This document shows positions 1-64,000 of a stretch of DNA of 64,000 nucleotides, piece by piece. A program made the translations under genes and the position numbers. The DNA lies in NCBI GenBank assembly GCA_963714745.1, contig CAVQPK010000002.1, positions 2,239,531 through 2,303,530 of the forward strand, written 5' to 3'. The notes under the pieces are model-generated. The model ran no database searches. It had not been told where the DNA came from and saw nothing but the letters and a program-made list of their open reading frames with translations. Every line of letters begins with the position of its first letter. Positions within the stretch are counted from its first letter, which is position 1. The stretch comes from an uncultured Acidobacteriota bacterium. GTDB taxonomy: Bacteria > Acidobacteriota > Thermoanaerobaculia > Thermoanaerobaculales > Sulfomarinibacteraceae.

Positions 1-1061
1 GGGCAGAAGGTGCGTCCGTCGACGTAGACGGCGTGGCCGCCGAACGGGCGGACCACCGGAACACCGGCCTCGGCCAGCTGCCGGCCGAGGCGCTCCACCG
101 TCGCCACCCGCCAGGCCAGGTGGGCCTCGTCGAGCATCTCGTCGAGGGCCACCGCCATGCCCTCGAGGTCGCGCCCGGCGAGGCCGCCGGCGGTCGGGAT
201 GCCCTCCGAGACCAGCAGCCGGACCCGGATCAACTCGGCCCATTCGTCGTCGTCGATCGAGATCAGACCGCCGCAGTTGCCGAGCGCGTCCTTCTTGGCG
301 CTCATGAAGACCCCGTCGGCAAGGGCGAAGAGCTCGCGGGCGATCTCCCGCGGCGTACGCTGCTCCTGACCCGCCTCGCGGAGCTTGATCAGGTAGGCGT
401 TCTCGGCGGCCCGGGCGGCGTCGAGCAGGAGCTTCACATCCCGCGCCCGGCACAGCCCGGAGGCCGCGCGCAGGTTGGCGAGGCTGACCGGTTGGCCGCC
501 GCCGGAGTTGTCGGTGACGGTCAGCACGACGAAGGCGATCCGGTCTCGCCCGAGCCGGTCGAGGCTGCCTTCGAGGGCCGCGAGATCGACGTCGCCTTTG
601 AACGGGTGGGGGTCGAGGGGGTCGCGGCTGGCCGCGATCGGCAGGTCGTGCCCTTCGCCTCCGGCGGCCTCGATGTTGGCCCGTGTGGTCGCGAAGAGGG
701 TGTTGCCGAGCACCACCTGGCCGGGCCTGACCACCGCCGAGCACAGCAAATGCTCGGCCGCCCGGCCCTGGTGGCAGGGGATGACGTGGCGGTGGCCGAA
801 CAGGGCCCGCGCCGCGTCGGCGAACCGGTAGAACGACCGTGAGCCCGAGAAAGACTCGTCGGAGCCGTGCATCGCCGCCCACTGCGGGACCGACAGCGCC
901 GACACCCCGGAGTCGGTCACGAGGTCGATCAGCACCTGCTCGGAGCGGAGCAGGAAGGGGTTGTAGCCGGCCTCCCGGATCCAGCTCTCGCGTTCGGTGC
1001 GGGTCGACGGGGTGAGCGGCTCGACCACGCGGATCCGGTACGGCTCGAACTCGGGCTCCAC
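1..1061 (-). CDS. Beta-eliminating lyase family protein (tryptophanase / tyrosine phenol-lyase-like); its 3' end runs off the window
   Basis: Absent from the ORF track because it is open at the window edge. Manual minus-strand translation from GTG at 1061 (GGGAGG 6 nt upstream) gives 'VEPEFEPYRIRVVEPL...LIDLVTDSGVSALSVPQWAAM...FMSAKKDALGNCGGL'. The PLP-lysine SAKKD motif lies near 290-305, in frame with 1061. The listed 33..842(+) ORF is its antisense shadow. Confidence 0.8.
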   Translation of the reverse strand, partial: MEPEFEPYRIRVVEPLTPSTRTERESWIREAGYNPFLLRSEQVLIDLVTDSGVSALSVPQWAAMHGSDESFSGSRSFYRFADAARALFGHRHVIPCHQGRAAEHLLCSAVVRPGQVVLGNTLFATTRANIEAAGGEGHDLPIAASRDPLDPHPFKGDVDLAALEGSLDRLGRDRIAFVVLTVTDNSGGGQPVSLANLRAASGLCRARDVKLLLDAARAAENAYLIKLREAGQEQRTPREIARELFALADGVFMSAKKDALGNCGGLISIDDDEWAELIRVRLLVSEGIPTAGGLAGRDLEGMAVALDEMLDEAHLAWRVATVERLGRQLAEAGVPVVRPFGGHAVYVDGRTFC

Positions 1062-1287
1062 CGCGACCTCCCTGTGCCTGCTGTCCTCACCGGTGTGACG
1101 CCGGCGGATTCGCAGCTGTCATCCCGGTGAGAAGCGTGGGCTCGGCACCACGCTCCGGTCGGAGAGTGTACCGCCACAGCCCACACGTGGAGTCAATCCC
1201 GACCGAAGTGCATCGCACAGCTCGACCTCTCACCCGGAGTGGTCGAGTCATCCGGGCTGAGGGTGCGGCCAGGCGCGCAGTCGCCGG

Positions 1288-1497
1288 TCAGTCGAGGCGC
1301 AGGGCCTCGAGCAGCTCGTCCTCGCGCAGCGCGAGCTCGTCGAACGGAATCGCCGAGCCGCAGTGGGGGCAGCGCACGCTGCGTCCCAGGGCCCTGTCCA
1401 GCGCCGGGGAGCGGTCGGCGATCTCCGCGTCACTCCCGGTGAATCCCTCGCCGCAGCGAGGGCAGAGGATCTCGACACGATCGACGGACGGGTCCAT
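1288..1497 (-). CDS. Small zinc-ribbon protein (69 aa, two CxxC pairs)
   Basis: Internal Met50 of ORF 1288..1644, preceded by GGGAGGGAGG. Sequence: 'MDPSVDRVEILCPRCGEGF...VRCPHCGSAIPF'. The upstream part of the listed ORF does not look like protein. Confidence 0.55.
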   Translation of the reverse strand: MDPSVDRVEILCPRCGEGFTGSDAEIADRSPALDRALGRSVRCPHCGSAIPFDELALREDELLEALRLD

Positions 1498-1594
1498 GGT
1501 GCCTCCCTCCCGGACCGGACCACGGTCTGCGTCGTTTGCCCCTGCATGCAATGTAGGGCGCGGGGAGGGGCTGTGCACGGATACACTTGGCGGG

Positions 1595-2326
1595 ATGGTG
1601 GAAAACAGGCAGCTCCCGCTCGCGGTGCGCGTCTTCATGGCCACCTACCGGTGGCGGCGGGTGCACCCGGTGCCGGTCGCCCGCCGGGCCGGGTCGCTGC
1701 GCGAGTCCCGGGTCGCACTGGTGTCGACGGCCGGCCTGGTCGTTCCCGGGGATCCGCCCTTCGACCAGGACGTCCGCGGCGGCGACTGGAGCTGGCGGGT
1801 GATTCCTGCCGACGCCGACGTGCAGTCGCTCGAGGAGCACCACCGGTCGGCGGCCTTCGACCACTCGGGCATCGAGGCCGACCGCGAGCTGGCGATGCCG
1901 ATCGGCCGGCTGCGAGAGCTTGCCGAGACCGGCGAGATCGGTGCGGTGGCGCCGCGGCACGCCTCGCTGATGGGCTCGATCACGGCGCCCGGCAGGCTGC
2001 AGCGCGACACGCTGCCGGCGATCGCCGACGCGCTGGTGTCGGACCGCGTGGACATCGCCCTGCTGGTCCCCGTGTGACCGGTCTGCCACCAGACGGCCGG
2101 TCTGGCCGCCGCCGAGCTGGAGCGCCGAGGCATCGTGACCACCACCATCACCATGCTGCCCGCAGTGACCGCGAAGGTGCGTCCGCCGCGGTCGCTCGAG
2201 GTGCCGTGGCCGCTCGGGTTCCCGCTCGGAAGGCCCCGCGACTCCGAGCTCCAGAGGCTGGTCATCCGCGCCGCCCTCGCGCTCACCGACCGCACCGACG
2301 TCCCGTTCATCGCACCGTTCTGGTGA
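1595..2326 (+). CDS. GrdB-like (glycine/sarcosine/betaine reductase selenoprotein B family) selenoprotein with in-frame UGA at 2075-2077
   Basis: ORFs 1127..2077 and 2135..2326 are in the same frame and are separated only by TGA 2075-2077. Read-through gives '...RVDIALLVPV-U-PVCHQTAGLAAAELERRGIVTTTITMLPAV...PFIAPFW'. The start is taken at Met157 of the first ORF (ATG 1595); upstream of that the ORF is Arg/Ser-rich junk. A U-x-x-C redox motif and a stem-loop sit just downstream. Confidence 0.75.
2089..2105 (+). promoter_or_regulatory. Candidate bacterial SECIS-like stem-loop downstream of UGA 2075-2077
   Basis: 'CCAGAC-GGCCG-GTCTGG' forms a 6-bp stem with a 5-nt G-rich loop, starting 11 nt after the UGA. 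A competing 5-bp hairpin exists at 2081-2094 (GTCTG/CAGAC). No covariance model was run. Confidence 0.35.
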
Positions 2327-2376
2327 CCGGGATCCGGGCCTCGTCGTCTGCCGGCTGTGGGTGGTGCGGTCGGTGG

Positions 2377-3678
2377 TCAGGCCTCGAGGGCCGCGCCGCG
2401 GCCGGCCGACTCGATCCCGGATCGCATCGCCGCCAGGAAGCGGGAGCGCAGCAGGTCGCTCATCAGCGCCGCCTTGACCGGCGGCAGCCTCAGGAAGCCG
2501 CCGACCAGTGCCCGCATCGCCCTGTGGTCGAGCCGCTCGGGGTGGTCGAAGAGCTGGTACTGCAGGGTGCCCCGCTCGAGGCACTGGAGGAGCACCCGCT
2601 CGAAGCTGGTCTCGGGGTGGAGGACTCGCTGGCCGCGGTCGGCGAGCCGGAGGGCGCCCGACGGGCAGGCGAGCGCGCACACCCCGCAACCCAGGCACAG
2701 CCCCTGGTCGAGCGTCGGCGGCGTCGGGGCGGCCTCGGCCCGGCCCACCCGGGCGCCCGACAGGGCATCCACCGGGCACGCCTTCGCGCACTTCCCGCAG
2801 CCGAGGCAGGTCGCCGCGTCGACGGCGGCGATCAGGGTCGAGGTCACGATGGTGTTGGGGTAGCCGAACCGGGTCACACCCTGGATGAGGTGGCAGCAGC
2901 AGCTGCAGCAGTGACACACGAAGCCGACCTGACGCTGCACGTTGTCGGCGCTCATGACCAGCTTCTGCTCGCGCGAGCGGGCGAAGAGGTCCTCCATTTC
3001 GGTTCGCTCCACCGACCGGGCCATGCCGTGGCGGACGAGGAAGTCGGCCCCCCGGTCGAAGCTGGTGCAGACCGCGAGGCTGCCCTCGCAGCTCCGTTCG
3101 CCGCGGTGCTCGGCCGAGTGGCGGCAGGCGCACAGGCCGACCGCGAAACGGCTCGCCGTGCCGAGCACCGCCGAGGCGCGCTCGTAGTCGAGGATCTCGA
3201 CGTGGTCGGCCTCGGTTCCTTCGTGGGGCAGGGCGCGGACGATGAAGACCTGCTGCCCCCGGCCCAGGTTCGCCTTCATGAAGCGGCCCTCGTCGAGGTA
3301 CTCGTGGAACAGGTGGGCGAGGGTCGCGGAGTCGACGTCCGGCCCGGTCCGCATGAGGGCGAACTCGAACAGGCCGACCACCATCGGGCTCGGCATGTAG
3401 AGCCGGCGGCCGCCGAGCTCGACGTCGAGCACCAGGCCCTTGTCCGCGAGCCGGTCGAGGCGGTCGGTGGTCTCCGCCCGGTCGGCGCCCACGGTCCGGG
3501 CGACCCGGCCCGCTGAGGCCAGCGAGTACGGCATCCGGGCGTAGAGGTCGGCCTCCTCGGCGGTGAAGAGCTCGCCGAGCACCCGCCGCAGGGCCTCGGA
3601 CCAGGGTGCGCGAACGCTCAGCCGGTCGAGCTTGTCACCGGCGGCGCGGAGGACGTCTTTGGCCGCGAGATGTCCCAT
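2377..3678 (-). CDS. 4Fe-4S dicluster domain protein with a winged-helix-like N-terminal region and a CHCCSCCC cysteine cluster
   Basis: Full listed ORF (433 aa). Motifs: 'CLGCGKCAKACPVDAL', 'CLGCGVCALACPSGAL', 'FVCHCCSCCCHL'. The N-terminus 'LASAGRVARTVGADRAETTDRLDRLADKGLVL' resembles an HTH. Confidence 0.85.
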   Translation of the reverse strand: MGHLAAKDVLRAAGDKLDRLSVRAPWSEALRRVLGELFTAEEADLYARMPYSLASAGRVARTVGADRAETTDRLDRLADKGLVLDVELGGRRLYMPSPMVVGLFEFALMRTGPDVDSATLAHLFHEYLDEGRFMKANLGRGQQVFIVRALPHEGTEADHVEILDYERASAVLGTASRFAVGLCACRHSAEHRGERSCEGSLAVCTSFDRGADFLVRHGMARSVERTEMEDLFARSREQKLVMSADNVQRQVGFVCHCCSCCCHLIQGVTRFGYPNTIVTSTLIAAVDAATCLGCGKCAKACPVDALSGARVGRAEAAPTPPTLDQGLCLGCGVCALACPSGALRLADRGQRVLHPETSFERVLLQCLERGTLQYQLFDHPERLDHRAMRALVGGFLRLPPVKAALMSDLLRSRFLAAMRSGIESAGRGAALEA

Positions 3679-3745
3679 CGCCTCATCTTACGCCACCGCG
3701 GCCGGGGCGGGTCCACGACCCGGCGCGAGCTGGCTCGAGGCCACG

Positions 3746-3774
3746 TTGCGGAAAAAGGCGGCCCCGGCTAGCCT
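3746..3774 (+). promoter_or_regulatory. Candidate sigma70-like promoter giving a near-leaderless transcript for CDS 3781
   Basis: TTGCGG (3746-3751), a 17-nt spacer, TAGCCT (3769-3774), then GTG 3781 six nt later. There is no SD between them. Confidence 0.25.
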
Positions 3775-3780
3775 CGTAGG

Positions 3781-4887
3781 GTGCTCCTGACGCCGAGGTC
3801 CACGGTCGGCAGGGCGGCTTGGCTGCTGCTGCTCGCGCTGCTGGCCCGGGATGGTCTCGCCCAGTCGCCGTCGCCGCCCGAGGTCGAGGGGACGACGCCC
3901 GCGGCCCCGACCGGAGACAGCCAGGCGGAGCCCGCCGCAGAGGCCGACCCCTGTGCGGCGCCGCTGATCGAGGGCGGCCAGTGGATCGACCTGACGCGGG
4001 ACCGTCTGTTCCGAAGCGTGTGCGTGTCGGCGCGCTGGTTCGACGGGTTCTTCGGCGACGCCCGCTTCGATCACCAGATCACCTCGACGCTGTTCGGCCG
4101 CGCCGGCCTCGGGCTGTGGTGGAGCGAGCACGACCGGTATGAGGTTCCGAGCGATTTCCGCGCCAACATTCCCCTGCCCAACCTGCACGAACGATTCGAC
4201 GTCACCGTTGCCCGAGAGAACGAGGACGAGTTCGTCGAAGGACGCCTCGAGGGCCGCAACGTCGCTCCCGATTTCGTGACCGCCACCGAGGGCCAGGCGT
4301 GGCTCGCAGGACTGGGCTACACCCCGATCGCGGGGCGGAACAGCCGGATGCGCTACTCGGTTGGCGTCCGGCTGACCTGGCCGCCCGCTCCCTTCGTCCA
4401 GGCACGGTACGGGTACTACCATTTCTTCTCCCACCGCTCCGCCCTCAGGTTGCGGGAGACCGCTTTCTGGCGTCTCGACGACGGTTTCGGAGCCACGACC
4501 GCAGCCGAGCTCGAGCACCTTCTCGGCCCGACCCGCTTCGTCCGCTGGTCGAACGTCGCCACCGTCTCGGAGGCCTCCCGGGGGATCCGGTGGCGTTCGG
4601 ACGTGACTCTCTACCAGGATCTCCCCGGGCCGCGGGCCCTCGCGTACACGGTCCTGGTCAGGGGCGAGACCGACGCCCCGGTGCCGCTCGAGCGCTGGTC
4701 GTTGCGCACGGTGATCCGGCAGCAGATGCTGCGCGAGTGGTTCTTCGTCGAGCTGGGCGCCGGGGTCTCGTGGCCGCGCAGGCGAGTGGACGACCCCCGC
4801 ACGCCGTCGTGGGGCGTCGGCATCCGGTTCGAGGTCTTCTTCGGCCAGTGGCCCGACGGGCCGCTGCCGGGCGGAGGCTTCGACTGA
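3781..4887 (+). CDS. Secreted hypothetical protein (signal peptide; beta-rich, outer-membrane-like)
   Basis: Full listed ORF. The N-terminus 'RAAWLLLLALLARDGLAQSP' looks like a signal peptide. The remainder is rich in aromatic/Arg/Gly alternation. No family recognised. Confidence 0.7.
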   Translation: MLLTPRSTVGRAAWLLLLALLARDGLAQSPSPPEVEGTTPAAPTGDSQAEPAAEADPCAAPLIEGGQWIDLTRDRLFRSVCVSARWFDGFFGDARFDHQITSTLFGRAGLGLWWSEHDRYEVPSDFRANIPLPNLHERFDVTVARENEDEFVEGRLEGRNVAPDFVTATEGQAWLAGLGYTPIAGRNSRMRYSVGVRLTWPPAPFVQARYGYYHFFSHRSALRLRETAFWRLDDGFGATTAAELEHLLGPTRFVRWSNVATVSEASRGIRWRSDVTLYQDLPGPRALAYTVLVRGETDAPVPLERWSLRTVIRQQMLREWFFVELGAGVSWPRRRVDDPRTPSWGVGIRFEVFFGQWPDGPLPGGGFD

Positions 4888-4890
4888 CCG

Positions 4891-6132
4891 TCAGCCGATC
4901 CGGTCCGCCAGGTAGTGCACGAGGTCGCTCATGCGCTGGGTGTAGGACCCGTGCTCGTTGTCGTACCAGCCGAAGACCTTGAGGTGGGTGACCGGGATCT
5001 CGATCACCCGCTTTTCCGGCGGCAGGTCCGGCAGCAGGGCGAGCTCGCCGAGGTCGACCCGGGTGAAGCCGGTCCGGGCGTGGGTCTCGTGGCCCTCGAT
5101 GACCACCGCGGACCGCTCGGCGATCATGTCGGTCGACACGTTCTGGCGGTCGGAGAGCACCACCCCCGAGCCAAGCGCCTGCGCGTAGTCGCGGTAGATC
5201 CCGTTGACCGTCTCGCGGTTGATCAGCGAGTCGCCGTTGTCATCCAGCTTCGACTGGAAGGTGCAGTTGAGGATGATCAGCGACGCGGTCGAGATCGGCA
5301 CGCGCACCGAGTCGGCGAGGAAGCCGATGGTCGCGATCTCGGGGATCACCGACTCGAGGGCGCGGGCCGCGTTGGTCGAGGTGAGGATGATGTTGTTGAG
5401 CACCGAGCGGGTCTTGCGGAGGTCCTTGGCGCCCGCCTTGGGGACCTTGTCGAGCACGCTCTGGCTGTTGGTCGCGGCGTGCACGGTGGACATCGAGGCG
5501 GTCAGCATGACGTGGGTCAGGTCGTGGCGCAGCAGCGGCAGCAGCATGTGGGCGAGCGCGGTGGTGGTGCACGAGGCCGCCGACACCAGGCAGTGCCGGC
5601 CGGGGTCGAAGCGCTCGTGGTTGATGCCGTAGATCAGCATCACGCTGTCGTCCTCGAGCCGGCGGCTGCCGTCCTTGGTCTTGAAGGCCGACGACGCCAC
5701 CACCACCTGGGCGCCGGCCTCGAGGTGACCCTGGAGGCTGCCGCCCGGGTGGGTGGACGGCAGGGTGGGGTCGAGGTAGGTGCCCGTGGTGTCCACCACC
5801 AGCCGCGCGCCGTGCTCCCGCCAGCCGATGTCCTTGGGGTCCCGGTGCTCGGTCAGCAGCTGGACCTCGATCCCGTCGATCTCGAGCGTTGCGCGGTCGC
5901 GGTCGACGACCCGGATCGGGTCCTCGGTCCCCGAGAATCCCTTCAGGAAGCGCCCGATGCGCCCGTAGGTGCTGTCGTGACCGAGATAGTGGACGAGGTC
6001 GTCGAGCGACCTCCCGACCTGGCGGCCGGTGTGCACGACCAGCCGGCCGAAGCGCCGCGAGCCCACCTCGTGCCAGACCGTCAGCTTGCCGATCCGCCCG
6101 AGCCCGTTGATGCCCAGAGTGGTTCCGTCCAT
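4891..6132 (-). CDS. Glyceraldehyde-3-phosphate dehydrogenase-like protein (divergent, about 413 aa)
   Basis: Motifs: 'INGLGRIGK', 'SAASCTTTALAHML' (catalytic Cys context), 'FGWYDNEHGSY'. The start is taken at ATG 6132 because AAGGAG lies 6 nt upstream. The track start, GTG 6147, overlaps the upstream stop. Confidence 0.85.
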   Translation of the reverse strand: MDGTTLGINGLGRIGKLTVWHEVGSRRFGRLVVHTGRQVGRSLDDLVHYLGHDSTYGRIGRFLKGFSGTEDPIRVVDRDRATLEIDGIEVQLLTEHRDPKDIGWREHGARLVVDTTGTYLDPTLPSTHPGGSLQGHLEAGAQVVVASSAFKTKDGSRRLEDDSVMLIYGINHERFDPGRHCLVSAASCTTTALAHMLLPLLRHDLTHVMLTASMSTVHAATNSQSVLDKVPKAGAKDLRKTRSVLNNIILTSTNAARALESVIPEIATIGFLADSVRVPISTASLIILNCTFQSKLDDNGDSLINRETVNGIYRDYAQALGSGVVLSDRQNVSTDMIAERSAVVIEGHETHARTGFTRVDLGELALLPDLPPEKRVIEIPVTHLKVFGWYDNEHGSYTQRMSDLVHYLADRIG

Positions 6133-6143
6133 GGCGCGCTCCT

Positions 6144-9100
6144 TCACGTCAGACGATAGGGCAGTGCCGATGTCGTGACCTCGTGCTCACCGAGGGAGAC
6201 GGTGCCTTGATAGCCGTCGATCGAGATCACCTCGCCGGGCGCCAGCGTGCGGTCACCGATGCGCGCCGAGCGCTCGCTCTCGGAGACGTCGAGACCCGAG
6301 CAGTTCACCACGCAGCAGATGCCGAGCCGTTTGGCGGTGACCGCGGCGTGGGAGGTGAAGCCGCCGCGGGCGGTGAGCAGCCCGTCGACGGCCACCACCA
6401 GCTGGATGTCCTCCGGAACGGTGTCGGGCCGCAGCAGGATCACCTTTTCGCCCGGGTGGGCGCCGCGCAGCGCGAGCACGTCGTCGCGGGTGAAGGCGAC
6501 CCGGCCCACCATCGCTCCGCCGGCGACGCCGATGCCGGTTCCCAGCAGGTGGTCTCGCATGGTGGCGGGGCGCGCGAAGACCTGGACCTCGTGCTGCCGC
6601 ACGAGGCGCATCGGGCGCACCTGGAGGAGGTGGAGGCCGGCGGCATCCGGCGACTCGAAGGTGAACTCGATCTCCTGGTGCTCGTAACCGTGCTCGTTCA
6701 CCAGCAGCGACGCGATCTGGAGCAGCCGGTCGAAGACGTCGGGGAACGCCAGCTCGAGCGACATGTCGAGGTGGGGCGAGTACTCCTGGCGCTGTTTCTC
6801 GCTGACCGGGTACGGCCGCACCAGGCCACCGACCACGTCCTCGCCCTGCGATCGCAGCGTGAAGTCGCCGAACAGCCCGATGCCGGTGGTGGAGGTGCGC
6901 GGGTTGCGGGTGAAGGTGACGCCGGACCCCGACTCGTCGCCGAGGTTGCCGAACTTCATCTCCTGGACGATGACCGCGGTGCCCCAGTCGTCGGAGGTGC
7001 CCACCTGAGTGCGGAAAAGCCTGGCGGGCTCCGACTGCCACGATGCCGTCACCAGCCGGATGGCTTGCGCGAGCTGCTCGTCCGGCTGGTCGTGGAGCTC
7101 GATCTGGTGCTCCTCGCCGATCTTCCGGTAGGCGAGCGTCATCTCGCGCATCTGCTCGGCGGTGAACGCGGTCTTGCGTCCCACCCCGTGTCGGTCCTTG
7201 AACCGCTGCATCACATCGTCGAAGACGTCGCGCGGCACGCCCTGGGCCATCGCCACGTTCTGCAGGTACCGGCGGTAGCAGTCCCAGGCCCCCCATGCCG
7301 GGTGGCCGGCGCGGATCATGCCTTCGACGACCTTCGGGTCGAGCCCGACGTTGAGGATGGTGAGCATCATGCCCGGCATCGAGAAGGCCGAGCCCGATCG
7401 AACCGAGAGCACGAGGGGGTGGTCGGGATCGCCGAGGTGGCGTCCGGTGGCGAGCTCGACCCGCCGCACCGCGTCGATCAACCGCTCCCGGGTGTCGGCG
7501 GCGACATCCTGGTCCCCGAGCGCCTCCTCGAGGTGGTACAGCTCGGTCGAGATCACGAATCCCGGGGGAACCGGCAGACCGATTTCGGCCAGGCGCTTGA
7601 GGGAGAAACCCTTGTAGCCGAGGCTGAGCTGGTCCTCGTGCGGCTCGACCGGGTCGTGGAGGTGGCTCACGAGCCGGGACGGGGTGTAACCGAGCACCGC
7701 GCCGCAGGCCCGCTGCGAGAGGTTGGCGGTCATCCGCCGCAGGGTGCGCAGGATGCGGCGCAGGAAGACGTCCATCTCCTGGATCGCGTAGGTCGACGCG
7801 ATCAGCGCCCGGAACAGCTCCTCGCTGACGCGGTCGGCCGCCGGACCGCCGCGGGCGCCGTCGCGGGCGGCGAGCTGGCCCGCCATGCGCCGCAGGTTCG
7901 GGTTGTGAAGCGAGAGGTAGTTGGTCTCGACAACGCCGTTGAGCGCTTCGGACATGAAGTCGAAGACGTTGAGGTACTGCTCGGCCGAGAGGTTGCCGAG
8001 GGCGAGGGCGCGGCCGAGCAGGTCGAGCTTGGTGGACAGGTGGTGCACCCTGAGGCCCGCGATCCGGAGCCCCGCCAGCATCTGCTCGAGGATGGCGTGG
8101 GCGTCGCGGATCGACTGCCGGGTCATGTAGCGGTAGTTGAACTCGGCGACCAAGGCCTCGAGATGGGGTCTGACCAGCTTCATGGTGCGGATCATCAGCC
8201 CCATGGCGTCGAACTTCGGCTCGCGGTAGGTGCCGTACATCGACGGGATTCCGGCCGCGATGTGGCGCTTGTGGAAGATGTTCTCCTCGGCCTCGGTGAC
8301 CGCGGTGTCGACGATGGTCTGCTTGAGCTCGGCGAGCACCCGGTTTCCGGCGCGCACGATCTCGAGGTGGTCGTCGCCCAGGCATGCGGCGACGAAGTGC
8401 GATCGGACCTCCACCGAGACCAGCGGCGAGCCGTCGAGCATGGTCAGCAGCTGATCGGGGGAGTGGGTGTACTTCGCCTCGAGCAGTCGAGCGAGCCGGA
8501 CCAGGAGCGCGGCCCGCTCGCGGTCGATCTCGCCCACGCCGGCGATCGCCGCGATGAGACGCTCGAGCTCCTGCTGGTCGACAGAGTCCAGCGACTCCTC
8601 CGTGATCCCGGCCTGGCGCTCGAGTGCGACGGCGATGCGGTTCATGTCGCGAAACCACTCGACGTCGGGGTCGAGCCGGGCCAGGATGGTGGGCGGCAGG
8701 TAGCCGGAGAGGGGCAGCGAGTCCCCGGTCCGCCACCAGGACCAGACCGCGCGCGCGAAGCCGACCAGGCGGTTGTTGGACTCGGCGTGGGCCTGTTTGC
8801 GCAGGTAGTGGATGACCGGGTCCTGCCGCTGGCGGAGCTGGTCGATCCGGGTCGACACGTCGCGCAGCTCGCCCTCCGAGCCGACCTCGTTGAAGAAGAC
8901 CGGGAAGAACCCGACCAGCTGCATGATCAGGTTGAAGGCGTGAGCGATGTCGGCGTTGAGCAACGCCGAGATGTCGCGCTGGAAGAGGTCGGTGTCCGAC
9001 ACGAACACGCCGTGCAGGTGGAGGTTGATCACCAGCGCCGACAGCAGCTGCTCGTACTGGATCGGGTCGCTCTCGATGATCGCCAGCCAGGCCCGCACGC

Positions 9101-10253
9101 ACGGAAGGTGGTTCGGGTTGACGTCGACCTCCCACTCGTCGGAGACGCCCCGGATGTCTGGCGGCTCGAAGCCGGTCGCGATCGTGCGCTCGACCAGGTG
9201 ACGGGTGATGACGTGGCTGCGGCGCGCGGCGATGCCCTCGCCCAGCTTGGCCAGGCACTTGTAGAGCAGGAATCGGGTCGACGGCTCGCAGTCGCGGAGG
9301 TGTTCGCTGATCAGGTCGACCGCCCGCACGATGTCGTCCTCGCTGCCGGCGTCGCAGGCGGTCTTGATCGAGTAGTAGAGCGTGCGCAGGATCTCCATGC
9401 CGCGGTGGGAGAGCTCGGGCACGTCGGCGAGCGCGACGTAGAGCCCGATACGCTCGGCCGGGTTCACCACCTGGCCGGCGCCTTCGAGAGCGAGGTTGAG
9501 GAGGTCGTCGAGATTCGGGACCGCGTACACCGCCGGGGCTCCGTCCGTGGCGAGCCGGTCGCGGGCCGCCTCGACCGCCTCGCGGATCGGCGCCGCCACC
9601 TTGGCCGCGCTGTCCTCGGCATCCGTGCTCCGGCGCCGGCCTGAGAGGCCGGCCGAGCAGCTGAAGACCTCGAGGCCGCGCTCGACCACCCCCCGGTAGA
9701 GCTGCGCGAAGGCTCGGCCGGAGGCGCGTTCCGGGTCGAGCCGTGAGCCGACGCGCTTCATCAGTCCTGAAAAGGGCAGCACCGCCGTCACGTCGCGCTC
9801 GACCATCTTCGCGAGCTCCTCGAGCGCGGCGTCGAGGGCGGGTTCGAGCTGATCGCGGAAGCGCGACTCGTCGAGATGCGTCACCAGCTCGAGGTGGCTG
9901 CCGACCGCCGACTCGACGACCGCAGACGGCGGGGCCGCCCGGTAGAGCTCGGCGAGCAGCCTGGTCAGCAGCAGCGCGCACTCCAGCCGCGCCGGGCCGC
10001 GTTCGAGGTAGTGGAACATCCCGCCGCACAGGTTGCGCAGCTGGGTGGCGATCTCGGTCAGGTTGCGGTAGGGGTGGAAGAGCTCTGTGAGCAGCTTCTC
10101 GGCTGCGCGGCGAACCCCCCAGAAGGGCGCGACGGCCTCGAGGAGGATCCGGTAGTCGGCCGGGATCTCGACCTCGTGCCGGGTCTCTTCGAGATTGGCG
10201 CGCAGCGCCGAGGACGCCACCTCAGGGCTACGAGGGTCCGATCGGGTCGCCAT
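6144..10253 (-). CDS. PEP/pyruvate-binding (PPDK N-terminal-like ATP-grasp) plus PEP-utilizer swivel-His domain protein, with an unrecognised N-terminal region of about 875 aa
   Basis: Full listed ORF (1369 aa). The C-terminal third carries 'LSLGYKGFSLKRL', 'LSVRSGSAFSMPGMM', 'AVIVQEMKFGN', 'GSGVTFTRNP' and 'LTARGGFTSHAAVTAKRLG'. No PEP/pyruvate TIM-barrel domain follows. Confidence 0.85.
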   Translation of the reverse strand: MATRSDPRSPEVASSALRANLEETRHEVEIPADYRILLEAVAPFWGVRRAAEKLLTELFHPYRNLTEIATQLRNLCGGMFHYLERGPARLECALLLTRLLAELYRAAPPSAVVESAVGSHLELVTHLDESRFRDQLEPALDAALEELAKMVERDVTAVLPFSGLMKRVGSRLDPERASGRAFAQLYRGVVERGLEVFSCSAGLSGRRRSTDAEDSAAKVAAPIREAVEAARDRLATDGAPAVYAVPNLDDLLNLALEGAGQVVNPAERIGLYVALADVPELSHRGMEILRTLYYSIKTACDAGSEDDIVRAVDLISEHLRDCEPSTRFLLYKCLAKLGEGIAARRSHVITRHLVERTIATGFEPPDIRGVSDEWEVDVNPNHLPCVRAWLAIIESDPIQYEQLLSALVINLHLHGVFVSDTDLFQRDISALLNADIAHAFNLIMQLVGFFPVFFNEVGSEGELRDVSTRIDQLRQRQDPVIHYLRKQAHAESNNRLVGFARAVWSWWRTGDSLPLSGYLPPTILARLDPDVEWFRDMNRIAVALERQAGITEESLDSVDQQELERLIAAIAGVGEIDRERAALLVRLARLLEAKYTHSPDQLLTMLDGSPLVSVEVRSHFVAACLGDDHLEIVRAGNRVLAELKQTIVDTAVTEAEENIFHKRHIAAGIPSMYGTYREPKFDAMGLMIRTMKLVRPHLEALVAEFNYRYMTRQSIRDAHAILEQMLAGLRIAGLRVHHLSTKLDLLGRALALGNLSAEQYLNVFDFMSEALNGVVETNYLSLHNPNLRRMAGQLAARDGARGGPAADRVSEELFRALIASTYAIQEMDVFLRRILRTLRRMTANLSQRACGAVLGYTPSRLVSHLHDPVEPHEDQLSLGYKGFSLKRLAEIGLPVPPGFVISTELYHLEEALGDQDVAADTRERLIDAVRRVELATGRHLGDPDHPLVLSVRSGSAFSMPGMMLTILNVGLDPKVVEGMIRAGHPAWGAWDCYRRYLQNVAMAQGVPRDVFDDVMQRFKDRHGVGRKTAFTAEQMREMTLAYRKIGEEHQIELHDQPDEQLAQAIRLVTASWQSEPARLFRTQVGTSDDWGTAVIVQEMKFGNLGDESGSGVTFTRNPRTSTTGIGLFGDFTLRSQGEDVVGGLVRPYPVSEKQRQEYSPHLDMSLELAFPDVFDRLLQIASLLVNEHGYEHQEIEFTFESPDAAGLHLLQVRPMRLVRQHEVQVFARPATMRDHLLGTGIGVAGGAMVGRVAFTRDDVLALRGAHPGEKVILLRPDTVPEDIQLVVAVDGLLTARGGFTSHAAVTAKRLGICCVVNCSGLDVSESERSARIGDRTLAPGEVISIDGYQGTVSLGEHEVTTSALPYRLT

Positions 10254-10348
10254 GGGAACCTGGATCCCAGTATACGGTTACCCAGAACACACTCTCGCCG
10301 CCGGTCCCCGGGGCCGGCCGGTGCCGGGCCCCCGGCGCGGCCGGGGAG

Positions 10349-10801
10349 TCAGCGCTTCCGCATCCAGAGCTCGGTCCCGCCGCGCTCGAATCGGACCTCG
10401 TCCATCAACTGGTTGATCAGGAAGATGCCCCGACCGTGGCTGCGCATCAGGTTGTCGGCGGTGACCGGGCTCGGCAGCGAGGCGGGATCGAACCCGGGGC
10501 CGGGGTCTCGGATGATGATCAGCAGCCCCTGGTCGGGCTCGCAGGCGACCGTGATCTGGACCCGGCTCTCGGGGTCCTCGTGGCAGCCGTGCCGCACCGC
10601 GTTGGCCAGCGCCTCGAACAGCGCCACCTCGACCTCGTGCTCCTTTTCGCGAGCACATGCGAGATCCGAGATCGCCTCGAGGATCTGCTCGACCGCGGGT
10701 CCGATCGCCGCGATCTCCCCAGGGATGGTGAGCTCCAACCGCACCTCGAGGGCATCGAGGTCGATCGTGCGCGGTCCGTGTTCGGGTTCCTGCACGGTCA
10801 C
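10349..10801 (-). CDS. RsbW/SpoIIAB-like anti-sigma regulatory Ser kinase (HATPase_c_2-type)
   Basis: Full listed ORF (150 aa). Motifs: 'ALFEALANAVRHG', 'IIRDPGPGFDP', 'GRGIFLINQLMDEV'. Confidence 0.8.
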   Translation of the reverse strand: MTVQEPEHGPRTIDLDALEVRLELTIPGEIAAIGPAVEQILEAISDLACAREKEHEVEVALFEALANAVRHGCHEDPESRVQITVACEPDQGLLIIIRDPGPGFDPASLPSPVTADNLMRSHGRGIFLINQLMDEVRFERGGTELWMRKR

Positions 10802-10962
10802 GATCCGAAGGTCCGCTCGCGCTGCTGCGGCGCGGTTGGTGGGGCGATCGGGGCTGGGACCACGGGCTCCTCCTGGGACGGTGTCTCGGTTTCGCGGAAG
10901 AGAGGATACCGCGTTCCCCGATCGGGTGGAAGGGCGCGAGAGTTCGTCCCCTCGATGGCCGG

Positions 10963-11700
10963 TCAGAGGCGGAACCGCTGGACCAGGATCATGTCGTAGT
11001 GCGAGATGTCGAGATGCAGCCCCGAGCTCTCACGCCGGGACTCGCCGGGCGACTCCTGGGCGCCCCAGCCGTAGAGCGGCGAGAGGTGGTCCGCCAGCGA
11101 CCCCATGAGACGCTCGAACGCTCCGCTGCTTTCGTAGGCCCGCGCCCGCGCCTCGGACTCCCAGAGCGTGACCGAGAGCGCGCGCAGACGGTTGCGTTCG
11201 CCCTCGACCAGGAGCGCGGCGCGGCATCCGGGTGCGGCTTCGAGCACCGGGATCACGTCGTGCTCGTAATGCTGGCGGAAGGCGTCGAACTCGCCGCCCG
11301 CGATCTGCATCGAGACCACCCGCGCGTGGGGCGCGCGGGCGCCGTGGTCGGCGAGCAGGGCGTCGACACCCTTGGCGAGCTCGACCGTGTAGGTCTCGAC
11401 CGGAGGGTCGGGCACCGGCACCACGGTCGAGGGAGAGGTCGATTCGGTGCGCGTGCCCTCGAGGAACTCCTCGAAGCCGTCGAGAAGGCCGTCGTACTCC
11501 CCCGAGCGCTCGTAGCGCTCGGCGTGCTGCCTCTGCCTCCACAACGTCACCGAGAGGAAGTCCCCCGGGGTCGTGGAGGAGCGCAGGAGACCGGCAAAGA
11601 GGCAGCCTTCGACGTGCTCGAGGGTCGTCAAGACCTGCTCGGCGTAGAAACGCCGGAGGGGCTCCTCGGAGCTCTTGATCCGGACGAACCGCAGGTACAT
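10963..11700 (-). CDS. Tandem ABM (antibiotic biosynthesis monooxygenase / Dabb-fold) domain protein
   Basis: Met9 of ORF 10963..11724, with GGGAGG upstream. Two repeats of the pattern '...LSVTLW(R/E)...A(E/R)(R/A)YE(R/S)SG...'. Confidence 0.7.
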   Translation of the reverse strand: MYLRFVRIKSSEEPLRRFYAEQVLTTLEHVEGCLFAGLLRSSTTPGDFLSVTLWRQRQHAERYERSGEYDGLLDGFEEFLEGTRTESTSPSTVVPVPDPPVETYTVELAKGVDALLADHGARAPHARVVSMQIAGGEFDAFRQHYEHDVIPVLEAAPGCRAALLVEGERNRLRALSVTLWESEARARAYESSGAFERLMGSLADHLSPLYGWGAQESPGESRRESSGLHLDISHYDMILVQRFRL

Positions 11701-11977
11701 CGTGCCTCCCTGGTTGCGTCCCAAGTCGAAACCGCGATCCAGTCACAGAAACGTCTGAATCGATAGTAACCCGGATTACCCTGATTCGGCGATCGATCCG
11801 TTGCCGCGCCGGTCTGCGGACGCAGCCGACACCTCGTGAGCTGTCCGGGCTCGAGACCAGGAGCTCGGAAGCGAGGTGGGGATGAGCCGAGCGCGACGGG
11901 ATGGCCCAGGGGCACGACTTCGAGGGCGCTTTGGCACGGTCGGCCGGATCCCCCGCCCGGCGACCGTCGCGCCGAGG

Positions 11978-12451
11978 TCAGTGCGGCGTGAGCTTGTGGG
12001 AGGCGTGGTCGGCGAGACGCTCCGCGCGGCGGTCGGCGAGGGCGAGAATCCGGCGCAGGGTCCGGACCAGCTCGTCGGGATCCACCGGCTTGGTGACGAA
12101 CCCTTCGGGCGGGGACTCGGCGCGGTCGTAGATGACCTTGCGGAACTCCGGGTGGCCGGTGACCACGCAGACTGGGATCTCGCTGGTTTCGGCCGTCCGG
12201 CGAAGCTCGGTGAACGCCTCGATCCCGTCGTGGCCCGGCATCGACAGGTCGAGCGTGATCAGGTCGGGCTGAACCGCGGTCGCCACGGCAAGGGCCTCGT
12301 CGCCGTCGGCGGCCTCGCAGATCTCGGCTCCGGCGTCGGCGAAGACCGCGAGCAGGAAGGTGCGCACATCCTCCTCGTCGTCGACCACCAGGATGCGTCG
12401 ACCCGCGAGGGGACGGGAGTCCGGCCGGGCGTGCGGTTTGGAGGGTTCCAT
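11978..12451 (-). CDS. Single-domain response regulator (CheY-like receiver)
   Basis: Full listed ORF. Motifs: 'RILVVDDEEDVR', 'PDLITLDLSMPGHDG', 'VVTGH...KP'. Confidence 0.85.
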   Translation of the reverse strand: MEPSKPHARPDSRPLAGRRILVVDDEEDVRTFLLAVFADAGAEICEAADGDEALAVATAVQPDLITLDLSMPGHDGIEAFTELRRTAETSEIPVCVVTGHPEFRKVIYDRAESPPEGFVTKPVDPDELVRTLRRILALADRRAERLADHASHKLTPH

Positions 12452-12514
12452 CGTCCGTCTCCCTTCATCTGGGAATATCGGTCTGGAGGGCGGGGCTGTC
12501 GAATGCCTCGTCGC

Positions 12515-13198
12515 TCACCGCCAGCCGAGGCCTTCGAGTGCGTGCGGGAGGATCAGCTCGACCCACCGGGCGTACATCGTGCCCGAGGGATGCAGGCCGT
12601 CACCGGCGAGCAGGCCGCGGTTGTCGGCGGCCTCCCGGGAGATCGGGGTGACGTCCACGAACCGGGCGCCGCGGTGCAAGGTCTCCTCACGGCAGACGGC
12701 GTTGAAAGCGTCGATCTCAGCCGCCACCTGGCCGCGGTCACGGCCGCGCTCGACTGCGAAGGGGGTCACGCCCCAGTCGGGGATCGAGACCACGATCACC
12801 CGCCTCGGGTCCGCTCCGGTGGAGCCGATCGCGCGCTCCAAGAGCGCCACGAACACGGGTCGAAAGGCCTCCGCAGTCCCCCCGCGGTACTGGTCGTTGA
12901 CCCCGATCTGGAGTGTCACGAGATCGACCGGGACCCGCGGCGCAGCGCGGTCGATCCCCGCCGACAGCTCGGCCGCGGTCCAACCGGTGGTGGCGATGAC
13001 CAGGGGCCTTTCGAGTGGAACGCCTCGCTCGGCGAGTGCGGCGGCGAGCTGCGCGGGCCATCCCAGTTCGGTCGGCACGCCCTCGCCGGCGGTGTAGGAG
13101 TCGCCCAAGTGGAGGATTCGCGAGGGCGGCGACGACGAGACGACAGCTCCTTGCGCGGTGATCACGGCGAGGCAGAGCACGGTCAGGGCGAGCTTCAC
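12515..13198 (-). CDS. SGNH/GDSL hydrolase with signal peptide
   Basis: GTG (Val39 of ORF 12515..13312) preceded by GGAGG. Motifs: 'ILHLGDSYTAGEG', 'QIGVNDQ', 'DGLHPS'. The start coordinate was derived by codon counting from the ORF track. Confidence 0.8.
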   Translation of the reverse strand: MKLALTVLCLAVITAQGAVVSSSPPSRILHLGDSYTAGEGVPTELGWPAQLAAALAERGVPLERPLVIATTGWTAAELSAGIDRAAPRVPVDLVTLQIGVNDQYRGGTAEAFRPVFVALLERAIGSTGADPRRVIVVSIPDWGVTPFAVERGRDRGQVAAEIDAFNAVCREETLHRGARFVDVTPISREAADNRGLLAGDGLHPSGTMYARWVELILPHALEGLGWR

Positions 13199-13292
13199 TG
13201 AAACCTCCGTCCGGCGGGCGGGCCGGCTCCCGCGGCATGGTAGCGCGGACCCGTGCCGACGAAAACGAGGCGCCAGCCCGACTCGACTCCCG

Positions 13293-14051
13293 TCACGGCG
13301 ATGGTGGTGCACCCGCCGGGCCCGGGTCCGGCCGGTCCTGGTCCCCGGGAGTCGAAGTGCGCGACCGTTCCGCCTGCCAGCGGGCGCGCCTCTCCTCGAT
13401 CACCTCGGCAGCGGCCTCGACGTCGTCGACGCAGGTTGGCAGCGCCGCGTCCCCGGCGCCTGCATACGCCGGGTCGGTGTCGACCATGTGGCGGTTCGCC
13501 CAGGCCACCAGGTCGGCCCACATCGGACCGACCAGCACCAGCGGCACGTCCACCAGGTGGTGGACCTGGAGCAGCTGCCACACCATCACCAGCTCGAGGG
13601 TGGTGCCGATGCCGCCGGGAACCACCACGTAGGCGTCGGACATCCGGGCGAAGTGGTGCAGTCGCGAGAAGAAGTTCCGGTGGGTGTAGAGCTGCTCCAC
13701 GAAAGGGTTGGCGTGCTGCTCGAAGGGCAGGTCGATCCGGATTCCGACCGACGCGGTGCGGTCGTCGGGATCACCGAGCTGGGCGCCCTCGTTGGCGGCC
13801 TGCATCAGCCCGGGTCCGCCTCCGGTGATGAGGTCGCAGCCGGCGGCCGCCAACCGCTGGGAGAGCCGGCGCACGTCGGCGTAGAGCGGCGAGTCCGGCC
13901 GGACGCGTGACGAGCCGAAGAGGGTGACCCGGAACCGGTCCGCAACCGGCCGCACCTGGGAGAGCTGATTGGCCACCTCCCACAGGGCGAGCAGCGCGCG
14001 GTCGACGATCGCGACCGTGCGTTCGTTCTCCACCGCTGACGGGTGACCCAT
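13293..14051 (-). CDS. LOG family / TIGR00730 Rossmann-fold nucleotide-binding protein
   Basis: Met14 of ORF 13293..14090, with GAGGAGG upstream. Motifs: 'ITGGGPGLM', 'VVPGGIGTTLE'. Confidence 0.85.
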   Translation of the reverse strand: MGHPSAVENERTVAIVDRALLALWEVANQLSQVRPVADRFRVTLFGSSRVRPDSPLYADVRRLSQRLAAAGCDLITGGGPGLMQAANEGAQLGDPDDRTASVGIRIDLPFEQHANPFVEQLYTHRNFFSRLHHFARMSDAYVVVPGGIGTTLELVMVWQLLQVHHLVDVPLVLVGPMWADLVAWANRHMVDTDPAYAGAGDAALPTCVDDVEAAAEVIEERRARWQAERSRTSTPGDQDRPDPGPAGAPPSP

Positions 14052-14392
14052 GACGACCTCCTCACCGAGTCCGACGAAGGTACCATGCACCGTCCGGCCG
14101 ACCGCCCGGTCACCGCGGCCCCGCCGCGACGGCGGCGCGGGCGTGTCCGGAGGTGTCGAGCCGGAGGTGCGGCAGCCCTACGGCAAGCTCCTCGGAGGGG
14201 CAGCGCGCTGCGATCCCTCCGCGGCTCGACCAGCCGTTTGGTCGCGCAACCGGGTCCCGGTGCCGGCTCTTGCCGGCGTCTGGGGAGGCCGTCGTGCTGA
14301 GTCTCGGGGCCGCGTTCGAGCTGGAGCCCGCCGGGGAGCTGGTCCTAAGACCATTCATTGAAACATCTTCCGACCGTCAACAGTAAGAGGGC

Positions 14393-14421
14393 TTGACGAT
14401 GGGCGGAGCTGGTGCTAAATT
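14393..14421 (+). promoter_or_regulatory. Sigma70-like promoter of the blaI/blaR1-like operon
   Basis: TTGACG (14393-14398), a 17-nt spacer, TAAATT (14416-14421), in a locally AT-richer stretch 48 nt upstream of ATG 14469. Confidence 0.5.
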
Positions 14422-14423
14422 TC

Positions 14424-14448
14424 CAGCATGATGCTGAAAAATCAGCAT
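14424..14448 (+). promoter_or_regulatory. Candidate operator: palindrome CAGCAT-G-ATGCTG plus a third CAGCAT half-site
   Basis: 'CAGCATGATGCTG' (14424-14436) sits immediately after the -10. 'CAGCAT' recurs at 14443-14448. This position is typical for a BlaI/MecI/CopY-type autorepressor site. Confidence 0.4.
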
Positions 14449-14468
14449 CGATCCCGCGTGGAGGCGTC

Positions 14469-14858
14469 ATGGAACCGAAACCCCTCACCCACCTCAGCCG
14501 CCGGGAGAGCCAGATCATGGAGATCGTCTACGAGCTCGGCCGGGCGACCGTGGCCGAGATCCTCGAGCGGTTGCCCGAACCTCCGAGCTACTCGGCGGTG
14601 CGCGCGATCCTGCGGGTGCTCGAGGAGAAGGGCCACCTCGAGCACGAGCAGGACGGTCCGCGCTACGCCTTCGTGCCGACGGTCCCGCGGGAGGCGGCCC
14701 GCGCCTCGGCGCTTCGCCGCCTGGTCCGGACCTTCTTCGACGGATCGGCGGAGAGGGCCGCGGCTGCGCTCATCGATCTCGAGGCCGACGAGCTCGACGA
14801 GCAGGCTCTGCAGCGGTTGCGCGACAGGATCGAGCGCGCCCACCGGGAGGGCGAGTGA
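14469..14858 (+). CDS. BlaI/MecI/CopY family transcriptional repressor
   Basis: Met20 of ORF 14412..14858, with GGAGG upstream. Motifs: 'LSRRESQIMEIVYELGRATVAEILERL', 'YSAVRAILRVLEEKGHL'. Confidence 0.85.
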   Translation: MEPKPLTHLSRRESQIMEIVYELGRATVAEILERLPEPPSYSAVRAILRVLEEKGHLEHEQDGPRYAFVPTVPREAARASALRRLVRTFFDGSAERAAAALIDLEADELDEQALQRLRDRIERAHREGE

Positions 14859-14859
14859 G

Positions 14860-16902
14860 ATGGACGCCGTGGTGGTGAGCTGGCTGGTCGACGCGTCGTT
14901 GAGGGCGGCGCTGGTTGTGGCCGTGGCCGGTGCGGTCGGGGCGCTCATGCGCAGGGCGCCGGCGCGGCTCCGAGGGGCGGTCTGGGCGGCCGCGCTGATC
15001 GGGGCGACGCTGGTTCCGGTCGCCTCGGCCCTGCTCCCTCCGCTCGCAGTACCGCTGCCCGCGCTCCGCCTCAGGGTGGAGCCGGTCGCCTCGTCCGCTG
15101 CCGCAGCGACGACGCCGGTCGCCCCCGCTGTCGGCCGCCAGACCGGGCCGACGTCGACCAGAGCGAACCCGCCGTCGCCGGTCACACGACCGGCTGCGCG
15201 ACGCCCGTGGTGGTCCGGCGCGGTGCTCCTGCTGTGGGCCGGAATCGGGCTCGGTGTGCTCGGCGCGCAGCTGGTCGCCGCGCTCCGGCTGCGACGGATC
15301 GTACGGCGGGCCGCACCGGTCGAAGACGGCAGGTGGCGCGGACTCCTGGAGGCAGAGGCGAGGAGGGTCGGGCTGGTCCGCGTCCCTCGTCTCGTGGTGA
15401 CCTCAGAGCTGGCGACGCCGGCCACCGCGGGTCTGCTCCGCCCGGTGGTGCTGATCCCCGACTCGGCCCGCTGGTGGGTGCAGGAACGCCGCGCGGTGGT
15501 TCTCAGGCACGAGCTGGTCCACGTCGCGCGCTTCGACTGGGCGGTGCGCGCGTTCACCCGGGCGGCGTGCGCCGTCTACTGGTTCAACCCCCTGGTGTGG
15601 TGGGCCTGGCGTCGACTGGCGGTCGACCAGGAGCTCGCCTGCGACCAGGAGGTCCTCGCGCTCGGCGCCCGACCGAGCACCTATGCCGCTCACCTGCTGG
15701 CCGTGGCGCGCATCGCGCTCGCCCTGCCGGCACCATCCGGCGCCGCCCTCGGCATGGCGCGGCGCTCGCACCTGGAGGGACGCATCATGGCGATTCTCGA
15801 CCCTGCCCGTGTCCGTCGTGTCGGGCTCGACACGTTGCTGCCGGCAGTTCTTCTCACTCTGGCCTGTGCCGCCGGCCTGGCCGCGGTCCGCCCGGCCTCC
15901 GCGGATCCTCCGGCGAGCACGACGGTGCGGGCGAGCTCCGAGGTCCGCCAGATCGTGGAGCAGATCCGGGAGCTCGAGGGCCAGATCGAGCAGCGAGCGG
16001 AGCAGATGGAGGGTGTCGAAGAGGCGATGCGACCCCGTCTGGACGAGATCGAGGCCCATGCGGCGCGGGTCGGTGAGCTCCATGCGGCCGAGATCGAGGC
16101 CCGGCTCGAGCCCTTCCACGAGCGGGTGCGCGAGCTCGAGCTCGAGATGGAGCCGCTCCACGCGGCGATGGCCGAGCTGGCCGCCTCGATCGAGCCGGTT
16201 CACCTCGAGATCGACACCTCGACGGTCCGCGAGCAGCTCGCCCGGCTGGAGACCGAGCTCGAGGGGATGGGTACGACGGTCTCGCTGGACGAGCTGATGG
16301 ATCGCATCCACGGGTTGATGGAGCCGCTCCGGGCGAGCCTGGAGGCTGCGCACCTCGCCGCCGAGCCGCGGATCGCCGAGCTCGAGACGCTGCACGAACG
16401 GCTCGAGCCCTACCACGACCGGATCGAGGAGATCCACCGCGAGATGGAGCCGACGCTCGAGCAGATCGAGAGAATGCACCTCGAGATGGAGCCCCATCTG
16501 GCTCAGCTCGACGGCCTGCACGAGGCGCTCGAACCGTTCCACGAGCAGATGGAGGCGTTCCAGCGGGAGATCGAGCCGCTGACCGACGAGATCGACGCCC
16601 TCGCCGAGCGGTTGCGCCTCGAGCTCAGGGACGAGGTGAGCTCGGTTCTGAAGCGCGAGCTGGCGGCCGTGGTCGAACCCGGTGCGCCGTTCGCCGAGGC
16701 GGCCGAGCGGCTGCTCGAGCGGGCCAACCTCCACCTCGAGGATGACCTGATCGAGCTGCGCGTGTCGCGGCGGGAGGCCCGGCGGGTGCTGCGCGACCTG
16801 ATGACTCCGGTACGGCGGGGTGGGGTCTCCGACGCCGATCTCGACGCCGCGATCGACGCCGCTGCCGCCTCGATCCGGTCCTTCGAGCTGGTGCTCGACT
16901 GA
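14860..16902 (+). CDS. BlaR1/MecR1-like M56 peptidase membrane protein with a C-terminal His/Glu-rich 14-residue repeat domain
   Basis: ATG 14860 is 1 nt after the blaI-like stop (Met145 of ORF 14428..16902). It has TM helices and the HExxH motif 'VLRHELVHVARFDW'. The C-terminal region is about ten 'EPxH...' repeats. Confidence 0.85.
   Translation: MDAVVVSWLVDASLRAALVVAVAGAVGALMRRAPARLRGAVWAAALIGATLVPVASALLPPLAVPLPALRLRVEPVASSAAAATTPVAPAVGRQTGPTSTRANPPSPVTRPAARRPWWSGAVLLLWAGIGLGVLGAQLVAALRLRRIVRRAAPVEDGRWRGLLEAEARRVGLVRVPRLVVTSELATPATAGLLRPVVLIPDSARWWVQERRAVVLRHELVHVARFDWAVRAFTRAACAVYWFNPLVWWAWRRLAVDQELACDQEVLALGARPSTYAAHLLAVARIALALPAPSGAALGMARRSHLEGRIMAILDPARVRRVGLDTLLPAVLLTLACAAGLAAVRPASADPPASTTVRASSEVRQIVEQIRELEGQIEQRAEQMEGVEEAMRPRLDEIEAHAARVGELHAAEIEARLEPFHERVRELELEMEPLHAAMAELAASIEPVHLEIDTSTVREQLARLETELEGMGTTVSLDELMDRIHGLMEPLRASLEAAHLAAEPRIAELETLHERLEPYHDRIEEIHREMEPTLEQIERMHLEMEPHLAQLDGLHEALEPFHEQMEAFQREIEPLTDEIDALAERLRLELRDEVSSVLKRELAAVVEPGAPFAEAAERLLERANLHLEDDLIELRVSRREARRVLRDLMTPVRRGGVSDADLDAAIDAAAASIRSFELVLD
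16020..16640 (+). repeat. Intragenic 42-nt (14-codon) periodic repeat within the M56 protein
   Basis: Pro-to-Pro spacing is exactly 14 residues in successive units: 'EPLHAAMAELAASI', 'EPYHDRIEEIHREM', 'EPTLEQIERMHLEM', 'EPHLAQLDGLHEAL', 'EPFHEQMEAFQREI'. The DNA motif GAGATGGAGCC recurs. Confidence 0.8.
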
Positions 16903-16910
16903 GGGCCGGC

Positions 16911-17996
16911 TCAGCCGACCGGCATCTCGTCGCGACGGGTCGAAACCGCTCCGGACGCGGCGGCAGAGGATGAGCCGAGGCGGTCGACGACCGCCTCGGC
17001 CTCGGCGACGATCCGACGGATCACCTCGGCCACCGACGGCGTGTCGCCGATCAGACCCGTGCACTGACCGAGCGGCAGCACCCCGGAACGGGTGTCACCG
17101 GTGACGCATCCGTCACGGAAGGCGTCGAATCCGATCGCCATGCGCGCCATCTGCACCGAGCGGCCGGGGCCCGAGGTCAGGATCCCGAGCGCCAGCTTCA
17201 GCCACGGCAGGCCGAGCATGCCCGCGATGCGGTGCGACCGCAGCAGGGCCGAGATCGGGTTGAGGCGGCGGGACATGATCGCCCGCGAGCCCGGCGCATC
17301 GAGGTAGCGGCCGGGCAGCCCGTCGATCCGGTTGGTGTAGACGGTGTCGAACGAGCCGTGGTCCCGGCTTGCCTGCTTCGCCCCCTCGTGCACCGGGCTT
17401 TCGACCGTGTTCATGAACCGTGTGCCCATCGCCACCCCGTCGGCGCCGAGGGCGAGCGCCGCGGCGAGCCCGCGCCCGTCGGCGAAGCCGCCCGCGGCGA
17501 TCACCGGCAGCCCGACCGCGTCGACCAGGGCGGGCACCAGGACGAGCGAGGTGACCGAGCCGCCGTGGCCCGCCGCCTCGTGCCCGGTCACGATCAGCGC
17601 GTCGGCGCCGTCCCGCTGGGCTGCGAGCGCGTGCTTGAGGGTGGTGACGGTGGCGATCACTCTGCCGCCGTAGGCGTGGGCGGCCTCGGTAATCCAGTCC
17701 CCCTTGCCGAGCGAGTAGTTGATGACCGGGACCTGCTCCTCGAGCAGCACCTCGGCGTTCGCTTTGTTGCCGGGGAAGTAGAGGGTGACGTTGGCGGCGA
17801 ACGGGCGATCGGTCAGCTCGCGGGTCCGTCGGACGGCGACCCGGGTGGCCGCCGCGTCGAGCACGCCGGTCGCCAGGATGCCGAGCCCGCCCGCGTTGGC
17901 GACCGCCGCCACCAGCTCGGGGGTCGAGATCCAGCTCATTCCCGACAGCACCAGGGGGTGCTCGACTGAGAAGCTCTCGGTCAACCGGGTCCGCAT
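16911..17996 (-). CDS. Nitronate monooxygenase / NMO (FabK-like) family flavoprotein
   Basis: Met91 of ORF 16911..18266, with GAGGAGGG upstream. Motifs: 'GMSWISTPELVAAVANAGGLGIL', 'GHEAAGH', 'IAAGGFADGRGLAAALALGADGVAMGTRF'. Confidence 0.85.
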   Translation of the reverse strand: MRTRLTESFSVEHPLVLSGMSWISTPELVAAVANAGGLGILATGVLDAAATRVAVRRTRELTDRPFAANVTLYFPGNKANAEVLLEEQVPVINYSLGKGDWITEAAHAYGGRVIATVTTLKHALAAQRDGADALIVTGHEAAGHGGSVTSLVLVPALVDAVGLPVIAAGGFADGRGLAAALALGADGVAMGTRFMNTVESPVHEGAKQASRDHGSFDTVYTNRIDGLPGRYLDAPGSRAIMSRRLNPISALLRSHRIAGMLGLPWLKLALGILTSGPGRSVQMARMAIGFDAFRDGCVTGDTRSGVLPLGQCTGLIGDTPSVAEVIRRIVAEAEAVVDRLGSSSAAASGAVSTRRDEMPVG

Positions 17997-18105
17997 GGTG
18001 CTCCACCCTCCTCTCGGGTCCGAGCGGCAGCTCGCCGCCCGGACTTGAGAGTAGCACTCTGGAGAAAGCACATCCATCGAGTGGTGCGGAGCAGTGAGGT
18101 GAAGG

Positions 18106-18651
18106 TCAGGAGGACGGGCGCACGGCCTCCACGAGCTCGTCCGGGTCGTCGGCCAGCGCCTCGGCCAGCACGCGTTCCATGTCCCCGTCGAGGCGCACGA
18201 CCTCGAGCGAAGAGCCGTCGAGCTCGAGCACCAGCAGCCGGTCGAGCCGTCCGTCCGGCCTCGCATGCTGCATCACCCAGGTTGTCTGCGAGCCGTCGTT
18301 GATCTCGACCACCGACGCCCAGCCGGCGGCGGAGAGACTGGTCGCGAGCTGGTTGAAGGCCCCGAGGGTGCTCTCCCCCCGGCGGAGGACCCGGTAGGTC
18401 GCGACCTCGACACGGCGAACTCCGGCGAGGATCCGAGCGGCCTCCTCCTCGTCCGTCATGCGCACCACCGCCCGCGCAAGGGCGAGGGTCACCCGGCCGA
18501 GCACGAGGTGCTCCTCGCGCTCCAGCCGCCACCCGGGCGTGCCCGGGTCGACGAGGGAGACCACGTCGCCGGCCCGCGACGCCGAGGAGGCGCAGGCCGC
18601 AGCCACGACCACCGTGGCGGCGACGGCGGCCCGACCGAGGCGGGCCCTCAC
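18106..18651 (-). CDS. DUF4252-like lipoprotein (second copy)
   Basis: GTG 18651 overlaps the upstream stop (GTGA). Lipobox-like 'VVVAAACASS'. It is a paralog-like partner of the upstream gene. The family assignment is from memory. Confidence 0.65.
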   Translation of the reverse strand: MRARLGRAAVAATVVVAAACASSASRAGDVVSLVDPGTPGWRLEREEHLVLGRVTLALARAVVRMTDEEEAARILAGVRRVEVATYRVLRRGESTLGAFNQLATSLSAAGWASVVEINDGSQTTWVMQHARPDGRLDRLLVLELDGSSLEVVRLDGDMERVLAEALADDPDELVEAVRPSS

Positions 18652-19229
18652 CGGCTGCCCCCGGTCGGCAGCTGGTCGAGGTCGAGGTCCTCGAGCGCCG
18701 GGAGCTCGTCGAGGTCGGCGAGCAGACGGCCGAGCTCTCGCGGGTCGATCGCACCGACCAGGTTCACCAGCGCCAGCTCGTCGTCGAGGGCGAGCACGGT
18801 GATGCCGTCGATCCGCTGGTCGTCGCCCCTGACGTAGACGCTGACCAGCTCGTCTCCGTTGCGCACCAGGACCATGCGTTGCCAACCCTCGCCCTCGAGC
18901 CGGGTCGCCGCCTCCTCGAGGCGTCGCCTCGTGTCGGCCAGACCGGCGTTCCCTTCGATCGCTCCGACCTGGACGCGGATCCGCTCGAGGCGAGAGACCA
19001 GCGCGGCAAAGGCCCGCTCGTCCGCGTCACCCTCGAGCACGCCGCTGACCATCCGCAGCATCGGGCCGGTCAGGTCCACGTCGACCTCGATCGCCGACGG
19101 AGAGAGCAGGCCCAGCGTCTCGATCGGAAAGTAGCCCGGATGCTGCGTGACCGGTTGCGCCGCGGTGGCGCCACCGGCCGCGATCGCGAGCGCCGTGAAC
19201 AGGATCGCAACAGCGCGTCGGTTCATCAT
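18648..19229 (-). CDS. DUF4252-like secreted protein (first copy)
   Basis: ATG 19229 overlaps the anti-sigma stop (ATGA), with GGGAGG upstream. Signal peptide 'MMNRRAVAILFTALAIAAGGATAAQP'. Confidence 0.65.
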   Translation of the reverse strand: MMNRRAVAILFTALAIAAGGATAAQPVTQHPGYFPIETLGLLSPSAIEVDVDLTGPMLRMVSGVLEGDADERAFAALVSRLERIRVQVGAIEGNAGLADTRRRLEEAATRLEGEGWQRMVLVRNGDELVSVYVRGDDQRIDGITVLALDDELALVNLVGAIDPRELGRLLADLDELPALEDLDLDQLPTGGSR

Positions 19230-19819
19230 CTGCCTCCCTGCAGCGCCGAGACCTCGGCGCCGGCGGTCGTGGAAGGGCGTGCCGGTGCGGTCGTGGTCGG
19301 TTCCATGACCGCGACGACAGGCCGAATCAGGTGGTCGACGAGAGCGCGGCGGCCCGCGTCGACGCCCCCACGGCGGGTCGCGCGGGCGAGCACGGCGAGC
19401 GCGTAGCGTGCCTCGCCCGATGCCTGGACGAGCGCCGCCGCGTCGGGAACACGGATGGCGGGAGAGCGGGCCTGATGCCACCACAGGGTGGCGCCGGCCG
19501 CGGCGACGACCAGGGCGGCTGCGGCAGCCAGACGCGCCGGCCAGGTGGTGAGGACGGCTCGCCGCGGGCGTCGCACCGGTCGGCGGGAAACCTCACGACG
19601 TACTGCCGCGAGCACCCGATCGGGCGCATCCCACTGGGGCAGGCTGCGGAGGCCGTCGCGCACGGCCAGGGCGCGCTCCCGCTCCCGCTCGCAGGCGGCG
19701 CAGACGGCGACGTGGGCCGTGACCGCCCGTGCGCTCTCGGGCGCGAGCTCGCCGTCGATGAAGGCCTCCAGTTGCTCGCGGATCGCGGTGCACGGGAGGA
19801 GGTCACACGGCGACGACAT
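19226..19819 (-). CDS. Anti-sigma factor (zf-HC2 type, single TM)
   Basis: Met11 of ORF 19226..19849. 'C...H...CAAC' in 'AVTAHVAVCAACERERE'. TM 'LAAAAALVVAAAGATLWW'. It overlaps the sigma gene end by 17 nt. Confidence 0.75.
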   Translation of the reverse strand: MSSPCDLLPCTAIREQLEAFIDGELAPESARAVTAHVAVCAACERERERALAVRDGLRSLPQWDAPDRVLAAVRREVSRRPVRRPRRAVLTTWPARLAAAAALVVAAAGATLWWHQARSPAIRVPDAAALVQASGEARYALAVLARATRRGGVDAGRRALVDHLIRPVVAVMEPTTTAPARPSTTAGAEVSALQGGR

Positions 19820-20336
19820 GGTGTGCCGCCTCCTTTCCGAGTCGATCACGGAGCCGGCGCCGCGCCCGGTGGAGCGCGACCCGGATCGTGCTCAGGGGCA
19901 GCTCGAGGACATCGCCGATCTCCCGGTAGGTGAGCCCCTGGACCTCGCGGAGAATCACGATGCTCCGCATCGGCTCGTCGAGAGCGTGGATGGCGGTCCG
20001 CAGCTGGCGGCCGAGCTCAGCCGAAGCGGCGCGCTGCTCGGGGTCGGCGTGTGGACTCGGAAGCTGGGAGACGACCCCCTCGAGGTCGTCCGGTTCGAGG
20101 CGCCGAAGGCCCGCCCGGCGCCGGCGGAGGAGGTCGTAGCATGCGTTTCGGGTGACCCTCAACAGCCACGGCCCGAGCTGCATCGACTGCAGCATCTCGG
20201 GGCGGCGCCAGAGCCGGATCAGCACCTCCTGGGTCACGTCCTCTGCCTCCTCGCGGCTCCCCAGCAGGTAGCAGGCCAGGGTGAAGACCCGCCGCTGGTG
20301 CCCTCGAATCGCGGTCTCGAAGAGCGTGAGCTGCAT
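19803..20336 (-). CDS. ECF (sigma-70 family group IV) RNA polymerase sigma factor
   Basis: Full listed ORF. Region 2 'AEDVTQEVLIRLWRR...WLLRVTRNACYDLLRRR'; region 4 'REVQGLTYREIGDVLELPLSTIRVALHRARRRLR'. Confidence 0.9.
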   Translation of the reverse strand: MQLTLFETAIRGHQRRVFTLACYLLGSREEAEDVTQEVLIRLWRRPEMLQSMQLGPWLLRVTRNACYDLLRRRRAGLRRLEPDDLEGVVSQLPSPHADPEQRAASAELGRQLRTAIHALDEPMRSIVILREVQGLTYREIGDVLELPLSTIRVALHRARRRLRDRLGKEAAHHVVAV

Positions 20337-20352
20337 CCACAGGAGAGAACGA

Positions 20353-20378
20353 GTCGAACGCCGCGGAAGTTACATTCC
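20353..20378 (-). promoter_or_regulatory. Candidate ECF-type autoregulated promoter (GGAAT-N17-CGAC)
   Basis: The minus strand reads 'tGGAATgtaacttccgcggcgttCGACtc', ending 17 nt before ATG 20336. It resembles the GGAAC-N16/17-CGT ECF consensus but does not match it exactly. Confidence 0.3.
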
Positions 20379-20482
20379 ACGATCCGAGCCGTCGCGGTCC
20401 GAAGATCGCGGCGGCGGATGCGGCCCAGCCTGCAGGCGCGCAGCACCGACCGCCGAGGTCAGCGGTCGATGGAGGAGAACGA

Positions 20483-20518
20483 CCGAAAAGCAACGGCCCC
20501 CTCCGTGTGGAGGGGGCC
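20483..20518 (-). terminator. Rho-independent terminator of the RRM protein gene
   Basis: On the minus strand: GGCCCCCTCC-ACAC-GGAGGGGGCC (perfect 10-bp stem) followed by GTTGCTTTTCGG, 25 nt after stop 20544. Confidence 0.75.
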
Positions 20519-20543
20519 GAGTGGAGCCGTGGCGAGAGCCCGG

Positions 20544-20858
20544 CTACCAGCGGTCGCGACCGCCGCCGCCGCCGCCGCGACGGCCACCGCCGCCGCCGCC
20601 GCCGCCGTCGCGCCGGTCCTGCGCCACGTCGACGCGGATGGTTCTCCCGTCGAGGGTGGCGCCGTTCATCGCCGAGATCGCCGAGTCGGCAGCCTCGTCC
20701 TCCTCGAAGGTGACGAAACCGAAGCCGCGCGACCGGCCGGTCTCCCGGTCGGTGATGACCTTGGCCTCGACGATCGCGCCGAACGGTGCGAACGCCTCAT
20801 GCAGGCCGGCGTCGTTGGTATTCCAGCTCAAGCTCCCGACAAACAGTTTCTTTCCCAT
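20544..20858 (-). CDS. RRM-type RNA-binding protein with Gly/Arg-rich C-terminal tail
   Basis: Met16 of ORF 20544..20903. RNP-2 'KLFVGSL', RNP-1 'RGFGFVTF', tail 'RRDGGGGGGGGRRGGGGGGRDRW'. Confidence 0.9.
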   Translation of the reverse strand: MGKKLFVGSLSWNTNDAGLHEAFAPFGAIVEAKVITDRETGRSRGFGFVTFEEDEAADSAISAMNGATLDGRTIRVDVAQDRRDGGGGGGGGRRGGGGGGRDRW

Positions 20859-21054
20859 CGCTCTCTCGATCCTCGGCACGGTCGTCTTGCTCGAACGCGC
20901 CAACGCTCGTCAAACGGCAGGCGGGTGTCCGCCCAATAACGATCCGCCCCGACGGCGGATCTTCGGCGGTGCGAGTGTACACCGTTTCTCGTCAACTTCA
21001 AGTGTCCGAGAGAACTGGCTCCTGCGGGTCCGGCCGGAGGGGGAGCCTGAGGGA

Positions 21055-22854
21055 ATGCCGGCGGCGGCCGGCGCCTTGACGCCGGGGGAGGCACGCCAGA
21101 TGGCCGACGAGGACAGCACGAAGGGTCGATTCCCGGTCCGGCGGCTGGTGGCCCTCGCGCGACCGGAGTGGCGTCGGCTCGCGCTCGGCTCGGTGTTCTT
21201 GATCGCGGGCAGCGCGGCCGGTCTGGCCTACCCGCAGGCGATCCGCGTGGTGATCGACGGGGCTCTCGCCCACGGGATCGAGTCGGTCGATCGCGCCGCC
21301 TTGGTGCTGGTGGCGATCTTCGCGGTCCAGAGCCTCGCGGTCGCCACCCGTTACGTGCTGTTTACGGTGGCCGGCGAACGGATCGTCACCCGACTTCGGG
21401 CCGAGCTCTACCGGCGACTGGTGGCCCAGGAGGTGGCGTTCTTCGACGCTCGCCGCACCGGGGAGCTGGTCAACCGGCTCGCGTCGGACACCACGGTGCT
21501 GCAGAACACGGTCAGCGTGAACCTCTCGATGGGTCTGCGCAACCTGCTGATGGTGGCCGGCGGGCTCGCGCTCCTGGTCGTCAGCTCGCCGCGGCTGACC
21601 GTGGTGATGCTGGCGATCGTGCCCGCGGTGGCGCTCGGAGCGGTCGTGGTCGGGCGCAGGATCGCGCGCCTGTCGCGCAGGGTTCAGGACGCGCTCGCGC
21701 GCGCCGGGGAGGTCGCGGAGGAGACCCTTTCCGGTATCCGCACAGTACGGGCGTTCGCCCGCGAGGCGGCCGAGGGAGAGCGCTACGCCGGCGCCGTGTG
21801 GCAGGCATTCGAGCTCGCTCGGCGCCGGGTCAGGGCGGTGGCGGTCTTCCTGGGGGCGGCATCGCTGGCCGGCTACGGCGCGGTAGCGCTGGTGCTGTGG
21901 TTCGGGGGTCGGTTGGTGGTGGCCGGCTCGATGACCGTGGGCGAGCTGACCTCGTTCATCCTCTACACCCTGATCGTGGCGTTTTCGCTCAGCGCGTTGG
22001 GCGACCTGTGGTCCGACTTCATGCGCGCCGGCGGCGCCTCGGCGAGGGTCTTCGAGCTGCTCGAGCGCGAGCCGCTGATCCCGGTCGAGGGCGGGCGCCG
22101 GCTCGACCGGGTCGAAGGCAGGCTCGACTTCGAGGCGGTCGGGTTCGCCTACCCCTCGCGTCCCGACGTCCCGGTGCTCGCGGCGCTCGACCTCACCCTC
22201 CGGCCGGGCGAGCTGGTCGCCCTGGTCGGTCCCTCCGGGGCCGGCAAGTCCACCGTCGCCAGCCTGGTGCTGCGGCTCTACGACCCGACCACCGGGGCGA
22301 TCCGTCTCGACGGGGTCGATCTCCGCGAGCTCGATCCGTCGTGGCTGCGTGAGCAGGTCGGCGTGGTCTCGCAGGAGCCGATCCTGTTCTCGACCTCGAT
22401 CGCCGAGAACATCCGCTACGGCCGCCCGGCCGCGACCGACGCCGAGCTCGAGGCGGCCGCCCGCGCGGCCCACGCCCACGACTTCGTGACCGCGCTGCCC
22501 GAGGGATACCAGACCGAGGTCGGCGAGCGCGGTGTGCGGCTCTCCGGCGGCCAGCGCCAGCGGGTGGCGATCGCCCGGGCGCTGCTCAAGGACCCGAAGA
22601 TCCTGCTCCTGGACGAGGCGACGTCAGCGCTCGACGCCGAGAGCGAGGCGCTGGTGCGGGACGCGCTCGCCCGGCTGCTCGCGGGCCGGACCGCCCTCGT
22701 GATCGCCCACCGCCTGTCGACGGTGCGCGACGCGACCCGGGTGGTGGTGCTCGACGCCGGGCGGGTGGCGGAGACCGGGAGCCACGAGGAGCTGATGTCG
22801 CGGGCCGGTCTCTACCGTCGGCTCGTCGACCGCCAGCTCCTCGCCGCGAGCTGA
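21055..22854 (+). CDS. ABC transporter, fused permease/ATPase (MsbA/exporter type)
   Basis: The real part of ORF 20281..22854. Six-TM N-terminal half, Walker A 'GPSGAGKST', signature 'LSGGQRQR', Walker B 'ILLLDEATSALD'. The start is ATG 21055 or ATG 21100; both have SD-like sequences. Confidence 0.9.
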   Translation: MPAAAGALTPGEARQMADEDSTKGRFPVRRLVALARPEWRRLALGSVFLIAGSAAGLAYPQAIRVVIDGALAHGIESVDRAALVLVAIFAVQSLAVATRYVLFTVAGERIVTRLRAELYRRLVAQEVAFFDARRTGELVNRLASDTTVLQNTVSVNLSMGLRNLLMVAGGLALLVVSSPRLTVVMLAIVPAVALGAVVVGRRIARLSRRVQDALARAGEVAEETLSGIRTVRAFAREAAEGERYAGAVWQAFELARRRVRAVAVFLGAASLAGYGAVALVLWFGGRLVVAGSMTVGELTSFILYTLIVAFSLSALGDLWSDFMRAGGASARVFELLEREPLIPVEGGRRLDRVEGRLDFEAVGFAYPSRPDVPVLAALDLTLRPGELVALVGPSGAGKSTVASLVLRLYDPTTGAIRLDGVDLRELDPSWLREQVGVVSQEPILFSTSIAENIRYGRPAATDAELEAAARAAHAHDFVTALPEGYQTEVGERGVRLSGGQRQRVAIARALLKDPKILLLDEATSALDAESEALVRDALARLLAGRTALVIAHRLSTVRDATRVVVLDAGRVAETGSHEELMSRAGLYRRLVDRQLLAAS

Positions 22855-22880
22855 CCGGGGGCGGGCGCCAGCCCGGTCAG
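22851..22880. terminator. Hairpin embedding both convergent stop codons (possible bidirectional terminator)
   Basis: CTGACCGGG (22851-22859) pairs with CCCGGTCAG (22872-22880) across a 12-nt loop. TGA of the ABC gene (22852-22854) and TCA, the TGA of the FAD gene (22877-22879), lie inside the stem arms. There is no U-tract. Confidence 0.35.
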
Positions 22881-24271
22881 AGCTGGCCGTCGGCGCCCCA
22901 GGCGTCGAGCCGGGCGAGGTAGGCCGGGTCTCGGTACCTTTCGAGCCCGAAGGCAGGCGCGGAGCCGGGCAGACGGCCGCCGGTGAGGTGGAGAGCAACC
23001 AGCTCGGCGGTGGCCTGCGAGACCATCAGGCCGAAGCCGGAAAGTGCGCCGTGCACAAACGCCCCTTCGACCGGCAGCGGGCAGGCGAGCGGCCGGTTCT
23101 CGCGGGTCTTGGTGTAGTACCCGCCGTCGACGAAGGGGCGCGGCGGCCGGTCGAAGTAGGCCGCGAGGCCCGGGACCATGGCCGCCATGCCACGCAGGCA
23201 GATCTCGCCGTAGCTCGGCGGCGTCTCGATGGGAAAGGTCTCGGACACCGGATCGGCGTGGTAGGGCCACAGGATCAGCATCCCGCGGCTGTCTCCCGAC
23301 CCCTCGGGCCGCAGGTGGACCCCGGCCGGCATCTCCCGGGTCAGGAACCGCGTGTCTTCGTCGGCGTCGAGCAGCTCTCGCTCCTCCTCGCTCCACGGCA
23401 GCCGCTGGGCGTCCTCCCAGATCAGCAGCGGCGCGTCGCGCGGGACCGTGCCGAGCGCGTCCTCCATCCACGCCTTGCAGTGCAGCTCCGAGAACACCGG
23501 CAGCGCCACCTCGAGCAGGCGGGCGGCGGCAGCCAGGCGCGGGCCGGCTGCGAGCACCAGCCGACCGGTGGGCACCGTGCGCTCGAGACCCCCGCGCTCC
23601 GCGACCCGAACGCCGGCGACCCTTCCGCCGGTTGTCTCGACCGCGACCATCCGTCCCTCGACCAGCCGGACTCCCGCCTCCCGAGCGCGCTCCAGCTGCA
23701 CCATGCCGAGCTGCTGGCCGTCGAGCCAGCCGCAGCGGCGGGTGTGCAGCACCGCCTCAATCCGTCGGGTGAGGAACGGGAACACGGTCCGGATCAGGGC
23801 GGGGTCGAGCAGCAGGTCGGCGCCGTCGGGCGCCTCCTGCCAGCCCTGCTCGCGGTGGGGCAGATAGTCGGGGTCGCTCGCCCGGCCGGTGTGGATTCTG
23901 AGGTCGCCGGCGCCCTGCAAGGTCGCGAGCTCGCCCTGGCGGCGATAGGCGTCGGCCCGCACCGGGTCGGCGGTCGCCCACAGGTAGCCTCGGCGGTTCA
24001 TCCGGAACCGGTTGTCGCACGAGTCCGCCAGCTCCTCGAGCAGGTCGATCGAGCGGTTCATCAGCCGCACCATGGCGTCGTCGGGCCCCGGCCACCAGTT
24101 CCGGTAGGCCTCGGTCGACTTGTCGGAGGTCAGGCTGAGCGGCGGCCCCTCGTCGATCAGAAGCACGTCGCGAACCCCGAAGCGGACCGCCAGGTGGTGG
24201 GCGACAGAAACACCGGCGATGCCGGCGCCGCAGATCACGATCTCGGCACTGGAGGATGGCATCCTCAGCAT
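22877..24271 (-). CDS. FAD-dependent oxidoreductase (DAO family)
   Basis: ATG 24271, in frame with stop 22877. 'EIVICGAGIAGVSVAHHLA' is a dinucleotide-binding motif. The N-terminal 245 aa of the listed 709-aa ORF do not look like protein. Confidence 0.85.
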   Translation of the reverse strand: MLRMPSSSAEIVICGAGIAGVSVAHHLAVRFGVRDVLLIDEGPPLSLTSDKSTEAYRNWWPGPDDAMVRLMNRSIDLLEELADSCDNRFRMNRRGYLWATADPVRADAYRRQGELATLQGAGDLRIHTGRASDPDYLPHREQGWQEAPDGADLLLDPALIRTVFPFLTRRIEAVLHTRRCGWLDGQQLGMVQLERAREAGVRLVEGRMVAVETTGGRVAGVRVAERGGLERTVPTGRLVLAAGPRLAAAARLLEVALPVFSELHCKAWMEDALGTVPRDAPLLIWEDAQRLPWSEEERELLDADEDTRFLTREMPAGVHLRPEGSGDSRGMLILWPYHADPVSETFPIETPPSYGEICLRGMAAMVPGLAAYFDRPPRPFVDGGYYTKTRENRPLACPLPVEGAFVHGALSGFGLMVSQATAELVALHLTGGRLPGSAPAFGLERYRDPAYLARLDAWGADGQL

Positions 24272-25254
24272 GATCGCACGGCGCTCAGCTCCGCGGCTGC
24301 ACCACCTCCCGCATGCGCGGGTCCTCGCGGACCGGCTCGAGCAGCCTCGAGTCGGGACGCATGCACCAGGGGCCCGGCCTCCCCGGAACGCCTGGTCGAG
24401 CGCGGCCTCGCGGTGACCACACGCCCGGAGGGTCCGCGCCCCGAGCAGCGTCAGCCCCCCGATCCGGCCCGTCCGGGTCTCGACCAGCGGTCCGTCGAGG
24501 GGGCGCCGGATTGCGGCGGCCTCCCGCAGCCCGGCTCGTGCGACCACCTCCGCGGCAGCGAAACGGCCGTGCTTCTGCTCGGCTGCACTCGACCTTGTCG
24601 CGCACGAATCGGGCATGGTGTGGTCTTCTCGACGGCCGGTTGGGACTGCTCGGGTGAAGAACTCATGTGCCATGAGGGCTGTGCGGGCGTCATCGGCTGC
24701 CAGACTGTATGGACCGACAACCCTCAGGTGACGGTTCCGAAGAGGCCGGGCAGGACTTCGGAGAGGACAACGGCGATGCCCGGCGATGCGTGGACGCGGA
24801 TGACGATGGAGGTGGCCTGTCGTTCCACGCACACGATACTCCGGGGGGGAGCGGTGATACGTGCTACTACAATGCGGCGAACCGGTTGCCGGTCGCCTTT
24901 CGTCTGCTGGCGGACGGTGGGTACAATCCCGTCTGCGTCCGTGAGAAGGAACCCGGCGTGCCGTTTTCTGGCTGTGATACGAGTGTCGTGGAACTGGGTC
25001 GCGCAACCGCGAGCGAGGTCTTCTTCAGAATCCTGACGGGCTACGCGACTTCGTCAAGTGATTGGGGTGACTTTGCGAACCTCGCCAAGCTCGCCGCTTT
25101 TTGATCTCCACTCCGAGTGCAGTGCGCCCTGCTGCCACGCGACGTCCGAGCAACAGTCGGCCATACAGTCGTTTACCGCCATCGGATACCCTCCAGGCTC
25201 GACGAGCACACTGCAGTGCAAGCCGCTGCAGTGTCTCTGATGAGGTAGGACTAC

Positions 25255-27885
25255 ATGCAGCGAAGCGTCCTCCGCGTGTCAAGATTTGTAGTGGCGGCCG
25301 TCCTCGGGGCGGCCGTCGCCCTTGCCGAGCCCCCTGATCGCGACTCGCTTGAGTACGACCTTTTCGCGACTCGGCGCACATGGTGGATTCCCAGCAACGG
25401 GCAGAGCTTCCAGGGGCTCTGGCGGTACGAGCCAGAAACGGGGGAGTGGGAACGGCTCCGACCGCTCTTCTTCAATCAGCAGACGGACCGTTTTACCCCG
25501 TACAGCCGTAATGGGTACGGGGCTTTCCTCGCAGGGACGGGAGACCGGCTCGTCTTTCAGGTCTGGCCCGCAACCCAGGAGTGGGAGCTCGGCACCTGGC
25601 GGCTGCTTCGTCGGTACGCCCCAATGCCTCGAGAAGCGAGCGGTTGGGTGCTCCACGGCCCAATCGTGTCTGCGGAGATTGCGGCCTCAGCTGGGATCGA
25701 AGCTGGAGCGTACGGTTTTCCGCTGTGCCTGCGCTACCACCTCACCAGCGGCCTCGAACCGGTCGGGCCCGTGAGTTGCGATCCCATCCGCATTCCGGGA
25801 TCAGCTGCTGATGCTGAAGAGACATCGACCTCGCTCCTCGTTATCCAGGGGAGCGGGCCAGCACGAGCACTCACGGATTCGTTCGACCTTGGCCAGGTCA
25901 CCTGGGAGACTGGGAACTCCGGGGTCGAATCACCGCCGGTATTGAGTCTCGACCCAGACAGGAGCGTCCTGTACCGGGGAACACCAAGCACGCTGCAGGA
26001 GTGGACGCTGAGCTGGCCACCAGTCCTGACCAGCGAGATCGACGTTCCCGTGTCGCTCGTCGCACATCCCTACACAGATGTCGACCTGCTGTTCTTTCAC
26101 CCACGCCGAGACCGTTTCTTCTGCGTTACCCGTTCCCCGGCCCTCTTCGGAATTCAGCCTGAAGAGTGGGAGGTGTTCTCCTTTCGACACGACGGTGCTG
26201 ACGTGACTTCGCACGTCCATGTCACAGACGAGGATCCGCTGGGAGTACCCGTCACCCTCGCAGCGGTTGGCGCGGCACCGACGGTGAACACACAGCTCAT
26301 CCCAGTTGTGAGTCGCACGACGGGGATCAACAACACGTTCTGGACGGCAGAGCTCTGGCTGTACAACCCATCCGCGGCCGAAATGGCAGTGACAATCCGG
26401 CGGATCGTCAGCCCTCAGTCGTCGACTGCCGTGACGGTACCGGCGTACGGTTCGCTCCGCATACCTGACGCACTCGCCTGGCTCGGCGGCGGCGAAGCCG
26501 GCGACGGGGTCAAGGCCGATGCGCTCGTGCTCACCTCGCCCTACCGGTGGGGGGCCAACCTCGTCGCCGCGGCCCGAGTCTCGACACCTGCGGAGGGAGG
26601 AGGCAGCTACGGCCAAGCAGTTCCCGCGGTCCCGAGCACGGTCGGGTACTCCAACCACCTTCCGTACTACCCCGAGGAGAGCGACGCCAACTACAACATC
26701 CACTGGGAGGAGCGGCGTCCAGCAACCCTCACGCTCGACCTGCGCGAGCCCGGCCGCTTCCGTCATAACCTCGGAATCGTGAACGACGAGGACGAGCCCG
26801 TTGAGATCACGCTCGAGTGGGCGTACAACCTGATGGCCGAGCAGGATTCCACCGACCTTCGGCCAGCGGCCGTGGTGCAGCGCGTCGCCGCCCCCGCGCA
26901 CAGCGTTCACATCGTCTCGCTCGAGGGCCTCTTCCCACCCGAGGTGCGCGACGCGTGGCCGCCTCGGGTTGCGGTCTACGCCGACCGGCAGGTGGCGCTG
27001 TGGCTGTCGATGGTCGACAACCTGACCGGTGACGCGACCTTCATTCCCTACACCAACCTGACCCTGCATACCGACCTCGACGAGGACTGGTATGCCGTCC
27101 CGGTCGTTGCTCACAGCCCGGGCAGGGAAGGTACGTTCTGGACCACTGCTCTCTACGGTACGGAAGGACGATTCCTGCATCGTTTCGAGTATGACAAGCC
27201 CGACGCTGCCTTCCTGCCGGCAGATCCGGTAGCCGCGTGTGGCGGTGCCGCAGCTGCCGACCGGATCGCCGCCGTCTTGCCAGGAGAGGTGGGCATGCCG
27301 ATGGACCGATGGCTGGAAACGCTGCAAGGCCTCGGCTACGAGCCCACTGAGGACTGGGCGAAGCGAGAATGGCGCACGGTCTTCCCCGACGTGGTCAGGC
27401 TCTTCCCCGCCTGCGCCGAGGAGGACTCCACGAGGGGTGCCCTCGAGGTGCGCGCCGGCTCGTGGACGGCGGGCTTCACCCGCACCTTCACGACCCGCGC
27501 TGACGGCGGCACGTACGGCAGCATGCTGCCCTTCTACCCCCCACACGGCTGGCCGGTGCAGCACTTCGCAGGGATCGAGGTCCGCGCGGGGTGGCGCGTG
27601 AACGTGGGCCTCTACAACGGCCAGCGTGACCGGGCGGTCGTCCACCGCCTCAGCCTCTATGCCGCGGACGGCACGCTCGCGGCCCAGAACGAGCTGACCC
27701 TCGACCCGGGAGCGAGCCTTCTCGAGCCCCTCGCGACCGCACTCGGGGTCCCCTCGCTTCCCGACGGGACGTACGGCTTGACGGTACTTCCCCTCGACGA
27801 CCCCGAGACCGGCGACCAGGGCACCTCCTGGGCCTACGTCTCGCTCGTCGACAACGTCACCGGCGACCCGACGAACTGGTGGTGA
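25255..27885 (+). CDS. Large secreted hypothetical protein (876 aa) with an internally duplicated uncharacterised module
   Basis: Full listed ORF, SD GAGGTAGG upstream, signal peptide 'RFVVAAVLGAAVALAEP'. There are two modules. Each opens with '(I/V)PVV(S/A)..G...TFWT(A/T).L' and closes with 'S(M/L)VDN(L/V)TGD(A/P)T'. GC content and codon usage are visibly lower than in the flanks. Confidence 0.8.
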   Translation: MQRSVLRVSRFVVAAVLGAAVALAEPPDRDSLEYDLFATRRTWWIPSNGQSFQGLWRYEPETGEWERLRPLFFNQQTDRFTPYSRNGYGAFLAGTGDRLVFQVWPATQEWELGTWRLLRRYAPMPREASGWVLHGPIVSAEIAASAGIEAGAYGFPLCLRYHLTSGLEPVGPVSCDPIRIPGSAADAEETSTSLLVIQGSGPARALTDSFDLGQVTWETGNSGVESPPVLSLDPDRSVLYRGTPSTLQEWTLSWPPVLTSEIDVPVSLVAHPYTDVDLLFFHPRRDRFFCVTRSPALFGIQPEEWEVFSFRHDGADVTSHVHVTDEDPLGVPVTLAAVGAAPTVNTQLIPVVSRTTGINNTFWTAELWLYNPSAAEMAVTIRRIVSPQSSTAVTVPAYGSLRIPDALAWLGGGEAGDGVKADALVLTSPYRWGANLVAAARVSTPAEGGGSYGQAVPAVPSTVGYSNHLPYYPEESDANYNIHWEERRPATLTLDLREPGRFRHNLGIVNDEDEPVEITLEWAYNLMAEQDSTDLRPAAVVQRVAAPAHSVHIVSLEGLFPPEVRDAWPPRVAVYADRQVALWLSMVDNLTGDATFIPYTNLTLHTDLDEDWYAVPVVAHSPGREGTFWTTALYGTEGRFLHRFEYDKPDAAFLPADPVAACGGAAAADRIAAVLPGEVGMPMDRWLETLQGLGYEPTEDWAKREWRTVFPDVVRLFPACAEEDSTRGALEVRAGSWTAGFTRTFTTRADGGTYGSMLPFYPPHGWPVQHFAGIEVRAGWRVNVGLYNGQRDRAVVHRLSLYAADGTLAAQNELTLDPGASLLEPLATALGVPSLPDGTYGLTVLPLDDPETGDQGTSWAYVSLVDNVTGDPTNWW

Positions 27886-27992
27886 GGGCGGGCCCGGGTT
27901 GGCGACGCGGCCCGACCCCGGACCCCGCTGCCCGAGCCCGGAAGCTCACTCGCCACGAAGCTGTGAGCCCACGTGGCTGATCCAGCGTGTGA

Positions 27993-28382
27993 TCAGGCTC
28001 GGCTTTCGGAACGCAGCATGCCGTAGACCAGCCCACCGAGGCGGTCGGCCGCGTCCCTTACCATGCTCGGTATCGCGACGCCGCGGGCTGCGAGCAGCGC
28101 GAGCGCCGTCTGGACTTCCTGCACCTCCGCGTAAGCCGCCTCGAGATGCTGGCGGCGGTTGCCCAACGTGCGCCCGCTCGCCTCGGAGAGCCTGAGCGCT
28201 GCGTTGTCAGCAGCTCTGACGAGATGGTCGCGGACGTGGGACAGCCCGCGCGGGGTGGCCAGCGCGGCGATGCTGCCGGCGAGTCCGACAGCAACCTCGA
28301 GCGCGACGAGCTTCCCCCGGCCCCGAGGGAGGGTGTGGTGGGCGGCTCGGGAAGGTCTGGACGAGGGAGTGTGCTGGCTCAT
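27993..28382 (-). CDS. Four-helix-bundle protein (TIGR02436 / 23S rRNA-intervening-sequence-protein-like)
   Basis: ATG 28382 within ORF 27993..29369, with GGGGAGAGG upstream. 'LVRAADNAALRLSEASGRTLGNRRQHLEAAYAEVQEVQTALALLAARG' fits the family pattern as I recall it. A truncated paralog lies at 49347-49493. Confidence 0.65.
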   Translation of the reverse strand: MSQHTPSSRPSRAAHHTLPRGRGKLVALEVAVGLAGSIAALATPRGLSHVRDHLVRAADNAALRLSEASGRTLGNRRQHLEAAYAEVQEVQTALALLAARGVAIPSMVRDAADRLGGLVYGMLRSESRA

Positions 28383-28400
28383 GCCTCTCCCCGAAGGCGG

Positions 28401-28472
28401 CCGGCGGCTGGCTGTCAAGGGTGGCCTTCGGCCATGAGCCCTGCGAGCCTGCCCTTGACAGCCAGCCGCCGG
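28401..28472. repeat. Perfect 21-bp inverted repeat with 30-nt spacer just upstream of the four-helix-bundle start
   Basis: CCGGCGGCTGGCTGTCAAGGG (28401-28421) pairs with CCCTTGACAGCCAGCCGCCGG (28452-28472). Imperfect homology extends to about 28345 and 28525, including a mirrored copy of the gene 5' end ('TGAGCCAGCACAC'). Confidence 0.85.
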
Positions 28473-28740
28473 TCGCCTACTCCGACCAGCTGAGCCAGCA
28501 CACGTCCCGGCCAGACCGTCGAGTCGCGCGCGACGATCTCGGTCCCGGGACGCGATCCCGACCCCGCTGCCCGACCTCGCTACCCGCTGCCCGTCCCCCG
28601 ATCCCGGACCCCGCGCCCCGCCTCCCGCCGCCCGACCCCGGACTCTCACGCGCCTCGATCCTCTGAGACTCCGTTCGCTCACCAGGGCCACGGCTCGCAG
28701 ACACGCGGCCCGTGCCGCGCTCTCCCCGCCCGGTCCCGTC

Positions 28741-31506
28741 CTACCCCGTGTTCTGCAGCCCCCGGGCGATGCCGCGCACGGTGGTGAAGAGGGCGCGCTC
28801 GAGGTCGCGGTCGCGCGCGGCCGCTCGCTCGCCAGCGGCGCAGCAGGTCGACCTGGAGCAGGCTGATCGGGTCGACGTAGGGGTTGCGCAGGCGGATCAC
28901 GCGGGCGAGCAGCGGTCTCGCGCTCGAGCAGCGTCCCGACGCCCTTGCAGCCCCAGCACCAGGTCGCAGTGCGGGCGTACTCGCTGTTCGACCGGAGGCC
29001 AGATCCGTCTCGCCGGTCTCCCCGGCGAGGTCGGCGTAGCGGCGGGCGATGTCGAGGTCGGCCTTGGCCAGCACCATCTCGACGTCGCCGAGCAGGTTGG
29101 CGAAGAACGGCCACTCGCGCGCCATCGCGGCGAGCAGCTCCTCGCCGTGCTCGTCGAACCGCCGCTCGAGCCCGGCGCCGACGCCGAACCAGCCCGGCAG
29201 CAGGTGGCGGCTCTGCGTCCAGGCGAAGACCCAGGGGATCGCGCGCAGGTTGGCGACGCCGCTCGCCGGAGCGCCGGGACGCCGGCCGCGAGCCGATCGG
29301 CATCCGCTCGATCACGTCGATCGGGGTCGCCGGCCGGAAGTAGGCGAGGAAGTCGGGGTCGTCGTGCACCAGCTCGCGGTACGCGTGCCGAGCGGCGCCG
29401 GCCGACCGTCGTCATCGCTGCCGCCAGGCCGGTCGGCGGCGGCGGCGAGCTCGCGGCCGGGCGGTCGCCTCCAGCACCGCGCCGGCCATCAGCTCCAGGG
29501 TGCGCTCGGCGATCCCGCGCAGGCCGTACTTGGCGTGGACGATCTCGCCCTGCTCGGTGACCCGCAGGCGCCCGGCGACTGCACCCGGAGGGCGCGGCCA
29601 GGATCGCCTCGCGGGGCTTCGAGCCGCCGCGGCCGACCGTCCCGCCGCGACCGTGGAAGAGGGTCAGGCCGATCGCCCGCGTCGGCGGCCACCGTCGACC
29701 AGGTCGCCTGGGCGCGGTAGAGCGCCCAGCGCGAGGCGGCGATGCCGGAGATCTTGGTCGAGTCGGAGTAGCCGAGCATCACGATCTGGCCGTCGCCGCG
29801 GCGTGCGAGGTGATCGCGGTAGGTCGGGCTCGGCGAGCATCGCCGCCAGCGTCGCTCGCGCCGCCTCGAGGTCGTCGACGGTCTCGAACAGCGGCGCGAC
29901 GTCGAGCGGCACGCGCCGCTCGGCGTCGACCAGTCCCGCGACCCGCGCCAGCAGCAGCACGGCGAGCACGTCGTCGGGCCCCTGCGCCATCGAGATGATG
30001 TACGGCCCGATCGCCTCGGGCCCGAAGCGGCGCGCGGGCCTCGCCCACGGCCCGGAACACGTCCAGGACGCCGGCGCGTCGGCGGCGACAGCCCGCGCGA
30101 GCGGTGCGGCAGGCTGCTCGAGAGCGGCGCGCAGCCGCGCGCGCACGCGCCGCGGCCGGCGCGTCGGCGAAGCCGGGCTCGGCGAGCAGCTCGGCCAGCG
30201 CCCGGCGGTGGACGACGGCGTCCTGGCGCACGTCGAGGGTCGCGAGGTGGAAGCCGAAGGTGGCGACCCGGCGCGGCAGCCGCCGCACGCAGTGCGAGCC
30301 CGGCGTGCTCGCCCCGGTGGCGGTCGCAGGCTGGCGGCGATCACGCTCGAGGTCGTCGCGGAGCTCGTCGGGGCCCGGTAGCGCTCGCGGCGCGTCGCCG
30401 AGGGTCGCGCCGAGCCGCGCCCAGATCAGCCACAGCAGCACCCGGTAGGGCATGTCGCGGTAGCGTCGGCGGAATCGTCGGCCGCAGTCGTCGGGCATCA
30501 GCTGCGCGGTAGCGCGCGAGCGCGCTCGAGCGACCTCGGTCGACACGCCGACCCGCGACGCGCGACTGGCTGAGGTGCTCGAAGAGCTCGCGGACCTCGC
30601 GCGGTAGCGCTCGAGGACCAGCTCGCGCTGGCGCTCGAGGGTGGCGAGGATGGTGTCGGCGCCGACGTTCGGGTTGCCGTCCATGTCGCCGCCGACCCAG
30701 GAGCCGAAGCGCACCAGGGCTGCCGGCGAGGTCCGACGCCGGCGCCCGGGCCGTAGACCGCCTCGAGGGCGCGCTCGAGCGCCTCGTAGAACGGCGGCAC
30801 GACCCGGTAGATCACGTCGGTGAGGAAGAACAGCACGTGCTCGACCTCGTCGGCCACCGTCGGCCGCTCGGGACGGCTGCTCGTCGGTCTGCCAGATCGA
30901 GGGGGATCTCCGTCGTGACCCGCTGCTCGATCGGGCCGCGGCCTCCTGCGGGGTCGGCTGCGGCGTGCTCGATGCGGTCGACCAGCAGGCGCGCGATGCG
31001 CTGCTCCTTGCGCAGGATGCGTGCGCCGGATCGCCTCGGTCGGGTGGGCGGTGAAGACCGGCGTGACCCTCAGACCGGACAGGACCTCCTGCGCTCGCTC
31101 CAGCGGCACCCCGGAACGAACCAGCGCCGCCGTCGCCGCCGACAGGCTGCCGGCCTGGGGCGACTCCGGAACCGCGAGGGCGGAGCGGCGCCGCCGGATC
31201 CGGTGCACCCTGCTCGGCCAGGTTGACGAGCGAGAAGTACGACGAGAAAGCCCGCGCCAGCTCGCCCGCGGCGTTGGGGTCGAGGTCCTCGAGGGCAGCC
31301 GCCAGGCGCCGTTCCCCGTCGGGCTCACCGGCGCGGCGAGCGATCGCCGATCGACGAGCGGCCTCGACGCGCTCGTAGAGCGCCTCGCCTCCCTGGGTGA
31401 CGATCACCCGGCCAAGCAATGCCCCCAGCCAGCCCACGTCGCGGCGCAGCGGATCGTGCTCGGAGGGAAGGTCGGCGGTGCGGGTCCCGGTGTCCGTGGT
31501 GCTCAT
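28741..31506 (-). pseudogene. ppc: Phosphoenolpyruvate carboxylase, interrupted by many +/-1 frameshifts
   Basis: PEPC motifs are spread over all three minus frames. N-terminus, 'FGSWVGGDMDGNPNV' and '[12 protein letters not shown]' are in ORF 29779..31536. 'TPVFTAHPTEA' and 'PTVADEVEHVLFF' are in 30498..31328. '[13 protein letters not shown]...[12 protein letters not shown]' is in 29664..30344. 'MLGYSDSTK' is in 29489..29782. 'WPFFANLLGDVEMVLAKAD' and 'LRNPYVDPISLLQ' are in 28679..29125. The manual C-terminus is 'FTTVRGIARGLQNTG*', with stop at 28741-28743. Confidence 0.85.
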
Positions 31507-31556
31507 GGCGACCATCGTAGCGGGGACAACCCGCAAGCCACCCGCCGCCGCTTTGT

Positions 31557-31584
31557 GCCGCGAAGGCGCGAAGAGCGCGAAGTC
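31557..31584. repeat. Short octamer array (GCGCGAAG-like x3)
   Basis: 'GCCGCGAAGGCGCGAAGAGCGCGAAGTC' lies in the ppc/epmB intergenic region. It is a variant of the purine-rich octamer arrays seen elsewhere in the window. Confidence 0.5.
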
Positions 31585-31710
31585 AGTCTCCGCAGAGCTG
31601 GACCTGCTCGAGCAGTTCCCTCGCGATCTCGGCGCCTGGGCGGTTCACAGCTCGGGCGGGTGGGGGATCTCTGAGCCCGTCCGCGCTCCGGTGTCGCTGA
31701 GGTCGTGGTC

Positions 31711-32733
31711 TCACTCCGGGGTGACCGGGACCTTCGAGGGCGAGCCCGGCAGCTCGCGCACCAGGCGCGGGACCAGGTAGCCGGGCAGCTCGGCCAGCAG
31801 CTCCGAGTACAGACGGCGCGCCTCGGCCTCTTCGACCTCGAAGTGGGCCGCACCCGCGACCCGGTCGAGCAGGTGGAGGTAATAGGGTATCGCCCCGGCC
31901 GCGAACAGCCTCCGGCTCAGCTCGGCCAGGGTGGCCACCGAGTCGTTGACCCCCGCGAGCAGAACCGACTGGTTGAGCACCGGGACCCCGTGTGCCCGGA
32001 GTCGCCCGATCGCGGCCCGGACACCGTCGTCGATCTCCCGTGGGTGGTTCGCGTGGACCACCATCACCGGTGCGAGCCGGGTTCCGGCGAGCCAGGCGAG
32101 CAGCGGCCCGTCGACCCGCTCGGGCAGCACGACCGGCATCCTGCTGTGGACCCTGAGGCGGACGAGGTGGGTCAGCTCCGAGAGGGCCCGGGCCAGCTCG
32201 GAGAGCCGGTCGTCGGTCAGGGTCAGGGGGTCGCCCCCGGAGAGGATGACCTCCTCGACGGTGGGATCCCCGGCGACCGCCGCGACCACCGTCGCCCAGT
32301 CGCGGCCAGCCACGGCATGGGCGGCGTAGGGGAAGTGCCGGCGGAAGCAGTAGCGGCAGTGGACTGCGCACGCGGCGGCGGCGACCACCAGCGCGCGGCC
32401 GCGGTACTTCACCAGCAGGCCCGACGCCCCCGCGGCCTCCAGCTCGCCGACCGGGTCGGCCCCCCAGCCGGGCACCCGGTCGAGCTCGGCGGCCTGCGGC
32501 AGGACCTGGAGCAGGAGCGGATCGCGGGGATCTCCGGGGCGCATCCGCGCCGCGAACCCCCGTGGTACCCTGACCGCGAACTGACGGGCGGCCGCCGCCG
32601 CTGCGTCATCGCGACCGAGGACCTCGACGCCGAGCCCCAGCTCGGAGAGCAGCTCACCGGCAGTGCCGATCCCTTCGGCGAGCAGGCGGCGCCACTCGCC
32701 GGGGGCGGGGGTTCGGGGCGACATGCCGTGCAT
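31711..32733 (-). CDS. epmB: EF-P beta-lysylation protein EpmB (lysine 2,3-aminomutase-like radical SAM)
   Basis: Full listed ORF. Radical-SAM '[11 protein letters not shown]', plus 'ILSGGDPL' and '[11 protein letters not shown]'. It is divergent from efp. Confidence 0.85.
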
Positions 32734-32786
32734 TCAACCAGCTTCGCTATGATGAGCGCAAGCGCGACCGAAGGAGACGGTGCGAG

Positions 32787-33359
32787 ATGGCGACCTACAC
32801 CATGAACCAGCTGCGGGTCGGGCTCAAGGTCATGATGGACGGCGACCCGGCGATCATCACCGACGCCGACTTCGTCAAGCCCGGCAAGGGCCAGGCCTTC
32901 GTCCGGATCAAGGCCAAGAACCTCAAGACCCAGCGTGTCAACGAGCGCACCCTGAAGTCCTCCGAGACGCTCGAGGGCGCCGACGTGGTCGACAAGGAGA
33001 TGCAGTACGTCTACTCCGACGGCCACCACTGGTACTTCATGGACCAGGACACCTACGAGCAGATCGCCGCCGACGAGGCCCAGGTCGGGGACTCCGTCAG
33101 ATGGATCAAGGAAGAGGACATGTGCGTCGTCACCCTCTTCGACGGGGCGCCGATCTCGGTCCAGTCGCCGACCTTCGTGGTCCGCGAGATCCTCGAGACC
33201 GACCCCGGCGTGCGCGGCGACACCTCGTCCGGGGGCAACAAGCCGGCCACGGTGGCCGGCGGCGCGGTGGTCCGGATCCCGCTCTTCGTGCAGCAGGGCG
33301 AGCTGATCAAGATCGACACCCGCACCGGCGAGTACGTGTCCCGGGCCAAGGAGGAGTGA
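32787..33359 (+). CDS. efp: Elongation factor P
   Basis: Full listed ORF (190 aa). '[16 protein letters not shown]' carries the modifiable Lys in the KPGKGQA loop. '[11 protein letters not shown]' is also present. Confidence 0.95.
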
Positions 33360-33369
33360 CGGGCCCGCG

Positions 33370-34314
33370 ATGAGCGACTGGCGGCCGTCGGCCAGCCGGG
33401 AGGCGCTGGTCCGGCGGGCAGGGGTGCTCGCCCGGATCCGGACCTTTTTCTCCGCCCGTGAGGTGCTCGAGGTCGAAACCCCGGTGCTGGCCGCGGCCGG
33501 AGGCACCGACGTCCACCTCGCGCCTCTCTCCACTCGGCTCGCCCAGGGCGGCACCCTCTACCTCCAGACCTCGCCGGAGTTCGCGATGAAGCGGCTCCTG
33601 GCCGCGGGCTCGGGTCCGATCTACCAGCTCGGCCGCGCGTTCAGGGACGGCGAGGCGGGCCGGCGCCACAACCCCGAGTTCACCATGCTCGAGTGGTATC
33701 GCCCCGGCTGGGACCACCACATGCTGATGGACGAGGTCGAGGCCCTGCTCCTGGAGGTTCTGGCGACCGGGCCCGGAGAGCGCATGACGTATCGCGAGGC
33801 GTTTCTGCGCCACGCCGAGGTCGACCCCTTCACCGCCTCCGACGACCAGCTGCGGGCGCGCGCGGCGAGGCTCGGCCTCGGCTCCGCCGGGGTCGACCGG
33901 GAGGCTTGTCTGTCGCTCATTCTGGCGGCGGAGGTCGAGCCCAACCTCGGTCGTGGCCGGCCGAGCTTCGTGCACGACTTTCCGGCCGCGCAGGCGGCGT
34001 TGGCCCGCATCCGCTCCGGCGATCCACCGCTCGCCGAACGCTTCGAGGTCTTCGTCGAGGGTGTCGAGCTCGCCAACGGCTATCACGAGCTGACGGACCC
34101 GGTCGAGCAGCGGCGTCGCTTCGCAGCCGACCTGGCGCGGAGGCGAGAGCTCGGGCTGCCCGAGCTGCCGGTGGACGTGCGGCTGCTCGCCGCCCTCGAG
34201 CACGGGCTGCCCGACTGCGCCGGCGTGGCGCTCGGGGTCGACCGCCTGGTCATGCTCGCCTGCGGCGCGACCTCGCTGGCCGATGTGATGGCCTTCCCGG
34301 TCGACCGGGCCTGA
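33370..34314 (+). CDS. epmA: EF-P lysine aminoacylase EpmA (GenX/PoxA, LysRS class II paralog)
   Basis: Full listed ORF, 10 nt after efp. Motifs: 'FFSAREVLEVETPVL', 'LQTSPEFAMKRLLAAG', 'FRDGEAGRRHNPEFTMLEWY', 'GVALGVDRLVML'. Confidence 0.9.
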   Translation: MSDWRPSASREALVRRAGVLARIRTFFSAREVLEVETPVLAAAGGTDVHLAPLSTRLAQGGTLYLQTSPEFAMKRLLAAGSGPIYQLGRAFRDGEAGRRHNPEFTMLEWYRPGWDHHMLMDEVEALLLEVLATGPGERMTYREAFLRHAEVDPFTASDDQLRARAARLGLGSAGVDREACLSLILAAEVEPNLGRGRPSFVHDFPAAQAALARIRSGDPPLAERFEVFVEGVELANGYHELTDPVEQRRRFAADLARRRELGLPELPVDVRLLAALEHGLPDCAGVALGVDRLVMLACGATSLADVMAFPVDRA

Positions 34315-34334
34315 CCTCCTCGGGAGGAACCGCA

Positions 34335-36950
34335 TCAGCCCGGGGGAGCCTGAGTCGGGGGCGAGATGCCGCGGGCGCGGCACATCGTGCGCAGGTCGGG
34401 GTCGCTCCAGCCTACCGCCAGCAGCTGCTGGGCCGTCGGCCGAGCGTCGTCGACACGACCCAGCAGCAGGAGCGCCTTGACGCGATACTCCTGGGCGCGG
34501 AGCAGGGCGAAGCTCGCCTCGAGGGGTTGGGTGATCCTCACGGCCTCTGACCAGAGACGGCGTGCCTCCTCCGGTTTTCCCCCCCGGGTCGCCAGCTCGC
34601 CGAGCCCGACCAGGACCGATCCGAGCACGCCGATCGACGCACGATCCCGCGGGTTGGCCTCGACACGTGCGGCGTGGACCCGCCGCGCATGCTCGTACAT
34701 CGCCCCGGCCTCCTCGAGCTTGCCCCGTTTCATCAGCACGCGGGCCAGCCGAGCCTCGGCGAAGGCCACGTCGGTGTCGTCGGGTCCGCGCAGGTCGAGC
34801 AGCACCTCGAGCGCCTGCCGGTCGAGGGCCTCGGCCCGTTCCAGCCGACCGGTGTCGTGGGCCAGCAGGCCGAGCTCCAACAGGCAGCCGGCGGTCTCGG
34901 CATGCCGGTCGCCCACCGCCTCCCGGAAGGTCTCGCACGCCTGACCCAGGAGCGCCTCCGCCTGGTCGAAGTCACCCCTCGAGTGCTTGATGGTCGCGAG
35001 CCGCTGCATCGTCCATGCAGCCTGGCGGTGGCGGGGCCCGAGGGTCCGCCGCACGATCTCCAGCGACCTCTGCAGCAGCTCCTCGGCGCGGTCGAACTCG
35101 CCTCGGAAGGTCAGGCTCATCGCCAGCTGGCGCAGGAGCGACGCGACCGCCGGGTGGTCCGGGGACAGGACCTTCTCCTGGATCTCGAGCGCCCGCTCGA
35201 GGTGGCGGCTGGCCACCTCGTCGTCACCCTGCGAGGTCGCGATCGAGGCCAGCTCACGCAGCAGGACGGCCACCAGTGGGTGGTCGGACCCCGAGCCCTT
35301 CTCGATCACCGCCAATGCCCGGCTCACCGCCGCCTGGGCCCCCTCGAAGTCGCCCTGAACCTTGAGGGTGACGCCGAGGCTGCCGAGCGGGTCCGCGAGG
35401 TCGGGATGGTCGGGCCCCAGCCCGGCCTCGATCGACGCCACCACCCGCCGGAACAGGTCCGCAGCGCGTTCGTGCTCGCTGCGGGAGAATGCCACCGAAG
35501 CCAACACGTTGAGCGCCCTCGCGGTCTCCGGGGCGCCCACGCCGTGCCGCCGCTCGCGGATCTCGAGCGCTGCCCGCGCCAGCGCCTCGCTCCGGTCGTA
35601 GTGACCGAGGGAGTACTCCAGCTCCGCCAGGTGCTCCTGGCTCGCGGCCACCTCTGCGTGCCCGGGCCCGTGCTCCCGAGTGCGGAGCTCGAGGGCACGC
35701 TCCAGCAGCCTGGCCGCGGGTTCATACAGCCCGAGCTCGCGGTAGACCTCGCCCATGGTGTCCATCAGCCGGGCCTGGGTGAGGGGTTCGGTCACCAGCT
35801 CCCGCTCGATTCGGTCGGCCGCGGCGTCCAGGATCTCGCGCGCCGTGACGGTGTTCCCGCGCGACTCGCTCGGGTCGGACACAGAGAAGACGCCGACCAG
35901 GAAATCGGACACCTCGCGGGCGACGGCCGCCTCGCGGGCGGCCTCGGCCTCGGCGGCACGGGCGATGGCGAGGGACCTCCGTGCGTGGGCGAGGCCGAGC
36001 AGCGAGGACGTGGCAGCGATGACCAGGCCGCCGGCGACGGCGGCGACGGCGATGCGACGCAGCCTGCGTCGTGGGCGCTCCCGAATCCAACGCAGGCGCT
36101 CGGCCGTCTCGACCGCGCTCGGCCGGTCGGTGGGCGCGAACGACTTCAGCCGCGAGATCAGCCCGGACAGCTGGGAGTCGACGCCCTCCACCGGCAGTGT
36201 TTCGCCCCACATCGCCTTCTGCTTCAGCTCGGGGAAGGTCAGGCCCTCCGGGTAGGGTCGCTTCCCGGTGAAGAGCTCCTGGAGCACGAGCCCGAACGAG
36301 TACATGTCGCTGGCCGCGGTGAGGGGCTCCCCGCGCGCCTGCTCCGGGCTCATCGAGCGGGGAGTTCCGACGACGTCGCCGATCTCGGTCAGGGTCAGAT
36401 CGCGGCCGTCGGAGGCTGCCTCGGCGACGGGCGGCGGCGAGTCGTTTCGGACCGGCTGCCCGCCGGCGTCCTCGGATTCGGCCGCGGCCCGAGCGAGGCC
36501 GAAGTCGAGCACCTTCACCAACCCGTCGTCATCGACCACCACGTGCTCGGGCTTGAGGTCACGGTGGATCACGCTGACGGTGTGTGCGGCGACCAGCGCG
36601 CGGGCGACCTGCTCGGCGATGGCGAGCTTGGCCTGGAAGCTCCGGCCCTGGGCCGCGACCTGGGCCAGGTCGGTGCCCTCGACCAGCTCCATGACGATGT
36701 AGTCGGCCTCGCCCTCCTCGAGGAACTCATAGATGCGGCAGATGTTGGGGTGCTCGAGCTGGGACAGGATCCGCGCCTCGCGGGCGAATCGCTCCCTCGC
36801 CCGGTGGTCCATTCTCCGCTCGCGGCGGACCGCCTTGACCGCGACCCGGCGGCCGAGACGCTCGTCCAGGCCGACGTAGACCTCGCCCATCCCGCCCTCG
36901 CCGAGGGACTCGACGATGCGGATGTTGCGCAGCATGGTCCCGATCAGCAC
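34335..36950 (-). CDS. Ser/Thr protein kinase with TM segment and C-terminal TPR array
   Basis: Full listed ORF (871 aa). Motifs: 'GEGGMGEVYVG', 'VAVKAV', 'HRDLKPEHVV', 'DFGLAR'. These are followed by repeated 'LG..H...A.....LA..Y...G.Y..AE.L' TPR-like units. The start is GTG 36950 or ATG 36935. Confidence 0.9.
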   Translation of the reverse strand: MLIGTMLRNIRIVESLGEGGMGEVYVGLDERLGRRVAVKAVRRERRMDHRARERFAREARILSQLEHPNICRIYEFLEEGEADYIVMELVEGTDLAQVAAQGRSFQAKLAIAEQVARALVAAHTVSVIHRDLKPEHVVVDDDGLVKVLDFGLARAAAESEDAGGQPVRNDSPPPVAEAASDGRDLTLTEIGDVVGTPRSMSPEQARGEPLTAASDMYSFGLVLQELFTGKRPYPEGLTFPELKQKAMWGETLPVEGVDSQLSGLISRLKSFAPTDRPSAVETAERLRWIRERPRRRLRRIAVAAVAGGLVIAATSSLLGLAHARRSLAIARAAEAEAAREAAVAREVSDFLVGVFSVSDPSESRGNTVTAREILDAAADRIERELVTEPLTQARLMDTMGEVYRELGLYEPAARLLERALELRTREHGPGHAEVAASQEHLAELEYSLGHYDRSEALARAALEIRERRHGVGAPETARALNVLASVAFSRSEHERAADLFRRVVASIEAGLGPDHPDLADPLGSLGVTLKVQGDFEGAQAAVSRALAVIEKGSGSDHPLVAVLLRELASIATSQGDDEVASRHLERALEIQEKVLSPDHPAVASLLRQLAMSLTFRGEFDRAEELLQRSLEIVRRTLGPRHRQAAWTMQRLATIKHSRGDFDQAEALLGQACETFREAVGDRHAETAGCLLELGLLAHDTGRLERAEALDRQALEVLLDLRGPDDTDVAFAEARLARVLMKRGKLEEAGAMYEHARRVHAARVEANPRDRASIGVLGSVLVGLGELATRGGKPEEARRLWSEAVRITQPLEASFALLRAQEYRVKALLLLGRVDDARPTAQQLLAVGWSDPDLRTMCRARGISPPTQAPPG

Positions 36951-37017
36951 CGTCAGTGGTCTCCCGCCGGATGGTCGTCGCTCGAGCCCATCCTACCCGG
37001 TCGGCCCGGCTGGGGGC

Positions 37018-37749
37018 TCAGATCAGCTTCCAGAGGAACCGGGCGCGTTCCATCCGCCTCAGGATCAGCTCCACCCGGTGCTGGTAACCGCGGCTGGTCA
37101 CCCCCGGGTGCCAGGTCGCCGGGCGCGACAACGCGGCCGCGAGCTGGGCAGCCTGGTGCTCGTCGAGCTCCGACGCCGGCTGTCCGAAGTAGCGCCGGGA
37201 CGCGGCCTCGGCTCCGTACAGCCCGGGCCCGAGCTCGACCACGTTGAGGTAGAGCTCGAGGATGCGGCGCTTGTCGAGGACCCGCTCGAGCCGGGCGGTG
37301 AGCAGCGCCTCCTCGAGCTTGCGCAGCGGGCTGCGGGAGGGGCTCAACCACAGGTTCTTGGCCAGCTGCTGGGTGATGGTCGAGGCCCCTCGCGGTGCCC
37401 TGCGCTCGTCCCATGCCTTGCGCAGGGCGGCCTCGATCTCGTCGGTCGCGAAACCGTCGTGGTCGAAAAAGCCGATGTCCTCGGCCACCAGCACCGCCCG
37501 CTTGAGGTGGGGCGAGATCCGGTCGTAGGGCACCGGGCGCCAGGCCACCTTCGGCTCGCGGCCGGCGCGGCGCTCTCCGGCCCGGTAGCGCTCGATGAAG
37601 GCCGTGGTCGTCGGGTCCGAGCCTCGGAGGCCCGCCACGTCGGGCCAGGTCAGCCAGGTCCAGCCGGCCCAGGCCGCGACCGCCGCCGCGGCGACCAGGC
37701 CGGCCGCGAGGATCAGCCGCAGGCATCCCCGCCGCCGTGCCCGGCTCAC
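37018..37749 (-). CDS. mtgA: Monofunctional biosynthetic peptidoglycan transglycosylase
   Basis: GTG 37749 overlaps the upstream stop (GTGA). Motifs: 'VAEDIGFFDHDGF', 'GASTITQQLAKNL', 'RKLEEALLTARLE'. Confidence 0.85.
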   Translation of the reverse strand: MSRARRRGCLRLILAAGLVAAAAVAAWAGWTWLTWPDVAGLRGSDPTTTAFIERYRAGERRAGREPKVAWRPVPYDRISPHLKRAVLVAEDIGFFDHDGFATDEIEAALRKAWDERRAPRGASTITQQLAKNLWLSPSRSPLRKLEEALLTARLERVLDKRRILELYLNVVELGPGLYGAEAASRRYFGQPASELDEHQAAQLAAALSRPATWHPGVTSRGYQHRVELILRRMERARFLWKLI

Positions 37750-39065
37750 GCCGCCTCCGCAGCTCGCCGGGTGAGTGCGCGGCCCACCGGGGCGACCAGG
37801 ACCAGGATCGCGGCCAGGCGGCCCGCCACCAGGCCGATCGCCGCCGCGGTCGCACCGACCAGCTCGAGCGGGCCCGCCGCGAGGTTGATCACGAGCACGA
37901 CCACCACGACCTCGGAGGCGGTCGCCCAGGTCACCGACGAGGTGGCGCGGAGGTGGACCAGGAGCGCGCGCTGCCACGACAGCAGCACCGTCAGCGACGG
38001 CATCAGCACCAGGATCCTGGCCGGGAGCAGAGCGATCCGTGCGAGCTCAGGGGTGAGGCCGGACACGCCCTCGAACCAGGTCGCCGCGAGGGGTGTCCAC
38101 ACGATCACGCCGAGCCCCACCGCCACTCCGGCGGCGAGGGTCGAGGCGAAGCGGGCAAGCGGCCGATAGCCCTCCATGCGTTCGCCGGCAAGGGCGATCG
38201 CGACCTCCTGGAAGGCGAGGCCGAGGGCGCGAAACAGGAACACCAGGGAGTAGACCACCGGCAGCACGGCCAGGGAGGCCACCGCCTCCCGGCTGTGCCC
38301 GACCAGGAAGGTCACCACCGGCTGCACGCCGAGGGCGAGCAGGGAGGTGGTGGCGAGGGGCCAGTAGAAGGTGGTCAGATCCCGCCATCCCGGACCCGCT
38401 TCACCTGTCCCGGCGGCCAGCCCGGCAACCACCGGGCGCGCCATCCCGAGCGCGACGAGCATCTCGGCCACCACGCCCGCGGACAGCGCGGCGGCGCCCA
38501 CCGACGCGCCCTCGACCCGGCCGTCGACGAACAGGAGTGTGGCGACACCTGCCATCGTGGCCAGCCGGACCACCGTGCCCCAGGCCACCCGGCGGGTGAG
38601 ACCGGCGCGGATCAGGATGCCCTGGGCGAAGCGCCGGACCCCGATCGCCGCCGGCCACGGCAGCAGCAGCACCAGAGCCCGGTGGGCCCGCTCCGCCACT
38701 CCCGGCGGCAGGCCGACCAGACCCTCGAGCACGGCGGTGGCGACGGGCGGCACCACCAGAGCGGCGAGCGCGACCGTGATCGCCACGTTGAGGATGTTGG
38801 CGAAACGGCGCAGCGCCAGGTAGGACGGCCGGTCCTTCACCAGCGCGGTGGCCGCGCTCATCATCATGATCACCGGGGCCTCGGCGACCAGAGCGAAGGC
38901 GTAGGCGACGCCATAGGCGGCGAGATTGGGCTCGGGGTCGGGGCGACGCGCGACCAGGGCGGCGAGGAACGGGCCCTCGACCGCCATCATCAACCAGGTC
39001 GCGGCGAGCGGAGCCCAGAACCTCGCGATCGCGGGCTGGGTCAGCGGTCGGTCGTGGCTCGGCAT
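37746..39065 (-). CDS. MOP/MATE-superfamily-like polytopic membrane protein (possible flippase)
   Basis: Met91 of ORF 37746..39335. About 12 hydrophobic segments. The family assignment is tentative. Confidence 0.65.
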   Translation of the reverse strand: MPSHDRPLTQPAIARFWAPLAATWLMMAVEGPFLAALVARRPDPEPNLAAYGVAYAFALVAEAPVIMMMSAATALVKDRPSYLALRRFANILNVAITVALAALVVPPVATAVLEGLVGLPPGVAERAHRALVLLLPWPAAIGVRRFAQGILIRAGLTRRVAWGTVVRLATMAGVATLLFVDGRVEGASVGAAALSAGVVAEMLVALGMARPVVAGLAAGTGEAGPGWRDLTTFYWPLATTSLLALGVQPVVTFLVGHSREAVASLAVLPVVYSLVFLFRALGLAFQEVAIALAGERMEGYRPLARFASTLAAGVAVGLGVIVWTPLAATWFEGVSGLTPELARIALLPARILVLMPSLTVLLSWQRALLVHLRATSSVTWATASEVVVVVLVINLAAGPLELVGATAAAIGLVAGRLAAILVLVAPVGRALTRRAAEAA

Positions 39066-39397
39066 CCGTCGGCGCACACGCGCCGCCCGTCGGGGGTCGC
39101 CCGGAGGCGCGCTTCGGGCCGCATCACGCCGCAGGCGTCGCAGGCGGCAAGAGCTTCGGCGGCCGGGGCAGTGGGGGTTCGCGTCGCCGGCGCGGCGGGC
39201 TCGTCCGGTCGGCGCTCTTTCCACGAGCCGACCATGAAGGTGAGCAGGCCGAGCAGGAGCTCGTCGGCGAACGGGATCAGGTCGGGCGTGACCAGGTCGA
39301 GCAGGAAGAGCCCGGCCAGGATGACGAAGAGCCACGGGTACTTGAGGCGCCCGAAGAGGGGCGTCAGCAGGCGGACGAGGGGTGACGGCGCTGCCAT
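39041..39397 (-). CDS. Small membrane protein with C-terminal Cys-rich (CxxC...CxxxC) tail
   Basis: Met34 of ORF 39041..39496. 'YPWLFVILAGLFLLDLVTPDLIPFADELLLGLLTFMV' then 'ACDACG...VCADGC'. It overlaps the downstream gene start by 25 nt. Confidence 0.5.
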   Translation of the reverse strand: MAAPSPLVRLLTPLFGRLKYPWLFVILAGLFLLDLVTPDLIPFADELLLGLLTFMVGSWKERRPDEPAAPATRTPTAPAAEALAACDACGVMRPEARLRATPDGRRVCADGCRATTDR

Positions 39398-39485
39398 TGC
39401 GGCGAGTGTACCAGGAGCCGGAACACCGGAGACGTGAGGTCTGCGCCCGGGATGCCTGGCGGTGGCGGGGCCTCTGGTCGCCCGG

Positions 39486-40709
39486 TTACGGCGCACTGCG
39501 CACGTCTGAGGAGCTGTTCAGCGGAGGGCCGGCGGCGCGGCGCAGCAGCGCGAGCAGGGCCCAGGCGGCGATGACTCGCATCCGGGGCCGGTCGAAGGGG
39601 AAATCGAGGCGGCGCTCGAGGGGCGTGCCACCCGGTGAGGCGACCGCGATCACGGGAACGTCGTCCGCGTCGGGGACGATCGCTGCGCCGAGGGTCGTCC
39701 CGAGACGATCGGCCACGCGGGCGGCCGCCGACACGGCGTCGATCGACGAGCTCTCGAGAAGTCTCGCGAGGTGGCCCCGGCCCGGAGCCAGAAGCGCTCC
39801 GCCGAGCACGATGGCGCCCCGGGGAGCCGCCGCGAGCATTCCAGCGGCGCGGCCCCCTGCATAGGCGTCGGCGACGGCGACGGTCACGCCCGCGGACTCG
39901 AGCGCCGCGGCGGTGACGTCGGCGAGCGTCACGTCGCATCGGGCTCCTCCCGCCGCGTAGACGTGGTGTCCCAGCCGTGCCCGGGCGTGCTCGACCAGCG
40001 CGGCGAGCGCGTCGTCCGACCCGCCGCGCAGCACCAGGCGGACCTGGATCTCGGGAAAGCTGGCCCGGTACTGCACGGTGAGCCGAGAGCCCGCGGAGCA
40101 AGCGGCTCCGAGACCTTCGAGCCGGTGGCCGGCGTCGGACTCGCCGAGCCCGAAGAGCTTGAGGGTGGCGATCCGCGGCGCGTCTCCGGGCAGCCTGCCG
40201 ACCAGGTCGGGAATCACCGTGTCGTCGAGCATGCCTTCCATCTCGCGCGGTACGCCGGGCATCGAGTAGAGCCGGCAGGCGCCGGCGTCGAGCCGGAATC
40301 CGACCGCCGTGCCGCGGGGGTTCGCAATCAGGGTTGCGCCGTCGGGCAGGTCGGCCTGCTTGAGGTTGTTGGGGCTCATCGGCCGACCGCGCCCGGAGAA
40401 GAACGCCTCCAGGTGGGCGACCGCCTCCGGGTTGCGGACCAGCTCGCGGCCGAAGGCCGCGGCGACCGCCTCGGTGGTGAGGTCGTCGGTGGTCGGGCCG
40501 AGGCCGCCCGAGATCAGCAGCGCGTCCGCACGCCCGGCGATCTCGCGCAGCACCGCGACCAGCTCGCCGACGTCATCGCCGACCGAGGTGTGGCGCACCA
40601 CGGCGAGCCCGACGTCGCCGAGGCGTCCGGACATCACGCCGGCGTTGGTGTCGGTCAGCCGCCCCTCGACCAGCTCGTCGCCGACGGTGAGAATCTCGAT
40701 CCGCGACAT
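39486..40709 (-). CDS. cinA: CinA family protein (MoCF-type domain plus NMN deamidase-like domain)
   Basis: Full listed ORF. Motifs: 'IEILTVGDELVEGRLTDTNA', 'LLISGGLGPTTDDLT', 'MPGVPREM'. Confidence 0.85.
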   Translation of the reverse strand: MSRIEILTVGDELVEGRLTDTNAGVMSGRLGDVGLAVVRHTSVGDDVGELVAVLREIAGRADALLISGGLGPTTDDLTTEAVAAAFGRELVRNPEAVAHLEAFFSGRGRPMSPNNLKQADLPDGATLIANPRGTAVGFRLDAGACRLYSMPGVPREMEGMLDDTVIPDLVGRLPGDAPRIATLKLFGLGESDAGHRLEGLGAACSAGSRLTVQYRASFPEIQVRLVLRGGSDDALAALVEHARARLGHHVYAAGGARCDVTLADVTAAALESAGVTVAVADAYAGGRAAGMLAAAPRGAIVLGGALLAPGRGHLARLLESSSIDAVSAAARVADRLGTTLGAAIVPDADDVPVIAVASPGGTPLERRLDFPFDRPRMRVIAAWALLALLRRAAGPPLNSSSDVRSAP

Positions 40710-40850
40710 CGCCGCCTCCGGCAGGCGACGCTAGACCGCGGCGCGGCGCCCGTCAAGGCTCCGGCACGAACCAGCGCCCGCGTCCGTTCACCGGTCGATC
40801 GGGTCTTGGGGCCCCGCCCGCGCCGTGTCTCTGTCGCCGAGATCTGTCGT

Positions 40851-42664
<1,814 letters not shown>

Positions 42665-42726
42665 GGGACTCCTCGCGGGCCGGACCTTCTATCACCTGGG
42701 GGCGGTGGCGTCAATGGAGAGAATAG

Positions 42727-42770
42727 TGATCAGTGAGGAATGGTGACTGATGAGTGATGAGTGGGGGGTG
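42727..42770. repeat. Heptamer/octamer array (TGATGAG-like) followed by a G-rich tract
   Basis: 'GTGATCAGTGAGGAATGGTGACTGATGAGTGATGAGTGGGGGG', followed by 'GGTGGCGGGACGCAGGGGAGGGTGCGGGCTGGGGCGG'. Confidence 0.5.
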
Positions 42771-42832
42771 GTGGCGGGACGCAGGGGAGGGTGCGGGCTG
42801 GGGCGGCGGTCGTGGTGCGCGCCTCGCGAGGC

Positions 42833-42985
42833 TCAGTCCTCGGCCTTCCAGTCCGCGAGCCGGAGGTCGACGACCCGCGAGAACTCGCCCTGGTTGCGGA
42901 TGACGAGGGTGAGACCGTGGGCGCGGGCGACGGCTGCAATCATGAGGTCGTTGGGGCCGATGGGGGTGCCGGCCCTCTCGAGGTC
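42833..42985 (-). pseudogene. C-terminal remnant of a PIN-domain (VapC-like) toxin
   Basis: 'DLERAGTPIGPNDLMIAAVARAHGLTLVIRNQGEFSRVVDLRLADW' matches roughly the last 50 residues of VapC-type proteins. The N-terminal half and any antitoxin gene are absent. Confidence 0.55.
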
Positions 42986-43072
42986 TGAGCGGGAGCGACC
43001 GCATGCGCTCACCGGCACCGTTGGTTACCGGCTCAGTCCACGCTAAACCCTCGAAGCCCCAGTGGTTCCGCC

Positions 43073-43720
43073 CTAGTTCGCGACCGGAGGCGGGGCCGGC
43101 TCGAGCTCCGAGAGGGCGTCCCCGAGCCGCTTGAGCGCCCGGCCCCGCAGCGGTCCGATCGAGCCCATCGGCCGCTCGAGCCGGGTGGCGGTCTCCTCGT
43201 AGCTGAGGCCCTCGAAGTACAGGAGGGTCAGCAGCTCACGGTCGAATTGGCGGAGCTTCCGCATGCCGCGCTCGATCAGGTCGCGCTCGTCGTCGGTGTC
43301 GAGCGGCCCCTGGAGATCGAGCTCCTCGACGTACCGGCTGACCAGAGTGCGGTCGCGCACCAGCCGGCGGATCCGCTTGCGGGCCTGGTTGATCGAGGTC
43401 CCGATCAGCCAGCTGCGCGGGCTCCGGATCTCGGGCGCCTTGACGACGAACTGCAGCAGGACCTCCTGGAAGAGGTCCTCGGCGTCCTCGGCGTCGAGGC
43501 GGAACCAGCGCAGGAAGATCGCGAACAGGACCGGAGTGTAGGCGTCGAGCAGCGGATCCAGCGCGGCCACCTCGCCCGCGGCGAATCGCCGCAGGAAGAT
43601 CTCGGCCTGCTCGTCGCTCAGGCGTCGGGCCGACGGCTGGTCGTCGACCATGAGGGTGACGTCCGCCGGCGCCTGGCGCCCGGCGTCGGTCAGTGCGTTC
43701 GACTCGATCTGATTGGCCAT
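43073..43720 (-). CDS. ECF-type sigma-70 family sigma factor (second copy in window)
   Basis: ATG 43720 with GGGGAGG upstream, in frame with stop 43073. Motifs: 'AEDLFQEVLLQFV', 'SWLIGTSINQARKRIRR', 'YFEGLSYEETATRLERPMGSIGPLRGRALKRL'. Confidence 0.85.
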   Translation of the reverse strand: MANQIESNALTDAGRQAPADVTLMVDDQPSARRLSDEQAEIFLRRFAAGEVAALDPLLDAYTPVLFAIFLRWFRLDAEDAEDLFQEVLLQFVVKAPEIRSPRSWLIGTSINQARKRIRRLVRDRTLVSRYVEELDLQGPLDTDDERDLIERGMRKLRQFDRELLTLLYFEGLSYEETATRLERPMGSIGPLRGRALKRLGDALSELEPAPPPVAN

Positions 43721-43814
43721 GACGGCCTCCCCTGCCGGTCTGACTGCACGTGGTGTGCCAGTGCGAGCTCGTCGTGAAGTCATTGATGGATAGAGATTTC
43801 CATGTGGAGATATG

Positions 43815-43831
43815 TGTTCGGATTCCGAACA
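43815..43831. promoter_or_regulatory. 17-bp near-perfect palindrome TGTTCGGAWTCCGAACA in the divergent sigma/fmt intergenic region
   Basis: 'TGTTCGGATTCCGAACA' has 8-bp arms that are perfect apart from the central base. It sits in an AT-richer stretch. Confidence 0.3.
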
Positions 43832-43912
43832 TGACACGGATCTGGACGGCTGGAGTCCGTGTCGAGCGGTCGCTTTCTGCGCCTCAGTCGCATTCGGTGT
43901 ACACTCCGCGCC

Positions 43913-44845
43913 ATGAAAGTGGCTTTCTTCGGAACCCCTGACTTCGCGATCCCGACGCTGGTTCGGCTGCTGGAGAGCCGCCACTCCGTCGAGCTCGTCG
44001 TCTCGAAGCCGGACAAGCCGGTGGGCCGGCACCAGGTGCTGACCGCGCCTCCCGTCATCCAGCTTGCCGAGCGGCGAGGGCTCCGTTGGGAGCAGCCGAA
44101 GAGCCTCAAGGACACCGAGGCCGTCGAGCTGGTGGGCGGCGTCGACGCTGCGGTCGTGGTCGCTTACGGTCGGTTGATCCCCGACATGCTGATCGGCACA
44201 CCCCGCCACGGCTTCGTGAACCTCCATCCGAGCCTGCTGCCGCGGCATCGCGGGCCGTCCCCGATCCAGTGGGCGCTGGTGTGTGGGGACCGGACCACCG
44301 GCGTGACCACCATCCGGATCGACGCCGGCATGGACACCGGGCCGATCTATCTCCAGCGGGAGGTGCGGATCGAGCCGCGGGAGAGCGTCGACGAGCTCTC
44401 CGACCGGCTCGCGGCGATGGGCGCGGAGCTGGTGGTGGAGACCCTGGACCGGATCGAAGCGGACGGCCTCGAGCCCCGCGCGCAGAGCGAGCAGGGTGCG
44501 AGCGTGACCCCGATGCTGCGCCGGAGCTTCGCCAAGGTGGACTGGTCGACACCGGCGCGCCAGCTCGTCAACCGACTGCGAGGGCTGGCGTCCTGGCCGG
44601 GCATGTACACCAAGTTCCGGGGCGGTCGGCTCAAGATCCACGGCCTCGAGGAGGTGCAGCCGCCGCCGAAGGGCCGCGAGGAGCCGGGCACCGTGATCGA
44701 GGCCACCGAAAAGGGGATCATGGTGCGGGCGGGACGGGGTACCGCGGTCCGAATCACCGACCTCCAGCGGGAAGGCAAACGGAGGCTGCCGGCGGACGCC
44801 TTCCTGATTGGCGAGCGCGTGTCCCGTGGCGAGCGCTTCGGCTGA
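43913..44845 (+). CDS. fmt: Methionyl-tRNA formyltransferase
   Basis: Met19 of ORF 43859..44845. Motifs: 'KVAFFGTPDFAIPTL', 'NLHPSLLPRHRGPSPIQWAL', 'TGVTTIRIDAGMDTGPI'. Confidence 0.9.
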   Translation: MKVAFFGTPDFAIPTLVRLLESRHSVELVVSKPDKPVGRHQVLTAPPVIQLAERRGLRWEQPKSLKDTEAVELVGGVDAAVVVAYGRLIPDMLIGTPRHGFVNLHPSLLPRHRGPSPIQWALVCGDRTTGVTTIRIDAGMDTGPIYLQREVRIEPRESVDELSDRLAAMGAELVVETLDRIEADGLEPRAQSEQGASVTPMLRRSFAKVDWSTPARQLVNRLRGLASWPGMYTKFRGGRLKIHGLEEVQPPPKGREEPGTVIEATEKGIMVRAGRGTAVRITDLQREGKRRLPADAFLIGERVSRGERFG

Positions 44846-46091
44846 CCGGCTGACCGCGGCCCGGCTCCTGGTTCGGGTCGAGAAGGGGGCGTTCGCCTCG
44901 CGGTTGCTCGGTGGGCGCATGGGTCCCGGCGTGCGGGTGCGGGTGCTCGGCGTGCTGCGCTGGCAGCGGCTCCACGACACCGTGCTCGCCCGGTTCTCAC
45001 GGCGGCCGCTGGCGAGCCTCGACCCCGAGGTTCGAGCATCGCTGCGGATCGGTCTGCTCGAGCGGTCGCAGATGGGCCTGCCGGCGGCGGTCGCGGTCGA
45101 CGGCGCGGTCCGACTGGTCCGCGACCTGGGCCACGGCTCGGCGACGGGGCTGGTCAACGCCGTGCTGCGACGGGCGACCGCCGCCCTCGAGGACGCCGCC
45201 GAGGGCGTCCCCGACGACCTGGAGTGGTCGCACCCCGAGTGGCTCGCGGCGCGCTGGCGAGGGGTTCTCGGCAGCGAGGCGACCCGCGACGCGATGGCCG
45301 CGGCCCAGCACCCCGCCCCGGTCTGGGTGTGGTTCGTCGAGCCGTCCGAGCAGCATCGGCTGGCAGCCGATGGTGTCGTCCTGAGGTCCCACCCGTGGTG
45401 TCCGGGGGCGTTCTCGGCGCGGGACGACGTCGCGTTGGTGCTGGAGGCCGTGGGCCGGCGCGCGGCCTATGTCCAGGATCCGACCTCGCAGCTGGTCGCG
45501 CACCTCGCGGCCCGGCTCGCGCCCGAGAGCGCGGCCCTGCTGGACCTGTGTGCCGCGCCGGGGGGCAAGTCGGCGCTGGCGCATCGGCTGCGCCCCTGGC
45601 GGTCGGCGCTCGCCCTCGATCTTCGGGCCTCCCGGCTGCGGCTGGTGCGACCCCTGGCCGCAGCGATGGGCGGACCGTTGCTGGCGGTGGCCGACGCCGC
45701 CCGTCCGCCGCTCGCAGGCCGGAGCTGGGACCTGGTCCTGCTCGACGCTCCGTGCTCCGGAACCGGGACACTGCGGCGTCACCCGGAGCTCAAGTGGCGC
45801 CTCTCCCCGGAGCTTATCGGCGAGGCCGCCGCGACCCAGACCCGCCTGCTCCGCTCGGCGGTCGAACTGGTCGCGCCGGACGGCATCCTGCTCTACGCCA
45901 CCTGCTCCCTCGAGCCGGAGGAGAACGAGGCGCATTTCGCGCTCCCTCCCCCAGGCTTCGATCCCGCACCGCTGGAGCCCTTCCTCACTGCCGGTGTGCC
46001 CCACCTCCCCACCCCTGCCGGCGGAATCCGCATCCCGACCACTCGCGACGGCGACGGCTTCACCCTCCACGCCTTCCGGCGGACATCATGA
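44826..46091 (+). CDS. rsmB: 16S rRNA m5C methyltransferase RsmB/Sun-like
   Basis: Motifs: 'DLCAAPGGKS', 'LLDAPCSGTGTLRRHPE', 'LLYATCSLEPEENE'. The start is uncertain: GTG 44826 was chosen, and TTG 44808 is the longest ORF. It overlaps the fmt end. Confidence 0.85.
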   Translation: MASASADRLTAARLLVRVEKGAFASRLLGGRMGPGVRVRVLGVLRWQRLHDTVLARFSRRPLASLDPEVRASLRIGLLERSQMGLPAAVAVDGAVRLVRDLGHGSATGLVNAVLRRATAALEDAAEGVPDDLEWSHPEWLAARWRGVLGSEATRDAMAAAQHPAPVWVWFVEPSEQHRLAADGVVLRSHPWCPGAFSARDDVALVLEAVGRRAAYVQDPTSQLVAHLAARLAPESAALLDLCAAPGGKSALAHRLRPWRSALALDLRASRLRLVRPLAAAMGGPLLAVADAARPPLAGRSWDLVLLDAPCSGTGTLRRHPELKWRLSPELIGEAAATQTRLLRSAVELVAPDGILLYATCSLEPEENEAHFALPPPGFDPAPLEPFLTAGVPHLPTPAGGIRIPTTRDGDGFTLHAFRRTS

Positions 46092-46341
46092 GGAACCACC
46101 AAGACACCAAGACACCAAGATCGGGGATGCGGTTCGCTCATGGCAGGCGGATCTCGGAGTGGATGGTCTGAGAGCCGACGGGCACGGGAGCCCCGAACTC
46201 GGAGCGGAAGTGCTCCGCGGGTTAGGGCCCTGTGTGCGGTGGTTCAGTGGGTTCAACCGGTGGTGCGGATTCGCGCGCGATCCAGGACCGGACAGACTTC
46301 TGGGACCCTCGGCAGCCTCTTGGTGTCTTGGTGGTGATCTC
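46092..46341. repeat. MITE-like unit: about 190 bp bounded by inverted (CACCAAGA)n arrays
   Basis: 'GGAACCACCAAGACACCAAGACACCAAGATC' (46092-46122) is inverted relative to 'CCTCTTGGTGTCTTGGTGGTGATCTC' (46316-46341). It fills the convergent rsmB/CPBP intergenic region. Confidence 0.7.
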
Positions 46342-46348
46342 GGGCCCG

Positions 46349-47038
46349 CTACCCGAAGGCGAGGAACCACCCGGCGGCGAAGACCGCGACGTCGGCGAGC
46401 ACGTGGGCGACCCAGCCGGGCCAGATCGAGCGGTAACGCCGGTAGCACCAGCCCCAGATCCAGCCGCCCGTGAACACCCCGAGGCAGGCGAGGACGACCA
46501 GACCCGGGGCGAGGTAGCGCGACATGGCGACCGCGTGATGGACGGTGAAGAGGGCAGCGGAGACCGCGGTCGCAGCGGAGCCCGGCATCAGCCTCTCGCA
46601 GCGTGTGAGCACGAACCAGCGCCACACGTACTCTTCCATCACTGAGTTGACCAGGGTCCAGGCGGCGGCCGCGGCGAGGAAGCGTTGCGGCGTGGCGAGC
46701 CCCATCCCTTCGAGGGCAGCGCGCAGGGCCGCCGCCTCGAGGGTGGGCAGGACGATCCAGGTCGTGAGGGCGATCGCGGCCATGGTCGCGGTACCGAGCA
46801 GGAGACCGACGCCGATCCCTCCGCGCCGGACGGGCGACCAGCTCGGCCTCCCGCGATCGACGCGCAGCAGCCAGAGGGTCGGGAGCAGCAGCAGCCAGAT
46901 CTTGGCGGCGAGGAAGACGAGCCGGCCCGCCGGTCCCGGAGCGACCACCATGGCAGCGATCACCCCCAGGGTCGGCACCGGCGCGATCAGGACCAGGCCC
47001 ATCAGGGCCCGGTTGCGATCCCAGGCACGACCGCCCAC
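46349..47038 (-). CDS. CPBP family intramembrane glutamic endopeptidase (CAAX protease-like)
   Basis: C-terminal part of ORF 46349..47521. Motifs: 'EEYVWRWF', 'FTVHH', 'HVLADVAVF'. The start is GTG 47038 or ATG 47002; neither has a clear SD. Confidence 0.75.
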   Translation of the reverse strand: MGGRAWDRNRALMGLVLIAPVPTLGVIAAMVVAPGPAGRLVFLAAKIWLLLLPTLWLLRVDRGRPSWSPVRRGGIGVGLLLGTATMAAIALTTWIVLPTLEAAALRAALEGMGLATPQRFLAAAAAWTLVNSVMEEYVWRWFVLTRCERLMPGSAATAVSAALFTVHHAVAMSRYLAPGLVVLACLGVFTGGWIWGWCYRRYRSIWPGWVAHVLADVAVFAAGWFLAFG

Positions 47039-47144
47039 GAGCGGGACGATACCACCACCGCGGAGACGGGGCGCTCGCCCCGCTGCCGCGCAGGTCGAGC
47101 GGGTACCATGGGTCCGGCGGTGGCGTACCGCCGCGGGAGGTTCC

Positions 47145-48858
47145 ATGCGCCAGGGTGTTGTGGTCGGCATGTGTCTGTTCGTGGTCTGCGTCGCCGTCGC
47201 CGGCGACCGGCCGGAGGGGCTGTCGTTCGCGACCCGCTCGGTGACCGTCGCCCGCCACGGCATGGTGGCCGCGGCCCACCCGCTCGCGGTCCAGATCGGG
47301 CTCGAGGTGCTCAAGCACGGCGGCAGCGCGGTCGACGCGGCGATCGCCACCAACGCGGCTCTGGCGCTCATGGAGCCGATCGTCCTGCGGGCTCGGCGGC
47401 GACCTGTTCGCGATCGTCTGGGACCCGAAGGAACGGCAGGCTGTACGGACTCAACGGCTCCGGGCGGGCGCCGCGCGGCTCTCACCATCGACAAGGTCCC
47501 GCCCGAGCCGGACGGCACCATTCCGCTCTACTCGCCCTACGCGTGGACCGTTCCCGGCTGCGTCGACGGCTGGTTCGAGCTGCACGCGCGCTTCGGCCGG
47601 CTGCCGCATGGCCGAGCTGCTCGCACCGACCATCGCCGCCGCCCGCGAGGGCGTGCCGGTGCCCCAGGTGATCGCCGGCTGCGTGGGCCCGCGGGATGCC
47701 CCGCTTTCGGCGACAAGCCCGGTTTCGCGGAGGTCTTCCTGCTCGACGGCCGGGCGCCCGCCGAGGGCGAGTCGTTCGCCAACCCGGCGCTGGCCCGACC
47801 CTGGAGATGATCGCCGCGGGCGGCCGCGACGCGTTCTACCGGGGGCCGATCGCCGAGCGCGATCGTCGCCTACTCGGACCAGGTCGGCGGCTTCTTCTGG
47901 CCCGGAGGACCTCGCCGAGCCACCCCAGCGAGTGGGTCGAGCCGATCTCGACCACCTACCGCGGCGTCACGGTCTGGGAGCTGCCGCCCAACGGCCAGGG
48001 CCTCGCCGCCCTCCAGATGCTCAACATCCTCGAGGGCTTCGACCTCGCGGCGATGGGTCGGGACTCGGCCGATCTCTGGCACCTGATGGTCGAGGCCAAG
48101 AAGCTCGCCTACGACGATCGGGCGCGGTTCTACGCCGACCCGGCCTTCGCCGAGCTGCCGGTCGCGGGCCTGATCTCGCAAGGCCTACGCGCGAGCCGGC
48201 GCGGCGCCCTGATCGACCTCGCGCGGGCGGCCCGGCGGCTCGAGCCGGGCAACCCCCACCTGCGGGCACGGCGACACCACCTTCCTGGTCGCCGCCGACT
48301 CCGACGGCATGATGGTCTCCCTGATCCAGTCCAACTACACCGGCTTCGGCTCCGGCTACGTGGTCCCCGAGCTCGGCTTCGGGATCCAGAACCGCGGCGC
48401 GCTGTTCTCCCTCGACCCCGACCACCCGAACGCCCTCGCGCCGGGCAAGCGTCCGTTCCACACCATCATCCCGGCCTTCCTCGGCGAGCGCGGCGTGCCC
48501 AACGTCGCCTTCGGCGTCATGGGCGGGCGACATGCAGCCCCAGGGGCACGTGCAGATCGTGGTCAACCTGGTCGACTTCGGCATGAACCTGCAGGAGGCC
48601 GGCGACGCCGCCCGCTTCCACCACGCCGGCTCGTCCGAGCCGACCGGGACCCGGTGATGGAGGACGGCGGCGAGCTGCACCTCGAGTCGGGGGTGCCGGT
48701 GGACGTCCGTCGGGAGCTGATCCGACGCGGTCACCGCCTGGTCGAGAGCACCGGCACCGTGTTCGGCGGCTACCAGGCCATCCGCCGCGACCCGGTCACC
48801 GGCGTCTACTACGGCGCCACCGAGTCGCGAAAGGACGGCATGCGCGGCGGGCTACTGA
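47145..48858 (+). pseudogene. ggt: Gamma-glutamyltransferase, interrupted by several frameshifts
   Basis: ATG 47145 with GGGAGG upstream. 'GMVAAAHPLAVQIGLEVLKHGGSAVDAAIATNAALALMEP' is in ORF 46545..47810. 'WVEPISTTYRGVTVWELPPNGQGLAALQMLNILEG' is in 47696..48586. 'HGDTTFLVAAD' was translated manually. 'MVSLIQSNYTGFGSGYVVPELGF...PGKRPFHTIIPAF' is in 48309..49001. The putative true end is '..AAGY*', with TGA at 48856-48858. Confidence 0.8.
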
Positions 48859-48863
48859 GTAGT

Positions 48864-49686
48864 CCACAGAGGACGCAGAGAACCTCAGCGCGGGTCGTGC
48901 CCGCAACCCAAGTGACCGGTGAGCGAACGCGGCCGCTTCCGTTCACGGGGAGGCAAGAACCCGGGGTCGGGCAGCGGGCGACGGGCGGCCGGTCCGGGTG
49001 AGTCACGAGCCGCGAAGCGACTCAGTACGCCGTCGCCCGCCCCCGGCCGCCCGTCGCCTGGATGGGCGCGATGGTGGGTCCCCCGAATCCGAGGCAACTC
49101 CGGCACGGCCCCTCTCCCGGGCACGGGCCAGACCCCAGGGTGTGACGGTGATTGCGGTGCCGGAGGAGACCATTCGACTCCGCGGCCCTGGCGGGCCGCT
49201 CCGCTCAGGGTGACGGCTGGTGTGCGGCGCCTCGAACGCGGTCGTCCCCGGCACGCGAGCCGGTCTCTTCCCTCCCGTGTCTCCTGAGCGAGCGAGCCGG
49301 AGGCGAGCGGATGAACCCAGGGCAACACCACTGTCAGCAGCCGAGGGCGGCCTACGCGGAGGTGCAGGAGGAGCAGAGCGCTCTCACTCTGATGGCGGTA
49401 CGCGGCATCGAGATCCCGGAGGTGGTCGTCGACACTGTCGACCGCCTCGGCGGTCTCGTGTACGGGCTCCTCCGATTCGAGAGGCGTGGTTGAACGCCCC
49501 TCAAGTCAGCGGTTTCAGAGTGCTGCGCAGCCAGAACGTCGTCGAAGGAACGACGATTCTCGGTCAGGAGTCGAACACAGCATCCTCCCTCCAGAAGCTC
49601 GCGTTTCGGGGCTGGTGCTCAGGCACCAGCCCGAAAACGTCAATCTCGGGTGGGCGGGGGCTCTGTGCCTCTGTGCCTCTGTGGTG
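48864..49686. repeat. Repeat element of about 820 bp bounded by inverted (CACAGAGG)n arrays, carrying a degraded four-helix-bundle gene
   Basis: 'CCACAGAGGACGCAGAGAACC' (48864-48884) is inverted relative to 'CTCTGTGCCTCTGTGCCTCTGTGGTG' (49661-49686). The interior shares G-rich blocks ('GGGGTCGGGCAGCGGGCG') with 28.5 kb, 56.8 kb and 58.4 kb. Confidence 0.7.
49347..49493 (+). pseudogene. Truncated paralog of the four-helix-bundle gene (C-terminal about 48 codons)
   Basis: 'AAYAEVQEEQSALTLMAVRGIEIPEVVVDTVDRLGGLVYGLLRFERRG' compared with 27993-28382 'AAYAEVQEVQTALALLAARGVAIPSMVRDAADRLGGLVYGMLRSESRA'. That is 32 of 48 identical by eye. Upstream sequence has lost the frame. Confidence 0.6.
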
Positions 49687-52600
49687 AGTCTTCCTGGTCG
49701 CCCTGCTCGAGGCGGGCGGCTGGCCAGGCGGCGGTGGGGGCGTCCGGAGCGGCCTCGGGCGGGTCCGCGGGCAGCAGCACGGTGAAGGTGCTGCCCGCGC
49801 CCGGCGCCGACGTCACGACGACCCGACCCGCCATCAGCGCCACGTAACGCCTCACCAGCGCGAGGCCGAGTCCGCTGCCCCCGAACCGCCGTCCCGAGCC
49901 CGAGTCGAGCTGGCGGAACTCCTCGAAGATGCGCTCCTGGTCTTCCGCCGCGATCCCGATGCCCCGGTCCTCGACCGCGAGCTCGAGGGTGCGCCGGCCG
50001 AGCGAACCGGTGTCCGACACCGCTGTGCGAGCCAAGACCACGACCCGGGACCCCTCGGGAGAGAACTTGACCGCGTTGGACACCAGGTTGAACAGCACCT
50101 GTCGCACCTTGCCCGCGTCGAGACGGAAGTCCGGGAGCCCGGCCTCGACCTTCTGTACGAGCTCGATGCCGCGGGTCGCCGCCATGCCGTGGGCGATCCG
50201 ACACACGTCGTCGACCAGCGAGCCGACGGACACCTGCTCGATCTCGAGCACCATGCGGCCGGATTCGATCTTGGACAGGTCGAGGATGTCGTTGATCAGG
50301 GCGAGCAGGTGCTGGCCGCTGGAGAGGATGTTGGTGAGAAAACGCGGCACCCTCGGGTCATCGGCGCCGTCGAGCTTGCGCAGCAGAATCTCGGAGAAGC
50401 CGATGATCGCGTTCAGGGGTGTGCGCAGCTCGTGGCTCATGGCAGCGAGGAAGGCGCTCTTGGCGCGGCTCGCCTGCTCGGCGGCGCGCCCGGCGCGCTC
50501 GAGCTCGCGCACCGCGTGCGCCTTGTCGAGCGCGATGATCGCGTGCTGGCGGTAGCGTTCGAGGGCGCGGATCTCGGCGTCGCGCAGCCGCTCGAAGGGC
50601 ATTCCCAGGTCGAAGAGCAGGAACGCGACCACCCGGCCTTCGAGCTGGAGGTCGACCGCGAGCAGGGTCCGTCCGGGGGGCAGGTGGCGCACCCGGTCGG
50701 CGCCCGGCCTGTGCTCGAGGCCGCGCACCACCGAGATGCCCTCGCCGATCCGGTCCTCCGGGTCCGCGAATCGCGCCAGCGCCTCGTGGCGGGGAAACGA
50801 GAGGTCCTCCACCAGCCCGGGAGGCCAGCCGGTGGAGGCGGCGACGGCGAACCGCTCGCCGTCCTCGTCGGTGAGCAGGAGAACTCCGGTGCGGGCACGC
50901 CGCAGCAGCACCAACCCTTGATCGAGCAGGGTGGTGGCCACCTTGTCGAAGACCACCTCGCGGTTGACCGTGGCCACGATGCGGTCGAGGGTCTCGAGCT
51001 CCGCGGCGTAGGTGCGCAGCTCGGTGGTGCGGGCGGCCACCACGCTCTCGAGCTTGCGGGTCCGTTGCCTGAGGCGGGCCGTTCGCCACCGGTTGGAGAT
51101 CTGCACGCCGAGCGCGAGCACCAGCACGGCCGCGGCGGCGGCCCACCAGCTCTGCCACCACACCGGCCGGACCGTGAAGGCGAAGCTCAGCGGCTCGGAC
51201 CACGAGTCGGAGCCGGTCGTCGCGGCGACCTCGAAGGTGTACCCGGTCGGAACGAAGAGCGCCGGCAGGTTGGTGTAGCGAAGGCGGGTGTCGGCCGTGG
51301 GCGGCGACCAGCGATCGGAGAACCCCCGCAGCCGGGTGCGGTAGCGGACCCCGCTCTCGTCGATGAAGGTCAGGGCGCTCCACTGGAGGTTGACCTCGTT
51401 GGCGGCCGAGGGTTCGTCCTCGATCGTCGCCGTGCGCAGCACGAGCCGCGGCGACCCTCCCCGACCGTGGTCCAGCGCAGGGCGGTACCGGGTCAGCCCC
51501 TTCGGAGTTCCCAGGTACACCGTGCCGTCCTCCGCCACCGCCAGCGACGAGTCGGCGCCCCATGCCTCGTTGTCGATCAGGCCGTCGGCCTTCGAGACCG
51601 TTCGCAGCACGCGGCCCGCGGTGATGTCGACCTCGGCCAACCCCGAGTTCTGGGTCACCCACAGGGAACCGGGGGACGACGGGTCGAGTGCCATCCCCAT
51701 CACGTGGTTTCCCCCGAGGCCGGTCTCGCGGTCGAGCCGTGTGGTGATGCCGGCGGGATCGCCCGCCACGGCGAACAGGCCCGCGGCCGAACCGATCCAC
51801 ATCCGGTCTCCCGCCCACAGCAGGTTGTGGACGGCGTTGGTCGGCGCGCCGCGGTTCCGGTCCCACCACGGCTCGAGCAGCGGCACGGCGACCGTCCGGT
51901 CGGAGTCCGCATCCCCGACCCCGCGCCGGAGCATCTCCAGGGTGACCGGCCCGGGGCTGCGCAGGACGCCGCTGTCCTTGGAGACCACCCACAGGCGGCC
52001 GTCGGGGTCGAGTGAGGTGGACACCGCCCCGGAGGCCGGGACTCCGGCCGCTGTGTGCAACACGAACCACGAGCCTCCACCCCAGACCGTGACGCCGGCG
52101 GTTCCCGAGAGCCACACCGCCGGCTCGAGCCGGCTGCGGTCCGCCCGCGCGGCGACCGGAAGCACCCGGGATCCGTAGAGCGTGCCGGTCGGGTAGGTGC
52201 CGAGCCGGTAGGGTCGTCCCAGAATCAGCAGCCGCCGTTGCTGGGTCCTGCCGAGAGGCCCGGGCAGAGGCGGGCCGGGAGTGAGCACGCCCAGTCCTTC
52301 GAGGGTGCCGATCCAGATCCGCCCCGAGGAGTCCCGGGTGAGGGTGTAGATCGAGCCGGACGGCAGCCCGTCCGCGACCCCGACCACCGCTCGGCGACCA
52401 TCCGCGGCCAGCGCCGCGAGACCGCCGCCGGTGCCGGCCCAGATCACCCCGTCGGGATCGTCCTGTGCCGGCGGCAGGACGGCGAAGACCGAGGGGTCGG
52501 GCAGTGACGGCGCCACGCCGGCGCGACTGCGGCCGGTAAAATGTTCGAACGCGGCATAGTTCGGGCGGAGCCGGGAGCAGCCGGAGTTGGTCGCGAACCA

Positions 52601-53593
52601 GAGGCTGCCCTCGTGGTCGCGCAGCAGGTGCCACACGGTCTCGGAGAGGAAGCCATGGCGGCGGTCGAAACGGCGGGCCGCCTCCGCCCGGCCGCCAGGC
52701 AGCAGCAGGACGCCGCTGCCCAGCGAGCACACCCAGACGTCGCCCGCGGGGGTGGCCAGGATCGAGTTCACCTGCTCGGTGAGGGCTCCCGCGATCGCCG
52801 TGAACCGGGGCGGCCCGCTTTCGACGAGCCGGATCAGCATGCCGGTGCGGCAGCCCGCCCAGAGGGCGCCGTCGGGCGCCTCGTGGAGCGCCGTGACCTG
52901 GGTGCAGGGGACCGACTGGGCGGCGAGGTACGTGATGGTGTCGGCGTCGGGCTCGATGAACCCGACCGGTCCGCTCTCCAGTGCGACCCACACCGTGCCG
53001 TCGCTGCGCAGCGCGAGCGATGCGCCGCCCGATGTCCCGGAATCCGCCCCGGTCCCGAGCGGAATCGCGCTTTCGTGCACCCGTCCGTCGGGGCTCATGC
53101 GGTAGTGACGCAGGCCCTGCCCCGAGGTCGCGACCCACACCCCGCCGTCAGCCGCCGGGGCCATCCAGGTGTGTCGGATCCGGGTGCGCGCCAGCTCGAC
53201 CTCGCCGACCCGCGACCGGAACCGCGGGCGCCGGGTGCTGGTGGCGGCGGTCACCGGCCGGTCGGAGACCACGACGCCGGTCTCGGAGCCTACCCAGATG
53301 TAGCCCGAGCCGTCCTGCAGCACCTCGCGCACGGTGGAGTCGAGCAGGCCGTCGGCCATTCCGAACAGCTCGAGCTCCTGGCCGTCGTAGCGGGCGAGCC
53401 CCGACGAGAAGAAGCCGAGCCAGATGAACCCGGTGCGGTCCTGGTAGATGGTCTGCACGCTCGACGACGGCAACGGCACCCGCTGGTGCTCGGTGGTGAA
53501 GTGGGTGAGCGGAAGCTCCTCGGACAGGACCTGGGCCACGACCAGGCTGCAGGCGGCGAAGGCCACCGTTCGGAGCACGGGGCTCGCGGGCAT
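49640..53593 (-). CDS. Hybrid-architecture sensor histidine kinase: periplasmic beta-propeller repeats (two-component regulator propeller / Y_Y_Y type), TM, GAF-like, HisKA, HATPase
   Basis: Full listed ORF (1317 aa). Repeated 'G.IW.GT..GL' propeller units, H-box 'AMSHELRTPLN', N-box 'VLFNLVSNAVKF', G-boxes 'DRGIGI' and 'GGSGLGLA'. Confidence 0.9.
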   Translation of the reverse strand: MPASPVLRTVAFAACSLVVAQVLSEELPLTHFTTEHQRVPLPSSSVQTIYQDRTGFIWLGFFSSGLARYDGQELELFGMADGLLDSTVREVLQDGSGYIWVGSETGVVVSDRPVTAATSTRRPRFRSRVGEVELARTRIRHTWMAPAADGGVWVATSGQGLRHYRMSPDGRVHESAIPLGTGADSGTSGGASLALRSDGTVWVALESGPVGFIEPDADTITYLAAQSVPCTQVTALHEAPDGALWAGCRTGMLIRLVESGPPRFTAIAGALTEQVNSILATPAGDVWVCSLGSGVLLLPGGRAEAARRFDRRHGFLSETVWHLLRDHEGSLWFATNSGCSRLRPNYAAFEHFTGRSRAGVAPSLPDPSVFAVLPPAQDDPDGVIWAGTGGGLAALAADGRRAVVGVADGLPSGSIYTLTRDSSGRIWIGTLEGLGVLTPGPPLPGPLGRTQQRRLLILGRPYRLGTYPTGTLYGSRVLPVAARADRSRLEPAVWLSGTAGVTVWGGGSWFVLHTAAGVPASGAVSTSLDPDGRLWVVSKDSGVLRSPGPVTLEMLRRGVGDADSDRTVAVPLLEPWWDRNRGAPTNAVHNLLWAGDRMWIGSAAGLFAVAGDPAGITTRLDRETGLGGNHVMGMALDPSSPGSLWVTQNSGLAEVDITAGRVLRTVSKADGLIDNEAWGADSSLAVAEDGTVYLGTPKGLTRYRPALDHGRGGSPRLVLRTATIEDEPSAANEVNLQWSALTFIDESGVRYRTRLRGFSDRWSPPTADTRLRYTNLPALFVPTGYTFEVAATTGSDSWSEPLSFAFTVRPVWWQSWWAAAAAVLVLALGVQISNRWRTARLRQRTRKLESVVAARTTELRTYAAELETLDRIVATVNREVVFDKVATTLLDQGLVLLRRARTGVLLLTDEDGERFAVAASTGWPPGLVEDLSFPRHEALARFADPEDRIGEGISVVRGLEHRPGADRVRHLPPGRTLLAVDLQLEGRVVAFLLFDLGMPFERLRDAEIRALERYRQHAIIALDKAHAVRELERAGRAAEQASRAKSAFLAAMSHELRTPLNAIIGFSEILLRKLDGADDPRVPRFLTNILSSGQHLLALINDILDLSKIESGRMVLEIEQVSVGSLVDDVCRIAHGMAATRGIELVQKVEAGLPDFRLDAGKVRQVLFNLVSNAVKFSPEGSRVVVLARTAVSDTGSLGRRTLELAVEDRGIGIAAEDQERIFEEFRQLDSGSGRRFGGSGLGLALVRRYVALMAGRVVVTSAPGAGSTFTVLLPADPPEAAPDAPTAAWPAARLEQGDQEDSPQRHRGTEPPPTRD

Positions 53594-53621
53594 CGTGGTT
53601 CCATTGTAGGGGGAAGGTCGA

Positions 53622-54389
53622 TCACAGCCGACGGGCGAGGACCAGCAGGCGGGGCGACCCGGCCGTGAACGGGCTGCCGCGATGGTCGCCGAGCACGTGC
53701 TCGACGTCGAAGCCGATCCCGTAGAGGGTCGACTCCAGCTCCCGGCGCGTCACCCGGTCGAGCTCGAAGTCGATCTCGAGCCGGTCGACCACCCGGTCGT
53801 CGACCCAGCGCCTGACGACGTAGAGGTAGCGGACCCTGGTCCTGCTCCGGTCGCGGCCGCTGCGCTCCTCGGTCAGCTTCTCGACCAGGTGCCCGCGGTG
53901 TGCGGTGCGGAACGACGAGCGGATGCTCGTCCCGTGCCGGTCCTGCGGCGAGGAGTTGGCCAGGTCCGCGATCAGCAGACCGCCCGTCTCGAGGTGGCCT
54001 GCGACCCGCTCGAGGGCGGCGCGGCGCCGATCGGGTCCCAGCACCATGTTGAGCGTGCTGAACGCCAGAATCGCCGTCCGGTAGCGGCCCGGCAACGCGA
54101 GCCCGGCGATGTCCTGGCGGGCGAAGCGGAGCCGGATCGCATCCGGGGCGGGGAGGCCGGCGCGGCGGTGGCGGGCCCGCCGCAGCATCGGCTCGGCGAG
54201 GTCCACCCCGGTGACCCGGTGACCGGCACGGGCGAGCGGGATCGCGATCCGGCCAGTGCCGCAGCCGAGGTCCAGCACCGGGCCTCTCGGTCGCTCGGTC
54301 TCGAGGGTCCGCAGGTAGAAGTCGACGTCGTCGGTGGCGTGGCGATACTCGTCGTCGTAGAGCCGTGCCAGGGTGCCGTATGAGCCCAT
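53622..54389 (-). CDS. Class I SAM-dependent methyltransferase
   Basis: Full listed ORF. 'VLDLGCGTGRIAIPLARAGHRVTGVDL' is motif I. Confidence 0.85.
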   Translation of the reverse strand: MGSYGTLARLYDDEYRHATDDVDFYLRTLETERPRGPVLDLGCGTGRIAIPLARAGHRVTGVDLAEPMLRRARHRRAGLPAPDAIRLRFARQDIAGLALPGRYRTAILAFSTLNMVLGPDRRRAALERVAGHLETGGLLIADLANSSPQDRHGTSIRSSFRTAHRGHLVEKLTEERSGRDRSRTRVRYLYVVRRWVDDRVVDRLEIDFELDRVTRRELESTLYGIGFDVEHVLGDHRGSPFTAGSPRLLVLARRL

Positions 54390-54485
54390 GGGCGGAACGC
54401 CCGCCCGGCCCTTCCCCGGCCGGCGGACGGCGTGGTATAGCGCGAGTCGGGCGGCGGCGCAAGGGGTCCTGCTACTCTTCGCGCC

Positions 54486-56774
54486 ATGCCGTTTCGCGCA
54501 ACCGGCCTGGTCGGCCCGCTCCTGCTCCTGCTTTCGGCCGTCCCACCGCCGGCGGGTGCCGGCGACGGCGAGCGCCGCACGCTGACGCTGCTGGTCACCT
54601 CGGGCACAGCGGGTCGGCTGGTGGCCGACGACGGGAGCACCCCGGCGACCCTGGCGGCTCTGGTCCGCGACCTGACGCGCCGGGCCGGGCCGGACGTCGT
54701 CGTGCTCGACGCGGGCCGGACCGTCGCGCCCTACGCCGAGTCACGGCCCGACGAGGGCCGCGCGGTGCTCGACGCGCTTGCAGCCGCCGGCTGTGAGGCC
54801 TTCGCTCCGGACCCGATCGACTTCGCCAAGGGCCTGGACAGGATGGCCGTGCTGGCGTCTGAGGCGCCGTTTCCCGTCCTGGGACCGGTCCCGGATCGTC
54901 GCCTGGCGCCCCTCGCGGCGAACGCGCGGGTCGATCTCGGCCGTGGGCTCGAGGTCGAGCTGACCAGCGTCTTCGACCCTGCCTTCACCGCGTCCCTCGA
55001 GGCGGCGGGGGCCTCCGAGCCGGGCCTCGGCGTCGCGGACGCCGGCGAGCCGGCGGCGGACCGGTTCCGGGTCGCTGTGGTCCACAGCCGCGGCGCCGGA
55101 CCGTCGCTGGCGGACCGCCCCTGGCTGTGGCGACTGCTCGAGCGGCCCGGTGGGTCCCGGCTGCTGCTCGACCCCGATCTCGAGCACGACCTGGTCGTGC
55201 GCCGGGAGGGCCCCGACGGCCCGGTCTTCCTGGTCGGCCGCGCCCTGCCTGCCCCGGGCAGCTGGACCGTGGTGCGCGTGGAGGTCGAGCTCGAGCGCAG
55301 CGGGGGCGTGTGGCAGGCATCGGAGGTGCGAGCCGAGTCGGTCGGCCCCGGCCCGGGGCTCGAGGTCGACGCCGGGCTCGAGGCCCGGATCCTGGCGGCT
55401 GTCGACGCCTTCCGGCGGGCGCGGTCGGACCTCCTCCCCGCCGCGGCGCCGCGCGACCAGGCCGGGCTCGAGCGGTTCGCGCTGGAGGCCCTGCGCGAGG
55501 TGGCGAGGGCCGAGGTCGCGGTCCTCAACCGCGGCGCGCTGCGGCCGGTGTCCCCGGCGCTGCTCGGCGATGGCCCGGCCACCGAGGAGGCGGTGGTGCG
55601 GATGCTGTCCCTCGACCAAGCGGTCCTGGCGGTGGAGCTCGACGGCGCCGAGCTGCGCGCGCTCGCACTGGACAGCGCCCGCCGGCCGCGCCGCTCCGAC
55701 GGGCGCCCGCCCCGCGACAGCCTGGTCTTCCTCGGCCTCGAGTACTCCGCCACCGACGCCGGGTCCCCGGCGGCCGCGATCGCCGGGCTCCGGGTCAACG
55801 GCCGCGCCCTGCGCGACGACGACCGCTACCGGGTCGCCGTGGGCGGCTACCTCGCCGCCGGTGGCGACGGCTACGAGCTGATCGCGAAGGCCGGGCCCGT
55901 CCCGCCGGACAGCGCGGAAGGGCGGCCGCTCGAGCTGCGCGACGACGTGGTGCTGCCGCGGCTGCGGTCGGCGGAGCGCGGGTTCGTCGACCTCGCCCGC
56001 CGGCCGGTCTGGCGTTGGGGCGTCGACCGCCTCGGCTTCTCGATGTCGGGGGTGACCACCGATCGTCCCGACGGATACCAGGGCTCGTCGGACTCGCGAG
56101 CCCGCGCCGACGACAGCTTCAGCCTGATGCTCGACGCCCGGCTGCGCGCCGACCGCGAGCTTCCCTCGTGGCGGTGGGAGAACCGGCTCGGTGCGCGCCT
56201 CGGCCTGCTCGACGTGGCCGATGCCGAGCGCACGGAGACCGACGACGACCTCCGGCTCGACTCGGCGGCCCTGTGGAGCGAGTCCGGGCTGCCGCTCGGC
56301 GCTCACCCCTACGTCGGTCTCACGGTGGACTCGGAGCTGCGCCGCAACCGTGACCGCTCGGGCGATGCGGCCCCCCGGCAGCTCGAGACCAGCGCGTCCG
56401 CCGGAGTGGCGTGGTCGTGGCCGCTGGTGCCGCGGCTCCGGCTCGGCCTGGTGGCGCGCGACTACGGGCCGCTCGACCGGCCGTCGCGTTTCGGCGTGAT
56501 CGCCGAGGGCCAGCTGCTGGTGAAGCCGGGCGACCGGCGGCTCGGGCTCGACCTTCGCGTGCTGCTCGAGAGCCTCGGCGAGGGTGGGACGCGCGTGCGT
56601 CGGGCGGACCTCGACGCGCGGCTGCTGGTGCCGATCCGGGGCAGCCTCGTGCTCACCCCGGGGTTGAACTGGTACCTCTACGACGAGTCGGAGATCCCCG
56701 GCGGCGTGGGCTACCTGCAGATCTCGGTCGGGCTCGGATACTCCTGGACCACCCGCACGCCGCGGGTCGATTGA
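54486..56774 (+). CDS. Secreted 5'-nucleotidase/metallophosphoesterase-like protein with degenerate catalytic motifs, fused to a beta-rich C-terminal domain
   Basis: Full listed ORF (762 aa) with a signal peptide. The 5'-nucleotidase C-domain-like segment is 'LRVNGRALRDDDRYRVAVGGYLAAGGDGYELI'. At the N-terminal positions of the metal-binding motifs it reads 'LLVTSGTAGRL', 'LDAGRTVAPY' and 'FAPDPIDFAKG'. Confidence 0.75.
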   Translation: MPFRATGLVGPLLLLLSAVPPPAGAGDGERRTLTLLVTSGTAGRLVADDGSTPATLAALVRDLTRRAGPDVVVLDAGRTVAPYAESRPDEGRAVLDALAAAGCEAFAPDPIDFAKGLDRMAVLASEAPFPVLGPVPDRRLAPLAANARVDLGRGLEVELTSVFDPAFTASLEAAGASEPGLGVADAGEPAADRFRVAVVHSRGAGPSLADRPWLWRLLERPGGSRLLLDPDLEHDLVVRREGPDGPVFLVGRALPAPGSWTVVRVEVELERSGGVWQASEVRAESVGPGPGLEVDAGLEARILAAVDAFRRARSDLLPAAAPRDQAGLERFALEALREVARAEVAVLNRGALRPVSPALLGDGPATEEAVVRMLSLDQAVLAVELDGAELRALALDSARRPRRSDGRPPRDSLVFLGLEYSATDAGSPAAAIAGLRVNGRALRDDDRYRVAVGGYLAAGGDGYELIAKAGPVPPDSAEGRPLELRDDVVLPRLRSAERGFVDLARRPVWRWGVDRLGFSMSGVTTDRPDGYQGSSDSRARADDSFSLMLDARLRADRELPSWRWENRLGARLGLLDVADAERTETDDDLRLDSAALWSESGLPLGAHPYVGLTVDSELRRNRDRSGDAAPRQLETSASAGVAWSWPLVPRLRLGLVARDYGPLDRPSRFGVIAEGQLLVKPGDRRLGLDLRVLLESLGEGGTRVRRADLDARLLVPIRGSLVLTPGLNWYLYDESEIPGGVGYLQISVGLGYSWTTRTPRVD

Positions 56775-56993
56775 CCTACGGGGCACGGCGCACGCCTGAC
56801 CCGAGAACCACGCGGACAGTGAGCGGACCGGGTCGCAGCGCGTACCCGGCGGGCAACGGATACCGGGATCGGGCAGCGGGCGGCCGGGCTCGGATCCGGG
56901 CTCGCGTCGCCGCCCTGGCCGCCGACGCCGCCCGTCTCCGGTCGCCCGCCCGGTGGGGGAGGGACCCCGGGTCGGCGCTGCCCGCGCCGTGCT

Positions 56994-58254
56994 TCAGTCC
57001 ACCGCGCCGAGCAGGAGCGCGGCCGCGGCCTCGACGCCGGTGCGGATCGCCGCCTCGTCGGGCTGGAAGGTCGCGGTGTGGACGTAGCTGGTCCAGCCCT
57101 TCTCGGCGTTGCCGACCCCGAGGTGGAAGTAGAAGCCGGGCATCTCGCGCGCCAGCCAGGCGAAGTCCTCGGCGGCCATGATCGGCTCGGTGGGCTGCAC
57201 CGCGCCTTCGCCGAGCACCGCCGTCATCGCGGCCACCGAGCGCGCGGTCAGCTCTGCGTCGTTGACCAGCACGGGGTTCATACGCTCGTAGTCCACCGTG
57301 CAGGTCGCCCGGTGGGCGGCGCAGACCCCGTCCACGATCCGCCGGATCGCGGCCTCGGCGTGGTCGTGGCTGGCCTCGTCGAGGGTGCGCACGGTCCCGG
57401 TCAGCTCCGCCGAGCCGGCGATGATGTTGAACCGGCTGCCGGCGATGAAGGTCCCGATCGACACCACCACCGGACGCCGCGCGTCGATCTCGCGCGCCGC
57501 CACACCCTGCAGCGCACTCACCACCTGGGAAGCCACCCAGATCGCGTCGACCCCGTCGTGGGGCGCCGAGCCGTGGGTCGCTCGGCCCTCGACCCGGATC
57601 GTGAGGCGGTCGGCGGACGCCATCAGTCCGCCCGAGCGCCATCCCACAGTGCCCGCCTCCAGGGTGGGCATCACGTGGAGGCCGAAGATCGCTTCCGGCC
57701 GCGGGTGGTCGAGAGCGCCTTCGGCCAGCACCAGCGGTCGCGCCGCCCTCCTCGCCGGGCGGCGGGCCCTCCTCGGCGGGCTGGAAGAGGAAGATCACCG
57801 TGCCCTCGAGCTCCGCCCGCATCCCGGCCAGCAGCTCGGCCGCGCCGAGCCCGACCGTGAGGTGCAGGTCGTGGCCGCAGGCGTGCATCACGCCGGGGTT
57901 CTCCGACCGCCACGGCACGTCCACCGCCTCCTCGATCGGCAGCGCGTCGATGTCCGAGCGCCAGGCCCGCACCGGCCCCGGCAGCGCGCCCCGGAGCACC
58001 GCCACCGCCCCGTGGCCGGCGATCCCGGTGCGGACCTCGAGCCCCAGCGCCTCGAGCCGCCGCGCGATCTCCGCCCCGGTCTCGACCTCACGGTTGGAAA
58101 GCTCGGGATGGCGGTGGAACCACCGCCGGCACTCGATCAGCCCGGGCTCCAGCCTCGCAGCCTCGGAGCGGATGCGCGCGGCCAAGGCGGGGTCGAGGGC
58201 GGTGGCGGAGAGCGACGGCAGGACGACCAGCAGCGTGGCGAGAAGGCGTCTCAT
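56994..58254 (-). pseudogene. M20 family amidohydrolase (hippurate hydrolase / aminoacylase-like) with one frameshift near 57735-57770
   Basis: The N-terminal about 165 aa ('FHRHPELSNRE', 'MHACGHDLH', 'FLFQPAEEG') are in ORF 56776..58254. The remainder ('MLAEGALD...IFGLHV...GRATHGSAPH...AEDFAW') is in ORF 56994..57731, in a different frame. Confidence 0.8.
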
Positions 58255-58295
58255 GGGAACGTCATACCACGGTCGCGGCCGCCGTCAAGCGGCAA

Positions 58296-58836
58296 GGAAC
58301 CACAGAAACACAACGCGGCCCGTGCCGGCAACCCAAGCTGTCGGAAAGGCGAGGCGGCTGTGTCCATGGTGAGGCGCGTGAGAGTCCGGGTTTCGGGGGA
58401 CGGGGTGCAGCTCCGGGACCCGGTGCCGACCCGGGGCCGAGTCGCGGGGTGGGTCAGGTCCGACACCCCCCGCTGTCACCTTGAGCGGAGCGGCCTCCGA
58501 GGCCGCGCAGTCGAAAGGTCCCCTCCGGGAAACGAGCCCCGCGCCAAACAAGCCCGTCCTCTCGTAGCCGACCCTGGATCGAATCGCGAGGCCGGTCAGG
58601 CCCGATGCCGCCGCCCGTCCCCCGACCGCCCGAGCCCCGGAACGGAAGGCGGCGATCCGAGTCGAGACCCCGAGCGTGGAACGCGCGTGAGAGTCCGGGA
58701 TTCGGGGGACGGGGCGCGGGACCGGGCCCCGTCCCCCGAACCCCGGAATGGAGCGCACCCGTCCACCGGAGGCGATCGCCTGCGACAACCGGCAGCTCGG
58801 GTTGCGGGCACGGCCCGCGCTGAGCCTCTGCGGTTC
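58296..58836. repeat. Repeat element of about 540 bp bounded by inverted GAACC(A/G)CAGA arrays, containing a 32-nt direct repeat
   Basis: 'GGAACCACAGAAACACAAC' (58296-58314) is inverted relative to 'CCTCTGCGGTTC' (58825-58836). The direct repeat 'GCGCGTGAGAGTCCGGG(T/A)TTCGGGGGACGGGG' lies at 58374-58405 and 58683-58714 (31 of 32 identical). An inverted copy lies at 28631-28653. Confidence 0.75.
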
Positions 58837-59497
58837 ACTGCTCCGGTGCGGGTGGAGCCGGAGGAGGTGGTGGGGCGAGCTCGCGGCGCAGGGCCTGGAC
58901 GTTGATGTAGGTCAGCCAGCCGCCGAGCAGGAGGTAGAACCAGTCGAAGGCGGTCACCGCCCACACCGCCAGGGCGAGGGTCAGGGTCACGGACAGTCCC
59001 CTGGCGGCGAGCCGGCCCGACCGGCCCGCGACCGCGCCGGCGGCGGCGGCGACGATGGTTCCGCCGTCGAGGGGCAGGACCGGCAGCAGGTTGAGCACCC
59101 CCCAGCCGAGGTTCACCCAGACCGCGAACTCGAGGGCGCGGGTCGCCAGCCCTTCGGTCGGCAGCGTCCCGAGGAGCGCCATGAAGGTCACGCCGAGGGC
59201 GATCCCGACCGCGGGGCCGGCGGCGGTCACGCCGATCTCCTGCGCGGTCGTCATCCGCCGGACCGGGCGCCACGAGGTCAGGCCGCCGAAGGTGTGCAAC
59301 ACGATCTCGGGTCGGGCGCCGAGGCGGCGGGCGGCGGAGGCGTGGCCGAGCTCGTGCAGCAGCACCCCGGCGAAGACCGTGAGCACCCAGACCAGCTGGC
59401 CGAGGGGGTCGGGGATGCCGCGGCCGATCATCCAGGCCATGATGAAGAACCAGGGCTCGACGGTGACCGGGAACCCGGCGAGAGTGAAGCGGATCAC
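58835..59497 (-). CDS. M50 family (site-2 protease-like) membrane metalloprotease
   Basis: GTG 59497 overlaps the upstream stop (GTGA). Motifs: 'LLHELGHASAARRLG', 'NLLPVLPLDGG'. Confidence 0.8.
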   Translation of the reverse strand: MIRFTLAGFPVTVEPWFFIMAWMIGRGIPDPLGQLVWVLTVFAGVLLHELGHASAARRLGARPEIVLHTFGGLTSWRPVRRMTTAQEIGVTAAGPAVGIALGVTFMALLGTLPTEGLATRALEFAVWVNLGWGVLNLLPVLPLDGGTIVAAAAGAVAGRSGRLAARGLSVTLTLALAVWAVTAFDWFYLLLGGWLTYINVQALRRELAPPPPPAPPAPEQ

Positions 59498-60987
59498 GAG
59501 ACGGTCGTCCGCCGCTGCAGCATGCGGTTGGCCGGATCGCGGGACTCGCCCACCGACGACACCCGGATCGCCGCCTGCTCGCCCACCGGACAGCGGTTCT
59601 CGCACAGCCCGCAGCCGGTGCACAGCTCGGGTGCGACCCGCGGCTGCTGAAGGCTGATCGTCCGCCCGTCCCTGGTCCTGACCTCGGCGGTGGAGAACCA
59701 GATCGCTTTGGGAGAGGTCGGGCACATCTCCTCGCACACGATGCACGGGGTGCCCATCGCCCACGGCAGGCAGCGGCCGAGGTCGAAGAAGGCGGTGCCG
59801 ATGCGGACCTCCGCCGGGCCGCCGATGGCCTGCTTCGCGGCGGCCGGGACCAGCGCGATCGCGCCGGTGGGGCAGACCTCGCCACAGCGGGTGCACGAGG
59901 GTTCGCACCAGCCCCGGCGCGGGACCAGCACCGGGGTCAGCAGGCCCTCGAGACCGGTGCGGCCGAGGTCGGGGACCAGGGCCCCGGTGGGGCACGAGGC
60001 CATGCACGCGCCGCAGGTCACGCAGCGGGCGAGAAAGGCCCGCTCGTCGAGCGCACCCGGTGGACGGACGGCGTCGGCGGCGCGAGCCTCCAGCCCGCCG
60101 CCGGCGACGCGCAGGGCCGGGGCGACCGCGGCGGCGCCGACGGTCGCGATCAGGAATCGGCGGCGTCCGACGTCGAGGGCCGGCGTGGCCAGCGGGGCCT
60201 TCTCCCGGACCGGCAGCCGGTAGCCGAGGCTCGCCTCGGGGCAGGTCGGCAGGCAGTTGAGGCACACGTGGCATTCGCTGACCCGGTGCTCGCCGAGGGG
60301 CTCGTCGGCCCCCTGGCAGGCGAAGAGGCACAGCGTGCACCCGCTGCAGCTCGCGCCCGCCCGTCGGATGCGGGCCGGAGCCGCGCGTGCGACCAGGCCG
60401 AGCAGCGCGCCGAGCGGGCACAGCGCCCGGCAGAAGAGCCGGGGCATTGCTGCGGAGGCGAGCAGCACCGCTGCCAGCAGGACGACCGAGAGCCACCCGC
60501 CCGGGGCCGGCACGCCGTGCCACAGCGGCCACAGCCCGGCCGCCACCCCTCGCTCGAGGAGCGGGATCGGGTCGAGCCAGCCGGCGCGCACCGAGCCCAG
60601 CGCCGCCCACACCAGGAGCACCGCGAGCACCAGGTACTTGATCGCGAACCACGGCCGGTAGCGGTTGAGCTTCGGCCGCGTGCGCCGGCTCGGCCCGGCG
60701 ATCCACGAGACCAGCTGCTGGAGCGTGCCGAGGGGGCAGATCCAGCCGCAGAAGACCCGGCCGAGCACCGCCGTGACCGCCAGCACCACCAGCCCGATCC
60801 AGGCCAGCCGCGGGACCGTCCAGTCGGCGAGGCCGGAGGTGACGGCGGTGAGCGGGTCGAGCGCGATCAGCACCGACGCCGTGCCGCCGTCGACCCGGCT
60901 GTCGGTGAGGCCCCAGAACAGCCCCAGAAAAGCGAGCAGGAAGAGCGCCTGGCCGGCGATCCGCACTCTGCGCGCGCCCCGGCCCAC
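59494..60987 (-). CDS. Membrane-anchored polyferredoxin (NapH/MauN-like N-terminal CxxxCP motifs plus multiple 4Fe-4S CxxCxxCxxxCP motifs)
   Basis: Full listed ORF (497 aa). Motifs: 'FCGWICPLGT', 'FCRALCPLGA', 'CVTCGACMASCPTGAL', 'CTRCGEVCPTGAI', 'CIVCEEMCPTSP', 'CTGCGLCENRCPVG'. Confidence 0.85.
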   Translation of the reverse strand: MGRGARRVRIAGQALFLLAFLGLFWGLTDSRVDGGTASVLIALDPLTAVTSGLADWTVPRLAWIGLVVLAVTAVLGRVFCGWICPLGTLQQLVSWIAGPSRRTRPKLNRYRPWFAIKYLVLAVLLVWAALGSVRAGWLDPIPLLERGVAAGLWPLWHGVPAPGGWLSVVLLAAVLLASAAMPRLFCRALCPLGALLGLVARAAPARIRRAGASCSGCTLCLFACQGADEPLGEHRVSECHVCLNCLPTCPEASLGYRLPVREKAPLATPALDVGRRRFLIATVGAAAVAPALRVAGGGLEARAADAVRPPGALDERAFLARCVTCGACMASCPTGALVPDLGRTGLEGLLTPVLVPRRGWCEPSCTRCGEVCPTGAIALVPAAAKQAIGGPAEVRIGTAFFDLGRCLPWAMGTPCIVCEEMCPTSPKAIWFSTAEVRTRDGRTISLQQPRVAPELCTGCGLCENRCPVGEQAAIRVSSVGESRDPANRMLQRRTTVS

Positions 60988-61977
60988 TCAGACCTCCGTC
61001 GCCACCGAGGTCCACTCGGTGGTGCCGAGCCCGAGCCGGGCGGCGATCGCGAGGTGGGCCAGCTCGCGGGGACCGAGCCCGAGCCGCGCCGCTCCCCAGG
61101 CGTCGGCGGCCACCGGGTCGGTGGCGACCGCCACCAGGTCGTCCGGCCGCACCAGGTCGAGGGAGCCGCCGGTGGGTCCGCCGCCGGTCAGCACCCGGGT
61201 CGCGTCGACCACGGTCAGGGTCGGCCGCAGGGCCGCGCCGAGCTCGGCGCAGACCTGGGGCAGCCGCTGGTGGAGCGAGCCGCGCGGTCCGACCACCGCG
61301 CCGAACCAGTTCTTCATGCCGAGGGTGGCGCGGCCGAGCGAGTGGTGCTTGACCACCGGCACGTTGATCACCCGATCCGCCTCGGCCAGGGGCTCGAGCA
61401 CGCGCCAGGTGCCGAGGGCGGTTCCGCCGAGGTCGAGCTCGACGGTGCCGGCGTTGCCCTGGTGGAGCACCGCGGCGCCGGCTTCCCGGGCGGCCGGCCC
61501 GATCCGGGAGCGCTCGAAGGCGCGGCCGGGGTCGTGGCAGGTGTTGTCGAGCACGGTGACCTTCGCGGCGCCGGCGGCGAGGCACAGCCGGACCAGCTCG
61601 GCGACCAGGGTCGGGTCGGTGTTGGCGGCCTGCTCCGGCGTCCGGTCCCAGGCCACGTTGGGCTTGATCGCGATTCTCTCGCCCGGCCTGACGAAGGCCT
61701 CGATGCCGCCCATGGCGGCCAGGGCGCGGCCCAGGTTGGCGGCCGGGCCCCGGCCGCCGGCGATGACGATCCGACCGGCAGCGGCGGGCTCGACCCGCCA
61801 GTCGGGAGGCACGCCGGCGACCCCCTCTCCGGGCGGACGGTGGCGGCCGGGCCGTCCGGCGAGCGCCGCTCCAGCCGCGGCGAGCCCCGCCGCGGCGAGC
61901 GCGGCCGGTCCCCAGGTGGTGAGCAGCTCGCGCCGTCCGAGGCGGCCGTAGTCGGGGGGGGTGTGCTGGTCATGCAT
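60988..61977 (-). CDS. DUF362 domain protein with twin-arginine (Tat) signal
   Basis: Full listed ORF, GGAGGG upstream. 'LGRRELLTTWGPAALAAAGLAAAGA' looks like a Tat signal. 'IKPNVAW', 'NVPVVKHHSLGRATLGMKNWFG' and 'VVDATRVL' are DUF362-like, from memory. Confidence 0.8.
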   Translation of the reverse strand: MHDQHTPPDYGRLGRRELLTTWGPAALAAAGLAAAGAALAGRPGRHRPPGEGVAGVPPDWRVEPAAAGRIVIAGGRGPAANLGRALAAMGGIEAFVRPGERIAIKPNVAWDRTPEQAANTDPTLVAELVRLCLAAGAAKVTVLDNTCHDPGRAFERSRIGPAAREAGAAVLHQGNAGTVELDLGGTALGTWRVLEPLAEADRVINVPVVKHHSLGRATLGMKNWFGAVVGPRGSLHQRLPQVCAELGAALRPTLTVVDATRVLTGGGPTGGSLDLVRPDDLVAVATDPVAADAWGAARLGLGPRELAHLAIAARLGLGTTEWTSVATEV

Positions 61978-62014
61978 GGCGCCCTCCGTTCAACGATAGC
62001 GGACCTGCGGGGGT

Positions 62015-62767
62015 TCAGTCGAGGAGGTGGGTGCGGAGGAAGCCTCCCGCTTCGGCCAGCAGCCGCTCCAGGTGGCGGTCGGCGAAGGAGCGGTGGTCGG
62101 CCCCGGACACGGGTACGAAACGCGCTCGCGGGGCGGCGCGGGCGTAGGCCTCGCCATCGGCGAACGGCACCACGTCGTCGTCGGTGCCGTGGAGGATCAG
62201 CCACGGGCAGGCCACCCGGGCGGCGGCAGCGAGCGGGTCGTGGCGGGCCGCGTCGGTGAAGAAGCGGGCCCGGATCAGCTCGCCGGGAGAGACCTCGACC
62301 AGGTCCCCGGCTCGCCGCAGCCCGGGGCCGCCCCAGGCGGCGCGGGGGCGGTCCGGCAGCCGCGACGGCGACGCGACCGTCACCAGAGCGGTGACGGCGG
62401 GGTCGCTGGAGGCATGGAGCATGGCCACGGCGCCGCCGAGGGACGACCCGACCAGGGCGAGGCTGGAGACGATGCGGTCTCGCATCCAGGCGACCGCGGC
62501 CCCGAGGTCGGCCAGCTCGGCGGTGATCGTCAGGTCGGTGGGATCGCCCTCGCTCTCGCCGCGACCCGCGAAGTCGAAGCGCAGCGCGGCCCCGCCCAGC
62601 TCCGCGACCAGCGAGGCGACCGCCAGGTGCTTGGTGCTCCCCTTCGAGCTCAGCATGCCGTGGGCGATCACCGCACCCCAGCGGGGCGGCCCGGCCGCCG
62701 GGTGGTGGAGGGCTCCCGCCAGCCGCTGCCCGCTCGGGTTGACGAAGGAGACCCCCGCGACCGTCAC
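62015..62767 (-). CDS. Alpha/beta hydrolase
   Basis: GTG 62767, in frame with stop 62015. Nucleophile elbow 'LVGSSLGGAVA', plus 'LILHGTDDDVVPF' and 'GADHRS'. Confidence 0.8.
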   Translation of the reverse strand: MTVAGVSFVNPSGQRLAGALHHPAAGPPRWGAVIAHGMLSSKGSTKHLAVASLVAELGGAALRFDFAGRGESEGDPTDLTITAELADLGAAVAWMRDRIVSSLALVGSSLGGAVAMLHASSDPAVTALVTVASPSRLPDRPRAAWGGPGLRRAGDLVEVSPGELIRARFFTDAARHDPLAAAARVACPWLILHGTDDDVVPFADGEAYARAAPRARFVPVSGADHRSFADRHLERLLAEAGGFLRTHLLD

Positions 62768-62900
62768 GCGGTGACGGTAGCAAACGCCGGGCGGACGGGG
62801 CCAGCGGCCGTCGTGAGCGGGTCTGGTGTTCGGCCCCGCCCTCCCGGCACCGGTGGGACGCCCACGACCCTCGTGCGTTGACCGAACCCGTCGGGCAATA

Positions 62901-62960
62901 CCGCAGAGACCCAGAGGCACGGAGGGGACTCTCTGTGCTCCTCTGTGTCTGCCTCTGTGG
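62901..62960. repeat. Back-to-back inverted octamer arrays (solo hairpin of the CACAGAGG family)
   Basis: 'CCGCAGAGACCCAGAGGCACGGAGG' and 'CTCTCTGTGCTCCTCTGTGTCTGCCTCTGTGG' are separated by about 5 nt. Confidence 0.65.
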
Positions 62961-63040
62961 CTCGCTGCGATACCAGGTCTCATGACCTGGGTCAAGGCGG
63001 GGGCGGTCCGCGCGGTCGATGCTGGGGGTGGAGGACGACG

Positions 63041-64000
63041 ATGAGCGAGCTGATCGACAACAGCCGGCGCCGGATCGAGGCGCTCAAGGGCATGATCACC
63101 CGGCTCCACGCGGGCGAGCCCGCCGAGTCCCTTCAGGAGGAGTTCGGCGAGCTGCTCGACGAGGTGGGCGCGGGAGAGATCGCGGCGATGGAGTCGGAGC
63201 TGATCGCCGACGGGCTGGACGAGTCCGAGGTGCGGAGGATGTGCGACGTGCACGCGGCGGTGCTCGCCTCCGGCCGCGCCACCGCCGTCCCCGCGGAGGC
63301 GCCGCCGGGCCACCCGGTGCACACCTTCAGGCTGGAGAACGCCCGCATCCGCGAGCTGGCGGCGGCGTGCCGCGAGGCGGCCGAGGCCTTCGCGGCCGCG
63401 CCGGGGCCGGAGCGGGCGGCGGCCTGGGCGACGGCCCAGCGCGAGCTGTCGAAGGTCGACGCACACTACCTGCGCAAGGAGTACCTGGTCTTCCCCTTCC
63501 TCGAGAGGGTCGGGATCGCCGGCCCGCCGAAGGTGATGTGGGGGGTGCACGACGAGATCCGCGAGAGGCTCTCCGCCGCAGGGGAGCTCGCGGATGGGGC
63601 CGCCGGCCTCGACCGCGAGACCGCTTCGTTCGCGGTCGAGACCGTGGTCCTGCCCCTGATCGGGCAGGTCGAGGGCATGGTCGACAAGGAGGAGCGGGTG
63701 CTCTGGCCGATGGCCCTGGAGCACCTCACCGCGGCCCAGTGGGGCGAGATCCAGGGGCAGTGGGGCGAGCTCGGCGAAGGCCTCGCCCGGCCGGCCGGGC
63801 TGTGGCTGCCGGTGCGGCCGTCGGTGCCCGAACGGCCGGTCGAGCTGCCGGCGGACGACGCCGTGCGCCTGCCCTCGGGCCACCTCTCCCTGCGTCAGCT
63901 CACCGCGCTGCTCGACACGCTGCCGCTGGACCTCACGTTCGTCGACGCCGACGGGCGGGTGGCCTGGTTCAGCGAGGGCGCCGACCGGATCTTCGTGCGC
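63041..64000 (+). CDS. DUF438 / hemerythrin-like / PAS domain protein, 3' end beyond the window
   Basis: Absent from the ORF track because it is open at the edge. ATG 63041 has GGTGGAGG upstream. The manual translation is 'MSELIDNSRRRIEALKGMITRLHAGE...EIAAMESELIADGL...MCDVHAAV...HPVHTFRLENARI...KVMWGVHDEIR...LDLTFVDADGRVAWFSEGADRIF'. Confidence 0.8.
   Translation, partial: MSELIDNSRRRIEALKGMITRLHAGEPAESLQEEFGELLDEVGAGEIAAMESELIADGLDESEVRRMCDVHAAVLASGRATAVPAEAPPGHPVHTFRLENARIRELAAACREAAEAFAAAPGPERAAAWATAQRELSKVDAHYLRKEYLVFPFLERVGIAGPPKVMWGVHDEIRERLSAAGELADGAAGLDRETASFAVETVVLPLIGQVEGMVDKEERVLWPMALEHLTAAQWGEIQGQWGELGEGLARPAGLWLPVRPSVPERPVELPADDAVRLPSGHLSLRQLTALLDTLPLDLTFVDADGRVAWFSEGADRIFVR

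Follow-up and report, generated by a model that had tools for sequence, protein, structure and literature searches.

What occupies the spacer between rsmB and the convergent, minus-strand gene for an Rce1-like (CPBP) protein, and what kind of element is it? At this position the window (the whole 64-kb stretch of DNA analysed here, with a G+C content of about 72%) carries element A, which consists of a purine-rich tandem array, an interior, and an inverted copy of the array (Table 1); the rsmB stop codon TGA (46089-46091) directly precedes the GGAAC (46092-46096) at the beginning of the left arm, and the stop codon of the Rce1-like gene (46349-46351) lies 9 nt beyond the right arm. The two arms share an 18-nt exact inverted match (46095-46112 and 46318-46335), and because an exact 24-nt octamer array is accompanied by such a match 200 nt away, a chance origin in 64 kb is excluded. 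The left arm also fits the pattern ACCAC(NRRGRCAC)n used in our genome scan. The interior is approximately 91% identical to that of the related locus L204, and contains no noteworthy open reading frame, no Rfam match, and no remnant of the GxxExxY genes discussed below. Element A belongs, as a copy without a gene, to a very large class of intergenic inverted-repeat elements that spans phyla, and this class is apparently one that has not been described previously; literature searches on the arrays and on GxxExxY or PDDEXK_3 turned up no account of the arrays in the papers covered.

An initial annotation of this DNA had listed several further loci of the same design, and these differ in standing. 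Elements B, C, and D are real, if less clean than A, and the segment at 31559-31646 is a probable member, but membership of the TGATGAG array at 42725-42763 is unsupported, as it has no partner array and does not fit the unit consensus. Loose degenerate patterns are not enriched in the window at 72% G+C (30 found and 28 expected in one case, 23 and 16 in another), and thus only near-exact or paired arrays count, and copy counting by loose patterns is unusable.

Table 1. Array elements of the 64-kb window and their component parts.
Feature	Coordinates	Strand	Composition or remark
Probable CGC-type member	31559-31646		(CGCGAAGR)x3, 36-nt spacer, degenerate inverted arm CCTCGCGATCTCGGCGCCTGGGCGGTTCA
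Element A, left arm	46092-46120		GGAAC + (CACCAAGA)x3; sequence, TRF
Element A, left tandem units	46097-46120		CACCAAGA x3; TRF, 100% matches
Element A, interior	46121-46315		195 nt, between the two arms
Element A, right arm	46316-46339		CC(TCTTGGTG)x2 GTGATC; inverted copy of the left arm
Element A, right tandem units	46318-46333		TCTTGGTG x2; GTGATC then runs to 46339
Element B, left array	48864-48883		CCACAGAGG ACGCAGAG AAC (full array CCACAGAGGACGCAGAG)
Array-terminated repeat inside B	48884-49214	+	Homologous to the reverse complement of C 58475-58824
Element B, right array	49661-49686		(CTCTGTGC)x3 TGG; TRF
Element C	58296-58836		540-nt MITE-like unit; terminal inverted repeats (TIRs) of ~50 nt, imperfect
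Element D	62901-62960		Back-to-back imperfect hairpin: CCGCAGAGA CCCAGAGG CACGGAGG / TCTCTGTGC TCCTCTGTG TCTGCCTCTGTGG

The left array of element B lies directly 3' of the ggt stop codons (TGA 48856-58, TAG 48860-62), its interior of 776 nt is composite, and its right array falls within the C-terminal tail of a histidine-kinase open reading frame (49640-53593, minus strand). The TIRs of element C are GGAACCACAGAAACACAACGCGGCCCGTGCCGGCAACCCAAGCTGTCGG and, in reverse complement, GTGAACCGCAGAGGCTCAGCGCGGGCCGTGCCCGCAACCCGAGCTGCCGG; degenerate arrays start each of them, and the right end of the element overlaps the stop codon of a minus-strand gene. Homology at both ends joins the left half of B to the right half of C in reverse complement, with about 370 nt in common and with conserved ends consisting of CTCAGCGCGGGYCGTGCCCGCAACCC and a 55-nt block, and this shows that an array-terminated repeat of this length was copied within this genome. 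At 31559-31646 the GCGCGAAG array occupies 31559-31582, and the degenerate inverted arm (31619-31646) ends in GGTTCA; because CGCGAAG and CGCAAAG arrays flank GxxExxY genes elsewhere (L125, L179, L161, and L191), GCGCGAAG is a true unit type of this family.

In the 1317-aa histidine kinase, the pyrimidine-arm array (window 49640-49690) encodes the C-terminal tail (...QRHRGTEPPPTRD) together with the stop codon. The same array-encoded tail is present in L201 (7947-7976) and L202 (4550-4580), and the array has thus long been part of the reading frame; the ending ...QRHRGTE... carries the signature that the initial annotation described for spurious reading frames. The gamma-glutamyltransferase gene (47145-48858) is apparently frameshifted at least twice, in that the intact GGT proteins of L201 and L204 (565-566 aa) align in frame 3, then in frame 2 (~47660-48265), and then again in frame 3, and it is either a pseudogene or affected by assembly indel errors. 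A second dispersed, G-rich repeat, GCGCGTGAGAGTCCGGGxTTCGGGGGACGGGG, and related CGGGxTCGGGCAGCGGGCG tracts lie inside or beside array elements (58371-58422, 58683-58731, and, in reverse complement, 28605-28656; also 48956-48992 and 56848-56887). Elsewhere in the window there is a 27-nt near-perfect inverted repeat, GGCGGCTGGCTGTCAAGGG...CCCTTGACAGCCAGCCGCC (28395-28421 and 28452-28478, with a 30-nt spacer), adjoining a C-rich tandem repeat of 34-nt period (28562-28643); a (CCG)x19 run (20560-20615) inside a long plus-strand reading frame (20272-22854) with a coding-like codon-position G+C; and a stretch at 24000-28000 with a G+C of 0.66-0.67 against ~0.72 and a weak coding-frame signal, which may be acquired DNA.

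Scanning one genome per species with the pattern ACCAC(NRRGRCAC)2NRRG places the arrays, among the matches listed, in more than 10 phyla, including Acidobacteriota and Planctomycetota (for both of which the initial annotation mentioned similar arrays), Chloroflexota, Bacteroidota, and Ignavibacteria, with further listed matches in Alpha-, Beta-, and Deltaproteobacteria, Cyanobacteria (two genome loci, L022 and L070), Spirochaetes, Verrucomicrobia, Lentisphaerae, and Nitrospinota; one listed match is archaeal, in a Methanotrichaceae MAG. An inverted partner lies within 150 nt downstream in 72 of the 159 strict arrays in the listed genome matches, and only 9 are everted; the strict arrays in the listed matches to IMG/VR viral contigs number 193, of which 96 have such a partner and 7 are everted. 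The fixed design claimed at the outset for a dispersed family (array, interior, inverted array) thus recurs among at least 159 strict genome arrays and at least 193 viral arrays with a strong orientation rule, about half of the strict arrays having a partner, and the arrays are not confined to the window. Hairpins of octamer arrays are abundant on viral contigs (IMG/VR loci L205-L324 and L330).

Each arm is a tandem array of at least 2-3 units with the consensus C-R-C-N-R-R-G-R and a period of 8-9. In the paired class, as in A, B, C, and D, the inverted partner is downstream and the (A)ACCAC termini point outward, and either DNA strand or transcript direction can fold, looping out the interior. 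Outside the array terminus the genome-scan arrays have a purine-rich consensus followed by TT[A/C]ACCAC, and flank composition varies by lineage, being A-rich upstream in some and T-rich in others. Interior lengths are bimodal (6-200 nt and ~380-510 nt), and most copies share only their arms, the interiors being unrelated. We see no excess of target-site duplications, as the distribution of direct-repeat lengths at 145 hairpins equals that of the control. At its gathering score Rfam has no match in the window, in 20 array loci, or in 18 cassette and relative loci, and at a permissive threshold these yield only sub-threshold miRNA-like hairpin families; this and the literature search agree with the earlier statement that the arrays have no established function.

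That any transcript crossing a pair would form a hairpin, as also proposed initially, is borne out by folding of the window elements. Element A as RNA has a closing stem of at least 18 bp (z = -3.5, 0/200 shuffles), and strong folds are likewise obtained for C (z = -6) and D (z = -3.3). A two-sequence alifold of element A contains no compensatory pairs. An intrinsic terminator was considered for element A and rejected on two counts: there is no terminator-like site or U-tract at 45800-46600, and in the class as a whole the neighbouring genes face the element inward in 55 cases and outward in 53 (by crude gene calling).

The strong folds, and the location of the elements tightly between genes, abutting stop or start codons, would suit host-beneficial, non-mobile RNA hairpins of the STRR kind (short tandemly repeated repetitive sequences of cyanobacteria), whose arrays would originate in place through slippage, which also homogenises them, and whose stem either stabilises or processes mRNA (as an RNase III site or through 3' protection) or couples translation. 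We regard such a host-useful hairpin as the main rival to a selfish-element reading, although on balance an unlikely one. A mild excess of elements in convergent spacers, seen in the lower-GC subset, is in its favor, but the even split between inward- and outward-facing genes gives no 3'-end bias, there is no U-tract, and conserved structure in the interior is weakly supported (p = 0.046 for element A, from a fold of the window sequence alone). The differences between arms speak to the same question. Although the arms are ~86% complementary, mirrored units are no more alike at their variable positions than are shifted units of the same hairpin (0.792 and 0.794 respectively, permutation p = 0.56), while units from different hairpins are less alike (0.653); the arms thus share a unit type and not an exact mirror sequence. 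There is no strand-clustered tolerance of G.U or A.C among the arm differences (p = 0.33), and neither this wobble-tolerant asymmetry nor register-specific complementarity is seen, which counts against the host-useful hairpin. Furthermore, the C, C, and G positions of the unit are fixed across phyla, and an invariant CAC...G in more than 10 phyla is unnecessary for a stem. Together these comparisons point to sequence-specific recognition of each unit and concerted evolution of the arrays, and not to selection on single base pairs.

Recognition of each unit does not by itself say what does the recognizing. One candidate is a host chromosomal protein, nucleoid-associated or topological, for which the arrays would be DNA sites in the way that REP/BIME elements bind gyrase and IHF, with the nuclease genes described below being incidental. 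The per-unit constraint, the invariant positions, the lack of register complementarity, the intergenic location, and the absence of orientation bias relative to genes are all compatible with this, but there is no single host protein common to all these phyla, an archaeon, and phages, and both the strict inverted pairing and the tight bracketing of one gene family would go unexplained; we consider it improbable.

The gene family in question is found in the longer class of interiors (~380-510 nt), which is occupied by one gene coding for a GxxExxY protein of ~130 aa (TIGR04256, PF13366 PDDEXK_3; E = 1e-39 to 1e-45), with arrays lying within a few to ~40 nt of its start and stop codons. As a control for ascertainment we fetched 80 metagenome loci by protein alone, blind to the arrays, of which 69 genes have enough flanking sequence. 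At least two CACNRRG units are present upstream in 36 of the 69, and at least two inverted units downstream in 30; the full arrangement, with purine arrays upstream and pyrimidine arrays downstream, occurs in 28/69 GxxExxY genes and in 0/192 control positions taken from these loci. Variant units (CGCAAAGR, CACAACGG, or 9-mers) are present at many of the 69 that seem negative, and a motif-free tandem-repeat finder recovers C-R-C-N-R-R-G-R beside GxxExxY genes. A weak sense-strand bias is seen in the cassettes (63 versus 43). Pfam comparison of 47 adjacent open reading frames and of those inside long pairs identifies PF13366 as the sole recurrent family beside arrays; other neighbors are unrelated housekeeping genes, and no other cargo family was found inside the longer pairs. 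To the initial annotation we thus add minor refinements, namely that the units are 8-9 nt, that a CGC type exists as well, and that there is a link, new here, to GxxExxY cassettes.

The GxxExxY family is enormous, with at least 8000 members (8000/8000 scored candidates have E <= 1e-10), and many of the retrieved clusters are on very short contigs. An AlphaFold model (pLDDT 92) has a minimal PD-(D/E)XK fold like those of RecB, Cas4, and lambda exonuclease, in which residues D83, E93, K95, and Q107 are invariant and the D...ExK...Q site is intact. PF13366 has been described as a family of unknown function with multiple transfers between divisions (PMC3424549).

In the window the class is represented by its gene-less form. 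Searches by tblastn and HMM found no GxxExxY gene in the 64-kb window or in 32 kb of its relatives, and a sensitive HMM search of 123 short interiors and of the interiors of A, B, and C likewise gave no remnant of GxxExxY; it follows that the nuclease, if it acts on these hairpins, must do so in trans. The pattern-based scan of IMG/VR (2.9 million viral contigs) yielded one confirmed GxxExxY relative, although arrays are plentiful there; this lone viral relative is flanked by a 9-mer variant, CGCAGATAA. These searches also bear on the possibility that the short hairpins are decayed cassettes, from which the nuclease gene has been deleted so as to leave arms and junk. The two classes of interior length could be read in this way, as could two loci described below (L326 and L329) that keep only right-terminus remnants at a site occupied in sister genomes. 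Yet besides the lack of remnants in the interiors, short hairpins are much more numerous than cassettes and abound on viral contigs, for which a single GxxExxY relative is confirmed by the pattern-based scan; we give this explanation little weight.

The window is probably part of an Acidobacteriota MAG, as its RsmB has 57% identity to the nearest homologue with a named source, from an Acidobacteria MAG. Comparison of the rsmB-Rce1 site in four syntenic relatives (L204, L202, L201, and L203) reveals different occupants of the same spacer. L204 (RsmB identity 74%) has the same element A; in L202 (72%) the units are of the CACAGAG type and the interior is unrelated; L201 (70%) has (GGTGAGGA)x3 opposite CTCCGTGCCTCTGTGG; and in L203 (68%) arrays are absent at both gene ends. 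Similarly, the spacer between ggt and the histidine-kinase gene is 780 nt in the window versus 76-77 nt in L201 and L204. These sequence comparisons show gain, loss, and replacement of elements at orthologous sites, and the existence of relatives with no element, or a different one, at the same site is not what a host-useful hairpin would predict. We also note that identity to L204 is 90% across element A and 50-130 nt on either side of it but 78% outside, and that third codon positions of rsmB are 59% identical to L204 upstream of 46030 but 90% identical in the last 58 nt. The resulting high-identity tract (window 46030-46480, ~450 nt) covers element A and both gene ends, and fits recent recombination better than selection on the element alone, at this one locus and with a short-read L204 contig that could be chimeric. 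Other short-unit arrays occur at orthologous gene ends, including (AGTGATG)n in the window (42725-42763), (GGTGAGGA)x3, (CGCGAGA)n, and (GTAAGAAG)x3 in L201 (5264-5290 and 7870-7935), and (CGCAAGA)x4(CGYGAGA)x4 in L202 (4250-4320); these perhaps represent additional unit types, or else repeat families of their own.

A second site, the junction of the split methionine synthase genes metH-N and metH-C in Chitinophagaceae, exists in three states. In L328 the metH stop and start codons overlap, and the site is empty and pristine; L018, L143, L144, L325, and L327 have an orthologous GxxExxY cassette between the two genes; and L326 and L329 have only a right-terminus remnant, GTTGTAGTTCAA and CCTGCGTGGTTCAA respectively. 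The five nucleases are orthologous, and since their identity (61-78%) tracks that of MetH-N (82-88%), the metH cassette has been inherited vertically and is not highly mobile. Its arrays nonetheless differ (CACGGAG/CACAGAG, CACAAAG, CACAACG, and CACGAAG/CGCAAAG), with both arms switching together, and cassettes can thus be long-term residents whose arms evolve in concert. This joint switching of unit type is also what a host-useful hairpin under selection for pairing would show. The overlapping codons in L328 can be read likewise, since with a stem spanning the insert the two genes could regain their translational coupling, as has been proposed for STRR hairpins (PMC2670836).

Comparison with known systems helps to place the class, which is closest in kind to the cyanobacterial STRR hairpins and closest in logic to REPIN/RAYT. 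STRR are 7-mers with other sequences (CCCCAGT and similar), and they are reportedly also inserted in a helix of RNase P RNA (described by Vioque in 1997). Like the arrays here they are short tandem units, intergenic and often hairpin-forming, for example between hupS and hupL. However, they are heptamers described for heterocystous cyanobacteria, whereas the present units are 8-9 nt with the sequence CRCNRRGR (the period by TRF is 8 in the window and 8-9 elsewhere) and a defined ACCAC outer terminus, occur in more than 10 phyla and on viral contigs, and are linked to a nuclease gene family; the hairpin arrangement of arrays is shared and the heptamer is not. For STRR, a role in transcript stability or translational coupling has been proposed (PMC2670836).

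The likeness to REP/REPIN-RAYT systems lies in high copy number, intergenic location, inverted pairing into hairpins, absence of target-site duplication, and a single gene family that is flanked by the same repeats that disperse without the gene. REPs are single palindromes of 20-40 nt with a GTAG or CGTC head (PMC3733652), whereas the arms here are non-palindromic purine-rich arrays beginning with ACCAC; the REP enzyme is a Y1 (HUH) transposase of the IS200/IS605 type, and here the gene encodes a PD-(D/E)XK nuclease. Pfam identified no IS200/IS605-like Y1 transposase among the 47 adjacent open reading frames or those inside long pairs.

With MITEs the class shares terminal inverted repeats, small size, multiple copies, intergenic location, and presence on viral contigs (compare PMC11602168). 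If the elements were classical MITEs, moved by a DDE transposase acting on their terminal inverted repeats, this would account for their multiple copies and their size below 600 bp, and in particular for the MITE-like element C and the interior sequence shared by B and C. They differ, however, in that there are no target-site duplications here, the interiors of most copies are unrelated, and the termini are arrays of units and not a unique inverted repeat; furthermore, no transposase, or parent IS that could supply one, was seen among the 47 neighboring open reading frames or inside long pairs. Of the explanations weighed here we find this the least credible.

Two other comparisons are with inserts that carry a gene. 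The intervening sequences of 23S rRNA exist in short and long forms, of which the long form carries one small gene, and both have an inverted repeat at their boundaries, the stem of which RNase III cleaves. Here too an insert would be looped out of a host RNA, but the cargo is GxxExxY and not the four-helix-bundle IVS protein, and the elements lie between protein-coding genes; Rfam identifies no rRNA in the window. Free-standing homing endonuclease genes are known, and I-Ssp6803I is an example of a homing enzyme with a PD-(D/E)XK fold. The presence of a small selfish nuclease gene is similar, and the tract extending from element A into both flanks resembles co-conversion; the differences are that the metH cassette is inherited vertically, that the pristine L328 site has no hairpin to serve as a target, and that cleavage here is putative. 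Integron attC sites were also considered and rejected, as the RYYYAAC ... GTTRRRY cores are absent and the termini, by inspection, are TT[A/C]ACCAC ... GTGGT[G/T]AA. The element fails the tests that define a REP, a MITE, a terminator, an attC site, and every Rfam family.

We therefore ask which mechanism best accommodates the class as a whole. Our preferred reading, to which we give a probability of roughly 0.4, is that these are selfish hairpin elements spread by recombination, with units that are recognition sites for a protein, probably a nuclease acting in trans; this mechanism is one that we infer. The elements would be selfish DNA that spreads or is exchanged by a nuclease- or recombination-based route leaving no target-site duplication; the invariant C-C...G positions of the unit would be repeated recognition sites for a trans-acting protein, with a GxxExxY nuclease whose gene lies elsewhere in the genome as the best candidate. 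Pairing of the arms in a transcript would isolate the insert from the flanking genes, either by looping it out or as a likely RNase III substrate, and the elements may be tolerated because of this insulation. A more specific proposal is that arrays and GxxExxY genes together constitute an unrecognised selfish system, like REPIN/RAYT but built on a PD-(D/E)XK nuclease that would recognise CRCNRRGR units and mobilise or home not just its own cassette but thousands of gene-less hairpins as well, in more than 10 phyla and their phages; this we consider doubtful as it stands.

The outward paired design, the wide distribution, the bracketing of GxxExxY genes, the per-unit constraint, and the dynamics at orthologous sites all favor selfish elements spread by recombination. 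Several observations count against them: the window is without a GxxExxY gene, and the viral scan produced its one relative despite abundant arrays; the metH cassettes are inherited vertically; the support from a recombination tract comes from a single locus; most copies share arms and not interiors, unlike copy-and-paste transposons, with no target-site duplication above control; and selection for pairing would also accommodate the joint change of unit type in the two arms of orthologous cassettes.

Repeats of the dispersed hairpin kind (REP, STRR, and MITEs among them) influence how operons are expressed, how plastic genomes are, and how well genomes assemble, and to our knowledge no function or mobility mechanism has been assigned to STRR-type arrays since they were first described. 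Soil and sediment phyla that have been little studied, and their viruses, carry the octamer class in abundance, and its arrays create spurious tails on open reading frames, as in the histidine kinase above. The statistically strong link to GxxExxY genes gives each of two orphans, the arrays and a huge nuclease family, a testable partner, and suggests that there may be a second selfish system of enzyme plus repeat beside RAYT/REPIN.
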